Positions 1 to 64,000 of a stretch of DNA of 64,000 nucleotides are shown here, in pieces. Numbering within the stretch: position 1 is the first letter of the stretch; each line of letters opens with the position of its first letter. The stretch is from positions 310,001 through 374,000 of the forward strand of contig NW_025767250.1 in the NCBI RefSeq assembly GCF_003918875.1, read 5' to 3'. The notes below the pieces were generated by a model. It was not told where the DNA came from. It did not search any database and saw only the letters and a list, made by a program, of their open reading frames with translations. This DNA comes from Haliotis rubra (lineage: Eukaryota). The position numbers were made by a program, and so were the translations under genes.

Positions 1-251
1 ACAAAAAACACATTCACCAATATCAAGTCATAGCTTTGTAAGCGGCACTAGTGACTATTTAAGACCAGCACAGGTTCGGCAGATGCAACACGTGTTCTCA
101 TGGGCACTGAAATGTGTGGTGAAAGTTCATGTGAAGTGGAACAGCAGCACCAGACCTATTGCTATCAGCCAATGTTGGAAGTGATGCTTTTTTATTAATC
201 TAATGTAAGTGTTACTTTAGGTCAGAGTTGGACCTCTAATATATTATATAT

Positions 252-421
252 GGGGTGGTGGGGTAGCCTAATGGTTAAAGAGTTGGCTCGTCAAGCTGAA
301 GACCTGGGTTCGAATCCCCACATGGGTACAATGTGTGAAGCCCATTTCTGGTGTCCCCCGCCGTGATGTTGCTGGAATATTGCTAAAAGCGGCGTAAAAC
401 CAAACTCAGTCAGTCAGTCAG
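252..421 (+). mobile_element. tRNA(Asp)-derived SINE, family A, full length
   Basis: Head GGGGTGGTGGGGTAGCCTAATGG (A box) ... GGGTTCGAATCCC (B box). Body and tail GCTGGAATATTGCTAAAAGCGGCGTAAAACCAAACT-(CAGT)n. Near-identical to the copy at 8485. Imperfect TSD tctaatatattat (235-247) / tctgatatattat (422-434). Confidence 0.9.
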
Positions 422-728
422 TCTGATATATTATGAGATCCTTTGGGGACCTTTTTCACTTTGCAGAGTTGCCTCCATTAGATATGACACCGGTGTGAGA
501 TCCCATCTCATTTACTCACTCAGCAGTGAGAGGATGTTCTGCTAAGCAAGTTGAAGAAAACTCATATCTGACAATTTTATCAGATCTGATTCATGTCTCC
601 ATGTGGGCACAAAATGTGAAGCCACTGATGTGAATGTTGTTACAAGTGATGTAAATCATACTGTCCCTCACACATGGTTCAGATTTGCTTGTATAGTCCT
701 TGGTTTGCCAGTAGAATGCCTGTACTCA

Positions 729-3285
729 TGGGTTTGACCAGTCTCGTACTTAAAAGTGTTATTTCGTGCTGATGGTGTCACCAGTCTTCAACCTAGAGGT
801 GTTACTTTGTGCTGATGGTTTTACAGTTTTCAACCTAGAGATGTTACTTTCTGCTGATGGTGTCACAGTCTTCAACCTTAGAGGTGTTACTTTGTGCTGA
901 TGGTGTCACCAGTCTTCATCCTAGAGGTGTTACTTTGTGCTGATGGTTTCACCAGTTTTCAACCTAGAGGTGTTACTTCATGCTGATGGTTTCACCAGTC
1001 TTCAACCTAGAGGTGTTACTTTGTGCTGATGTTGTCACCAGTCTTCAACCTAGAGGTGTTACTTTGTGCTGATAGATTCACCACTCTTCAACCTAGAGGT
1101 GTTACTTTGTGTTGATGGTGTCACCAGTCTTCATCCTAGAGGTGTTACTTTGTGTTGATGGTGTCACCAGTCTTTAACCTAAAGGTGTTACTTTTTTTTG
1201 ATGGTTTACGGTCTTCATCCTAGAGGTGTTACTTTGTGCTGATGGTTTTACGGTCTTCAACCTAGAGATGTTACTTTGTGCTGATGGTTTCACCAGTCTT
1301 CAACCTAGAGGTGTTACTTTCTGCTGATGGTTTTACGGTCTTCATCCTAGAGGTGTTACTTTGTGCTGATGGTGTCACCAGTCTTCATCCTAGAGGTGTT
1401 ACTTTGTGCTGATGGTGTCACCAGTCTTCATCCTAGAGGTGTTACTTTGTGTTGATGGTGTCACCAGTCTTCATCCTAGAGGTGTTACTTTGTGCTGATG
1501 GTGTCACCAGTCTTCATCCTAGAGGTGTTACTTTGTGCTGATGGTTTCACAGTCTTCATCCTAGAGGTGTTACTTTGTGCTGATGGTTTCACCAGTCTTC
1601 ATCCTAGAGGTGTTACTTTGTGCTGATGGTTTCACCAGTCTTCAACCTAGAGGTGTTACTTTGTGCTGATGGTTTCACCAGTCTTCAACCTAGAGGTGTT
1701 ACTTTGTGCTGATGGTTTCACCAGTCTTCAACCTAGAGGTGTTACTTTGTGCTGATGGTGTCACCAGTCTTCAACCTAGAGGTGTTACTTTGTGCTGATG
1801 GTGTCACCAGTCTTCAACCTAGAGGTGTTACTTTGTGCTGATGGTTACACCAGTCTTCATCCTAGAGGTGTTACTTTGTGTTGATGGTGTCACCAGTCTT
1901 CATCCTAGAGGTGTTACTTTGTGCTGATGGTGTCACCAGTCTTCATCCTAGAGGTGTTACTTTGTGTTGATGGTTTCACAGTCTTCATCCTAGAGGTGTT
2001 ACTTTGTGCTGATGGTTTCACAGTCTTCATCCTAGAGGTGTTACTTTGTGCTGATGGTTTCACAGTCTTCAATCTAGAGGTGTTACTTTGTGCTGATGGT
2101 TTCACCAGTCTTCAACCTAGAGGTGTTACTTTGTGCTGATGGTTTCACCAGTCTTCATCCTAGAGGTGTTACTTTGTGTTGATGGTGTCACCAGTCTTCA
2201 TCCTAGAGGTGTTACTTTGTGCTGATGGTGTCACCAGTCTTCAACCTAGAGGTGTTACTTTGTGCTGATGGTTTGACAGTCTTCAACCTAGAGGTGTTAC
2301 TTTGTGCTGATGGTTTCACAGTCTTCATCCTAGAGGTGTTACTTTGTGCTGATGGTTTCACCACTCTTCAACCTAGTTAGGTGTTACTTTGTGCTGATGG
2401 TTTCACCGGTCAGTCTTCATCCTAGAGGTGTTACTTTGTGTTGATGGTGTCACCAGTCTTCAACCTAGAGGTGTCTTCAACCCAGAGGTGTTACTTTGTG
2501 CTGATGGTGTCACCAGTCTTCATCCTAGAGGTGTTACTTTGTGCTGATGGTGTCACCAGTCTTCAACCTAGAGGTGTTACTTTGTGCTGATGGTGTCACC
2601 AGTCTTCATCCTAGAGGTGTTACTTTGTGTTGATGGTGTCACCAGTCTTCATCCTAGAGGTGTTACTTTGTGTTGATTGTGTCACCAGTCTTCAACCTAG
2701 AGGTGTTACTTTGTGGTGGTTCACCAGTCTTCAACCTAGAGGTTTGTGCTGATGGTGTCACCAGTCTTCAACCTAGAGGTGTTACTTTGTGCTGATGGTT
2801 ATACCAGTCTTCAACCTAGAGGTGTTACTTTGTGCTGATGGTTATACCAGTCTTCATCCTAGAGGTGTTACTTTGTGCTGATGGTTTGACCAGTCTTCAA
2901 CCTAGAGGTGTTACTTTGTGCTGATGGTTTCACAGTCTTCATCCTAGAGGTGTTACTTTGTGCTGATGGTTTCACAGTCTTCAACCTAGAGGTGTTACTT
3001 TGTGCTGATGGTTTCACAGTCTTAAACCTAGAGGTGTTACTTTGTGCTGATGGTGTCACCAGTTTTCATCCTAGAGGTGTTACTTTGTGCTGATGGTGTC
3101 ACCAGTCTTCATCCTAGAGGTGTTACTTTGTGTTGATGGTTTCACAGTCTTCATCCTAGAGGTGTTACTTTGTGCTGATGGTTTGACAGTCTTCATCCTA
3201 GAGGTGTTACTTTGTGCTGATGGTTTGACAGTCTTCAACCTAGAGGTGTTACTTTCTGCTGATGGTTTTGTCAACTTACAGGTGT
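729..3285. repeat. Minisatellite, 42/43-bp unit (AGGTGTTACTTTGTGCTGATGGTGTCACCAGTCTTCA[A/T]CCTAG), ~59 copies
   Basis: Direct periodicity, e.g. AGGTGTTACT at 1351 and 1394. A 42-bp variant explains the 14-aa repeats in the ORF track. Edge copies are degenerate. Confidence 0.97.
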
Positions 3286-3521
3286 TTTTTATTGTTTGAT
3301 TTCTCCCCACAATCACAGACCAACTGAGGTATTGTACTTCTAAGGTTTCTTAGCTTGTCCAGTACTGTTACCATTTTACAACCATTTCAGTTTCAAAATG
3401 GATAAGTGCAAGTATTTGATTTGCATAGAAAACTGTGTGATATGGTTTCACACAGTGACTTTAATAGATCGCAGTCCTATGTTTACTTGGTGTGTCCTGC
3501 AGAGAAGATAACATACAAGCA

Positions 3522-3666
3522 TGTGGGTGAGTATACTTCTACACTGTGTTTAGCAGTACTCCAGCAATATCATGGGCTGGGGGACACAAGTAGTAGACTT
3601 CATAATCAAACCCAGGTTTTCAATGTGACATGCAAATGCTTTAACCATAGGCTACTCCACTTCTCC
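3522..3666 (-). mobile_element. Degenerate family A SINE
   Basis: Reverse complement gives head GGAGAAGTGGAGTAGCCTATGGTTAAAGC...CCTGGGTTTGAT and tail GATATTGCTGGAGTACTGCTAAAC. Confidence 0.75.
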
Positions 3667-6096
3667 TCAGTCATATGATAACCAATTGGTGAATCTTAAA
3701 GAAAGTTGCCTTTATTGATGATACACAGTGATACTCAAGTCAATTATCTGGAATCAGTGTGAATACAGTGAAGGGACAGATAATCATTTCAGTTATTCTT
3801 TACAAAAAGTAGCCTGTAAGATACGATGCTGTCAATGTTAACCAAAGATGTTCTAACCTATTATGAGTGCTTCATTCAAATGGGTGTAATGGCTTATTAT
3901 CATTGTCCTCCATCAGGCATTTAAGTAATCAAAATGAAAACCATTGTGCGCTGAAATATGGATCATGCAAATAACTTGTAAGCATTTTAATACAGTATAC
4001 AATTGACGGGAGTATGAAGTCCTTATTTCCACTGACATTTTAAATTTCTTTCCAGTGACATATTGGCTGAGGAAATCCATAAACCTGGCCTTGTTTTGAT
4101 TTCTCCCATGGCATAGAGTCACATAAGTTAATGTGTTTACTGAGAGTACTGATTAACTTTAGAAGCTCTAACATTTCTTTTAACAATATTTGTCTTTAAT
4201 TTTTATTGAATGAATTAAATGAGTAGATGGTTATCACCTGTAAACTGGTATTTATCTGCCCAAACTTAATCAGGGTTGTCAATAATTGTAAACAGGTATC
4301 ACAATAATGGGATCTAAAATGCCTTGGATCATAAATGTGGGTGAGGGTTGTTTGAGGACGAGCCAGAGGTTTTTCCAAGAAATGACACACATAACTAATG
4401 TTTTTTTGGTGACATATTAATTATTTATTTATTAATGTAGTATAGGAATAACTCTACTGCATTGTACTTCAGGTTTTGTATGGGAAGAGACCCTCCGGCA
4501 GTTGGTTGTATCCTTGCAAGCATCAGTGTCACTGTTATCTTGGTCATAAACTTCTGAACATAAGTTTCACACATATCTCAGAAAACTGTTTCATAGGAAT
4601 AATTGCTTTCAAAGAACAATTCAACTTCAGGAACAGATTTTCTTACTTCATGTAGCAGCCATAAATAGTCATGTGTTTATCTAAATTGCATCGTGTGATC
4701 AGATTGATTGCCATTGAGAGCTGGAGGCGTGGATCTTTGTCAAACTGTCACTTGTTACCTGGTCTGGAGTTGATTACTTACTAGATGTCGTGCTGGAGCT
4801 GGAATTGTGCTAACTTGTTGAACAATCTTCACATACTGGGTGGCAGCAGCAAATCAGATGCCTTTACCACATTGCTTTTGTGAAAAAAATATTGCTTAAA
4901 AAACTTAAACAAGTGAATATGTCAAAAGAGATTGTTGATAGGTTTTCTTGACACATGTGTAGAATGTTTGGATGTTATAATGGTCTCATGGACATACTCG
5001 CCTACATTACTGGAGTTCTTTGTATTCATTCACAAGTTTTATTGCTATAGAAAATGGTAGGGTCATCAAACATTTAGTTAGTTACACCATGTGACCTACA
5101 TGTACCCTGGCCCAGTCAAGAAATGCAATAGGGATACCAGCTTGACTCAAAGAAATGAAGGTCTCTGCTTACAAAGAAAACATACCCATGTTGTGCCACC
5201 AGACTACAGTTTAAGAAACAGTTTTAAATGTTTACACAACACTTTTGTTCTTCCTTTTTTCCAGAGTCTGTCTTTCAACATATGAGAGCCCCTGTGTAAG
5301 CAAAGTAGACATTCTAGACATTATGACAAATAAGTGTGTGAAAGTGGATGTTATACAGTGCATTGGTAACTTCATATGTTCTAGTTGTGGGAGTGACCCA
5401 ACTTGGCCTGCCTCACTGTATGTGTCCTGTGGCAGCATGTCCCTATGGGATGTAGGGCTGAGCGTTACCATGTACTGACTGGTGCTGGTCCCAGCTACCT
5501 ATGGGATGTACTGACTGGTGCTGGTCTGGTCCCAGCTCCAGGTTACTTGTTTACCAGAGGTTTGACAATATGCTGGGGTCACAATATGTTGCATGTCATC
5601 TGATACCAAGGGAGCGATATGTACAGTACTTGATAATGTTTCGTTTGGCAAGGAATCATGAGCTGAATCATTTGTTTTCAATAAGTGAGCAAGGTTTAAT
5701 GGTTTGATGCTGTTTTCAACAGTATTCCATATTCCAGTTACATTATGGCGTGTCAGCTGACTTTGAAAGAAAATACTAAAGTGATGAAGGTGATAGACTT
5801 TTACGACCGTGTTGAAATGTATGAGCAACATAATCAGTTGGAAGTTTGGAATGAAGCACAAGTATTGTGAATGTTATGATATTTATAACCTAATGTGAAA
5901 TGCTACATAATATCTTCAAGCAGGTTGTTGACCAGTTAAAATCCATGTGTTTCTGTTGCAATGTACCTTGTGGTGTATTAACTAATGTATGTATTATGTT
6001 GTAAATCAATGTATTGTTTAGTTGGCCTTGTATCAGGATACTACACTTTATACTAAACCATTGGTTACAGTGTTGATCTGTCTGCTTGTTGTTCAA

Positions 6097-6167
6097 CCAT
6101 GTGGGGAATCAAACCCAGGTCTTTGGCATGATGGGCGAAAGCTTTAACAACTAGGCTTCCTCACCGC
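6097..6167 (-). mobile_element. Family A SINE head fragment
   Basis: Reverse complement reads AGCCTAGTTGTTAAAGCTTTCGCCCATCATGCCAAAGACCTGGGTTTGATTCCCCACATGG. Confidence 0.75.
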
Positions 6168-6266
6168 GCATGTAAATAGTAACTGGCACTATGGAAGTAT
6201 TTCCTTGCTAAAAATGAAAATCCATGTTAGAATTGCTTGTTCCTCATGAAGATCCAGATGCTTATC

Positions 6267-6478
6267 CCCTATGAAGATCTGGGTTACAACTGGTCTTCAG
6301 CAACCCATGCTTGAGGCGACTCCTGGGATTGGGGGCTTGGGGGTTGCTCACAAGGTTCATGCATGTCATCAATAATGTATAGACTGATGCTCATGATTTC
6401 AATCACTGTATTGTCTGATCCTGACTGTAATGGCTGTCATGTAGGTGGAATATCGCTGAGTGCAGGAAACAACAAACA
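6267..6478 (+). mobile_element. Degenerate family B SINE-like element
   Basis: TGAAGATC...GGTCTTCAGCAACCCATGCTTGAGGCGAC...GATGCTCATG...ATCACTGTATTGTCTGATCC...GGAATATCGCTGAGTGC is colinear with the reverse complement of 44588-44833. Confidence 0.75.
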
Positions 6479-7353
6479 TAGGATGTTAAAATACTGAACA
6501 ATTTGTGAAGAACATTCTTACAATATCTGCCCTTCTACTTCTGCAGGGATTTCTATTTCAGGTTCAGTAAAGTTATTGCATCTTGCTGTGGGTTTTGTTA
6601 AAAAAAGTGGATTAATATTATCTGTTTTAAATATCCAATTGAACAGTTTCAAAGGTGTTTATTTCAGTATAATTAACTGTGTAATAACTCTCCTGTTTTT
6701 TTGTCTTTAGAGAATTCCCCAATCTTTCACAATCCATTGAATGTGAAATACAAGATATATTAGGTTTCGTCTTGAGATGACTGATGAATTCATTTAATCC
6801 TAGAATCTGGTCTCAACTGGATAACTGTACTCATGTGCACTGTGTACAGTTGACAGACTGTGCAGCGAGGACACTGCATGCTTGCCCGTACAGCTCACCA
6901 AAAAATCAACACTCATAAGTGAAGCTTAAATGATGTTAACCTAACATTCTGTGTATACGATCGAGTGCAAGCTGTTCATGTGGCGGCAACATCTTGTGGA
7001 AATATTAGCAACAAAAACAATCTAAATGCTGAAATTGAAGTCTTTGGCATTCCTTTGTGACTTATTATAAGAATATTAAGTTTATTCCTTGGTCTTATTT
7101 ACTTAACATGATAAGACACAGTCAGGGAGATTTTGCGACGCACAAACTTAATTCCAAATAAATCAGGTCAATGTGGGAGTTAATTGCTGTAGTCTACATC
7201 TTCGTCTGGTGTGATGACGGTGGCTAATCAAGCTGAATTCAAACACAACAACCATGTGATGTGTGAAACCCAGACTTCATAATGCTGTGGTGGGACAGCA
7301 AGAGTGGTGGAACACCATTACACATTCTTCACATTCACACGATTCTGAGAATT

Positions 7354-7517
7354 AAGAAATACAGTTCGCTCTACCCCCTTGTACAGTGTAATAAAGTACA
7401 GTTTTACCCTGAACTACGATAGGACGCTTTGGTCAGAGTGCTTTAATATTATAATAGTTGACGGCAGAACTGTACTTTCTTACAGTATACATAGGGGTAG
7501 AGTGAACTGTAATTCTT
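7354..7517. mobile_element. Short palindromic MITE-like element (~65-bp imperfect inverted arms)
   Basis: AAGAAATACAGTTCGCTCTACCCCCTTGTACAGTGTAATAAAGTACAGTT matches the reverse complement of the right end, AAGAATTACAGTTCACTCTACCCCTATGTATACTGTAAGAAAGTACAGTT. Confidence 0.7.
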
Positions 7518-8313
7518 TTCAAAAATGCTAAATTTAATACTTACCAATGATTAATCTAGGCAGAAACAAACAGAAAAGTGATGGTGTCAGTGATCTAGAT
7601 TGACAATCCTCAATCAGGGCAAACTGATGTGCTGTCTGTCCTATTGAGGTGTGTGCCCAGCTACATTAAGATGCACGTTACCAAGAAAACAAATGAGTTT
7701 GAAGACGATTTACATTCATGTTAAATATCTTAAATTTGAGATTATTGTAGGCCATATGAGGCAATATAAATGTTGTTTTTCTATGTCCAATATAAGTTTA
7801 GATCAGCACATCCAGATGAAGCTAATGACTCACGGGACATTCTGCATATGTATTGTGGGACTGTGGACATAGGTTTAGTTAGCAAACATGTCATTGTTTA
7901 ATTGCGAGTCTAGCTGAGACATTTTTTTCCTTCAAAACATTGAAATGTAATATTTCCACCAGTGATGTTAGCCAAGGGAAGCAACTGCAAACCAAGAAAC
8001 AGTGCTGCTAAGTAGTTTACTGTAGGAGACTGTATGTTGCGATGACAACTAAACATGCATCATGACATCGGTTACCAAGGTACGTTTGATTACAAGGGGG
8101 GCAGACTAGAATGGCTTGATAACGTCAATACAGTGTGACATAATGCAAAAAGTGTACATTATCATCTGATAAAGTACTGTCGGCGCCTTCGATCTTTTAG
8201 CAAAGCATCTTACATATACAATTATGATATCATGCATTCATTGATGCAGAGTTTTAAATAATGTATCTTGTATATATATTTCACTCACTCACACATTTTT
8301 GTTTCTCATTCAT

Positions 8314-9164
8314 TGAGATGTTGATCAAGATCATTCCATAAATGTTTCATGAAGTTTAGATCTTGAGACCTTGAGACCCACGGCATTATGGATGTTGTGG
8401 TTCCTCAAAAAGGGCATTGCCCGTCTTGTGGTGTGAGGTTGGGCATTGTTGTGTTGAAAAATGATGTTCTGTTCAATAATGGGAGGGGTGGTGGGGTAGC
8501 CTAATGGTTAAAGCGTTGGCCCGTCACGCCGAAGACCCGGGTTCGAATCCCCACATGGGTACAATGTGTGAAGCCCATTTCTGGTGTCCCTCGCCGTGAT
8601 GTTGCTGGTATATTGCTAAAAGCGGCGTAAAACCAAACTCAGTCAGTCAGTCAGTCAATAATGGGAAGGACATTTAGCAGAGGAATTTCATCAGTGTAAT
8701 GTTGTGCCATTAAATGGTCCCGGATGTGTACCAAGTCTGTTGTGGCACATGGAGGCCCACATCATTACACTCTCTCCACGAAACCTGTCCACTTCTTTTA
8801 TACAGTTTTGATCATAATCTTCCCCATGACTTCTGTAAATAGGACATCTTTGGTCTGTCACTAAACCAAACACATCTCCTTCTGGACTGAAATCTTCCGA
8901 GTTGGCTGTGGTGAGGCGTTTCAGTAAGCCATCTTACCGCTAAGTCTATGTTAAAGTATGCGAGTTGCGATCACCTTAGCACTACAATCATTTTCTGTGT
9001 AGTCAACCAGATCTGGGTAGGTCATGTGTTGACCCAGGGGTCTGATAACAGTTCCATTGTATGTCAATGTTCCTTAGCAATATGTCTTAAAACCTGGCTA
9101 TGACTGAAACTGAGTTGCCTGTCTGTAGTCGGCTGATGGTGTTGCAGCATTGAGCTAGTCTTGG
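8314..9164 (-). pseudogene. Decayed Tc1-family (DD34E) transposase
   Basis: Frameshifted minus-strand translation gives ordered Tc1 motifs: PRLAQ..TISRLQTGNSVSVIARF; GSTHDLPRSG*; VWFSD; IYRSHGEDYDQNCIKEVDRFRGESVMMW; LMAQHYTDEI..NVLP; IFQHNNAQPH; MPWVSRSQDLNFMKHLWNDL. Confidence 0.88.
8485..8654 (+). mobile_element. tRNA(Asp)-derived SINE, family A, young copy nested in the Tc1 relic
   Basis: A and B boxes intact. GTCACGCCGAAGACCCGGGTTCGA resembles the tRNA-Asp(GTC) anticodon/T arm. (CAGT)n tail. Perfect 12-bp TSD TCAATAATGGGA at 8473-8484 and 8655-8666. Confidence 0.95.
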
Positions 9165-9463
9165 CTAGTTTACACTTTCCACTTGCTGTCCAGTTGTGAT
9201 GACAGACAAATAAAACCTGACATTTTCATAGCCCATCAATCATGGGGTTTTTGCACACTCATTTTATGTTGGTGTGTTTAGCTGCCATGTGGTTGCATTT
9301 TTTGCAGTTTTGGGGGTATTTCTTCCCTTATACTTTACCCACACAAATCACTATCAATGCATGCAGACATGAGAAATTAATATTTGGCATTCATTTTGTA
9401 TGAATATAAGTAAAATTCAGTCAGATATTTTCAATTTTCCTACTTTTGAATTTTTTTAGAGTA
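9165..9463 (-). mobile_element. Probable 5' terminal region of the Tc1 element, ending at a TA
   Basis: Lies directly upstream of the transposase relic. Reverse complement begins TA-CTCTAAAAAAATTCAAAAGTAGG. The partner TIR was not found. Confidence 0.45.
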
Positions 9464-11202
9464 TATCAGTCATGCATGTTAAGATCCCAGAACACTTCCC
9501 ATTCAGGTATTTTAATGAAATTGAAAATTTTGTTCAATGTATAAAGCTTTATTAACTGATTAAGGCTTCTTGCACTCATGTATCATGGTCAGCACTAGTA
9601 TAACTCCTGGGTATATGACATTGTCCTGAATGTTATGTGTTTATGATGTAAAGATTACAAGAATCTCTCATAAAGAGAGGGGTTGGGATTATGTACTGGG
9701 AAGATGACTAAAGTAAACTTGGAAGAAGAAAGAAGATCACTTCTTGCCTTCCTCGGCATGACTGACGTTTATCATTCACTTGAAATATCTCACCTGCAAA
9801 TGGTTGCTTTACTGTAGTTGGAAGGATGTAATTGTGTTTGTACTGGCATGGGACTGCTGGGTAATGATTCAGAAGTGGTATTTTCTGTCCTAAAGCATGT
9901 GGACTTAAAGCATGTGATGGGGTTCAGATTACTCAACCAGTGGTAATTTGAGATGCCGATGTGTGTATATTTGTCTCCTGATGTCGTTTTTATGTGCTGG
10001 CTCACTGAGATATCATGCCACAGTGTAACACTGATACCCTACTCAGATATAGCAGACTGATTCCTAGCCAGCCTGGATTTATACCCTTAATTCTGGGCAG
10101 GTAAACAACGCACACCTTTAATGTCTTGTATGACACAGCACGACTGACACTACTCTTCTGGCAGCCATTGCAACAGCCAGACAATGGTTGTACCAATGAT
10201 GACAGACAAATAAAACCTGACATTTTCATAGCCTATCAATCATGGGTTTTTTGCACACTCATTTTATGTTGGTGTGTTTGGCTGCCATGTGGTTGCATTT
10301 TTTTTGCAGTTTTGGGGGTATTTCTTCCCTTATACTTTACCCACACAAATCACTATCAATGCATGCAGACATGAGAAATTAATATTTGGCATTCATTTTG
10401 TATGAATATAAGTAAAATTCAGTCAGATATTTTCAATTTTCCTACTTTTGAATTTTTTTAGAGTATATCAGTCATGCATGTTAAGATCCCAGAACACTTC
10501 CCATTCAGGTATTTTTAATGAAATTGAAAATTTTGTTCAATGTATAAAGCTTTATTAACTGATTAAGGCTTCTTGCACTCATGTATCATGGTCAGCACTA
10601 GTATAACCCCTGGGTATATGACATTGTCCTGAATGTTATGTGTTTATGATGTAAAGATTACAAGAATCTCTCATTAAGAGAGGGGTTGGGATTATGTACT
10701 GGGGAAGATGACTAAAGTAAACTTGGAAGAAGAAAGAAGATCACTTCTTGCCTTCCTCGGCATGACTGACGTTTATCATTCACTTGAAATATCTCACCTG
10801 CAAATGGTTGCTTTACTGTAGTTGGAAGGATGTAATTGTGTTTGTACTGGCATGGGACTGCTGGGTAATGATTCAGAAGTGGTATTTTCTGTCCTAAAGC
10901 ATGTGGACTTAAAGCATGTGATGGGGTTCAGATTACTCAACCAGTGGTAATTTGAGATGCCGATGTGTGTATATTTGTCTCCTGATGTCGTTTTTATGTG
11001 CTGGCTCACTGAGATATCATGCCACAGTGTAACACTGATACCCTACTCAGATATAGCAGACTGATTCCTAGCCAGCCTGGATTTATACCCTTAATTCTGG
11101 GTAGGTAAACAACGTACCACCTTTTAATGTCTTGTATGACACAGCACGACTGACACTACTCTTCTGGCAGCCATTGCAACAGCCAGACAATGGTTGTACC
11201 AA
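9197..11202. repeat. ~1.0-kb tandem duplication (9197-10196 / 10197-11202)
   Basis: Both copies start TGATGACAGACAAATAAAACC and end CAATGGTTGTACCAA. An identical 71-aa ORF is called in each. Differences are a few substitutions and homopolymer indels. Confidence 0.97.
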
Positions 11203-12739
11203 AGGAAAAATCTATGTTCAGAATCTTTGAACATTTGAAAAATTATTGACCTGAATCATGTCTTTCAGAACAAGAAAGAACAGTGGGAACTTTGAAGTTG
11301 ATAAATTTCATACACTGTTTGTGTTTGTGTGAACAAGTTGATGAATTTCATACACTGTTTGTGTGTTTGTGTGAACAAGGCTTTGACTGAGAGCTGGGAG
11401 ACGGCATGTTGCTGTGTACAGGAGCTATTTCAAATACAGAAAGCTTTGATACGTATTTGATAAGACAGGCAATGAACAGGTGATGTGATCACATGATACC
11501 ACAGTTGATCACCTGATCAGTGGATACCAAGGTATGCACTTCAGTGCAAATCAATCACCCGATTGTGCGTCACTAGTGACTTTGACAGTAATTCAGATAA
11601 TAAAACACTTTCATCACTCTATCTATGAGTATTTACCTACTGAATGGAGTTTAGCACATTATAAATGCACTTAGTATTATTATTGTTATTATCTTACCTA
11701 CAGCATTATCTCTACAGTTGTTGAAACGGAAACTCCACTGTCAGTATACAGTCATTGTTGGATGTTGGTAAAAGTCTGAAGTATGGATAAAGTGGCCTTT
11801 CTGCCTGACTTGAAAAGTCAAAGTGCAGAGATTTGCAAAATGTTAAATACTGTTAAAATATTTTATTGAACCCTTTCAAATGACTGGCAGTTAGTCTGTT
11901 TTTCATATTTTAATTGTAAACTTCGGACTTCGGACATGATAATGAGTGTTGAAGATAAGTTATCGATCTTTAAGAGCAAGTGACTGGCACAGATGAATTT
12001 CTCACCATATGCTGGTTCTAACTTTACTTACTCATTCTTTGATTAGAAATACTGAATAAATGACCTGTTCAAGGTGGCATTTAAAACAAGTCACTTATTG
12101 ACCTATGAGTTTTATGTCTCTACACCCTGAACATCGATGCACTCAGCCGAGTCACTGAGTCTGACTTGGCTATATTTCTGGTTTGATTCCAATAACTTCA
12201 ATTTGAGAAGCCCTTGTGTCACAGTGATATAGCTGTAATATTGCTTCAACTTTTCAACAACACACTGATTCAATCAGTAGCATTTAAGAGTGAGCAGATT
12301 CAGTTATAAACTCCAAGAATCTCAATCAATACGTCAAATAAAACTGCCATGGAGATGGTTGTTTAAAGACCAATATTTTATGGTTTATTTCATTTGATGA
12401 AATAATGAACCAGTAAATTGGAGAAAATTGTTGAAAATGGAAATATTTGTAGCTTGACATATGCAGATTGAGATAAAGGATTCTTTTATTGATACCCACC
12501 AAATGTTTCTAATGTAAGTTTCCTATTGCCAGCAGTGGATGAATGTATTTCCTGTGCTGTTTGTTGGGGTTCCCTGAACAGACAGATAGTACCATGGACC
12601 TACATTGCTGTCACTAGAAACTAGAATCTCTGTTGGATTTCAAGATACATTCTAGGTATGTAAGAGTTCAAAAATGTCTCCCATGGTGATAACTAATTAA
12701 ATTTGCACCCCATGAGTGTTGACGGGACGGGTATGTTTG

Positions 12740-12982
12740 GAGGAGGAGAATGCTGAACTGTATGAGCCAGACACTTTAACATCGGATCATCGGGCAACAG
12801 ACAGGTACCTGAAGGACAAGCCACACCCATATGGACTTTTTCAAGGAGATGAATTTCAAACAAGTCAGAAAGTACTTGAAGTTTAACGCAAAGAATTAAA
12901 GCAAAGTGGCAGGGGAAATTGTCCCAACAAATCTGAATCTCTATGCCCTGAATATGAGGATAATATGTGGGGAAGAAAAGGC
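12740..12982 (+). pseudogene. Crypton (CryptonA/ZMYM-KCTD1-like, DUF3504-associated) tyrosine recombinase fragment
   Basis: One frame with a single stop reads EEENAELYEPDTLTSDHRATDRYLKDKPHPYGLFQGDEFQTSQKVLEV*RKELKQSGRGNCPNKSESLCPEYEDNMW. This matches the Crypton pattern YEPxTL..AIDRYL..EF..SRxVLxAKRKxLKxxGxGNxPN..L...EE.xLW. Confidence 0.8.
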
Positions 12983-13099
12983 TTCACCAGAAGCAAAAAA
13001 GATAACATATTCTTAAAATTTCAAAAGATGCTTGTTTATGTACAAGAACACATGTAATAGTCACAACACTGCAATAACCTTTTAACCTGACCTCAGTTA

Positions 13100-14450
13100 T
13101 CATATCAGCAACCAGATTCACTGCTTCAGACTCGTATGATGCATCATTTCCTAACAATGGTGTGGAGACCTCATTCACTCCCATGTTTGCTGGAACTCAA
13201 AGAATCACCTTCGTATGTTTCCATCAACTCTGTATTGTCAGTGTTGTCTAACTTTGATGACTTGATGACTTATCCTTGCATTGACATGACATGGTCAGAC
13301 TTCCTGGTGTTGTCAATACAGGTTCATGTATACCAGGTAAAGACAGCGACATAGAATTCTCTCTGTTTTTACCTTATCTGTGTATAAAATCATATGGAAT
13401 GGTTTGGCACCACATAGTTTAGAATCCTGGAAACCCTGTTCTCATTTCTATGGAAACAACATCTGCTGTCAGGTTCTGGAATTACTGGACAAACCATCAG
13501 CTCCTGGTTGTGTAAACTTCTTCTTTTGTCTTAATTATTATTATTACGGGTGTTCTTTACATGCATGAGGACATTTGATGCTATTTTCTTGGTCACTGAT
13601 TTTCAGAAGAAATACCATCTCAGGCTGCATTTCAGGCTTCCTTCATGTCACAGCTTGTGGGTTCTATGTTCATCATGCTACAGGCTGTGTGATGATTACT
13701 GAAGGAAATAACATGTTTCTTTATGCTGTTAACAAATGTTGATATAAAAATATGTGAAATTTGATCTGTCATCTTTGAGCTTTGTTGTTGGATACACAAG
13801 GGTAGCATTAGACGGAGACACATTTCTACTGGTTTCCTTAAGAAAGTCCAACAAGGGTATTTGAAACCTTAAATACCCTGACTCGGTCCAGCTTTGGATT
13901 ATAGTATAACATAGGCTCTTTTTCTCCAAGAGTCATTTAGGACAACGTTTAGTGCAGGAGAGATTATGTACCTTCAGTTATCCGGACAGCTGGGTGCAAG
14001 TCGTGATCTATTTCCAGGATAGCCCTTAAGATCAATCAGCTGTTAATGTTTTGTCCGAGGAGAGGGATTCCAGGACAGAATAGATCTTGAGAGAATGTAA
14101 TGTTTGTGATTGGTTAGGTGAGGTTTCTTTGTTTTATTGGTAACCGATGTTAGATTGGGTTGTCAACCTGTAGGCTGCTAGTGGTGGGTCTACATATTTT
14201 AACTGTAATTGAGCTGAAGGATTAGGTATCACCCGGTACTGCAGAAATGTAAACCAACTTTCATGATACTGTATCCTCATCCAAATGGAAGATGAGTCCA
14301 TATTTCTCTAACTGAAACTGGATTATGTTGTAGTTCACCTTTCTGACTAAAGGTACATATTGTGCATCACGGAACTACAGTACGTACACCACTGTGTATT
14401 CCTGTATATCTAGAGTTCACCTGAGGCAACAATTTGATAAGTTTCAATTC
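13100..14450. pseudogene. Possible Polinton/Maverick minor capsid (penton) relics, rearranged
   Basis: Plus strand ~13110-13290: ASDSYDASFPNNGVETSFT / LPCLLELKESPSYVSINSV. Minus strand ~14250-14440: KLLPQV..SGVRTV / FRDAQYVPLVRK..IIQFQL / HLPFG*GYSIMKVGLHF. Minus strand ~13600-13980: RITEGT, YYNPKLDRVRV, SHIFIS, LKISDQ. Motif recognition by eye only. Confidence 0.4.
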
Positions 14451-14570
14451 AAAATATGAAGACAATCTCCCATGTCAGGAGACATCCAGACAAGTGCACA
14501 ATGTCTTGCTGGAATTCTCTGTGGTTTTTGGCATACAGATTATCTGTAAGCATGAAAGGGAAGCTATGAT

Positions 14571-14780
14571 TACACAATGCCATTTAGAAAGTGGTCATAT
14601 GTAACATGTTATATTTGAGATCACACTTTCTCAGTAAAGTACAGATTCTAGTACTTTTGTTGGGTTGAGTCCCATCCGGGATTCGAACCCACACCCTCAG
14701 AGTCAGGCGACCCATGGCGATTAGGTGCCTGACTCTGAGAGGATGGGTTCGAATCTGGATGGGACTCAAGTATAATCCCA
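14571..14780. mobile_element. Palindromic tRNA-like element (internally deleted copy) carrying one copy of the 24-bp monomer
   Basis: Inverted arms at 14665-14708 and 14727-14769, each with GGGTTCGAATC. The left terminus TACACAATGCCATTTAGAAAGT matches the reverse complement of 29219-29240. Monomer GTACAGATTCTAGTACTTTTGTTG at 14639-14662. Confidence 0.8.
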
Positions 14781-14789
14781 GAACTTGTG

Positions 14790-15396
14790 CAGGCCTACAA
14801 AAGAAAACTTTCCCACTGTGCAGAAAAACGCAGAAAAGCCCACATTAATTGTGGAAATAGCAACATAAACATAATACCTCGCTGCTGAAACAGTAAAAAC
14901 GGCAACGAAAGACTATGAAACTGAAACATTTTTATGTCAGTGAACTTTGACCTCTACTGCACATGCGCGTTATGATCCGAGCTTCTTTAAAATTTCCCAG
15001 CAACCGTGAATCGTTCGTGCAGAAAAAGTATTGAATATGTCGAAATAATTGCTGTCAATCATTTCATTCGAATGGAAAGTATACTAAACAAGTGTGCACA
15101 CAAGTATGATGATGATAAATGCCAAATAACACAACAGAAATACTTTAAATAGGGAATGTAAGTCTTGTTCAAGCTGGAAAATGTCAACATGCTGTGGAGG
15201 CTTCCTCTTCCGTGTGCGCATGCGCAAAATCGAAGTTGCAGGCTCTTCGGTATTTTTTCTACAGTTTTAGTGATTTAAAGTGGCCGTTTTTACTGTTTCA
15301 GTAGCGAGGTATTATGTTTATGTTGCTATTTCCACGAGTAATGTGGACTTTTCAGCATTTTTCTGCACAGTGGGAAAGTTTTCTTTGGTAGGCTTG
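14790..15396. mobile_element. MITE with ~115-bp terminal inverted repeats (superfamily unassigned)
   Basis: CAGGCCTACAAAAGAAAACTTTCCCACTGTGCAGAAAAA...CAGTAAAAACGGC matches the reverse complement of 15280-15396 (CAAGCCTACCAAAGAAAACTTTCCCACTGTGCAGAAAAA...). No clear TSD. Confidence 0.9.
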
Positions 15397-16608
15397 ATGT
15401 GTGAGCATGCAATGAAAGGTTTGAGAACACTGCAGGATGGACCAATGTCATCGTGTTCCAGGGGATATGCTTTGTTATCAGCAAACATTCTGTTGGTGGC
15501 TGCTATAAAACAGTCACCTTTTACTCTCAAAGAAGCAGCCATATGTGTTGTTGGAACACATTCCTTTTTGGCACATATCAAGCAAACAGTACTTTTCTTT
15601 TCCAGAGGCGAAAAAGCCTTCTCAATTCCTCAATTCTAGAAAGATGTTAATTTTACTTAAATTCCCGTCCCCATCCCCAAGAATGGTTGGACTCTAAGCT
15701 GTGAAATATGGCTGTGTACCAGACTTGATCTTACATGATCCATGTTATGAACACTGTTAATCACACCCAAGGTTACCATGGAGTACTGGGTGGTCTCTGT
15801 CTGAAGTTTTATAATCCGCCAGTTACCGTTGTTCATGTAATGGAAATATTTGGAACTATGCGGAAAGGATTGGCATCCATATCTATAATCTAATATATTA
15901 AATGGCAGTTGGTTGCTGGGGGGAAGAGATTGAATTTTCTTTTTACTTAGACAAATGAAAACTTTATATGTTCATAATATCAGTGACTGAACTGGTCCTG
16001 ACGAACTGAAAGTCTGCTTGTGTTGGCCTAGCGATGACGGCAGTGTACCTAACCATCAGTACAGTGTGACACTGTTGTATGTGTGTGGTAGTGTGTGGAC
16101 ATGGTTGTCAGACTATTTCACCTTTCCACATGACAGATGTGTCACATCCATGAAGGAGCTTGAAAGAGTATTCCACATCTGTTCAACATCTGTGCAAGAT
16201 TTACATGCTTTAAAGATGACATAAATGAAAGCATTTGTAAAGTATATGGTTGACTTTACTCTTTACAGTTGCACATGGTGGAACAGTCAGTGAGTAGTAA
16301 TCATTGATCATTGTTTTACTGGCAGCATTGTTGGGATGCAGGAATTTTGACAAGACCTGCCATTAACCAATCTGTAGTGAAATGAAACATCTGGCCCTGC
16401 ATGCACAAACTCTGTGATTATGCCATGTCAAAAATATGTGCACATCATCAAATCACAAATGCAAAGATGGCACTCATATGTTTAGATATTGATTGTAATA
16501 GAATCTACCGATGGAGTAATTGTGAAAGTTTACAGATAGGCTTTAGTTATTTTTCAACATTGTATTCTTGACTGTATTATTTCTCATAGTACTACTGGGT
16601 TTCTTTCT

Positions 16609-16760
16609 GGGGTAGAGGGGTAGCTTCATGGTAATAGCATTCACTCATCATCTGAAAGTATGGGTTCACGTCCTCACCCGCCATATAGCTGGAATACTGC
16701 TGAGTGCGGCATGAAACTAAACTCACTCACTCACTCACTCACTTCCTTACATGAGTACAA
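16609..16760 (+). mobile_element. Old family A SINE head interrupted by a 5'-truncated family B tail
   Basis: A-type head runs to GGGTTCACGTCCTCAC, then the B tail CCGCCATATAGCTGGAATACTGCTGAGTGCGGCATGAAACTAAA(CTCA)n, then A-type sequence resumes (TTCCTTACATGAGTACAA). Confidence 0.7.
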
Positions 16761-17775
16761 GGAAGTCGGAACACTTACACACTCACTCACTGACTCACTG
16801 GCTCGCTTGCTCGCTCGCTTGCTCATTTCTTCACATGAGTACAAGAAATTCTGAACATAGTTCCTTCAGTCTCTTAGTTTTATGAGTCTATGGTTGGGCG
16901 TTGTGGATAGACCATTTGCGCAGAGTGGAAGGTTGGTTGTTTGATCCCAAGGCTACCTCATACCAAAAGACTTTAAATATTTGTTTAAATTCTGAATTGG
17001 CTAAAGCTGATACAGTTAACAAAGACACAACAGCACACACTCTTGAACTGACTTCACCAGATGGTTACTTCTTGTTACTGTGGCCTGACCAGGGCAGTAA
17101 GCAGATAACACAACGTCTGATCTGCCTGAATTCAGTGTGTCTGAGAGGGGCATCCATAGGGAACTGCCACATGGTATCTCTGGGCTGGCACTATTACACT
17201 GGCAACTGTATAGACAAGTACATGCAGCCTGATATACACTCGTGCAAGCATGTCACTGTAGTGTAGAAACATACATAAATGTGATGTTTGAGCTCATTTA
17301 ACCTCTCTTCTTATAACATGATTGATTCCTAGGGATAATTCCTGCTGGAATGTTTACAGTATTCTGATGATATTTATGTTTTGCTTAACATATAACATCT
17401 GATGCTCTTGCTAATGTATACTAGCATTTTGACAATAACAAGTTAAGGAAACATGTTTATAACATTGCTTTACAAAACCAAAATGGAAAGAGGAAAAAAT
17501 TGTGAAAAATATTATTATTAATGCCCTGAAATCTGTTAGAGCTGTTTCCAAGTCTAAAAAGCTGATGAAACAAACTATAACAGAAACAGATTCATAATGT
17601 CTTGCACTGTAATTCATTGAATTACTGGAGCCACTCAATATGCTATCTATGTACTTGCATCTAGGATATTTCCTGATAGTTCAGGAACTTGTCACATTAA
17701 ACAATCATAGTAAGCAGTTAAGGTGTTTATCTTACATATCTAAAACAACATGGATATAATTCCCATAACACACCA

Positions 17776-18822
17776 CACTATAACAATGCTGATGGAACCT
17801 GGTGCTGTAGCTCACCTACACACAACAATGCTGACGGAACCTGGTGCTGTAGCTCACCTACACACAACAATGCTGATGGAACCCGGTGCTGTAGCTCACC
17901 TACACACAACAATGCTGATGGAACCTGGTGCTGTAGCTCACCTACACACAACAATGCTGACGGAACCTGGTGCTGTAGCTCACCTACACACAACAATGCT
18001 GATGGAACCTGGTGCTGTAGTTCACCTACACACAACAATGCTGATGGAACCCGGTGCTGTAGCTCACCTACACACAACAATGCTGATGGAACCTGGTGCT
18101 GTAGCTCACCTACACACAACAATGCTGATGGAACCTGGTGCTGTAGTTCACCTACACACAACAATGCTGATGGAACCTGGTGCTGTAGCTCACCTACACA
18201 CAACAATGCTGATGGAACCTGGTGCTGTAGCTCACCTACTAGGGGTGGGTATTGCAGAGAATTTTCATATTGCAATATATTGCGATGCGAAAGCATATAT
18301 TGCGCTATGTATTGCAATATATTGCAAGAGGTTCATGCTTGATTTATAAAGTAAGAAACACAACAAAATCACTATGCTTGATTAAGCTTTAATAAAAACT
18401 TTCAAATTACTTTACCATTGCATATTTTACGTACCGCGCTCCTCTTACCTATAGTTCCATCTACCGTGATCTTTTTCAACCCAAAATGCTGCCAATCTGA
18501 AGCTTTGCCCTAGTATTTGGCACCACAATAAATATTGTTCATTGTTGGGGGTCGAGATTTTACAACAAACGCATGACTTCCTGTGTGAAAATCAGAAATA
18601 TCCGAAGATTTCCGAGTGTTACGAAGTTTTCCGAATGCATGTCAAAATACCGGTTTTCGATCAACGTATTGCAATACGTATCGTTTTCATGTCTGAACCG
18701 ATATATACCAGTAAACCGGTTATATTGCGGAACCCTATCACCTACACACAACAATGCTGATGGAACATGGTGCTGTAGCTCACCTACACACAACAATGCT
18801 GATGGAACCTGGTGCTGTAGCC
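17776..18822. repeat. Minisatellite, 42-bp unit (ACAATGCTGATGGAACCTGGTGCTGTAGCTCACCTACACACA), ~13 copies, interrupted
   Basis: Period 42 (AACAATG at 17782 and 17824). About 11 copies precede and about 2 follow the hAT insertion. Confidence 0.97.
18240..18737. mobile_element. Non-autonomous hAT transposon, 498 bp
   Basis: Termini TAGGG...CCCTA. Perfect 8-bp TSD TCACCTAC (18232-18239 / 18738-18745). Subterminal ATTGCAATA/TATTGCG repeats at both ends. Confidence 0.9.
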
Positions 18823-20663
18823 ACCGGACTGACAACAACAAACTATAACAGTCTTATTACACTTGAATTACATTCCTATTACACTGGTATATGTTATTGT
18901 AACATTTGATACCTTTCCTTTGTCATTACGGTTGAACTGAGGGCTACTTGTGTTCAGCTTATCAAAATGTTGACGTCTATTTCCGGAGGAAGTAAGTTTG
19001 TTTGTCAGAGATAAAATATCAGCTGGTCAGGGAGGATGTAATCAAACTTTATTATTTTACAATTAGCTTCTTTTATTACAGATGTATGCATTTTTAGAGA
19101 TATTTCTGATATAAGTAAATACCACCAACTGTACAACAGTACCATGACTGATGTCAGAACAATCCACCACGACTGTTTAATTTACATGATGGCTGAGCTG
19201 TCATTGACCTTAGATTTCAGTTGGTGGAGTCGTGACTCTTCACCGTTGTCTGGGCTATTTCTGAGCCATGGGAAGAACTGTAGACATAATATACATCTCA
19301 TACCTGTTCTCCATTCAAGCTGTAATCCAATTTTCACCCAAATCTGAGGTAGGGCAAAGAACATGGAATTGGTTTCAGTCCAGGCCCATGGTTAATTAAC
19401 AGCTACACGCATCTATTCAAACATAGGTCCTGGCCATGTTTGCTTGATCACTTAACTGCTGTGGTGAACTGAATTAATGAAGCTGGGTAACTGAAGCCAC
19501 AGACAGACATTTACACTGTAAATATGGCAGTATTGTCACAAGTTTGCAGTTTTATTTTCCAAGTTCTTATTAGATAATGGCTGGTTGGAGTATTCTGATG
19601 GTGTCTCAAGTTCATGATGTTCTTCAACATTGTTTTCAGTGGTGAACTGGAATATCACATATCCAACCCACATCTTTGACCATGACTTCAGAGGCAACAG
19701 AACACCCAGGAATCTCAGATAACTGTATTAGTCCTGAAATAGATTTGTATCATATGTGCAGGACTCAAGTATCACTGTTTTTTGGCTGGAATTACAAAAG
19801 AAACAGGAACGGCGTAATTTAGTTGTTCTTCAGTGTCACAGGTTTATGGATTTGTATTATGAGGTAGTAATATGATGTGTATAATCTTCCTCTAAATTAT
19901 GTGCTGGTATCCCAGCAACACATATATATGTTCTTGACTTGTGGCTAAATGGTACCCTGATGTGAGGAGACACTAAGTGTTGGATAACCACATGTGGCAT
20001 ACTGGTTGAAGAAGGTGAAGAAACTGTCATGCTTCTCTGGAGATCCTGTTGGCACCAAGCTCTGCAGATCATAAGTTAAAAACAGCATATGTCCTGCCTG
20101 TAATTGTTGGCTTTTGATGTTTGAAGAAATGTTTGATTTCAAATTTAAGAAATGAATCTTGTTCTTTGACAAAACTTCCAGAACACTTTATGAGTGACAT
20201 TGGAGCAATGTCACATCAAGTGCAACACAAGGAGTAAAAGAAGAAAATGAAATCATAAAGCAATCATGTATTTATCATGCTGTTCTGCGCAAGATCATTT
20301 CTGTTAACATTGCCTTTATAAATAAATCTATAAATAATCTATATCTTTTATTAGATAACATCTAATAAATCATTTACAAATTAGATTTTTGTTGGTTTAA
20401 GCAGCTATGTATACATCTGTCTCTCTGTATCTGGGAATTGTTTTATAAACTGACAACTGTCATAATTAGGTTTTCTACCAACATATGACTCTGTGTTCTG
20501 GCACTGATACTATGGTTTTCCTACTGAAGAGTCTCTAATTAAACAATGTTTTGCTGTGTATGACAATGCCAATAATTCCCCTAATCATATTGTCTCAAAC
20601 CCGTTTCTCTCAGCATCATGATATGCATGTGTTCCCGGAAATTGAAGCTTTTCTTTACAGAAA

Positions 20664-21072
20664 CTCCCTGTATCAGCTCCCTGTATCAGATATCCCTGTA
20701 TCAGCTCCCTGTATCAGCTCCCTGTATCAGCTGCCTGTATCCCTGTATCAGCTGCCTGTATCAGCTCCCTGTATCCCTGTATCCCTGTATCAGCTGCCTG
20801 TATCCCTGTATCAGCTCCCTGTATCCCTGTATCAGCCCTGTATCAGCTCCCTGTATCCCTGTATCAGCTGCCTGTATCAGCTCCCTGTATCCCTGTATCA
20901 GCTCCCTGTATCAGCTCCCTCCCTGTATCAGCTCCTGTATCCTGTAGCTCCTCCTGTATCAGCTCCCTATATCCCTGTATCAGCTGCCTGTATCAGCTGC
21001 CTGTAGCTGTATCAGCTCCTTATAGCCCTGTATCTTGTATCAGCTCCTGTATCCCTGTATCCCTGTATCAGC
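20664..21072. repeat. Compound minisatellite of 13-bp CAGCTCCCTGTAT and 8-bp CCCTGTAT units
   Basis: Direct reading of the repeats. Confidence 0.93.
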
Positions 21073-21512
21073 TCTCTTCAATAGCAGCTCCCTGTAGCAA
21101 CTCTCTTCAATAGCAACTCCCTATAGCAACTCTCTTCAATAGCAACTCTCCAATAGCAGCAACTCTCTTCAATAGCAACTCCTTATAGCAACTCTCTTCA
21201 ATAGCAACTCCCTATAGCAACTCTCTTCAATAGCAACTCCCTATAGCAACTCTCTTCAATAGCAACTCCCTATAGCAACTCTCTTCAATAGCAACTCCCT
21301 ATAGCAACTCTCTTTAATAGCAACTCCTTATAGCAACTCTCTTCAATAGCAACTCCCTATAGTAACTCTCTTCAATAGCAACTCCCTATAGCAACTCTCT
21401 TCAATAGCAACTCCCTATAGCAACTCTCTTCAGTAGCAACTCCCTATAGCAACTCTCTTCAGTAGCAACTCCCTATGGCAACTCTTTTCAATAGCAACTC
21501 CCTATAGCAACT
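21073..21512. repeat. Minisatellite, 29-bp dimeric unit AGCAACTCTCTTCAAT+AGCAACTCCCTAT, ~15 copies
   Basis: Direct periodicity; abuts the previous array. Confidence 0.95.
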
Positions 21513-22167
21513 GTACAAGATTAGCAGATGATCATGGAAAGGGTTTTTGTGCTTGAGAGTCTGAATTTCCTGAAAATAAGAGAACACTGACTTCATTTCA
21601 GTTATATTTCATCGGACAATTACACACATAATCTAATATATGTTCAGTTCAGAGAACATCTTGGTGAAAAACACACTCGTCTTTGACTCCAAAGGGTGAT
21701 CTAATTTGATTGGTCGGTTTTGCTAAATTTGATGTAGTTAATGAGTGATAACCACATCACTTCACTGAATACTTGTAAAAGAAAGAGTCTGTTTACTGTG
21801 TTTGTCATTGTAGAATTTTGTTTGATTTTAAATTTGCTTTGATTTATTGGTGTTTAATCAACAATGAACCAACTTAAGATTTGAAAGAGAGGTTTTAGGT
21901 CTATCCTCAAATTTGTACATGCCATTCCATATTATGATTCAGTTATCTTGAAAGTGATTCATACCAATACGAACCATTTGCTGGATATAACTGTCCACTC
22001 ACGTGAAGCGTACACTCTGATGCAGTAGTATTAATATGGTGCCATTCATGCAGCTGCTGTACATAATTATTCAGATCCAGACTTCACTACATGTGTTTTT
22101 TGAAATAGACCCATGTTCAGCCAGATCATGGTTTGTGGATGTTATGAGAACATTCAGAGTGTTAGCT

Positions 22168-22341
22168 GGTTCCACACAGAACTATAACATGGTTCCACAC
22201 AGCCAGAACTATAACATGGTTCCACACAGACAGAACTATAACATGGTTCCACACAGCCAGAACTATAACATGGTTCCACACAGACAGAACTATAACATGG
22301 TTCCACACAGACAGAACTATAACATGGTTCCACACAGCCAG
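22168..22341. repeat. Minisatellite, 27-bp unit (CCACACAG[C/A]CAGAACTATAACATGGTT), ~6 copies
   Basis: Direct periodicity; 9-aa repeat in the ORF track. Confidence 0.95.
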
Positions 22342-23215
22342 TCACTCAAACACAGATATATAGTCAGTGCACCGAGAAATAAATGACCATGAAATGAGTT
22401 AAGCTCAGATGCAATGATGCAATTTTCATTTTCTAACATGCCAGTCAGATTGCCTCGATTCACAATTTGCCCCACCAATTCCACAGGGCCACAGAGTTCC
22501 TGTTGTTCTGTGATTGGTTGTCAGAATTGCATCTGTCATACAAATAAACCCATTTCATCGAGTTTTTTCATGTGGTAAATTGTTTTGAGGGCTAATCGGC
22601 TTGACAGGGAGTAAAGGTTGCATGGCTTAATATTCGTCCCCAAGCCGTGTTGGATGATTTCCGTTGCTTTAATCTTTCCCAATATACGAGTAAATGGAAA
22701 TCAATGGCTACAACCAGATCTTCAGATGGGTTTGGAAGAAATGGGATGAACGTGCACATGAAAGAGACTGATGTCAGGCAGCTCAAACTCTTCTCGGTGG
22801 AATATTAACTAACTTATCAGTGATGGACATGATTGCTTTTTGGTGCAATATCATGTTATGTGTGAGGTGTCAACTGAAGTATGTGTCAGGGGAATCATCA
22901 CAGTGTGACTTGTCAGCCGTGATGTTGTTTGTGACAGTGCAAGAATCACACAACACTGAAAACCAGGAGGTCTGTAACTACATGCTTGCTCTGTAGACAT
23001 TGAGGAACCACAGCAAGACAATGTGAGGAGGTGATACAACCAGAGATACATGGCTGTCAGTCAGATCCTAGGGTGTCAGAACACACTACAGGAACACATG
23101 CTGGCGTGCTGTGTGCATCCTAAATGGTTTAAAGTTAAAACTTAGAATTCAAACTTCACTGCAAACATATTTGATCAATAGCAAAATCATTTAGATATAA
23201 CAGTTGTGTAGATAT

Positions 23216-23363
23216 AGGTGTGGTAGTTTAATGGTAAAGCCATTAAGTATTCGAACTGAAGACGTGTTCATTTTTCCACCATCAGGGAACAATATGTGAA
23301 GCCCTTGTTTGATGATCTCAACATTATCATGCTTATGATATTGCTAATTTCAACATAAAATCA
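23216..23363 (+). mobile_element. Highly degenerate family A SINE
   Basis: GGTGTGGTAGTTTAATGGTAAAGC...CTGAAGAC...ACAATATGTGAAGCCC...GATATTGCTAA. Confidence 0.6.
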
Positions 23364-25297
23364 TGTGAATGATTCTCCAGAAGAAAAAAATTATGCTACT
23401 GAAATTTTTAAATTTTTTAAGTGGCAACTGTCTGCTGTCTCCTAACGTTCTTCCTATATTTTTGTGGCAGTCTATACACTGTAACTTGTAATTCTGCTAT
23501 AATGTGAAACCTGTTAGTCAGACCCACTATACAAGTGCATGATTGAAATGTTACCACTTCAGCCAGATCCTTGAAGTAGACGCAGATGTTTTCATCCACT
23601 CTGTTCAAGCCACATGAAGCACAAATGGTTACAATGTAAAGAAATACTCATGTAAAAAGTAGGTTTCACTTTAAGAAAGTTTAATATCCTTAAGTAGAGG
23701 GGGAATTTCCCCCAGAACATGATACAAAGACACTGAAATGTCCATTTCATTGTTAATTCAGTGAGGTTCCCCTACATCATGTTCAGACCCATTTCTAGTG
23801 AAATCCATCACACTGGCTATATTAGATTGACAAATGTGAAATCTAATTTTCACAGCATAATTCAATGCTGGGGAGCAAAAACCCTTCACCACCACGTTGC
23901 ATGGGATCTTATTTCTAGTTCCAGCTCTCCGCTAAATGGACTGCTTGTATGCATGGCAATGGCTTCCTAAAAGCCGCCCTGAAAGAGCTCTTCATTGCCA
24001 AGCACATGAAGAAGGTAAAAAGAGAAAGATGTTGTACATCAGAGACATTTGCTGTTGCTACTGGCAAAGTTACGTTAGCTCATCGACCACTCATTTAACA
24101 GGAGATTGATCTGAGGTCTGAATTTTCATCGGGGAAATCAATTTGTCTTGCAACGTGGGGAATATGGTCTATGTGCCTTAAGAAACAAACTAAATGGTCC
24201 ATTTGATCCTGAGCGCTAAACACAGCCTTTACCAATTTGCACACCTAACACTCTTAGTTTATACTTTCAGTGCTTTTTATCAATGGAAGTTTTCTGCTGG
24301 ATATAACTGAAAGATCCCACTTGTATCCCCTGATAAATTTGATGGTTGCTTCCTATTTATGTGATTTTACCTCTTTTTTCAATTTACTTTGAGAAATAAC
24401 TGCAGCAGATGTGAAAATGAAATATAAATTGATCGTTTATATAGGTGTCAGGTTTTACTTATTTCTAGTTTGTGATATTTTTGTTTAGAATAAATCGTCT
24501 TCACACCATCGACGCTCAAGATATATGACCAGTCTGAAGTTAAAATATGGATTTTAAAAAATTGAAAATGTATAGTTTTATTGCTTTAGGTGGTAACCTT
24601 TGACCTTCAATATAATGTTGTAATCTAAGTTTGCTGCCTGTTGGATTTCTGTGTTGGATGTATCCCCCAGAATGTATGGTTGTTGTAAGAACTGGCAACA
24701 GTGTGGATATAAATCAGGAGTCAATATGTGACTTGGTTAACTACAGGTTGGGACATTGCTCATACTGTTAGCGTCTAGGTCATGTGTCTCAGACCTCAAT
24801 ATCTGGAGGCTGCCAGGAGCTTTTTGTGATGTCGCTCAAACAACATTCATCCCTCACTCATGGTAAAGCTGTCAGTGTAAAAAGCCTCGGACGGCATGGT
24901 GTAGCTCTGACACATCATCCTACAAGAGAATGCTTTTATTTATATTTTATCACACATGTCCATCTGGTAGTGAAGCATCATTAACTGTGTGTCACTGCAC
25001 ATGTTAGACATTGGTTTGCCTGGTTCGATCTGACCGACAGCCTGCCGTGGTGGTGGATTATTGGCTGCTGCAGCACTGACCTGAAAATACAACCCACAAC
25101 TAACACTGTAAAGATAGACTTTGACATTTACGCTTACAACTTAGACAATATGCTGAGCAGAGTTAATTATTTTTAATGATCCATCAATTAAAAATACTTA
25201 AAGATCAGTTAAAACCAAGTATAACAATGCAGGACCTGATCACGTCAACACTGAGATGCTTTACATATGTCAGTGTGGGATCATGCTTTCTCATTAA

Positions 25298-28200
25298 GTA
25301 CAGATTCTAGTAGTTTTGTTGGTACAGATTCTAGTAGTTTTGTTGGTACAGATTCTAGTAGTTTTGTAGTGATGGGGTAGCCTAATGGTTAAAGCGTTTC
25401 GTTGCGAAGACCCGGTTTTGGGTACAATGGTACATTTCTGGTGTCCCCAGTATGTTGCTGGAATTTGCTAAAAGTGGTATAAACAGATTCAGTCAGTAGT
25501 TTTGTTGGTACAGATTCTAGTAGTTTTGTTGGTACAGATTCCAGTAGTTTTGTTGGTACAGATTCCAGTAGTTTTGTTGGTACTGATTCTAGTAGTTTTG
25601 TTGGTACAGATTCTAGTAGTTTTGTTGGTACAGATTCCAGTAGTTTTGTTGGTACTGATTCCAGTAGTTTTGTTGGTACTGATTCTAGTAGTTTTGTTGG
25701 AACAGATTCTAGTAGTCTTGCTGGTACTGATTCTAGTAGTTTTGCTGGTACTGATTCCAGTAGTTTTGTTGGAACAGATTCCAGTAGTTTTGTTGGTATT
25801 GATTCCAGTAGTTTTGCTGGTACTGATTCTAGTAGTTTTGCTGGTACAGCTTCTAGTAGTTTTGCTGGTACTGATTCCAGTAGTTTTGTTGGTACTGATT
25901 CCAGTAGTTTTGTTGGTACTGATTCTAGTAGTTTTGCTGGTACTGATTCTAGTAGTTTTGTTGGTACTGATTCCAGTAGTTTTTGTTGGTACAGATTCTA
26001 GTAGTTTTGCTGGTACTGATTCCAGTAGTTTTGTTGGTACTGATTCTAGTAGTTTTGCTGGTACTGATTCTAGTAGTTTTGCTGGTACTGATTGTAGTAG
26101 TTTTGCTGGTACTGATTCCAGTAGTTTTGTTGGTACTGATTCTAGTAGTTTTGTTGGTACTGAATCCAGTAGTTTTGTTGGTACAGGTTCTAGTAGTTTT
26201 GTTGGTACAGATTCTAGTAGTTTTGTTGGTACTGATTCTAGTAGTTTTGTTGGTACTGATTCTAGTAGTTTTGTTGGTACAGATTCTAGTAGTTTTGTTG
26301 GTACAGGTTCTAGTAGTTTTGTTGGTACTGATTCTAGTAGTTTTGTTGGTACAGGTTCTAGTAGTTTTGTTGGTACTGATTCCAGTAGTTTTGTTGGTAC
26401 TGATTCTAGTAGTTTTGTTGGTACAGGTTCTAGTAGTTTTGTTGGTACAGGTTCTAGTAGTTTTGTTGGTACTGATTCTAGTAGTTTTGTTGGTACTGAT
26501 TCTAGTAGTTTTGTTGGTACAGATTCTAGTAGTTTTGTTGGTACATATTCCAGTAGTTTTGTTGGTACAGATTCTAGTAGTTTTTCTTGGTACAGGTTCC
26601 AGTAGTTTTGTTGGTACTGATTCCAGTAGTTTTCTTGGTACAGGTTCTAGTAGTTTTGTTGGTACAGGTTCTAGTAGTTTTGTTGGTACCTGATTCCAGT
26701 AATTTTCTTGGTACAGGTTCTAGTAGTTTTTTCTTGGTACAGGTTCTAGTAGTTTTGTTGGTACAGGTTCTAGTAGTTTTGTTGGTACAGGTTCTAGTAG
26801 TTTTGTTGGTACTGATTCTAGTAGTTTTGTTGGTACAGGTTCTAGTAGTTTTGTTGGTACTGATTCTAGTAGTTTTGTTGGTACTGATTCTAGTAGTTTT
26901 GTTGGTACAGATTCTAGTAGTTTTGTTGGTACAGGTTCTAGTAGTTTTGTTGGTACAGATTCCAGTAGTTTTGTTGGTACAGGTTCTAGTAGTTTTGTTG
27001 GTACAGATTCTAGTAGTTTTGTTGGTACAGGTTCTAGTAGTTTTGTTGGTACTGATTCTAGTAGTTTTGTTGGTACTGATTCTAGTAGTTTTGTTGGTAC
27101 TGATTCTAGTAGTTTTGTTGGTACTGATTCTAGTAGTTTTGTTGGTACAGGTTCTAGTAGTTTTGTTGGTACTGATTCCAGTAGTTTTGTTGGTAAAGGT
27201 TCTAGTAGTTTTGTTGGTACAGATTCTAGTAGTTTTGTTGGTACAGATTCTAGTAGTTTTGTTGGTACTGATTCCAGTAGTTTTGTTGGTACAGATTCTA
27301 GTAGTTTTGTTGGTACAGATTCTAGTAGTTTTGTTGGTACAGGTTCTAGTAGTTTTGTTGGTACTGATTCCAGTAGTTTTGTTGGTACAGGTTCTAGTAG
27401 TTTTGTTGGTACTGATTCTAGTAGTTTTGTTGGTACAGGTTCTAGTAGTTTTGTTGGTACAGATTCCAGTAGTTTTGTTGGTACAGATTCTAGTAGTTTT
27501 GTTTGTACAGATTCCAGTAGTTTTGTTGGTACAGATTCTAGTAGTTTTGTTGGTACAGGTTCTAGTAGTTTTGTTGGTACAGATTCTAGTAGTTTTGTTG
27601 GTACAGGTTCTAGTAGTTTTGTTGGTACAGGTTCTAGTAGTTTTGTTGGTACTGATTCCAGTAGTTTTGTTGGTACAGGTTCCAGTAGTTTTGTTGGTAC
27701 AGATTCTAGTAGTTTTGTTGGTACAGATTCTAGTAGTTTTGTTGGTACTGATTCCAGTAGTTTTGTTGGTACAGGTTCTAGTAGTTTTGTTGGTACTGAT
27801 TCCAGTAGTTTTGTTGGTACAGATTCTAGTAGTTTTGTTGGTACATATTCTAGTAGTTTTGTTGGTACAGATTCCAGTAGTTTTGTTGGTACAGGTTCTA
27901 GTAGTTTTGTTGGTACAGATTCCAGTAGTTTTGTTGGTACAGGTTCTAGTAGTTTTGTTGGTACAGATTCTAGTAGTTTTGTTGGTACTGATTCTAGTAG
28001 TTTTGTTGGTACTGATTCTAGTAGTTTTGTTGGTACAGATTCCAGTAGTTTTGTTGGTACAGGTTCTAGTAGTTTTCTTGGTACAGGTTCTAGTAGTAGT
28101 TTTGTTGGTACTGATTCCAGTAGTTTTGTTGGTACTGATTCCAGTAGTTTTGTTGGTACAGATTCTAGTAGTTTTGTTGGTACTGATTCCAGTAGTTTTG

Positions 28201-28893
28201 TTGGTACAGGTTCTAGTAGTTTTCTTGGTACAGGTTCTAGTAGTTTTGTTGGTACTGATTCCAGAAGTTTTGTTGGTACTGATTTGGTAGTTTTGCTGGT
28301 ACTGATTCTAGTAGTTTTGTTGGTACTGATTCTAGTAGTTTTGTTGGTACAGGTTCTAGTAGTTTTGTTGGTACAGATTCTAGTAGTTTTGTTTGGTACT
28401 GGGTTCCAGTAGTTTTGTTGGTACAGATTCTAGTAGTTTTGTTGGTACAGATTCTAGTAGTTTTGTTGGTACAGATTCCAGTAGTTTTGTTGGTACAGAT
28501 TCTAGTAGTTTTGTTGGTACAGATTCTAGTAGTTTTGTTGGTACAGATTCCAGTAGTTTTGTTGGTACAGGTTCTAGTAGTTTTGTTGGTAAAGGTTCTA
28601 GTAGTTTTGTTGGTACAGATTCTAGTAGTTTTGTTGGTACAGGTTCTAGTAGTTTTGTTGGTACAGATTCTAGTAGTTTTGTTGGTACAGATTCTAGTAG
28701 TTTTGTTGGTTGATTCCAGTAATTTTGTTGGTACAGGTTCTAGTAGTTTTTTGGTGTTCTAGTAGTTTTGTTGGTACAGATTCTAGTAGTTTTGTTGGTA
28801 CAGATTCAAGTAGTTTTGTTGATACAGATTCTTGTTGTTTTGTTGGTACAGATTCTTGTAGTTTTGTTGGTACAGGTTCTAGTAGTTTTGTTG
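25298..28893. repeat. Minisatellite, 24-bp unit GTACAGATTCTAGTAGTTTTGTTG, ~145 copies
   Basis: Direct periodicity; variants ACTGATT, ACAGGTT and TTCCAG. Confidence 0.98.
25369..25496 (+). mobile_element. Family A SINE, scrambled with the host 24-bp repeat
   Basis: Ordered fragments GGGGTAGCCTAATGGTTAAAGCGTT, CGAAGACCCGG, TGGGTACAATG, CATTTCTGGTGTCCCC, ATGTTGCTGGAA, TTGCTAAAAG, TCAGTCAGT. Confidence 0.85.
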
Positions 28894-29475
28894 GGTTGAG
28901 TCCCATCCAGAAATCAAACCCACACTTTCAGAGTAAGGCAAGTAATCACCAGCCCACAAAGTCTGCGATCTTCCCCACTGAGCCACTGCAGCTAGTACAA
29001 AAATGGAAGTCTGGCAACTTGTAGTCTAGATCACGTTCTTACTGCACACCACTGATAAATGTAGACTGGCACAGCTCCGTGGCTGAAGCTATGAATAAAC
29101 AATGTCTTCACTGTGCTGGCGATTCAAATCCCGGATGGGACTCAACTAAAAAAATCACTAAAATCTGTGCCTCACTGAGAAAGTGTAATCCCAAATATAG
29201 GCTATGTTACATTCAACTACTTTCTAAAAGGCACTGTGTAGCCTAGGTGTTTCTCAAGAAATCATTTAACTAATTCACTATCATGACTGAAACACATTAA
29301 CAAGATAAAAACGTAGACCTGTTCAGTCTATTGGATTCAGTCATTAGCATATTCCTTTAACAATAAGACAGCATTCACCAGGGTCAGCTCCACAGAGAAT
29401 GTCATTTCTCAATCTGTCGTGAAGGAAAAAACTCTTTTGAATCTCTGCTGCTTCAAATAACAGCATACAAGAAAA

Positions 29476-31105
29476 TGTGTAGGAGTGCTTCATCTGTAGA
29501 TGTGTAATGTCAATAGAAGTGCTTCATCTGTATGTGTAATGTCAATAGAAGTTTTCATCTGTAGGTGTGTAATGTCAATAACAGTACTTCATCTGTAGGT
29601 GTGTATTGTCAATATGAGTGCTTCATCTGTGGGTGTAATGTCAATAATGTCAAGGTGTGTAATGTCAAGTGAGCTTCATTTGTAGGTGTGTAATGCCAGT
29701 AGCGTTAGTGCATGCCAAGACCGGGTTCGAATCCCCTGTGGCACAATGTGTAAAAGCCATTTCTGGTGTCCCCTTCATTGATGTTGCTGGAATATTGCTA
29801 AAAGCTGGCGTAACAGTCAGTCAGTCATCTGTAGGTGTGTAATGTCAATAGAAGTGCTTCAACTGTAGGTGTGTAATGTCAATATGAGTGCTTCATCTGT
29901 AGGTGTGTAATGTCAATACGAGTGCTTCATCTGTGGGTGTTTAATGTCAATAAGAGTGTTTCATCTGTAGGTGTGTAATGTCAAGGAGTGCTTCATCTGT
30001 AGGTATGTAATGTCAATAGCAGTGCTTCATCTGTGGGTGTGTAATGTCAATATGAGTGCTTCATCTGTGGGTGTGTAATGTCAATATGAGTGCTTCATCT
30101 GTAGGTGTGTAATGTCAATAGAAGTGCTTCATCTGTAGGTGTGTAATGTCAATAGAAGTGCTTCAACTGTAGGTCTGTAATGTCAATATGAGTGCTTCAT
30201 CTGTAGGTGTGTAATGTCAATAGAATTGCTTCATCTGTAGGTGTGTAATGTCAATAGGATTGCTTCATCTGTAGGTTTGTAATGTCAATAGAAGTGCTTC
30301 ATCTGTAGGTGTGTATGTAATGTCAATAACAGTGCTTCATCTGTGGGTGTGTAATGTCAAGTAGGAGTACTTCATCTGTAGGTGTGTATTGTCAATATGA
30401 GTGCTTCATCTGTGGGTGTGTAATGTCAATATGAGTGCTTCATCTGTGGGTGTGTAATGTCAACATGAGTGCTTCATCTGTGGGTGTGTAATGTCAATAG
30501 AAGTGCTTCATCTGTGGGTGTGTAATGTCAGTAGGATTGCTTCATCTGTAGGTGTGTAATGTCAATATGAGTGCTTCATCTGTGGGTGTGTAATGTCAAT
30601 ATGAGTGCTTCATCTGTGGGTGTGTAATGTCAATAGAAGTGCTTCATCTGTGGGTGTGTAATGTCAGTAGGATTGCTTCATCTGTGGGTGTGTAATGTCA
30701 ATAACAGTGCTTCATCTGTGGGTGTGTAATGTCAATAACAGTGCTTCATCTGTGGGTGTGTAATGTCAATAGAAGTGCTTCATCTGTGGGTGTGTAATGT
30801 CAGTAGGATTGCTTCATCTGTGGGTGTGTAATGTCAATAACAGTGCTTCATCTGTGGGTGTGTAATGTCAATCAGTGCTTCATAATGTCAATAGAAGTGC
30901 TTCATCTGTAGATGTGTAATGTCAACAGAAGTGCTTCATCTGTAGATGTCAATAATGTCAGTGGGTGTGATGTCAATTGCTTCATCTGTAGATGTGTAAT
31001 GTCAGTGCTTCATCTGTAGGAGTGTCATCTTCATCTGTAGGATGTGTAATGTCAGAAGTGCTTCAAGATGTGGATAGGAGTTCTTCATCTGTAGGTGTGT
31101 AATCA
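29476..31105. repeat. Minisatellite, 34-bp unit (GTGCTTCATCTGT[A/G]GGTGTGTAATGTCAATAGAA), ~44 copies
   Basis: Period 34 (TCATCT at 30061 and 30095). Confidence 0.96.
29691..29826 (+). mobile_element. Family A SINE, scrambled with the host 34-bp repeat
   Basis: AGACCGGGTTCGAATCCCC, ACAATGTGT, CCATTTCTGGTGTCCCC, TGATGTTGCTGGAATATTGCTAAAAGC, (CAGT)3. Confidence 0.85.
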
Positions 31106-31596
31106 GAAGATTGGATGGAAGGATGGGTGATAGGATACCTTATCAGTGACATTGTGCAGGAAGGTATGAGCATACAGAACAGTGAGTCATGTTATATGTG
31201 CAGATGGTAGCATGTTACTCTGTGACAGTCGATGACGTGTAAAAAGTGAAAAATGATTGTGCCAGCGAATCTGTTTGTAAGTATTTGACAAAAACATTGA
31301 CATCAATCCTGATAGCAACACAGAGATTGATTTAGCCTGCAACCTTGACACTAAAGTTTACGTACACATTGAAATCTAGTGTTGCCTCCAAACCAGGAAA
31401 TGATCTCTCCTACAATTACGTTTGGTTTAGAAAATCCGCTTTGTTTGTTGTCTCTAACTCTGAGAGCTGTCAATATTTTTCAGATTTCCTTCCGCACATA
31501 ACTGGTAATTTACAGTCATCTACCCTGTTTGAACACACAGTTATGACAGTATGATCCTCAGTTCAGTTTATTGATTTTTATCGGCCCTGGTGTTGA

Positions 31597-31762
31597 AGTG
31601 AGTGAGTGTTTTCTTACGCCACTTTTAGCAGTGTTTCAGTAATATCATGCTGATGGACACCAGAAATTGGCTTCACACATTGTTTCCATGGGGAGAGGGA
31701 GGAAGCAAGCCAGGTCTTCCACATGATGAAGGAGCACATGAACCTCTAGGCTAGCTCCTCCC
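31597..31762 (-). mobile_element. Degenerate family A SINE with (CACT)n tail
   Basis: AGTGAGTGAGT..TTACGCCACTTTTAGCAGT..GGACACCAGAAATTGGCTTCACACATTGT..CCAGGTCTTC..TAGGCTA. Confidence 0.8.
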
Positions 31763-32789
31763 TGCTTGTTGATGTAGTTGTTCTGGACAACAACTGCTGT
31801 ATTGCTTGTCACAATATTTAATGGCTTCTTCTTGAACCTCACTTATCTGGACACTTGCATTTTCTCAAATATTGTCCAGATAGAGAAATTTCCAGATATC
31901 TGAATCTTGTCATTTAACTTCTTTGAATGCAAAAGAATCTGTACAATATGTTAATGCTAAAGATTTTTCAAGTGTTTTTAAGTGACTGCATTAGTTGACG
32001 TCATACAAACATAGTTATCAGCTCTAAAGTATAACTCACTTTTGTGCCATGTTTGATTCTAGGAATACACTGCAGTTTTTCTTTCTTTTGCATTTAAATT
32101 TGCCAATTAACTATTGCTTGAGCGTCAGATTATCCAGAATAAGTTAAATTTAGAAGAGTTCCTTATGGTAACATATTCATACTATTGAAAAATATGGAGT
32201 GATTTGCTTCTTTTGTACATGTGTATCTTATCCTTCACTGGAAGCCATGAAAGTTTACTCAGATGTAACATTCTTAAACTGTTTTCAGAGAGATAGCTCC
32301 AGTTTTAAGTTTGAAATCTTCATCCCAGCTCCAAAATGCTAAAGTCCATGCTATTTTTAGTTAATAGTTAATAATGGCCTAATCTTCCTCCCCTGTCACT
32401 TCCAACACTTTCAAGGAGGCGATGGGTTCATCCTGAAGTGTGGAAATTTACACAAAACAGCAATACCAGCATCAAGTACTGTACTCTCCTAAGGGAGTTG
32501 AGAAGAATGATTGGTTTCTAAATGCAGATGAGGCTCTGGTAATTTCACCTTATAAATGAGCATGCAGTTAATTCTCAACTTGAATTTATTTTGTGCTTCC
32601 TGTGTGATGTAAATTGACTGGATCTGATCCATATAAGCACCGAAACACATAGCCAGGGGTACAGAAGGCATGGGCGTGTGGGAGGTGCAAGTGATAAAAG
32701 TCCAGTACGTCTTACTTGAGATCCAGGAAGTCATGTAGCAGACCCAGCTAGTAATATATGAGATACAATAGATCTTACAGATCTTGTAG

Positions 32790-35700
32790 GTTGTACATCA
32801 GACCCAGTTGGTCATACATCAGACCCAGTTGGTCATACAGCAGATGTAGTTGGTCATGTAGCAGATCTAGTTGGTTATACAGCAGACCCAGTTGGTCATA
32901 CAGCAGATCCAGTTGGTCATACAGCAGATCTAGTTGGTCATACAGCGGATCCAGTTGGTCATGCATCAGACCCAGTTGGTCATACAGCAGACCCAGTTGG
33001 TCATACAGCGGATCTAGTTGGTCATACAGCAGACCCAGTTGGTCACACAGCAGACCCAGCTGGTCATACAGCAGATCTAGTTGGTCATACAGCAGATCCA
33101 GTTGGTCATACAGCAGACCCAGTTGGTCATACAGCAGATCTAGTTGGTCATACAGCAGATCTAGTTGGATCTAGTTGGTCATACAGCAGATCCAGTTGGT
33201 CATGCAGCAGATCCAGTTGGTCATACAGCAGATCTAGTTGGTCATACAGCAGATCTAGTTGGTCATACAGCAGACCCAGTTGGTCATACAGCAGATCTAG
33301 TTGGTCATGTAGCAGATCAAGTTGGTCATGCAGCAGACCCAGTTGGTCATGCAGCAGATCTAGTTGGTCATGCAGCAGATCTAGTTGGTCATGCAGCAGA
33401 TCTAGTTGGTCATGCAGCAGATCTAGTTGGTCATGCAGCAGATCTAGTTGGTCATGCAGCAGATCTAGTTAGTCATGCATCAGATCTAGTTGGTCATGCA
33501 GCAGATCTAGTTGGTCATACAGCAGATCTAGTTGGTCATGCAGCAGATCCTAGTTGGTCATGCAGCAGATCCAGTTGGTCATAGCAGCAGATCTAGTTGG
33601 TCATGCAGCAGATCTAGTTGGTCATGCAGCAGATCCAGTTGGTCATGCAGCAGATCTAGTTGGTCATGCAGCAGATCTGGTTGGTCATGCAGCAGATCTA
33701 GTTGGTCATGTAGCAGATCCAGTTGGTCATGCAGCAGATCTAGTTGGTCATGCAGCATCAGTTGGTCATGCTTGAGTTGGTCATGCAGCAGATCTAGTTG
33801 GTCATGTAGCAGATCTAGTTGGTCATGTAGCAGATCTAGTTGGTCATGCAGCAGATCCAGTTGGTCAGCAGACAGCAGATGCAGCAGCAGTCATGCAGCA
33901 GATCTAGTTGGTCATGCAGCAGATCTAGTTGGTCATGCAGCAGATCTAGTTGGTCATGCAGCAGATCTAGTTGGTCATGCATCAGATCTAGTTGGTCATG
34001 CAGCAGATCTAGTTGGTCATGCAGCAGATCTAGTTGGTCATGCAGCAGATCTAGTTGGTCATGTAGCAGACCCAGTTGGTCATGCAGCAGATCTAGTTGG
34101 TCATGCATCAGATGTAGTTGGTCATGCAGCAGGTGTAGTTGGTCATGCATCAGATGTAGTGGGTCATGCATCAGATCTAGTTGGTCATGCAGCAGATCTA
34201 GTTAGTCATGCATCAGCTGCAGATCTAGTTGGTCATGCATCAGATCTAGTTGGTCATGCATCAGATCTAGTTGGTCATACAGCAGATCTAGTTGGTCATG
34301 CATCAGACCCAGTTGGTCATGCATCAGACCCAGTTGGTCATGCAGCAGATCTAGTTGGTCATGCAGCAGATCTAGTTGGTCATGCAGCAGATCTAGTTGG
34401 TCATGCATCAGATCTAGTTGGTCATGCATCAGATCTAGTTGGTCATGCATCAGATCTAGTTAGTCATGCATCAGGTCTAGTTGGTCATGCATCAGATGTA
34501 GTGGGTCATGCATCAGATCTAGTTGGTCATGCATCAGATCTAGTTGGTCATGCATCAGATGTAGTTAGTCATGCATCAGGTCTAGTTGGTCATGCATCAG
34601 ATGTAGTGGGTCATGCATCAGATCTAGTTGGTCATGCAGCAGGTCTAGTTGGTCATGCATCAGATCTAGTTGGTCATGCATCAGATGTAGTTGGTCATGC
34701 ATCAGATCTAGTTGGTCATGCATCAGATGTAGTTGGTCATGCATCAGGTCTAGTTGGTCATGCATCAGATGTAGTTGGTCATGCATCAGATCTAGTTGGT
34801 CATGCATCAGATGTAGTTAGTCATGCATCAGGTCTAGTTGGTCATGCATCAGATGTAGTGGGTCATGCATCAGATCTAGTTGGTCATGCATCAGGTCTAG
34901 TTGGTCATGCATCAGATGTAGTTGGTCATTGCAGCAGATCTAGTTGGTCATTCAGCAGATCTAGTTGGTCATGCATCAGATGTAGTGGGTCATGCATCAG
35001 ATCTAGTTGGTCATGCATCAGATGTAGTTGGTCATGCATCAGATCTAGTTGGTCATTCAGCAGATCTAGTTGGTCATTCAGCAGGTCTAGTTGGTCATGC
35101 ATCAGATGTAGTGGGTCATGCATCAGATCTAGTTAGGTCATGCATCAGATGTAGTTAGTCATGCATCAGGTCTAGTTGGTCATGCATCAGATGTAGTGGG
35201 TCATGCATCAGATCTAGTTGGTCATTCAGCAGATCTAGTTGGTCATTCAGCAGGTCTAGTTGGTCATGCATCAGATGTAGTGGGTCATGCATCAGATCTA
35301 GTTGGTCATGCATCAGATGTAGTTAGTCATGCATCAGGTCTAGTTGGTCATGCATCAGATGTAGTGGGTCATGCATCAGATCTAGTTGGTCATTCAGCAG
35401 TCTAGTTGGTCATGCATCAGATGTAGTGGGTCATGCATCAGATCTAGTAAATCATGCATCAGATGTAGTTAGTCATGCATCAGGTCTAGTTAGTCATTCA
35501 GCAGATCTAGTTGGTCATTCAGCAGGTCTAGTTGGTCATGCATCAGATGTAGTGGGTCATGCATCAGGTCTAGTTAGTCATGCATCAGGTGTAGTTGGTC
35601 ATGCATCAGATGTAGTGGGTCATGCATCAGATCTAGTTAGTCATGCATCAGGTGTAGTTGGTCATGCATCAGATGTAGTTGGTCATGCATCAGATCTAGT

Positions 35701-37433
35701 ACATCATGCATCAGATGTAGTTGGTCATGCATCAGGTGTAGTGGGTCATGCATCAGATGTAGTTGGTCATGCATCAGATCTAGTACATCATGCATCAGAT
35801 GTAGTTAGTCATGCATCAGGTCTAGTTGGTCATGCATCAGATGTAGTGGGTCATGCATCAGATCTAGTTGGTCATACATCAGGTCTAGTACATCATGCAT
35901 CAGATGTAGTTAGTCATGCATCAGGTCTAGTTAGTCATTCAGCAGATGTAGTGGGTCATGCAGCAGATCTAGTTGGTCATGCATCAGATGTAGTTAGTCA
36001 TGCATCAGATGTAGTTGGTCATTCAGCAGATTTAGTTGGTCATGCATCAGATCTAGTGGGTCATGCATCAGGTGTAGTGGGTCATGCATCAGATGTAGTT
36101 GGTCATGCATCAGATCTAGTACATCATGCATCAGATGTAGTTAGTCATGCATCAGGTCTAGTTGGTCATGCATCAGATGTAGTGGGTCATGCAGCAGATC
36201 TAGTTGGTCATGCATCAGATCTAGTTGGTCATGCATCAGATCTAGTTGGTCATTCAGCAGATCTAGTTGGTCATTCAGCAGGTCTAGTTGGTCATGCATC
36301 AGATGTAGTGGGTCATGCATCAGGTCTAGTTAGTCATGCATCAGGTGTAGTTGGTCATGCATCAGATGTAGTGGGTCATGCATCAGATCTAGTTAGTCAT
36401 GCATCAGGTCTAGTTGGTCATGCATCAGATGTAGTTGGTCATGCATCAGATCTAGTTGGTCATGCATCAGATGTAGTGGGTCATGCATCAGGTGTAGTGG
36501 GTCATGCATCAGATGTAGTTGGTCATGCATCAGATCTAGTACATCATGCATCAGATGTAGTTAGTCATGCATCAGGTCTAGTTGGTCATGCATCAGATGT
36601 AGTGGGTCATGCAGCAGATCTAGTTGGTCATGCATCAGGTCTAGTACATCATGCATCAGATGTAGTTAGTCATGCATCAGGTCTAGTTAGTCATGCAGCA
36701 GATGTAGTGGGTCATGCAGCAGATCTAGTACATCATGCATCAGATGTAGTTAGTCATGCATCAGATGTAGTTGGTCATTCAGCAGATTTAGTTGGTCATG
36801 CATCAGATGTAGTGGGTCATGCATCAGATGTAGTTGGTCATGCATCAGGTCTAGTTGGTCATGCATCAGATGTAGTGGGTCATGCATCAGATCTAGTTGG
36901 TCATGCATCAGATGTAGTGGGTCATGCATCAGATGTAGTTGGTCATGCATCAGATCTAGTACATCATGCATCAGATGTAGTTAGTCATGCATCAGGTCTA
37001 GTTGGTCATGCATCAGATGTAGTGGGTCATGCATCAGATCTAGTACATCATGCATCAGATGTAGTTAGTCATGCATCAGGTCTAGTTGGTCATGCATCAG
37101 ATGTAGTGGGTCATGCATCAGATCTAGTTGGTCATTCAGCAGATCTAGTTGGTCATTCAGCAGATCTAGTTGGTCATTCAGCAGGTCTAGTTGGTCATGC
37201 ATCAGATGTAGTGGGTCATGCATCAGATGTAGTTGGTCATGCATCAGATGTAGTTGGTCATGCATCAGATCTAGTACATCATGCATCAGATGTAGTTGGT
37301 CATGCATCAGATCTAGTACATCATGCATCAGATGTAGTTAGTCATGCATCAGATCTAGTACATCATGCATCAGATGTAGTTGGTCAAACAAGAAATCCAT
37401 TAGGTCATACATCATAAGAGCCAGTTGGTCATA
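32790..37433. repeat. Minisatellite, 21-bp unit (CAGATCTAGTTGGTCATGCA[G/T]), ~220 copies
   Basis: Direct periodicity; 7-aa repeats in the ORF track; variant domains and a 756-bp higher-order duplication. Confidence 0.98.
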
Positions 37434-39695
37434 CAAAAGTTTAAGTAAGTTAAACTTGAGATTCAGAATGTCTGTTTGGAGATCCAGGTGATGCAAAAGA
37501 TTTACAGTATTTAATTGTAAAATATGACTGAAATGTAATTAACTGAGCGTCTTCATTCATTAACTCAACAAACACACTGATAATTAATTATTTAAAGTGA
37601 ACTGAAGTAATTAAGTAACTAATTTGAAAGAATCAGGTGTTGTTTGACATTTTACCAATTACACTTGCCAAGATGTCACGGTCCCAAGATACTACTTAGC
37701 ATGGATTGTTTTATATTATATATAATTATATCTCTTGTCTCAAACTGTGGATAACTCTACTATTTATGATTTTTCGTTGGGCCTCACACACAGCACTTTC
37801 AATTTAACTCTGGTGGTTTCAACGATTGCATTCCTTGTGCTCTATCGGGGGAATTCGTGTGCAATCGGAGTGCACAAGCAGTTTCCTCGGTAGGGTGGAT
37901 GCCCCGTGACTGTCGTGAGAAATTTTATTAACAATTGAAATCTGCAAGGTAAGTTATGTAAAAAACAAACATTCATCAATATTATTTACCCGAGATCGTC
38001 AATACCAAAATCAATTGCCTATATAACCAAAAAATAGCAAGCGAAAATTCAGTAAGATCAGTTGTCTGCTAGTGACAGGCCATATATAAATAGGAAGCCA
38101 TGTGATCACAACACTCCTTTGCTGTACAGAGAGAAAAGTATGGTTCATCGTCGAAAAAACTTACAAAATCCGTTGGATGTGCACGCGGAGAGCGGCAACA
38201 GTTTTGCTGATACGATGTCATCAGCGCTATTTTTGTAGGAAACACTTGATATTTTTGTGTGAAATAGATGAATATATCATTTATCACACAAGGTTAGTAA
38301 ATGCACAATTTAAATGAAATTAAAGATGAAAATTAAGTTTTTGTCTTTTATCATCGAAAACCCATGACACCGAGATATACTCTCTAAAAACACAAGGGGC
38401 TCACACAAAAAGATATCCTATGATCTATCATCAGAGAACAGAACAGCAGAAAAATGACTGCCTGAGACAGTTTGGGGGACCTATATCCCCACACAGCTGA
38501 AACTTAACATGTGAACCTTACCATTCCTTCATGCACCAGAGTGGCAACGTTCCTGTGTTTGACAGTTCAGTAAAAGATCGTCTAATTGTTCTGAGCCAGT
38601 AGTATTGTTGATATTCATAATCCAATGTAACCAGATCTCTTCTCTTCCTTATTGCTGCATAAGTGGTCACATCTGAAACGTGTCATCTGTGCCATGATTG
38701 AATGCAAAGGGTTTTCAAGCCACTGTTCATTTTATTAGGCCACCAAGATCAAAGTACTCACCAGAAAATTAGAAGTATTCACATGCAAATCACAAAGTCT
38801 TGGGATGTTATTGGGCAGAGTCAAGCCAGGAATTTGACTCTTCATGCTGGTCACATATTGCCCTTGAAGACAATAAAGCTCCTGTCCACTTGCGTATATC
38901 ATTACTTTCTTATTTCTTCTGCAAATCATCACCCAGAATCAATGGCAGCCATGAGTCCTGACCTTTCCTCCCGAGTGTTTTCAGGACATGATCAGGAGAG
39001 ATTAGTGTCAACATGCAATGGGACAATCACTGCTTAAGGAGTGAGTGAGTGAGTTAAGATTTTAAGTCACATCGGCAGTATTTCGGCCACATCGTGACCT
39101 CTGCAAAGGAGAGGACAAGACTCTCTAAAACATTGGACAATGGTTACCTGTTATTGATGAAGTCAAACTCTCATTTTCCACCATGCGCCTCTGTCTTAGT
39201 TTCTGATTGTTGCACCACCAACTGTGCTGTTGATTGTCATGTTACACCTTAGTTTTTCTATCCATTTGTTCTCTGAAGTCTGTAATCATCTGAAATCATT
39301 TTAATATGTATTCATTGTATATGATAATGACAAATGTATTTGATGATGACAGATGTCGCAATGTAACATCAGTCAACTTTTCAAATGTCTTCTGTTCTTT
39401 ATGTCTTGTACATCAGTTTCCATGTTAGAGGTCATGTTACTCCCTTTGATGAGAAATCTTCAGTGAGAGTTGAGCAGGAGAAGAATTTTCATGGGTGCTG
39501 TTATGGATAAGAAAGTTTGTGTGTCATGGTGAAATATGTCTGTAAACATCTTTGACAGGACTGAAGAAATATAATAGCATGGAGATGTCAAGCTACACAG
39601 GAAATTAGTATTTCCGTGCCTCCAATTAAGATAATGTCTTGAACTTTCCCAACGACAGTGTCAAAAGCAAACATGAACCATGAAAGCACAGTCTA

Positions 39696-40298
39696 AGTAA
39701 ACTTAGGCTCAGTATTATTAATTACACTTCTGATAAGAATCTAACAAAGCCTAGTAGAAGGTCGTGTCAGCTAACCTTTTGGACTGACTAATCAGAACAC
39801 AGCTTACCAAATCGCGAACGTTAGCATTCACACATACCGTTTGAACCATTACCTAAATAACTCTAATGATTCCGAATGCTATTTTCTGCACGATCGCTTC
39901 CGAGTTATTCACATGGAGGACGCAATGAGTTAACAGTCGCTGAATATTGCATTTTTGTCAATATTCAAGGATGTCATCTTGCGGATATATAAGCTAATAG
40001 CAACCATGTCATTAAAACCCCTAAGCGTATATACTGCAGGTCAAATATCTGTGTTTTATGCAGATTTTCGTTTGTTGATAGATCAGAGGCAGTGACCAGG
40101 GAAGAAAAAATCGTTTTACGTTTTGTAAGTCCCGCTGAACTCTAACAAGTAGTCGTTGTCTGATTGGTTAAATCCGTTCGGACGTCTCGCGTTTGATTGG
40201 ACAGTCATAGGTCGCTCAAAGGTTAGCTGATGCGACCTTCTAGGGTTTGTTAGACTCAGTATAGCAGTGTAGTGAATAATACTGAGCCTAAGTTTACT
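39696..40298. mobile_element. MITE with ~90-bp TIRs, flanked by TA (or YTAA)
   Basis: AGTAAACTTAGGCTCAGTATTATT...AGAAGGTCGTGTCAGCTAACCTTT matches the reverse complement of the right end, AGTAAACTTAGGCTCAGTATTATT...AGAAGGTCGCATCAGCTAACCTTT. Confidence 0.9.
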
Positions 40299-40781
40299 TA
40301 ATTTGCATGTAAAACTTCATCAGGCTGATCAGTGAAAGCAGGTCAAGGATGACTAGGTTGCCAGCAACATCTGCTTGTCTCCCTGTGGCACCGAGACTCT
40401 TCACTGCTTACAATGTCAATCAGAAATAACCACTGTCCAGTTTTCTTCACTCCCAAGTTGCAGATTAGTGATGTGGTTTGATTATGATGTCACAGTGGAC
40501 TGCAAAGCATTGTGATGCAATTGTTTTTTTCTCAGGCAAACCTTGCTCTTCAGAGTGCCAGTATTGGATAGTAGAATTAAAATCAATTGTAAATTTTGCA
40601 CTTTATAATGTTTAATCACTCAAATACATCCACTCACTCATTCTCTCTCTCACTTCTTCCCTCACTTGAATGAAATTCCTCTCACACAAATATTTAAGCT
40701 GCTAATATGGACTTTAGCCTTATGTTAAGTTTTGACAGAATTTGTATCATTCAAATATCAATACATTGTGGACAGAGAGAG

Positions 40782-40805
40782 ACACACACACACACACACA
40801 CACAC
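40782..40805. repeat. (CA)n microsatellite
   Basis: Direct reading. Confidence 0.9.
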
Positions 40806-42147
40806 CCACCCCCCTCTTGAGAGGTAAAATATTTTTCATGTTGGCGTTTGAAGCATGGTTAATGTTTCTGAATCAGCCATTCAGTCTGTAGAATGAAATC
40901 CTCAGAGACGGTTATATGTTTTCTTTAAAAAACAATAATTGTCTCAAGCAGAAACTCAATGGCACAGCTTTTATGGCTTAATGAGTAGTTCAGGCATTCT
41001 GTTCCATCTCTGAAATAAGAGCAATGAAACCACCCTATTCTTAAACATAAACGTCTTGTTCAATTTACAACAGCATACAATATACATGTCTGTACAAAAC
41101 TGTTTTGTTAAGATTTAAGGGAGCCTAATTACTCAATAGTTGAGATATTTCTTTTATTTTCTCTCATTTCACATATTTCATTTGAAGATAAATTTGTTAT
41201 TTGGAAGAAGTGTTATCAGTTTAGACAAATATCCATCTTTATCACCTGTGTTGGATCCGCCACCGTGGTATCTGTAGGTGCACCTGAATGGATTCAACGG
41301 AAAACCAGGTCATGCAATCATTCAGTGTTTTACAGATACAATTGATAGTCTTTAATTGCAAAATTCACACTTTACTCATTACAGGCACCAAGCACCACAG
41401 TTATCTGCCTGAAGCCTTGTGCACCCATATAATCATCTGCTTGTTACCTCACTGGGATACAAGCCATGAGTATGAACTACTCCGTGCCGTACAGTTTTGT
41501 TACCTTGCTCAAAAGATGTAAATGAAGACAGGAAAATCAATTCAGCCTTTCCACATTAGTTTTTATGAGAACTCAGCGACTTAGTTTCACAAACTTGGAA
41601 TTATGAAACTGGACCTAATGGCTCAATAATTATAGGCCTGAGTGTCGCTCTTCTCATATGAAGATCGTGCCGAGCCTGATAGTGCATGGCCATGATTAAA
41701 TTTGCATCATATTTATTCAACCAACATGTAGGATGGGTAATGTTAGCTTTGTGGGCAAAGTGTTGACTTGTCATGTTGAAGACGTTTGATTCCCCATATG
41801 GCATATGCATGAAGCCACAATGTATTAACTCAAAAAAGGTTAAGCAGAAGTTCGTCTATATTTCTATAGGAAGTGGCCACACTTTGAATCATATTCGGTA
41901 TTAATTGTTTCACAAAAAGCATTTGTTCACAAGCTCCACATTTTCATATTGGAAAAATCAATACTGAACATCTAATCACATGCTTTAACCCTTGAACTGT
42001 CTCCTGTGCTGGTTTCCTTGTCATGTGACATGACACAGAACCTGCAATACTCTGCACAGTGCTCTGGGTCCAAGTTTTCAGCAGGAAGGGGTTGAATCTG
42101 AGACATCTATCAAAATGAAATAATGTCCTTGATGGTCATTTACTGTC

Positions 42148-43456
42148 ATGCAGGCATGCGTACACACACAAGTACACACACATGCATGCACTGACGCACA
42201 CAAGCACACTCACGCACACAAGTACACACACATGAATGCACACAAGTACACTCACTCACACACGCAAGCACACTCACGCACACAAGTACACTCACGCACA
42301 CAAGTACACTCCATGCACACAAGTACACTCACACACAAGTACACAGACACGAATGCACACAAGTACACTCACTCACACACACAAGGACACACACACACAA
42401 GTACACTCTCATGCACACAAGTACACACACACACAAGTACACTCACGCACACAAGTACACTCATGCACACAAGTACACACACACACACAAGTACACTCAC
42501 ACACACAAGCACACTCCACGCACACAAGTACACTCCATGCACACAAGTACACTCACACACAAGTACACACAGACATGCATGCACGAATGCACACAAGCAC
42601 ACTCCACACACACAAGTACATTCATGCACACACAAGTACACTCCACGCACACAAGTACACACACACAAGTACACTCACACACACAAGCACACTCATGCAC
42701 ACAAGTACACTCATGCACACAAGTACACAGACATGCATGCACCTAATGCACACAAGTACACTCACTCTCACACACACAAGCACACTCACGCACACACAAG
42801 TACACTCATGCACACAAGTACACACACACACACAAGCACACTCACGCACACAAGTACACTCTCACGCACACAAGCACACTCATGCACACAAGTACACTCA
42901 CGACACAAGTACACTCACGCACACAAGTACACTCCACGCACACAAGTACACTCCACGCACACAAGTACACTCCACGCACACAAGCACACTCATGCACACA
43001 AGTACACTCACGCACACAAGTACACTCATGCACACAAGTACACTCACGCACACAAGTACACTTACACACACTCATGCACACAAGTACACTCCACTCACAC
43101 AAGTACACTCACGCACACAAGTACACTCACACACACAAGTACACACACATGCATGCACGAATGCACACAAGTACACTCACTCACACACACAAGCACACTC
43201 ACGCACACAAGTACACTCACGCACACAAGTACACACACACAAGTACACTCCACGCACACAATTACACTCATGCACACACAGGTACACAAACACACAAGTA
43301 CACTAATGCACACAAGTACACTCACACACAAGTACACAGACATGCATGCACGAATGCACACAAGTACACTCACTCACACTCACACACACACATGGATGCA
43401 CGAATGCACACAAGTACACTCACTCACACACAAGCACACGCACACACACAGGTACA
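42148..43456. repeat. Compound CA-rich array with core CACACAAGTACACTCA[C/T]G (~18 bp)
   Basis: Recurrent ACAAGTACAC with variable (CA)n spacers. Confidence 0.95.
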
Positions 43457-44164
43457 AATATATCTCTGTAATCATCTTGTCAGCCTAGTTATTACAGCAG
43501 CAGTTCTGTAGTGGCTATAAGTACACATGGCAGTGTCAGGGAATGGTGTAACTTAATTAGGTGAAACTGGAGCAAGACTGATGAAGAGTCAGGTGTGTAC
43601 CTCCTTGGCTGGTGATGTGTTTATCTTGTAACCAGCCTCACTACAACAGATCTGTATTGCTGGATCAAGAACTGTCAGAAAACCCATTAATCATCATTTA
43701 CGCCAACTTGTTGAAACGTTGGTTGTCTCCCTTTCTTTCAAAACCTTGGGCAATGCCAAAACAGCTTGTCTTCCAACTGTGCATGTACGTTGTTTTCTGT
43801 GAATGTATGATAGATGCAGACCCTTTACAACTGGCACATGGATTCCCATCAGATTTGTATTGCTCAAGTGTCAGCTCTATTGATTGTGAAACTGAACGCT
43901 TTTACAGTTTTACATTTTCTCTATTTACTCCATAAATTTCACACATTTTATGTAATGATGATAAATGCTATCTGCACCAATGCATTCACTGGCAAAGCTA
44001 GCAGATATATTTCCCATAACACTATACTTCCTTCAGCCAAGCTGAACCAGTGAAGAATGTGTTGTGTGTGTTTTATACCATGGGCTGATTTATGGGTAAA
44101 CGTGGCAGTACTGCTGGATTCAGATGTTGTGTGCATCGCATGAAAACAGATAGAATGGTTTGAT

Positions 44165-44985
44165 AGGATGGGTAGATATGATTGGTAGACAGGATATGAT
44201 TGGTAGGCAGGATATGTAGATATGATTGGTAGACAGGATATGTAGATATGATTGGTAGACAGGATATGTAGGTTTGATTGATGGACAAGATATGTAGATA
44301 TGATTGGTAGACAGGATATGTAGATATGATTGGTAGACAGGATATGTAGGTTTGATTGATGGACAAGATATGTAGATATGATTGGTAGACAGGATATGTA
44401 TATATGATTGGTAGACAGGATATGTAGATATGATTGGTAAACAGGATATGTAGGTTTGATTGATGGACAAGATATGTAGATATGATTGGTAGACAGGATA
44501 TGTAGATATAATTGATGGACAAGATATGTAGATATGATTGGTAGACAGGACATGTAGGTTTGATTGATGGACAAGATATATAGATATGAGTGAGTGAGTT
44601 TAGTTGTACGCCGCACTCAGCAATATTCCAGCTATATGGCGGCGGTCTGTAAATAATCGAATCTGGACCAGGAAATCCAGTGATCAACAGCATGAGCATC
44701 GATCTGTGCAATTGGGAACCGATGACATGTGTCAACCTAGTCAGCGAGCCTGACCACCCGATCCCGTTAGTCGCCTATGACGACAAGCATGGGTTACTGA
44801 AGATCAATATTCTGAAAACAGGACCTTCATTGGTATGTAGATATAATTGGTAGACAGGATATGTAGATATAATTGGTAGACAGGATATGTAGATATAATT
44901 GGTAGACAGGATATGTAGATATGATTGGTAGATAGGATATGTAGATATTATTGGTAGACAGGATATTTAGATATGATTGGTAGAT
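44165..44985. repeat. Minisatellite, 26-bp unit (GATATGATTGGTAGACAGGATATGTA), interrupted by a SINE
   Basis: Direct periodicity; the variant GGTTTGATTGATGGACAAG recurs every 2-4 units to the left of the SINE. Confidence 0.95.
44588..44833 (-). mobile_element. Family B SINE-like retroposon, near full length
   Basis: Minus-strand tail CCGCCATATAGCTGGAATATTGCTGAGTGCGGCGTACAACTAAA(CTCA)n. Homologous copies at 58748, 6267 and 16678. Approximate TSD tatatagatat/tatgtagatat. Confidence 0.9.
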
Positions 44986-46894
44986 CTGATGGTAGTTATG
45001 ATGGGGGTAGATGTGACAGACAGATGTAATTGGGAGATATGATGGGGGTAGATGTGATAAGCAGATATGTGAAGTTATTCTCTCATACTGCTTGACAACC
45101 AGCAGAATATCACCTTATATATGTTTATAGTTTTCCCTTTTCATATTTCTCAAATCTTTGTAATAAGTGACAGAATTAATATAAAATAAAAAATAATCAT
45201 TTGTACATATGAATAGCATTGTATTTTTTTTCAACAGAACATATATTAATGTTATTGGTTACCTTATTTGTAGGTATACTTCTTTGTTGGCATGTGTATC
45301 ATACTATTTCCCTGTTACTACAGTTTGCTGGATATTGATTGATTACCATCAAACAGAGACAGACTGGTTTATTACATGCAAAGGATCAGCAGATGCTGTC
45401 ACAACCAAGGTATATAACTCAGCAATACAAATTGGGCTGAACATTTAGAAGATATGTTGTTTGTTTGATTGTTGTTTATGGCTTGAGCAACAAGATTGAA
45501 GCATTTTGAATACAGTCTTAAGATAATCCAGTGACTGACTTCCAGTGAGCAATGATCTATCAGTAAGAAATACTTTGTAAATTTATTAGGTTTGTTTATG
45601 GTCCACTATTGCCTACCATAACATTGGAGATGTTAGCTGGTTTTATCTTCAGATGTGGAATTTCGATATCTATGTGAAATAAATGGGAAATCTATCAAAC
45701 TGGGAAAAGAAATGTACTTTTTATCACATTCTTCATCACATTCTATTCAAGACTTTTTAAAGAAGGGAAGAAATTCCAGTCTATCCTTAACACAAAAAGT
45801 CAGAGTTTGAAAGTAATGAAAGAGAAAAAGGGTAAGATAACACCTAGTTCTGGTATGGCTTGGTTATTGAGCACCTACAGATGCGAACCAAGTAATATCA
45901 TGACACAACATGTGCCCAGATATTGCCTGTATGGGGATGCAGGTGGGTGGGGTGTGGGGTGGGTGGGGGACTGTCACAATGATACCATGGCAGTATCTCG
46001 TGTAAAAGCAGAAACGACAGGCAACAGGAATCCCAGATCTGAAATTTTCAGAAAGATGCTGCCAGAATTTATTTTAAAAAGTTCTACATGTTGCTGAATC
46101 ACATTGCCAGACAGGCAACGGAGAGGCTGAGAGGTTGAAGCCCTTAAACAACAGTAAGACAGGTTGGGCTGATATGGTTAATTGCTTTATGGAACAGGTT
46201 TGTCTCTGATCCAAAAGTGTATCTGCATCTCAGCCACAGGAGCAAGACTGTCCAACACTACTAACTGCAGATTGTCTAATGGGAGGCATCCTGTCAAAGT
46301 GTCATAGTGGGACAGCTTCTCATGATACACATGGTTCCTCAGTTTGTTATGCTCAGTATACCTTGCTGACATTGATATCAGTTTGGGTTTATCTCAGATT
46401 GTGATAGCTTTGCCTACAGAAATGAGGTTACCTTGGCAACTGAACTTCATGTTACAAGTGTGATTCTGTTTAATGCCTTTGGTCAAATCCATTTTGCTTT
46501 TGATCTGTGTGTCTCTGTTCATACCCACCAGTCATGGGTGACCTTTGATTTTTACAAATTTATGTGATAAAGATAGCACTGTACAGACCTGCTGGCTTCT
46601 TGATATCGTGGACGTAGGAAGATCTGCTGGATGACAGGAAGTAATTTGTTGACCTGATCAATGGTCAATCATTTATAGGCGGCTCGGGCTATTTTTGACT
46701 TGAATTGAACTGTTTTTCTTTCATTACTTTCAAAAACATTTTCTTGTAAGATATTACTGGGATATTATTTTTAGGTAATTAGAATGTTTACTTTTAAGTT
46801 CAGGGTCATCTGTGACTTGGTCATCCTTCTTCCAGCCACGATATAACATGCATGCAGTCTAAATGATTATCACAGGACATTCCTCTGAACATCA

Positions 46895-48166
46895 GCTTTT
46901 ACAAAGCAGCTTGTTAAAACACATATATTTCTCCAGCAATCACAGTTGATAAAGCAGTCTGTTATACATGTATAGCACATATATTTCTCCAGTTATCACA
47001 GTTGGCAGATCAGCCTGTTATATAATACATATATTTCTCTGGTTATCACAGTTGATAAAGCAGCCTGTTATATAACACATATATTTATCTGGTTATCACA
47101 GTTGATAAAGCAGCCTGTTATATAACACATATATTTATCTGGTTATCACAGTTGATAAAGCAGCCTGTAATATAACACATATATTTATCTGGTTATCACA
47201 GTTGTTAAAGCAGCCTGTTATATAACACTAAAGCAGCCTGTTATATAACACATATATATTTATCTGGTTATCACAGTTGATAAAGCAGCCTGTTATATAA
47301 CACATATATTTATCTGGTTATCACAGTTGATAAAGCAGCCTGTTATATAACACATATATTTATCTGGTTATCACAGTTGTTAAAGCAGCCTGTTATATAA
47401 CACATATATTTATCTGGTTATCACAGTTGATAAAGCAGCCTGTTATATAACACATATATTTATCTGGTTATCACAGTTGTTAAAGCAGCCTGTTATATAA
47501 CACATATATTTCTCTGGTTATCACAGTTGATAAAGCAGCCTGTTATATAACACATATATTTATCTCTGGTTATCACAGTTGATAAAGCAGCCTGTTATAT
47601 ATATAACACACAGTTGATAAAGCAGCCTGTTATATAACACATATATTTCTCTGGTTATCACAGTTGATAAAGCAGCCTGTTATATAACACATATATTTAT
47701 CTGGTTATCTGGTTATCACAGTTATAGCAGCCTGTTATACATATATATATTTATCTGGTTATCACAGTTGATAAAGCAGCCTGTTATATAACACATATAT
47801 GTATCCTGGTTATCACAGTTGTTAAAAGCAGCCTGTTATATAATACATATATTTATCTGGTTATCACAGTTGATAAACCAGCCTGTTATATAACACATAT
47901 ATTTCTCTGGTTATCACAGTTGATAAAGCAGCCTGTTATATAACACATATATTCCTCTGGTTATCACAGTTGATAAACCAGCCTGTTATATAACATATAT
48001 TTCCCGGTTATCACAGTTGATAAAGCAGCCTGTTATATAACACATATATTTATCTGGTTATCACAGTTGATAAAGCAGCCTGTTATATAACACATATATT
48101 TATCTGGTTATCAGAGTTGTCAAAGAAGCCTGTTATATAACACATATATTTATCTGGTTATCACAT
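46895..48166. repeat. Minisatellite, 50-bp unit (TTATCACAGTTGATAAAGCAGCCTGTTATATAACACATATATTTATCTGG), ~25 copies
   Basis: Period 50 (47041 and 47091); the first copies are diverged. Confidence 0.97.
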
Positions 48167-48397
48167 TGTACATTGTTATATGAGACATCCATTCCTCCAC
48201 ACAAGAGTCATTGACCAGGTTGTCAGAGAACTTTATTGCCTGTAATCATTAATACAGACAGCCATTAGCTGTAATGACCTAATTAAAGAATTAATTAGCA
48301 CACTGCATTTCCATTTTTGGGCTAATTCAAAATTTGGCAACATGAAGCTGTATCCCGCGCAGATAATGAAGATGCATGCAGGATGTGTGAAGTGTTG

Positions 48398-49957
48398 GGT
48401 TCTCGGTCACAAGAAGGGGACTCCCTGTTGGGATTCTCTGTCCTCATCAACCGGACCTTGTCACAAGAAGGGGCCTGCCTCTTGGGATTCTCGGTCCTCA
48501 TCAACCGGACCTGGTCACAAAAAGGAGCCTCCCTCTTGGGATTCTCGGTCACAAGAAGGGGCCTCCCTCTTGGGATTCTTGGTCACAAGAAGGGGCCTCC
48601 CTCTTGGGATTCTTGGTCACAAGAAGGGGCCTCCCTCTTGGGATTCTCGGTCACAAGAAGGGGCCTCCCTGTTGGGATTCTCGGTCACAAGAAGGGCCTC
48701 CCTGTTGGGATTCTCAGTCACAAGAAGGGGCCTCCTCTCGGTCACAAGAAGGGCCTCCCTCTTGGGATTCTCGGTCACAAGAAGGGGCCTCCCTGTTTGG
48801 ATTCTCGGTCACAAGAAGGGCTTCCCTCTTGGGATTCTCGGTCACAAGAAGGGGCCTCCCTCTTGGGATTCTCGGTGACAAGAAGGAGCCTCCCTCTTGG
48901 GATTCTCGGTCCTCATCAACCGGACATGGTCACAAGAAGGGGCCTCCCTGTAGGGATTCAGGTCCTCATCAACCAGTGCTGGTCACACGAAGGGGCCTCC
49001 CTGTAGGGATGCAGGTCCTCATCAACCAGTGCTGGTCACAAGAAGGGGCCTCCCTGTAGGGATTCAGGTCCCCATCAGCGGTGCTGGTCGGTGACAGCCT
49101 CCTCTTGGGATTCTCGGTCACAAAAGGGGCCTCCCTGTAGGGATTCAGGTCCCCATCAACTGGTGCTGGTCACAAGAAGGGGCCTCCTGTAGGGATTCAG
49201 GTCCCCATGCTGGTCACAAGAAAGAAGGATTCAGGGCCTCCCTGATTCAGGTCCCCATGGGGGTTCAGGTGCCCATGCTGGTGCTGGTCACAATAAGGGG
49301 CCTCCTGTAGGGATTCAGGTCCCCATGCAGGTCACAAGAAGGGGCCTCCCTCTAGGGATTCAGGTCCCCATGCAGGTCACAATAAGGGGCCTCCCTGTAG
49401 GGATTCAGGTCCCCATGCAGGTCACAAGAAGGGGCCTCCCTGTAGGGATTCAGGTCCCCATGCTGGTCACAAGAAGGGGCCTCCCTGTAGGGATTCAGGT
49501 CCCCATGCTGGTCACAAGAAGGGGGCCTCCCTGTAGGGATTCAGGGTCCCCATGCTGGTCACAAGAAGGGGCCTCCCTGTAGGGATTCAGGTCCCCATGC
49601 TGGTCACAAGAAGGGGCCTCCCTGTAGGGATTCAGGTCCCCATGCTGGTCACAAGAAGGGGCCTCCCTGTAGGGATTCAGGTCCCCATGCTGGTCACAAG
49701 AAGGGGCCTCCCTGTAGGGATTCAGGTCCCCCAGAAGGGGCCTCCCTGTAGGGATTCAGGGGCCCCATGCACAAGAAGGGGCCTCCCTGTAGGGCCTCCT
49801 GTAGGGATTCAGGGCCCCATGCTGGTCACAAGAAGGGGCCTCCCTGTAGGGATTCAGGTGCCCATGCTGGTCACAAGAAGGGGCCTCCCTGTAGGGATTC
49901 AGGTCCCCATGCAGGTCACAAGAAGGGGCCTCCCTGTAGGGATTCAGGTCCCCATCA
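48398..49957. repeat. GC-rich minisatellite with related 54-, 34- and 45-bp units (core GGTCACAAGAAGGGGCCTCCCT)
   Basis: Direct reading; 18-aa and 15-aa repeats in the ORF track. Confidence 0.96.
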
Positions 49958-52894
49958 AGTTCCCTGATCGTTGTTCATGAATACTGATCACAAGACCTGG
50001 GTAACTTACAGGTTCACATCATGTCTCGTGATTGTGGTGTTAAACATGAGACATAAACACAACTTCAGCCTTTCGAAAGCACCCAACTGCAGCTGGATAT
50101 TTTTGCCCAAATCAACCATAGCTTGGACAGATCACTTCCATTTTATTTTGATACAGTAGGTTATGTGATTATGTGATTGATGGCACAAATCAGTTTGAAA
50201 TGTATTTCTTCTCATTATAAAAGCGAAGTCTTGTTTTGTTCACTATTACACATGTAATGATGTATCAATGTGTCAGTTAATTGCAGTATATTTTGTCACA
50301 TACAAGTGTATCTGTATCAGTTGTCACCTCAATCAAAGCATTACCCAGTCAAACTGAGCCATACCTGGTTCCGTACACCATCAAGTCATGTTGAGAGTAT
50401 TTTAGCCAATGCTCCAAGACTGTACTGTATGCTGAGTCCATAGATGAATAGTAACTCTAACCTTTGAAGAGGCAAGCCTAGATAAGCAGACAGTACCCCA
50501 GTCTGTTGTTTTTTTATTTTTCAGAAATTATCATTTCAAGTTATTTCAACTATTAATTTTTACCTTAGAGACTATTGCAAGTCTAATAATATTACATTTT
50601 CAACCCCTGTCTTCAGAACATTTTGTGCTTTGCAGTTTCACCATGGCTAGCTACATGATTCCCAGGGTTGTCGGTGTCATGGTAACATGTTCCTGGTAAT
50701 TATAGTGGCGCATATAAAAGTTATGTACCGTAAGTATAATGACACAAGTTGAGCATATTCCCAAAACACCAGTCAGTTCCTGTAGCAGTTTACAAATGCC
50801 TACCGTTATTTGGTTTAATGAGACTGTTGTCTGGAAAGCTGTATATTTTTATTCTAACTGACTTACATGCTAACATAATGGCATGGTGTATTCATGACTT
50901 ACATGCTACTTAAAAAATAGAAGACTTATCCGATTTATGATTGTTTGGTTGACATTAATGCAGTACTCTCAGCCACACTGCTGTATGTTTACTGCAGTGA
51001 TAATGCAGAGCCCATTTGTTGTAACCTGATCAGTATATAATCATATACATACATATTGTCTATGTTCCTTAAATGTCAATCACTGAAATTCCTCAAATCA
51101 ATATTATTGTCTGCTATTCATGAGACTCAGGTATCGCATACATTACTCTGCCCTTTATGTTCAGTTTGCTTCTTATAGTAGATGATCTGATTAGTGTATG
51201 ATCAGTGTTTGTGTGAACTGGACCTCTGACGGGGACACCCTACAAAATCTCTCATGACCAAACACCATGAATAAGTGTATGATTTATATAAAATCAATAA
51301 AATCCTTTTTATAATCAAAAAATATTTCACTGTATGATCCAACTCCATGATGTCTCTCCAGACCTATGATGTTGTGATGATCCCAGGTGTCAGGGAAAGG
51401 TTCGAGCTTGTCCTTCCCCACCAGTGACACACCTCACAAACACATGCAAAGCCAAGTCAAATGTCCACCTCAAAACACAGGGGACAAATGATACATGTCA
51501 ACACATGGAAAAACATCAGATATCATATTTGGCCATATTCAAATTTGGAAATTCAAATTAAACGATAATTTGAAATTTGTGATTTGAAAACCAGGAAAAG
51601 TTGTTCTCCAATATTTTATCTCAACTGTCAGTGTGAGCCAGAAGCTTATCCCCACCCTGTAAAAGTATACAAAGGAAAATCCCAGGGGGTGAACAATATG
51701 AGAAGTCTCCAGAACCAATACCTTGTTTAGATTTTGCAGGACACTGAAAACAAAGGAGAATTCTACACTACACAGTCATGAACAGGAGGCCTGAAGTGCC
51801 CAGCATATCCGTATCACTGTGACCTGTGTATGAGCTCTACATACAAAGCCAACCTGTTAACATTTGAGCACTTCCAAGTACATGTGGCACCCACTTTTGA
51901 CAAATGTGTAGCTGTTCAAATTCAATAATGCTGTTGTTGGGTGAGGCATTTGATGACTTGATCCATGACACTTATTTCAAGGTAACCTTACCTGCTCACT
52001 TCAGTAAGTGTTATATGAAGAGATCACAAAAGCAGTGATGACGCCAGGTGTTTGCTAAAATGGTCCTGCCCTACCTGTTAGCAGTAAAGAGACAAACCTG
52101 TCATGTCGCCATCTGTTCCTACCTGGTACCCATTTACTGCTATGTGAATACGACAAATTTGGCTTATCTATGGTCATATACAGTAATATTAATTGATAGA
52201 AGTATCTTTGCATACCTGTCATAAGCAGGTAATCTGTTATGTTTTTACTCATGTTTTGTGAAAAATATAAGCATAAATCCAAGAAAATTTCTGAGATGTG
52301 AGCAGGACTGGTAATAACCCCTCAGCTTCTTGTGGAGCTTAATATCTAAATTGTCAAAATAAGGGTATAATTGCGAGACATATCACCCATATTCTAAAAT
52401 CAGATTTCAAAATAATCATTCATTTCAATAGATATATTGGATTAAAATTGAAAGTAAATAATTCTGATTGAATGTATTTTGATTAAAGAATAATATTTAC
52501 ATTTCCAGCACACATAACCTCTCCGTCATGTGGTTGGTGGCAAGAAAACCCAATATTGGCCCTTTAACATGCAGCAGGTCATATAAGCCAGCGAAGACTG
52601 TCATGTTTCCATGTTACACAAGTGTTATCTAACACCCCATGAGATATGGAACCGCTGCCACGAAAACATCTTCCCAGATTTGTGGGTCTGATGTGGAAAT
52701 GTAATCTGGATTAGGTTGTTTCAATTACATGATAAGTTGTACCTTTGTCCACAGTTTCAGCCCAGAATCAGAGTGAAGACAATCTGGATGATGCAGAATT
52801 TACATGGAGATAAACTGACACAGTGACAGATCAAGATGAGACTATGTTTGACAAGCATTGTCTGTGTGTACTTGTAGACTTCAAATGACTGGTT

Positions 52895-53095
52895 AAAGAC
52901 CCAGAAAACATCTGCTACAGTTCTATAGTTGCAACTTGTCGTGAAGTCGAGACCAGATAGCCCAGTGGTTGATATTGTGAGCAGATGATCCGCATCTGTG
53001 GGGAGCAACACCCATAAGTCATGAAAGTCTTTGAGTCAGACCACCTGATTCATTTGGCCACCTTTTGGAAACAATTCTAACCTGATTCCCCTCAG
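52895..53095 (-). mobile_element. Highly degenerate family B element
   Basis: GACCAGATAGCCCAGTGGTTGAT..TGAGCA..GATC; CAGACCACCTGAT; AATTCTAACCTG. Confidence 0.5.
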
Positions 53096-53159
53096 GGAGA
53101 GCAGTAATGAAGTAAGCTTTCCTATGATTTTGTAACAACTGCTGTATTCAGCCTTTTTC

Positions 53160-53552
53160 TGTGACAAGAATGAATGCTGTTCAGACTTTGACATTTTGAT
53201 GAAATTAAGGTCTGTGTGTTGCTTGAACCTGGTAGACAGGATTATGTGCCTGCCTGACAGAGATAAACTGTTTAAGTTTCCAAAAGAGACTAGGAATTAT
53301 CAGCTGTGGACATTTAGCTGTCTGGACTACGTCAGGAGACTTAGAGCAGAAGGTGACACATGCTGTCACAATAATGGATGGTTCAGCTCACACTTTGACA
53401 ACTTAATTGTACACATAATTTGGTTTTGGTCTCATGAGCATTGTCAAAGGATCCATCACATGGGATAGAATTGTATATCTTGTGAACAGCATACCAGTTG
53501 CAAAGATTTGGCCATTAAACGATTTCTGCCCAATTGCTTTTGGCACCGTCAG
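53160..53552 (+). pseudogene. Possible decayed LINE (CR1/L2/Rex-type) reverse transcriptase N-terminal fragment
   Basis: NSIPVAKIWPLNDFCPIAFGTV resembles RT domain 1 (IPVPK...LNDYRPIALT). The upstream SCLDYVRR..TCC..FDNL weakly resembles domain 0. Confidence 0.4.
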
Positions 53553-53737
53553 TGCTGCATGGAGTGGAGATGGAGAGGGTTGGAGAGTGGGCAGGAGAGT
53601 CGTCTTGCATGGGGGTAACACGAGGGATTGCTGCCCTATTGGTGGGAACCACATCAGTAGATTTCCCTGATGTGCATACTGACATGACCATGACGAGGAC
53701 AGACTTATTAATTGCTGAAATGGGCCATAAGTCAATT

Positions 53738-54081
53738 GACTGTGAGGTTTGAGGGTGATGATTTAGTGAAGTGACTGTGAGGTTTGAGGGTGAGGATTTA
53801 GTGAAGTGACTGTGAGGTTTGAGGGTGAGGATTTAGTGAAGTGACTGTGAGGTTTGAGGGTGAGGATTTAGTGAAGTGACTGTGAGGTTTGAGGGTGAGG
53901 ATTTAGTGAAGTGACTGTGAGGTTTGAGGGTGAGGATTTAGTGAAGTGACTGTGAGGTTTGAGGGTGAGGATTTAGTGAAGTGACTGTGAGGTTTGAGGG
54001 TGAGGATTTAGTGAAGTGACTGTGAGGTTTGAGGGTGAGGATTTAGTGAAGTGACTGTGAGGTTTGAGGCTGAGGATTTAG
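53738..54081. repeat. Minisatellite, 35-bp unit (GACTGTGAGGTTTGAGGGTGAGGATTTAGTGAAGT), ~10 nearly perfect copies
   Basis: Period 35 (53738 and 53773). Confidence 0.98.
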
Positions 54082-55813
54082 TCTTAGGAGGAGCATGATG
54101 TTCTGGTGCATGGATATGGGTCAGGCCATAGAGTCGGGTCAGTGTTTTGTTGTTACCTTGGGAGACGTAATGTGTGTCCCCTGCAATGAGATACTGCATG
54201 AATATTGCCTGTCTGCTCACTCACTCACTCACTGACTCATTCAGCAGAACATGGTGAGTTGACTCGTTCTATATGTTAAAATTGAGACATAAGGCATATT
54301 TGACATGTGAAATCATAAAAATATTTTTCTAAACAGATAAATTCATTATTGTATTATTTTGGTATTGTGACTTGAATATTGCATGCTGCCGGATACAGCA
54401 ATGTACCAAACATCTATCAGCAGTGTCATTGCAGGCTTTCCTCCAATATTTAACTGTCACACTATACAGCATGTGGTAGGAAGAGTTCAAACAATCATTT
54501 CAAATAATAAGACATATTTCTATTTATTATCTGTATTTGCTGAACTTTAGAGGCCATTTAGCATTACATCAAATGCAATAATGGCAAGTCTTTTTGCATC
54601 CATCTGTTTGTTGGTGTTTCCATGAGCTAAGATACATAATAACCCAAGCTTAAACACTGGAGATGTCGATGATCAATGGTGCTGATATCCTTCAGGATAA
54701 CCCTTAGAGTCCTTAACAGAGTCACTGTTCTAATGGACATACATTCTTCTTGCCATTCTATTTATGTCTTGACATGATTCATGTAACATTTTGTTTCCCG
54801 GGTAACATCACATTGATATCAAATGGTGGCCTTAAACCAAACACAATTCCGACAATATTGCATTATTCACTGAATAATGCAGTCAATGTATTGAGTAAAA
54901 GAAAATGAATTTAATGGAATGATTTTTGAACCAGGAATATAATATACAACAGTTACTACTCTGCAAGGGACTTCAAAGATCTCCATCTTCTGACATTTTA
55001 CCCAAACTCCAGTTTTGACACAGCAAAGGACACCAAGAATTTCCAGCTTTTGGCATTAAGTCAAACACTCCAGTTATAATACTGCAAGGGACACCTACAT
55101 AGCAAATCAAACCCTGTTCTTCAGCATGATAAGTGAACCTTATGATCAATAATATGTACAAGTTGAAGGAAAACAATGTCTAGATTTTGTTGCTATGTAT
55201 ATGCTCCAAGGCATACAACTGACAAAGAGGATCAGGTAAAAAGACTGCCAGGGATGGAAGTATATTACATGGCAGAACAATGTCTGAAAGTATGGTAATG
55301 AGCTGTAGTCTGTGTAAAGAGCCTGAGTGCCACATACTGGGTGTGAATGAGTGGGTTCATACCGCTGCAGGTGGCAAGAGAGTCCACCTTGTGTATTGAT
55401 GCAGGCCTGACACTTTCACCTCATTGAGGCCACTAAACAAGATAGAAAGGCCCAGGGAATGGCAGTCCATATGCGAGGAAGGATAAGCTGGAGTTGTGAG
55501 GATTCGCAAATGTCAGTCCATTTCATTCCAGACATGTTTGATTAGTGATATATCAGTGGATCTCACGAGCCAGAGTAACACATTAACACGTCTTGAGTGA
55601 GATACTGAGGCACAAGCCTAGCAACAGTTATTGTGGAGATGTTGTGCAGGATGTCACTCCACGGTCATTCTGTTGCAAAAACAGTAAAACCATCTGTCAG
55701 CAAAATTCTCATCCCAATATCTCACAGCATTCATATTTCCCGATCATAACTCTGTCACCACAGAAGTCATACACGGTGTGCTGTAACATTCACCTGGCCT
55801 GTTGACAGTCTTT

Positions 55814-55923
55814 GAGTGAGTGAGTGGTTTTAGTAATATTCCAGCAATATCAGCAATAATATGGTCTTCAGACATTGTATCCAGTAGTGGATCTAATTCA
55901 GGCCTTCAGTGTGACAAATGAAC
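55814..55923 (-). mobile_element. Degenerate family A SINE fragment
   Basis: (GAGT)n, TTTTAGTAATATTCCAGCAATATCA, ACATTGTATCC, GGCCTTCAGTGTGACAAATGAAC. Confidence 0.6.
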
Positions 55924-56079
55924 AGACCAGGAAGCATGGCTGGCTCAACAGTCACAGAAATGCCATGGAACCGTTGTCTACATGGTTGACCTCTGGCTGG
56001 TCACCTCATACAGATGGTGTAGATACATAGGTGTTTTCAGACTGCCCTGGCAGACACACCTTTGATGGTTAAGCTGTGA

Positions 56080-56450
56080 GAATGGCAGGCAGGAACCTAT
56101 TTTGAAGGTGCTTGGTTTGACTCGGTATGTCTTGATGATAAGTTGACCTGTGTAGGAGCCGCCATGCTATCAGTGACATGGTAGTCCTGTTGATAATCCT
56201 TTCCATAAGTGTTTTATAGTGTTCCTGTTTGGACATTGAGAGCAAGGTACCAGATTGAAGTCTTCCTCTGGCTCGCTACCTGTCACCACCACTGAGGAAT
56301 GCCATGGTGATATCTCGTGAAAACATGTTTTTCTGAACTCTGCACTTGTGGAGATTGCCAAGAGTTGCAGTGACATGGGATTGGATATCTGGCCTTTTAG
56401 ACTGAGGCAGCCTCTCCTAAATGCTTGTTTTGTCTGGCAATACTGGTGGC
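56080..56450 (-). pseudogene. Possible second, internally deleted Tc1 transposase relic
   Basis: CPNRNTIKHLWKGL resembles SPDLNPIEHLWxxL; the upstream HLGEAASV*KARYP resembles RLREAGLKARRP. Confidence 0.35.
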
Positions 56451-58747
56451 CTTAGATGACCTTTGGTCACATTTCTTTGACCTTTTTTCAATATATTTAA
56501 CACAGGTTAAAACTTCACATAAAATGTGTGAATAAAATCTGAATCACAATAATTTATATATATTTATGTGCATTAGACATTGGGGTAGGAAGTGTTGAGT
56601 TGGGGTCAGTTGGGGTCAGTTCACCTTTGGTGTCCTTTAATTCAAGAATTCAGAACTTTAAGTGGCCCAATTTTCATGTTTCTTATTCAGCACTAAGCAG
56701 TGCCAGGATCTGCTGATGATCTTCTAGCAGAGACAATCGAGTGACTGACACAACAAGATACCATGAGAGAGCATGTGTTTATGAATCACTTTCAAATAGA
56801 GATAATACCAGGTTAACTTCAGGCAAGGATCAGTGCCTGTATGGACATTACTCAGAGACATTTATAATTAACCTTGTTAATCTGGACACTATTGACCTGC
56901 AGCTAGACAGTACATGATGGGAATGCACACACCTGGAGAAAGGGGCATAACTCCATACCCTGGTTTATTAATCAAGAATGTTGCAGTAGGAATGACAATT
57001 AACAATTTCAAAAGCTGACTAATGCTTGTTTGCCAGTGGAATTTCTTTTTCCAAACTTTCTTTGCTTATAAACAGTATGAATCATTTTGTATGCTGCTTT
57101 TTAAAAACATAGCTTGTGTGGTACTGACCCTTGCTGAAGTTGTTAATCACTGTCTGACCTACTCCCTTGTTCAACTGATGATGAAATGTGAATCTGTCTC
57201 TGGCTAACATCAGCAGATCCAGTAGCAATTGTAGCAAAGTCTGTCCTTGAGTTCTCTAGCCTGCCAACATGAGGCAGCTAGCAGTCTGTTCTTATTTCAG
57301 CATGGTTCTACAGCCTCATTGTGATGTCATTAGCCTTGTAATCCAGTTCCCTCTCAACTCAGCAGCATAAACAAATATGGAAATATCTCCTGAAACATCC
57401 TTCATATGATCCGGTGAATGGTACACATCTCAAAGTCGCCAGAGTCGGCTTCTTCTTCCTAATTCAAGAATATTTCATGGTAATTCTCAGTTTGGCCTCT
57501 TAATATCAGACTTACTGAAGTATATTTCATGCAAGCTTCTTTATATATGTGCAAGTATTGGCAGTAAAATGTGTTTTATTCCATGCAGATGGTCATCACT
57601 GTTTGTTTATGTGGAGATGCATGCACGTTCTGCACAGAAGCATGTAATGTTAAACTGAGAAACTGTGGTGATTCCTTAACACAGTTATGTCAACAGAATC
57701 AGTGCACCCATTAGAGGGAGGCGAGTGTCTTGATTGAACGTTCAGACCAATAGGTTAACACTCTCCTCCCACCTAAACACATACATGTAGTAATGATTTC
57801 ACCAGGGCCACACAAGGTGATCACCTATTATCCTGTTACGAGAAAGTTTTACAACCCATGTCACTTTAGTAAAACATTAATCACCTTACCTGATATCACT
57901 AACATGAAACCGGCATGAATAATATGAATATTTTAAAGTGCAGAATGCTGTAAGTAACAGTTTATATGCAGAGCACATATTCAAACCTCTCTTTTTTGCT
58001 TTTATTGCTTTTAATCTAAAAGCCTTTACATACATATGAATTCTATTATGGTCTCAATCAAATGTAGTATATTCTCTTACCAATCAACTGTCATTGAAAC
58101 AGTATATTTATGGTCTGAGACCTGTATGCCTTTTCAGATTTTGTTCTAGACTGCTAAGTGCATTAATTATGTATCATAGACAGTTGTGTATGGGGGTCAA
58201 TCATGCAGTTAATACCCTTCTCCTGTGGTGACCGTAAGCAATGACTTGCAGGCAATGTCTGTCAAAGCCTGTTATGGATTGCCCCAAGACTTCACCCCTC
58301 TTGGACTATTTGTCTATATTCAATTATGTCCTGAATAAAATGGTTTGTAGAGTGAGAAAGGTTTGAGTGTCTCCCAAATGAGATGATCTAGTTGTGAGAA
58401 GGTTCAGGTTATGGTCAAACCTTCGATTCTCACAAGATTGTCTCACTGTGAGCACTGTCTGTGTTAAATGTTATACACATAAGTGCTCTTTCAGTGTGTT
58501 TTATCTGTTTTGTCTGTGCAGATATATTTGACACCATCTGTTGTTTACATGTCATGTATATAGTTTCTCAAAAGTACTCTTTCATTTTTTCCTCATTGGA
58601 ACTGTGTTTCATTTCATGATTCCTTCCAGACATTCTGATTCTTTGACAACAAATAATTTCAAATATTACTTTTATTGAATTTTATAAACTAAACAGGCTA
58701 CCAACTGACAGTACAAATGGAGATATATTGATGAATATATTTGTGCT

Positions 58748-58924
58748 GAGTGAGTGAGTTTAATTTTACGCCACACTCAGCAATATTTCAGCTATATGGT
58801 GGCAGTCTGTAAATAATCGAGTCTGGACCAGACAATCCAGTGATCAGCAGCATGAGCATCGATCTACGCAACTGGGATACGATGACGTTTGTCAACCAAG
58901 TCAGCGAGCCTGACCACCCGATCC
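58748..58924 (-). mobile_element. Family B SINE-like retroposon, 5'-truncated
   Basis: Colinear and highly similar to 44588-44764. Confidence 0.92.
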
Positions 58925-59188
58925 TGGTGCTTGATCTGCGATGTGTCGTGTAACTCAGTGTGTATACTGAACATGCCAGCAGTATTAGTGTGGTATGACA
59001 AGTCACATGACATCTACTCTGTCAGCTGACGAGGGAGAAGTTGTACTTGTTGCTGACTATGATATGGTTTGTGTACATATATTTTAGTACTGCTGGCAGC
59101 TATGTCTCAGGTACGTTCTAGCAGTCTCTGAATAATCAGTCCTGAACCAGACAATCCTGTGATGCATCATGAGAATTGATGGAGCTTA

Positions 59189-59652
59189 GGATCTGTATGG
59201 TCACCTGAAATACCTACAGTTAGACATGCACAGGCTGCTGGGGATCTCTGTTCTCACCTGGAATACCCACAGGCAGACAAGCACAGGTTGCTTGGGATCT
59301 GTATGCTCACCTGAAATACCCACAGGTAGACAAGCACAGGCTGCTTGGGATCTGTATGCTCACCTGAAATACCCACAGGCAGACAAGCACAGGTTGCTTG
59401 GGATCTGTATGCTCACCTGAAATACCTACAGGTAGACACGCACAGGTTGCTTGGAATCTGTATGCTCACCTGAAATACCCACAGGTAGACACGCACAGGT
59501 TGCTTGGGATCTGTATGCTCACCTGAAATACCCACAGGTAGACACGCACAGGTTGCTTGGAATCTGTATGCTCACCTGCAAATATTCACAGGTATCAGCC
59601 TCTGGTTTGCTCACCTGAAATACCTACAGGTAGACACATGGTTGCTTGGAAT
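59189..59652. repeat. Minisatellite, 53-bp unit (GGATCTGTATGCTCACCTGAAATACCCACAGGTAGACAAGCACAGGTTGCTTG), ~8 copies
   Basis: Period 53 (59295 and 59348). Confidence 0.96.
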
Positions 59653-60412
59653 CACAACAAACAGGCATCTGTATGTAACTGAAATAAAAGGTTTTATGTG
59701 ACTGTAAGAGCATGCATACATTCACTATCAGCCTCTGGTTTGCCTTCCCATGGTCTGATCACAACAAACAGGCAGCTCCATGTAACTAAAAGGTTTGGTG
59801 ACTTTATGAAATTACTTCACTTGCTCAGTCAGTCACTCTTCTCCTGTTTTTAGATCTAATGAAAAGTTTCCAGAACTTTTTTTCACTTTTAGATTGAGTT
59901 GCACATCTGTGAATTTTCTTTCCTGTTTAGAGTCAGTTATCCCTGTCAGGACCTGCCTTTGATTGTTATCTTGCACGAGTTGAACTTGGAAATTTGAAAT
60001 GTCTGAAAGCTTAAGTGATTGATAATTTTTTCCTTACATACATATTGGTTTGCAGTACCAGTTGGGTTGAAAAGATTTATAAAGTGTATTTGGTATAAAT
60101 TGTGTCTGTCCAGTCATGAAATTCAGGTGAAGTCTTCTGGAAAGTCAAAGACGAATGGCTTAATTTGGAGCCAACCACGCTGATCCCCTGATATAGCCTT
60201 TCCATCCCTTTCTAATTCTGACACTGAGACCAGTTGGTGTGGTGACAGAAGCCATTGGAGGACACCAGCAAAGTCTAAACTAACTGGTCATAGGAATTAG
60301 GACGCTGGGAATCTCATTAGTTATCAAAGTATGTTTCATGTCATCCTGGATATCAATCTTAATGATTTGAAGAATAAGAAGAAGAAGCCTGTTTGGTTAT
60401 TGCCAACCTTCG

Positions 60413-60504
60413 AATGAGCATCAGTGGTGAAGTCTTCACAATCATCTTGTCTTGCCAATGAGCATCAGTGGTGAAGTCTTCACAATCATCTTGTCTTGCC
60501 AATG
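60413..60504. repeat. 44-bp two-copy tandem duplication
   Basis: AATGAGCATCAGTGGTGAAGTCTTCACAATCATCTTGTCTTGCC occurs twice, followed by AATG. Confidence 0.93.
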
Positions 60505-61628
60505 CATGTTGTTGAAAACAGTAAGTGGGTGTTAGTAAGACCTCCTTGAACTTAGATAACTTGGGTATCACAAACTGTTTTTCTGAATTTGTTCTATTAA
60601 AGTGAATAGTGAATAGTTGACTCTTTTGTCATGTTGATTTTTGTCTTGCAAAACACCCCACTGAGTAATAAACACAAAACATCCCACTAATAAACACAAA
60701 ACACCCCACAAGACAATCCAGTGATGAACAGGATAGGCAGTGATCCATTAGGATATCATGACACACGATCAACCAAGTCATCAAGCCAATACATTAAGGA
60801 CTATTCTAACCTGGATTCCTCCAGAAGCAAGTGTAAGAAATATCTTCTACATTACAATTCAGTTTAAAAAATACTTAAATACAATCTTTAAGTATCGAAA
60901 AGAAATCGTCTCACCAATCATATGAAGAATTAATTACTCTCATCAGGAATATGAGAAAAATATTTTCAAAGTGATTTTTAAATTGATACTTGAGGAAATG
61001 TTTGAGACAGATATGACCACTAGTGGATCGAAAGAGGCACTTCTATAGGTGTGTGAAGGCTCTTGAAGTTAATGAAGATGAGATTCTAAGAGATATGAGT
61101 CCCCTCCGATCACTCATCTCTACTGAATCCTGCTGCATCAGTAACAGTGGTGTGAGGAGATCCAGTCTGGTCAAGGAACCAATGCAGGCAGCAGTTTAAC
61201 TGGAATGCAAAGCAGCAAATGAGGAAGTGTAAATTTGTTCATGCACTGATCAATCTGTTGCTGATGTTGTTAATTAACTGTTGCCGATCCTGTTGATGGG
61301 ATAGTGATGAAGCTGCTGACTTGATTTGTCCTGCACCATGTCACATGACTCCTATAGATCAATATGTCATATCTGACAGTCAAGATACCATCTCTGACAG
61401 CAATCAGCATTTGAGTGCAGTAGAGATGATATATTGGAAAGGAGATGATCTATTTTAGAGGTGTGTTAATTTTAGCAGAACGCAGTTATAACATGAGACA
61501 GCATTTACTGTTGCAGTATAGATCTAGGTTAATTATGAACATTTTTAAGCCGGTAATTGTAATTCCTTAGTGGTTATGGATCAGGGAAATTGGATATATT
61601 ATATCTCATTAACTCATCAACCAATTGA

Positions 61629-64000
61629 CATGTTTGTACCAAGATCAGACTCTGTAGACAGTGATTGTACCCCATGCTATCCACCCCATGTTTGTACCAA
61701 GATCAGACTTTGAAGACAGTGATTGTACCCCATGCTATCCACCCCATGTTTGTACCAAGATCAGACTTTGAAGACAGTGATTGTACCCCATGCTATCCAC
61801 CCCATGTTTGTACCAAGATCAGACTCTGTAGACAGTGATTGTACCCCATGCTATCCACCCCATGTTTGTACCAAGATCAGACTCTGTAGACAGTGATTGT
61901 ACCCCATGCTATCCACCCCATGTTTGTACCAAGATCAGACTCTGTAGACAGTGATTGTACCCCATGCTATCCACCCCATGTTTGTACCAAGATCAGACTT
62001 TGAAGACAGTGATTGTACCCCATGCTATCCACCCCATGTTTGTACCAAGATCAGACTCTGTAGACAGTGATTGTACCCCATGCTATCCACCCCATGTTTG
62101 TACCAAGATCAGACGCTGTAGACAGTGATTGTACCCCATGCTATCCACCCCATGTTTGTACCAAGATCAGACTCTGTAAACAGTGATTGTACCCCATGCT
62201 ATCCACCCCATGTTTTACCAAGATCAGACTCTGTAGACAGTGATTGTACCCCATGCTATCCACCCCATGTTTGTACCAAGATCAGACTCTGTAAACAGTG
62301 ATTGTACCCCATGCTATCCACCCCATGTTTGTACCAAGATCAGACTCTGTAGACAGTGATTGTACCCCATGCTATCCACCCCATGTTTGTACCAAGATCA
62401 GACTTTGAAGACAGTGATTGTACCCCATGCTATCCACCCCATGTTTGTACCAAGATCAGACTTTGAAGACAGTGATTGTACCCCATGCTATCCACCCCAT
62501 GTTTGTACCAAGATCAGACTTTGAAGACAGTGATTGTACCCCATGCTATCCACCCCATGTTTGTACCAAGATCAGACTCTGTAGACAGTGATTGTACCCC
62601 ATGCTATCCACCCCATGTTTGTACCAAGATCAGACTCTGTAGACAGTGATTGTACCCCATGCTATCCACCCCATGTTTGTACCAAGATCAGACTCTGTAG
62701 ACAGTGATTGTACCCCATGCTATCCACCCCATGTTTGTACCAAGATCAGACTCTGTAGACAGTGATTGTACCCCATGCTATCCACCCCATGTTTGTACCA
62801 AGATCAGACTCTGTAGACAGTGATTGTACCCCATGCTATCCACCCCATGTTTGTACCAAGATCAGACTCTGTAGACAGTGATTGTACCCCATGCTATCCA
62901 CCCCATGTTTGTACCAAGATCAGACTCTGTAGACAGTGATTGTACCCCATGCTATCCACCCCATGTTTGTACCAAGATCAGACTCTGTAGACAGTGATTG
63001 TACCCCATGCTATCCACCCCATGTTTGTACCAAGATCAGACTCTGTAGACAGTGATTGTACCCCATGCTATCCACCCCATGTTTGTACCAAGATCAGACT
63101 CTGTAGACAGTGATTGTACCCCATGCTATCCACCCCATGTTTGTACCAAGATCAGACTCTGTAGACAGTGATTGTACCCCATGCTATCCACCCCATGTTT
63201 GTACCAAGATCAGACTCTGTAGACAGTGATTGTACCCCATGCTATCCACCCCATGTTTGTACCAAGATCAGACTCTGTAGACAGTGATTGTACCCCATGC
63301 TATCCACCCCATGTTTGTACCAAGATCAGACTCTGTAGACAGTGATTGTACCCCCATGCTATCCACCCCATGTTTGTACCAAGATCAGACTCTGTAGACA
63401 GTGATTGTACCCCATGCTATCCACCCCATGTTTGTACCAAGATCAGACTCTGTAGACAGTGATTGTACCCCATGCTATCCACCCCATGTTTGTACCAAGA
63501 TCAGACTCTGTAGACAGTGATTGTACCCCATGCTATCCACCCCATGTTTGTACCAAGATCAGACTCTGTAGACAGTGATTGTACCCCATGCTATCCACCC
63601 CATGTTTGTACCAAGATCAGACCTGTAGACAGTGATTGTACCCCATGCTATCCACCCCATGTTTGTACCAAGATCAGACTCTGTAGACAGTGATTGTACC
63701 CCATGCTATCCACCCCATGTTTGTACCAAGATCAGACTCTGTAGACAGTGATTGTACCCCATGCTATCCACCCCATGTTTGTACCAAGATCAGACTCTGT
63801 AGACAGTGATTGTACCCCATGCTATCCACCCCATGTTTGTACCAAGATCAGACTCTGTAGACAGTGATTGTACCCCATGCTATCCACCCCATGTTTGTAC
63901 CAAGATCAGACTCTGTAGACAGTGATTGTACCCCATGCTATCCACCCCATGTTTGTACCAAGATCAGACTTTGAAGACAGTGATTGTACCCCATGCTATC
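61629..64000. repeat. Homogeneous mini/satellite, 58-bp unit (CATGTTTGTACCAAGATCAGACTCTGTAGACAGTGATTGTACCCCATGCTATCCACCC), ~41 copies, runs off the window
   Basis: Period 58 (61861 and 61919). Confidence 0.98.

What the first reader, a model, noticed from the sequence alone, without database searches (positions are those of the whole stretch)
25276..29240. A 3.6-kb minisatellite born from a single 24-mer inside a mobile-element arm, with the unexpanded state present 11 kb away
Seen: at 14616-14677 the sequence reads TGAGATCACACTTTCTCAGTAAA-[GTACAGATTCTAGTACTTTTGTTG]x1-GGTTGAGTCCCATCC. At 25276-28908 it reads TGGGATCATGCTTTCTCATTAA-[GTACAGATTCTAGTAGTTTTGTTG]x~145-GGTTGAGTCCCATCC. The opposite arm of the same element (~29120-29240, inverted) also keeps a single diverged monomer. 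Inference: the array expanded in situ, in one arm only, so the ancestral monomer, both breakpoints and an internal control are all visible. The family could be a genome-wide seed for VNTRs.
Basis: partly seen in the sequence, partly recalled or inferred. Interest (0 to 1): 0.75.

Follow-up and report, generated by a model that had tools for sequence, protein, structure and literature searches.

The report
Minisatellite grown from one SINE segment
A 3.6-kb run of about 144 copies of a 24-base motif grew in place from a single copy of that motif inside an old copy of a very common short repeat; this is a clean but ordinary case of a jumping-element fragment becoming a minisatellite, and it has happened nowhere else in this genome assembly.

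Summary
About 144 tandem 24-mers (25298-28894) sit exactly where a dispersed repeat family carries one copy of that 24-mer, and family sequence continues on both sides.

The single-copy state is the family state. It occurs at 1,718 places in the 1.38-Gb assembly, whereas tandem dimers of the motif occur only at this locus. The expansion is therefore derived, happened in place, and is unique.

- **The "mobile element with two arms".** It is not a TIR transposon. It is a head-to-head pair of units of a ~297-bp SINE-like family with pol III A/B-box-like motifs. The family is dispersed, also forms 297-bp tandem arrays, and is often found as inverted pairs.
- **The opposite arm as a control.** It shares no clear derived changes with the expanded copy, so it is just another family copy.
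- **A genome-wide VNTR seed.** None of the other copies has expanded.

The better predictor is the place. 32.5% of this 64-kb window is minisatellite in 18 arrays, and the two neighbouring arrays I tested are also found only here.

A different SINE inserted into the array after it had formed. Short-read contigs from two sample codes show many copies of the array.

TE-derived minisatellites are well known, and this scan has already noted another SINE-to-minisatellite case elsewhere in this genome. Interest is low to moderate.

The parts
14563..14712 (-). Family copy 'A': positions 1-150 of the ~297-bp unit. The SINE-like reading direction is the minus strand. It carries the single unexpanded 24-mer at 14639-14662.
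   Evidence: 93% identity to a reference unit taken from a tandem array (L016:1503-1799). Sequence read.
14715..14769 (+). Short inverted partial copy (unit positions 159-104) forming a foldback with copy A. It stops exactly where the 24-mer would begin.
25209..25297 (-). Outer (3'-side) part of the old family copy that hosts the array. Homology is confident from 25263 (unit position 42). Further left it is only a weak, much decayed match.
   Evidence: 79% identity to unit positions 42-102; alignments
25298..25367 (.). First 2.9 units of the 24-bp array, identical to each other.
   Evidence: TRF. A short-read contig bridges the left flank into two units at 25254-25348.
25368..25494 (+). Insertion of a different tRNA-derived SINE ('SINE-2'), which has a (CAGT)n tail and has lost internal sequence. 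It is flanked by a duplicated piece of the monomer of 6-11 nt (AGTAGTTTTGT). Removing it and one duplicate restores a perfect unit.
   Evidence: At least 613 first-look candidates in the genome, 72-79% identity. Alignment with five copies that have their own target-site duplications.
25495..28894 (.). Main body of the 24-bp array: 141 units plus a partial one. Position 16 is G in all 131 units of exactly 24 nt. Variants cluster by region.
28895..29087 (-). Rest of the host family copy (unit positions 103-297). It includes the B-box-like and A-box-like motifs and the ~95-bp upstream part.
   Evidence: 78% identity to unit positions 79-238. Positions 239-297 were read by eye against the unit.
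29088..29104 (-). First 17 nt of a following tandem unit, so the host was at least 1.06 units of a head-to-tail pair.
   Evidence: by eye against the junction between units seen
29113..29248 (+). Inverted, internally deleted family copy (unit positions ~168-9), the 'opposite arm'. Its single diverged monomer is at 29146-29170.
   Evidence: 83% identity to unit positions 9-126

Best explanation
An old copy of an abundant ~297-bp SINE-like repeat sits at this locus in head-to-head arrangement with a second copy. A 24-bp stretch of its body, lying just downstream of the tRNA-like part, was duplicated once. It was then amplified in place to about 144 tandem units by replication slippage and/or unequal exchange between units.

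The founding copy already carried a private C-to-G change at motif position 16. That change is fixed in the whole array. Later, a different SINE retroposed into the third unit, and the array went on turning over.

The array is most likely a neutral, non-coding minisatellite. Its birth owes more to the region, which is packed with arrays found nowhere else, than to any property of the repeat family.

**Shown:** the homology of unit and flanks, the break points, the uniqueness of the expansion, the single-copy family state, the SINE insertion, and the regional clustering of variants.

**Inferred:** the molecular mechanism (slippage or unequal exchange), neutrality, and the influence of the region.
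For: - **Array.** Real and strong.
- **Flanks.** Both continue the family unit without loss. Unit positions 42-102 lie to the left of the array and the unit continues from position 103 to its right; the aligned stretch, unit positions 79-238, also covers the last array unit.
- **Single-copy state.** The single-motif state with both flanks (45-mer, up to 2 mismatches) occurs 1,718 times (851 forward, 867 reverse). A reversed control pattern gives 0. All 30 best family copies carry the motif once per unit.
- **Uniqueness.** A genome-wide search for a 48-nt dimer (up to 3 mismatches) found 100 hits, all at this locus. The window itself holds exactly 100, with the same 7/27/50/16 split by mismatch count, so nothing lies elsewhere. 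A family-type junction 31-mer (up to 3 mismatches) gave 76 hits, all here. A junction pattern requiring a non-G at position 16 gave 0 hits.
- **Single founder.** Position 16 is G in 131 of 131 units, against C in the family.
- **Local growth.** Variants are clustered by region. Position-22 C occurs only in units 9-25, and position-7 G only from unit 29 onward.
- **SINE-2 insertion.** It carries a target-site duplication made of monomer sequence, so at least two units existed before it inserted.
- **Short-read support.** Contigs from two sample codes of one study bridge the left flank into tandem units. Summed word depth in the array is about 10-85 times that of the flank.
- **Region.** 32.5% of the window is minisatellite in 18 arrays, against 6.4% in 88 kb of other loci. 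The neighbouring 34-bp and 21-bp arrays are also found only here.
Against: - There is no 5-10-bp direct repeat flanking the progenitor motif, as the classical slippage-origin model expects. The microhomology is a single G.
- The array units show no significant single-strand structure, with z-scores of -0.4 to -0.9.
- Array length rests on a hybrid Nanopore/Illumina assembly whose reads had a 1-2-kb median length (PMC6774278), so the count of about 144 may be wrong.
- The runs found all come from one study, probably the assembly's own, so that support is not independent.
- The baseline for regional enrichment is a small sample biased toward loci that hold the repeat family.
- No orthologous locus from another individual or species could be examined.
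Confidence: 0.85

Rival explanations
1. Assembly artefact. The long-read assembler inflated or invented the array, and the true locus has one or a few units.
For: The assembly paper reports a Nanopore median read length of only 1-2 kb, shorter than the 3.6-kb array. No single listed contig spans the locus.
Against: Short-read contigs hold 3-4 tandem units, for example 96 nt at 25530-25625. One bridges the unique flank into two units. Summed word depth in the array is tens of times the flank depth in all three runs. Tandem dimers exist nowhere else in the assembly that could supply those words. The variant structure is regionally ordered, not noise-like.
Confidence: 0.05
2. The element itself drives the expansion. 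Either the head-to-head (palindromic) arrangement or the hairpin-forming context of the motif stalls replication and makes this family a recurrent seed of VNTRs.
For: In the unexpanded state the motif lies between two predicted hairpins: a 7-bp stem (AAAGTAC/GTACTTT) and the T-arm-like stem. The 101-nt stretch folds with z = -4.0. Inverted pairs are common in the family.
Against: 1,718 copies with the motif, many of them in inverted pairs, show no second expansion. The 11 copies carrying the stem-breaking G variant are all single-copy, 6 of them checked directly. The neighbouring arrays found only here have unrelated units.
Confidence: 0.07
3. The repeat is functional: either a coding octapeptide repeat (one frame is open and reads VQILVVLL) or a regulatory or RNA-producing array.
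For: ORFs of 115-567 codons run through the array on the + strand.
Against: A 24-nt unit with one stop-free frame gives such ORFs mechanically, and unit-length variants (20-27 nt) break the frame. There were no Pfam hits in nearby ORFs and no Rfam family in the window apart from one tRNA-like hit at 8496-8554. Expression was not tested.
Confidence: 0.03

Closest known systems
Minisatellites derived from SINEs: human Alu-derived minisatellites (Jurka & Gentles 2006) and the mouse VNTR family expanded from B1 (Bois et al. 1998), as summarised in the review PMC6947457
   Same: An internal short segment of a dispersed SINE is amplified in place into a tandem array. The rest of the element survives as flanks, and the family's single-copy state shows the direction of change.
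   Different: The Alu and B1 cases recur at many loci and are ascribed to short direct repeats inside the element. Here there is one locus out of at least 1,718 copies and only 1 nt of flanking microhomology.
Earlier finding of this scan, s1-349462 (same genome, other DNA): a 42-bp minisatellite grown from the head of a tRNA-derived SINE, said to recur at about two dozen places
   Same: Same genome and the same kind of SINE-to-minisatellite conversion, with the worn element still attached.
   Different: It involves a different SINE and a different segment (the head, not the body) and is reported as recurrent, whereas this one is unique. I did not re-test that note.
SINE-related or tRNA-related satellites (Hy/Pol III satellite of plethodontid salamanders, Xenopus satellite 1) and MITE-linked bivalve satellites such as BIV160 (Table 1 of PMC6947457). 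Possibly also the 290-291-bp SalI satellite of Haliotis (Muchmore 1998; Hernandez-Ibarra 2008; reference list of PMC5874043).
   Same: The host family itself forms head-to-tail arrays of whole ~297-bp units, for example about 19 units at contig C2605:499212-504816. This is like SINE-derived satellites.
   Different: That is amplification of the whole unit. The finding is amplification of a 24-bp sub-segment. Identity with the SalI satellite rests only on my memory of its unit length. The papers are not held and no sequence was compared. GTCGAC occurs in only 2 of the sampled units, while GTCGGAC is common.

Membership tests
TE-derived minisatellite | Tandem array of a 10-100-bp unit | tested here: met
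   24-bp unit, about 144 copies, 91% matches
TE-derived minisatellite | The unit is a contiguous segment of a dispersed repeat, and the element continues on both flanks | tested here: met
   Unit positions 42-102 lie to the left of the array and the unit continues from position 103 to its right; the aligned stretch, unit positions 79-238, also covers the last array unit
TE-derived minisatellite | The family's normal state is a single copy of the motif | tested here: met
   1,718 single-copy sites and no other tandem dimer
TE-derived minisatellite | Short (5-10 bp) direct repeats flanking the progenitor motif (Haber-Louis origin model; a feature of the mechanism, not of the class) | tested here: not met
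   Only 1 nt (G) is shared between the unit start and the right flank
VNTR (length-polymorphic minisatellite) | Different unit numbers among individuals | tested here: inconclusive
   Both sample codes show many copies of the array words, but contigs cannot size the array. One weak joint skipping 56 nt (25316 to 25373) hints at a variant in the left mini-array.
tRNA-derived SINE (host family) | Internal pol III A and B boxes / a tRNA-related head | tested here: inconclusive
   By eye, an A-box-like motif (TGGCTGAGCGG) and a perfect B box (GGTTCGAATCC) lie about 55 nt apart. The Rfam tRNA model does not match; only the T-arm matches, to the tmRNA model at E = 0.11. ARAGORN finds no tRNA.
tRNA-derived SINE (host family) | Target-site duplications and a fixed 3' end with variable 5' truncation | tested here: inconclusive
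   One of 6 isolated copies has a clear 12-bp duplication (L006). Copies share the end at unit position 1 and stop at positions 146-297. However, the sample was selected with a query covering positions 1-150.
tRNA-derived SINE (host family) | A-rich or simple-repeat 3' tail, and a partner LINE sharing the tail | tested here: not met
   Copies end in ...GTAATCATAGC with no simple-repeat tail. A partner LINE was not sought.
MITE / TIR DNA transposon (implied by 'arms') | Terminal inverted repeats at both ends in the family as a whole, with a fixed-length target duplication | tested here: not met
   Most copies are one-armed. Inverted pairs have variable inner junctions, for example 96/97, 150/159, 161/139, 173/143 and 207/75 in unit positions.
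Satellite DNA (host family) | Head-to-tail arrays of the whole unit | tested here: met
   297-bp periodicity in contigs C2605 (about 19 units), C2249, C2419, C36, C2146 and C2212

The most novel reading that the evidence does not exclude
The window lies in a domain that generates minisatellites, where unrelated local sequences, each found nowhere else, are amplified in place. There are 18 arrays covering 32.5% of 64 kb. On this reading the SINE-born array is the one case whose starting sequence is known, so it acts as a built-in tracer. It would show that the place (for example a recombination- or break-prone, perhaps subtelomeric, region) and not the sequence decides what becomes a minisatellite. 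SINE-2 insertions in two neighbouring arrays would give relative dates.
Probability: 0.35. Interest if true: 0.45.

Novelty: new member of a known kind. Interest (0 to 1): 0.25.

Why it matters
This is a tidy example of minisatellite birth. The progenitor motif, both break points (to within 1 nt), a founder-specific substitution, about 1,700 unexpanded controls and a later insertion that gives a relative date are all visible.

It also corrects a tempting generalisation. The repeat family is not a VNTR seed, and the region is the better predictor.

In practice the locus could serve as a hypervariable marker in abalone if it proves polymorphic. It adds no new mechanism.

Tried and rejected
- **TIR-transposon / MITE reading.** Rejected.
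- **tRNA gene or known RNA family in the arms.** No tRNA model match.
- **A subfamily carrying the array's G variant, as an immediate progenitor.** 11 G-type copies exist, but they are nearer the general unit (86-94% for five of the six checked) than to this locus's copy (79-85% for five of six). All are single-copy.
- **Right arm as a recent inverted duplicate of the left arm.** Only one shared derived site.
- **Higher-order repeat structure in the array.** None; there is only a weak dip at lag 6.
- **Hairpin-prone units.** Not significant.
- **Coding potential nearby.** No Pfam hits.
- **Telomeric repeats in the window.** None.
- **Naming the family from the literature.** The held paper on mollusc SINEs (PMC4758252) has no held supplement. 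A full-text search for diagnostic motifs returned only unrelated titles. The SalI-satellite papers are not held.
- **A genome-wide baseline of minisatellite density and the window's neighbours.** I used the 28 loci already held instead.
- **Identity of the organism.** Not given by any tool. I infer Haliotis rubra, assembly GCA_003918875, from assembly size. The paper gives 1,378,265,264 bp in 2,854 scaffolds at 40.52% GC. This genome is 1,378,282,171 bp in 2,855 contigs, and the window is 40% GC.
Full report
**Observation**

The window carries a 24-bp tandem array at 25298-25367 (2.9 copies, 100% matches) and 25495-28894 (141.6 copies, 91% matches, score 5471). Dynamic-programming segmentation gives 2 full units, 1 unit split by an insertion, and 141 more. 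Of these, 131 are exactly 24 nt long.

BLAST of 14560-14790 against the collapsed locus gives the following:
- left junction: 87% (41/47);
- last unit plus right flank: 87% (61/70);
- inverted right-hand copy, 119 nt: 82%.

The family reads AGTAAA-[24-mer]-GGTTGAGTCCC. The locus reads ATTAA-[24-mer]x144-GGTTGAGTCCC. The base after the array is G, the same as the first base of the unit, so the register is fixed to within 1 nt.

**What the 'element' is**

The 241-nt query around 14560-14800 found at least 2,843 first-look candidates in the window's own genome. The copies define a unit of about 297 bp. I used a real copy, L016:1503-1799, as the reference for unit positions.

Read on the strand opposite to the window's + strand, the unit has three parts:
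- about 95 nt of upstream sequence;
- a stretch with an A-box-like motif and a perfect B box about 55 nt apart;
- a body that holds the 24-mer just after the T-arm-like hairpin, ending in ...GTAATCATAGC.

The Rfam tRNA model does not match. Only the T-arm matches, weakly, and ARAGORN finds nothing. 'tRNA-derived' therefore rests on motifs alone.

Copies occur in three arrangements:
- singly, sharing the end at unit position 1 and stopping at variable positions (146-297); one of these, L006, has a clear 12-bp target-site duplication;
- as head-to-tail arrays of whole units, for example about 19 units on contig C2605;
- strikingly often as inverted pairs whose heads face each other, with variable inner junctions.

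This is a SINE-like repeat that also behaves as a satellite. It is not a TIR transposon.

At the finding's locus the host is made up as follows:
- one unit: positions ~42-102 left of the array, and positions 103-297 right of it;
- the first 17 nt of a next unit (29088-29104);
- an inverted, internally deleted copy (29113-29248).

The copy 11 kb away (14563-14712) is unit positions 1-150 followed by a short inverted piece. It is simply one of thousands. It is 93% identical to the reference unit, while the array's host is only 78-79% identical and therefore much older.

The two 'arms' at the locus share one derived site, against 27 and 37 private ones (a rough alignment). The right arm is not a duplicate of the left and is not a true internal control.

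**Direction and uniqueness of the change**

A 45-nt pattern spanning left flank, one motif and right flank (up to 2 mismatches) occurs 1,718 times (851 forward, 867 reverse). A reversed control pattern gives 0.

A 48-nt dimer (up to 3 mismatches) occurs 100 times in the genome, all at this locus. The window alone contains exactly 100, with the same split by mismatch count (7/27/50/16). One search shows that the tool's counts are whole even when its listing is cut at 100 rows. Nothing is therefore hidden.

A junction 31-mer in the family's own C-type spelling (up to 3 mismatches) gives 76 hits, all here. With a non-G required at position 16 it gives none.

The single-copy state is therefore ancestral and the expansion is unique in this assembly.

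**History inside the array**

- Position 16 is G in all 131 units of regular length, whereas the family has C. This indicates one founder copy that already carried the change.
- The G variant occurs in 11 other family copies. The six I fetched all carry the motif once. Five of them are closer to the general unit (86-94%) than to this locus (79-85%). The variant is therefore sporadic and does not by itself cause expansion.
- Four sites are polymorphic among units: position 5 (A/T), 7 (A/G), 11 (T/C) and 22 (T/C).
- These variants are ordered by region. Position-22 C occurs only in units 9-25, position-7 G only from unit 29 onward, and position-5 T mostly in units 4-42. Position-5 T and position-7 G never occur in the same unit.
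- Position-11 C is found on three backgrounds, which suggests recurrent mutation or exchange between units.
- There is no higher-order period.
- This pattern fits stepwise local duplication and exchange. It does not fit import of a ready-made array.

**The interruption**

25368-25494 is a copy of a different SINE with a clear A box, a B box and a (CAGT)n tail. It has at least 613 candidates in the genome, 72-79% identical to this copy, which has lost internal sequence. It is flanked by 6-11 nt of duplicated monomer sequence. Removing it and one duplicate restores a perfect unit. At least two units therefore existed when it inserted.

One oddity remains. The three units to its left are identical to each other and to the commonest unit type, although the insertion looks old. 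Conversion from the main array, or recent re-duplication, would explain this. I could not decide between them.

**Is it real DNA?**

The genome's size matches the published Haliotis rubra hybrid Nanopore/Illumina assembly to within 16,907 bp and one record. The match is an inference, and the difference would fit an added mitochondrial genome.

That paper reports Nanopore reads with a median length of 1-2 kb, so the unit count is uncertain.

Only three runs, from one study with two sample codes, hold the locus, and they are not independent of the assembly. Laid on 24300-25640, their short-read contigs show the following:
- one bridges the unique flank into two units (25254-25348);
- several hold three to four tandem units;
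- summed word depth in the array is about 10-85 times that of the flank in all three runs.

The tool warns that depth is not copy number. Tandem words exist nowhere else in the assembly, so a many-copy array in both samples is the simplest reading.

**Mechanism**

There is no 5-10-bp direct repeat at the ends of the progenitor motif, only one shared G. The first duplication therefore does not fit the classical flanking-repeat slippage model reviewed in PMC6947457.

In the unexpanded family state the motif lies between a 7-bp hairpin (AAAGTAC/GTACTTT) and the T-arm-like hairpin. That 101-nt stretch folds with z = -4.0, whereas array units have no significant structure. A stall-and-slip origin at these hairpins is possible. 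It is undercut by the roughly 1,700 copies with the same context that did not expand.

**The region**

The region looks more informative than the element.
- 32.5% of the window is minisatellite (periods 7-100 nt, at least 3 copies) in 18 arrays. The figure is 6.4% in 88 kb of other loci I held, which is a biased baseline.
- The neighbouring 34-bp unit is found only at this locus, even as a single copy. The tandem dimer of the 21-bp unit is also found only here.
- The 34-bp array also carries an insertion of the second SINE.

My reading is that a local tendency to amplify short segments acted on whatever sequence was there. In this one case the sequence happened to be a recognisable repeat. That last step is inference.

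**Function**

Nothing points to a function. The long ORFs through the array are the mechanical result of one stop-free frame in a 24-nt unit, and unit-length variants break that frame. Nearby ORFs have no Pfam match. Rfam finds only one tRNA-like hit elsewhere in the window. Expression was not tested.

**Comparison and verdict**

Minisatellites born from SINEs and other transposable elements are long known, for example from Alu, B1 and LTR elements (PMC6947457). This scan has already recorded another SINE-to-minisatellite case on other DNA of this genome (s1-349462; I did not re-test it).

This locus is a new and unusually clean member of a known kind. Interest is low to moderate.

Noticed in passing
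L002, L003, L005, L009, L014, L020, L025, L037, L039, L041; window 14563-14769; pairs (contigs C65, C157, C290, C591, C669): About a third of the sampled loci of the 297-bp family are inverted pairs, always with the tRNA-like heads facing inward and the fixed ends outward. The inner junctions vary. Some look like twin-priming-type 5' inversions (L002, L025). Others are long palindromic duplications (L003, L014, L037). The mechanism is unresolved.
   Followed up: partly
window 29699-29823: A second, 5'-truncated copy of the (CAGT)n-tailed SINE is inserted in the neighbouring 34-bp minisatellite. It is flanked by a duplicated piece of that array's unit of about 15-19 nt. Both arrays therefore predate activity of this SINE.
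   Followed up: partly
window 17782-18838: A 42-bp array (about 11 + 2.4 units; the unit contains GGTGCTGTAGCTCA, which is A-box-like) is split by a ~498-bp insert at 18240-18737. The insert starts TAGGGG, ends CCCTA and is flanked by TCACCTAC on both sides, like a hAT-type MITE with an 8-bp target duplication. The 42-bp unit may be the SINE-head minisatellite noted elsewhere in this genome (s1-349462). This was not tested.
   Followed up: no
window 1-64000: 18 separate minisatellite arrays cover 32.5% of the window. The largest are 43 bp x58 (756-3268), 21/42 bp x220 (32778-37435) and 58 bp x41+, which runs off the window end (61629-64000). The 34-bp unit and the 21-bp dimer are found nowhere else in the assembly.
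   Followed up: partly
window 25316-25373 (reads): One contig in each of runs X1 and X3 joins 25316 to 25373, skipping 56 nt, with only 21-22 nt on the shorter side. This may be an allele with fewer units left of the SINE insertion, or it may be a chimeric unitig.
   Followed up: no
window 8488-8651 and 255-418: Further copies of the (CAGT)n-tailed SINE. The one at 8496-8554 is the window's only Rfam tRNA hit (29.2 bits, right at the gathering threshold).
   Followed up: no
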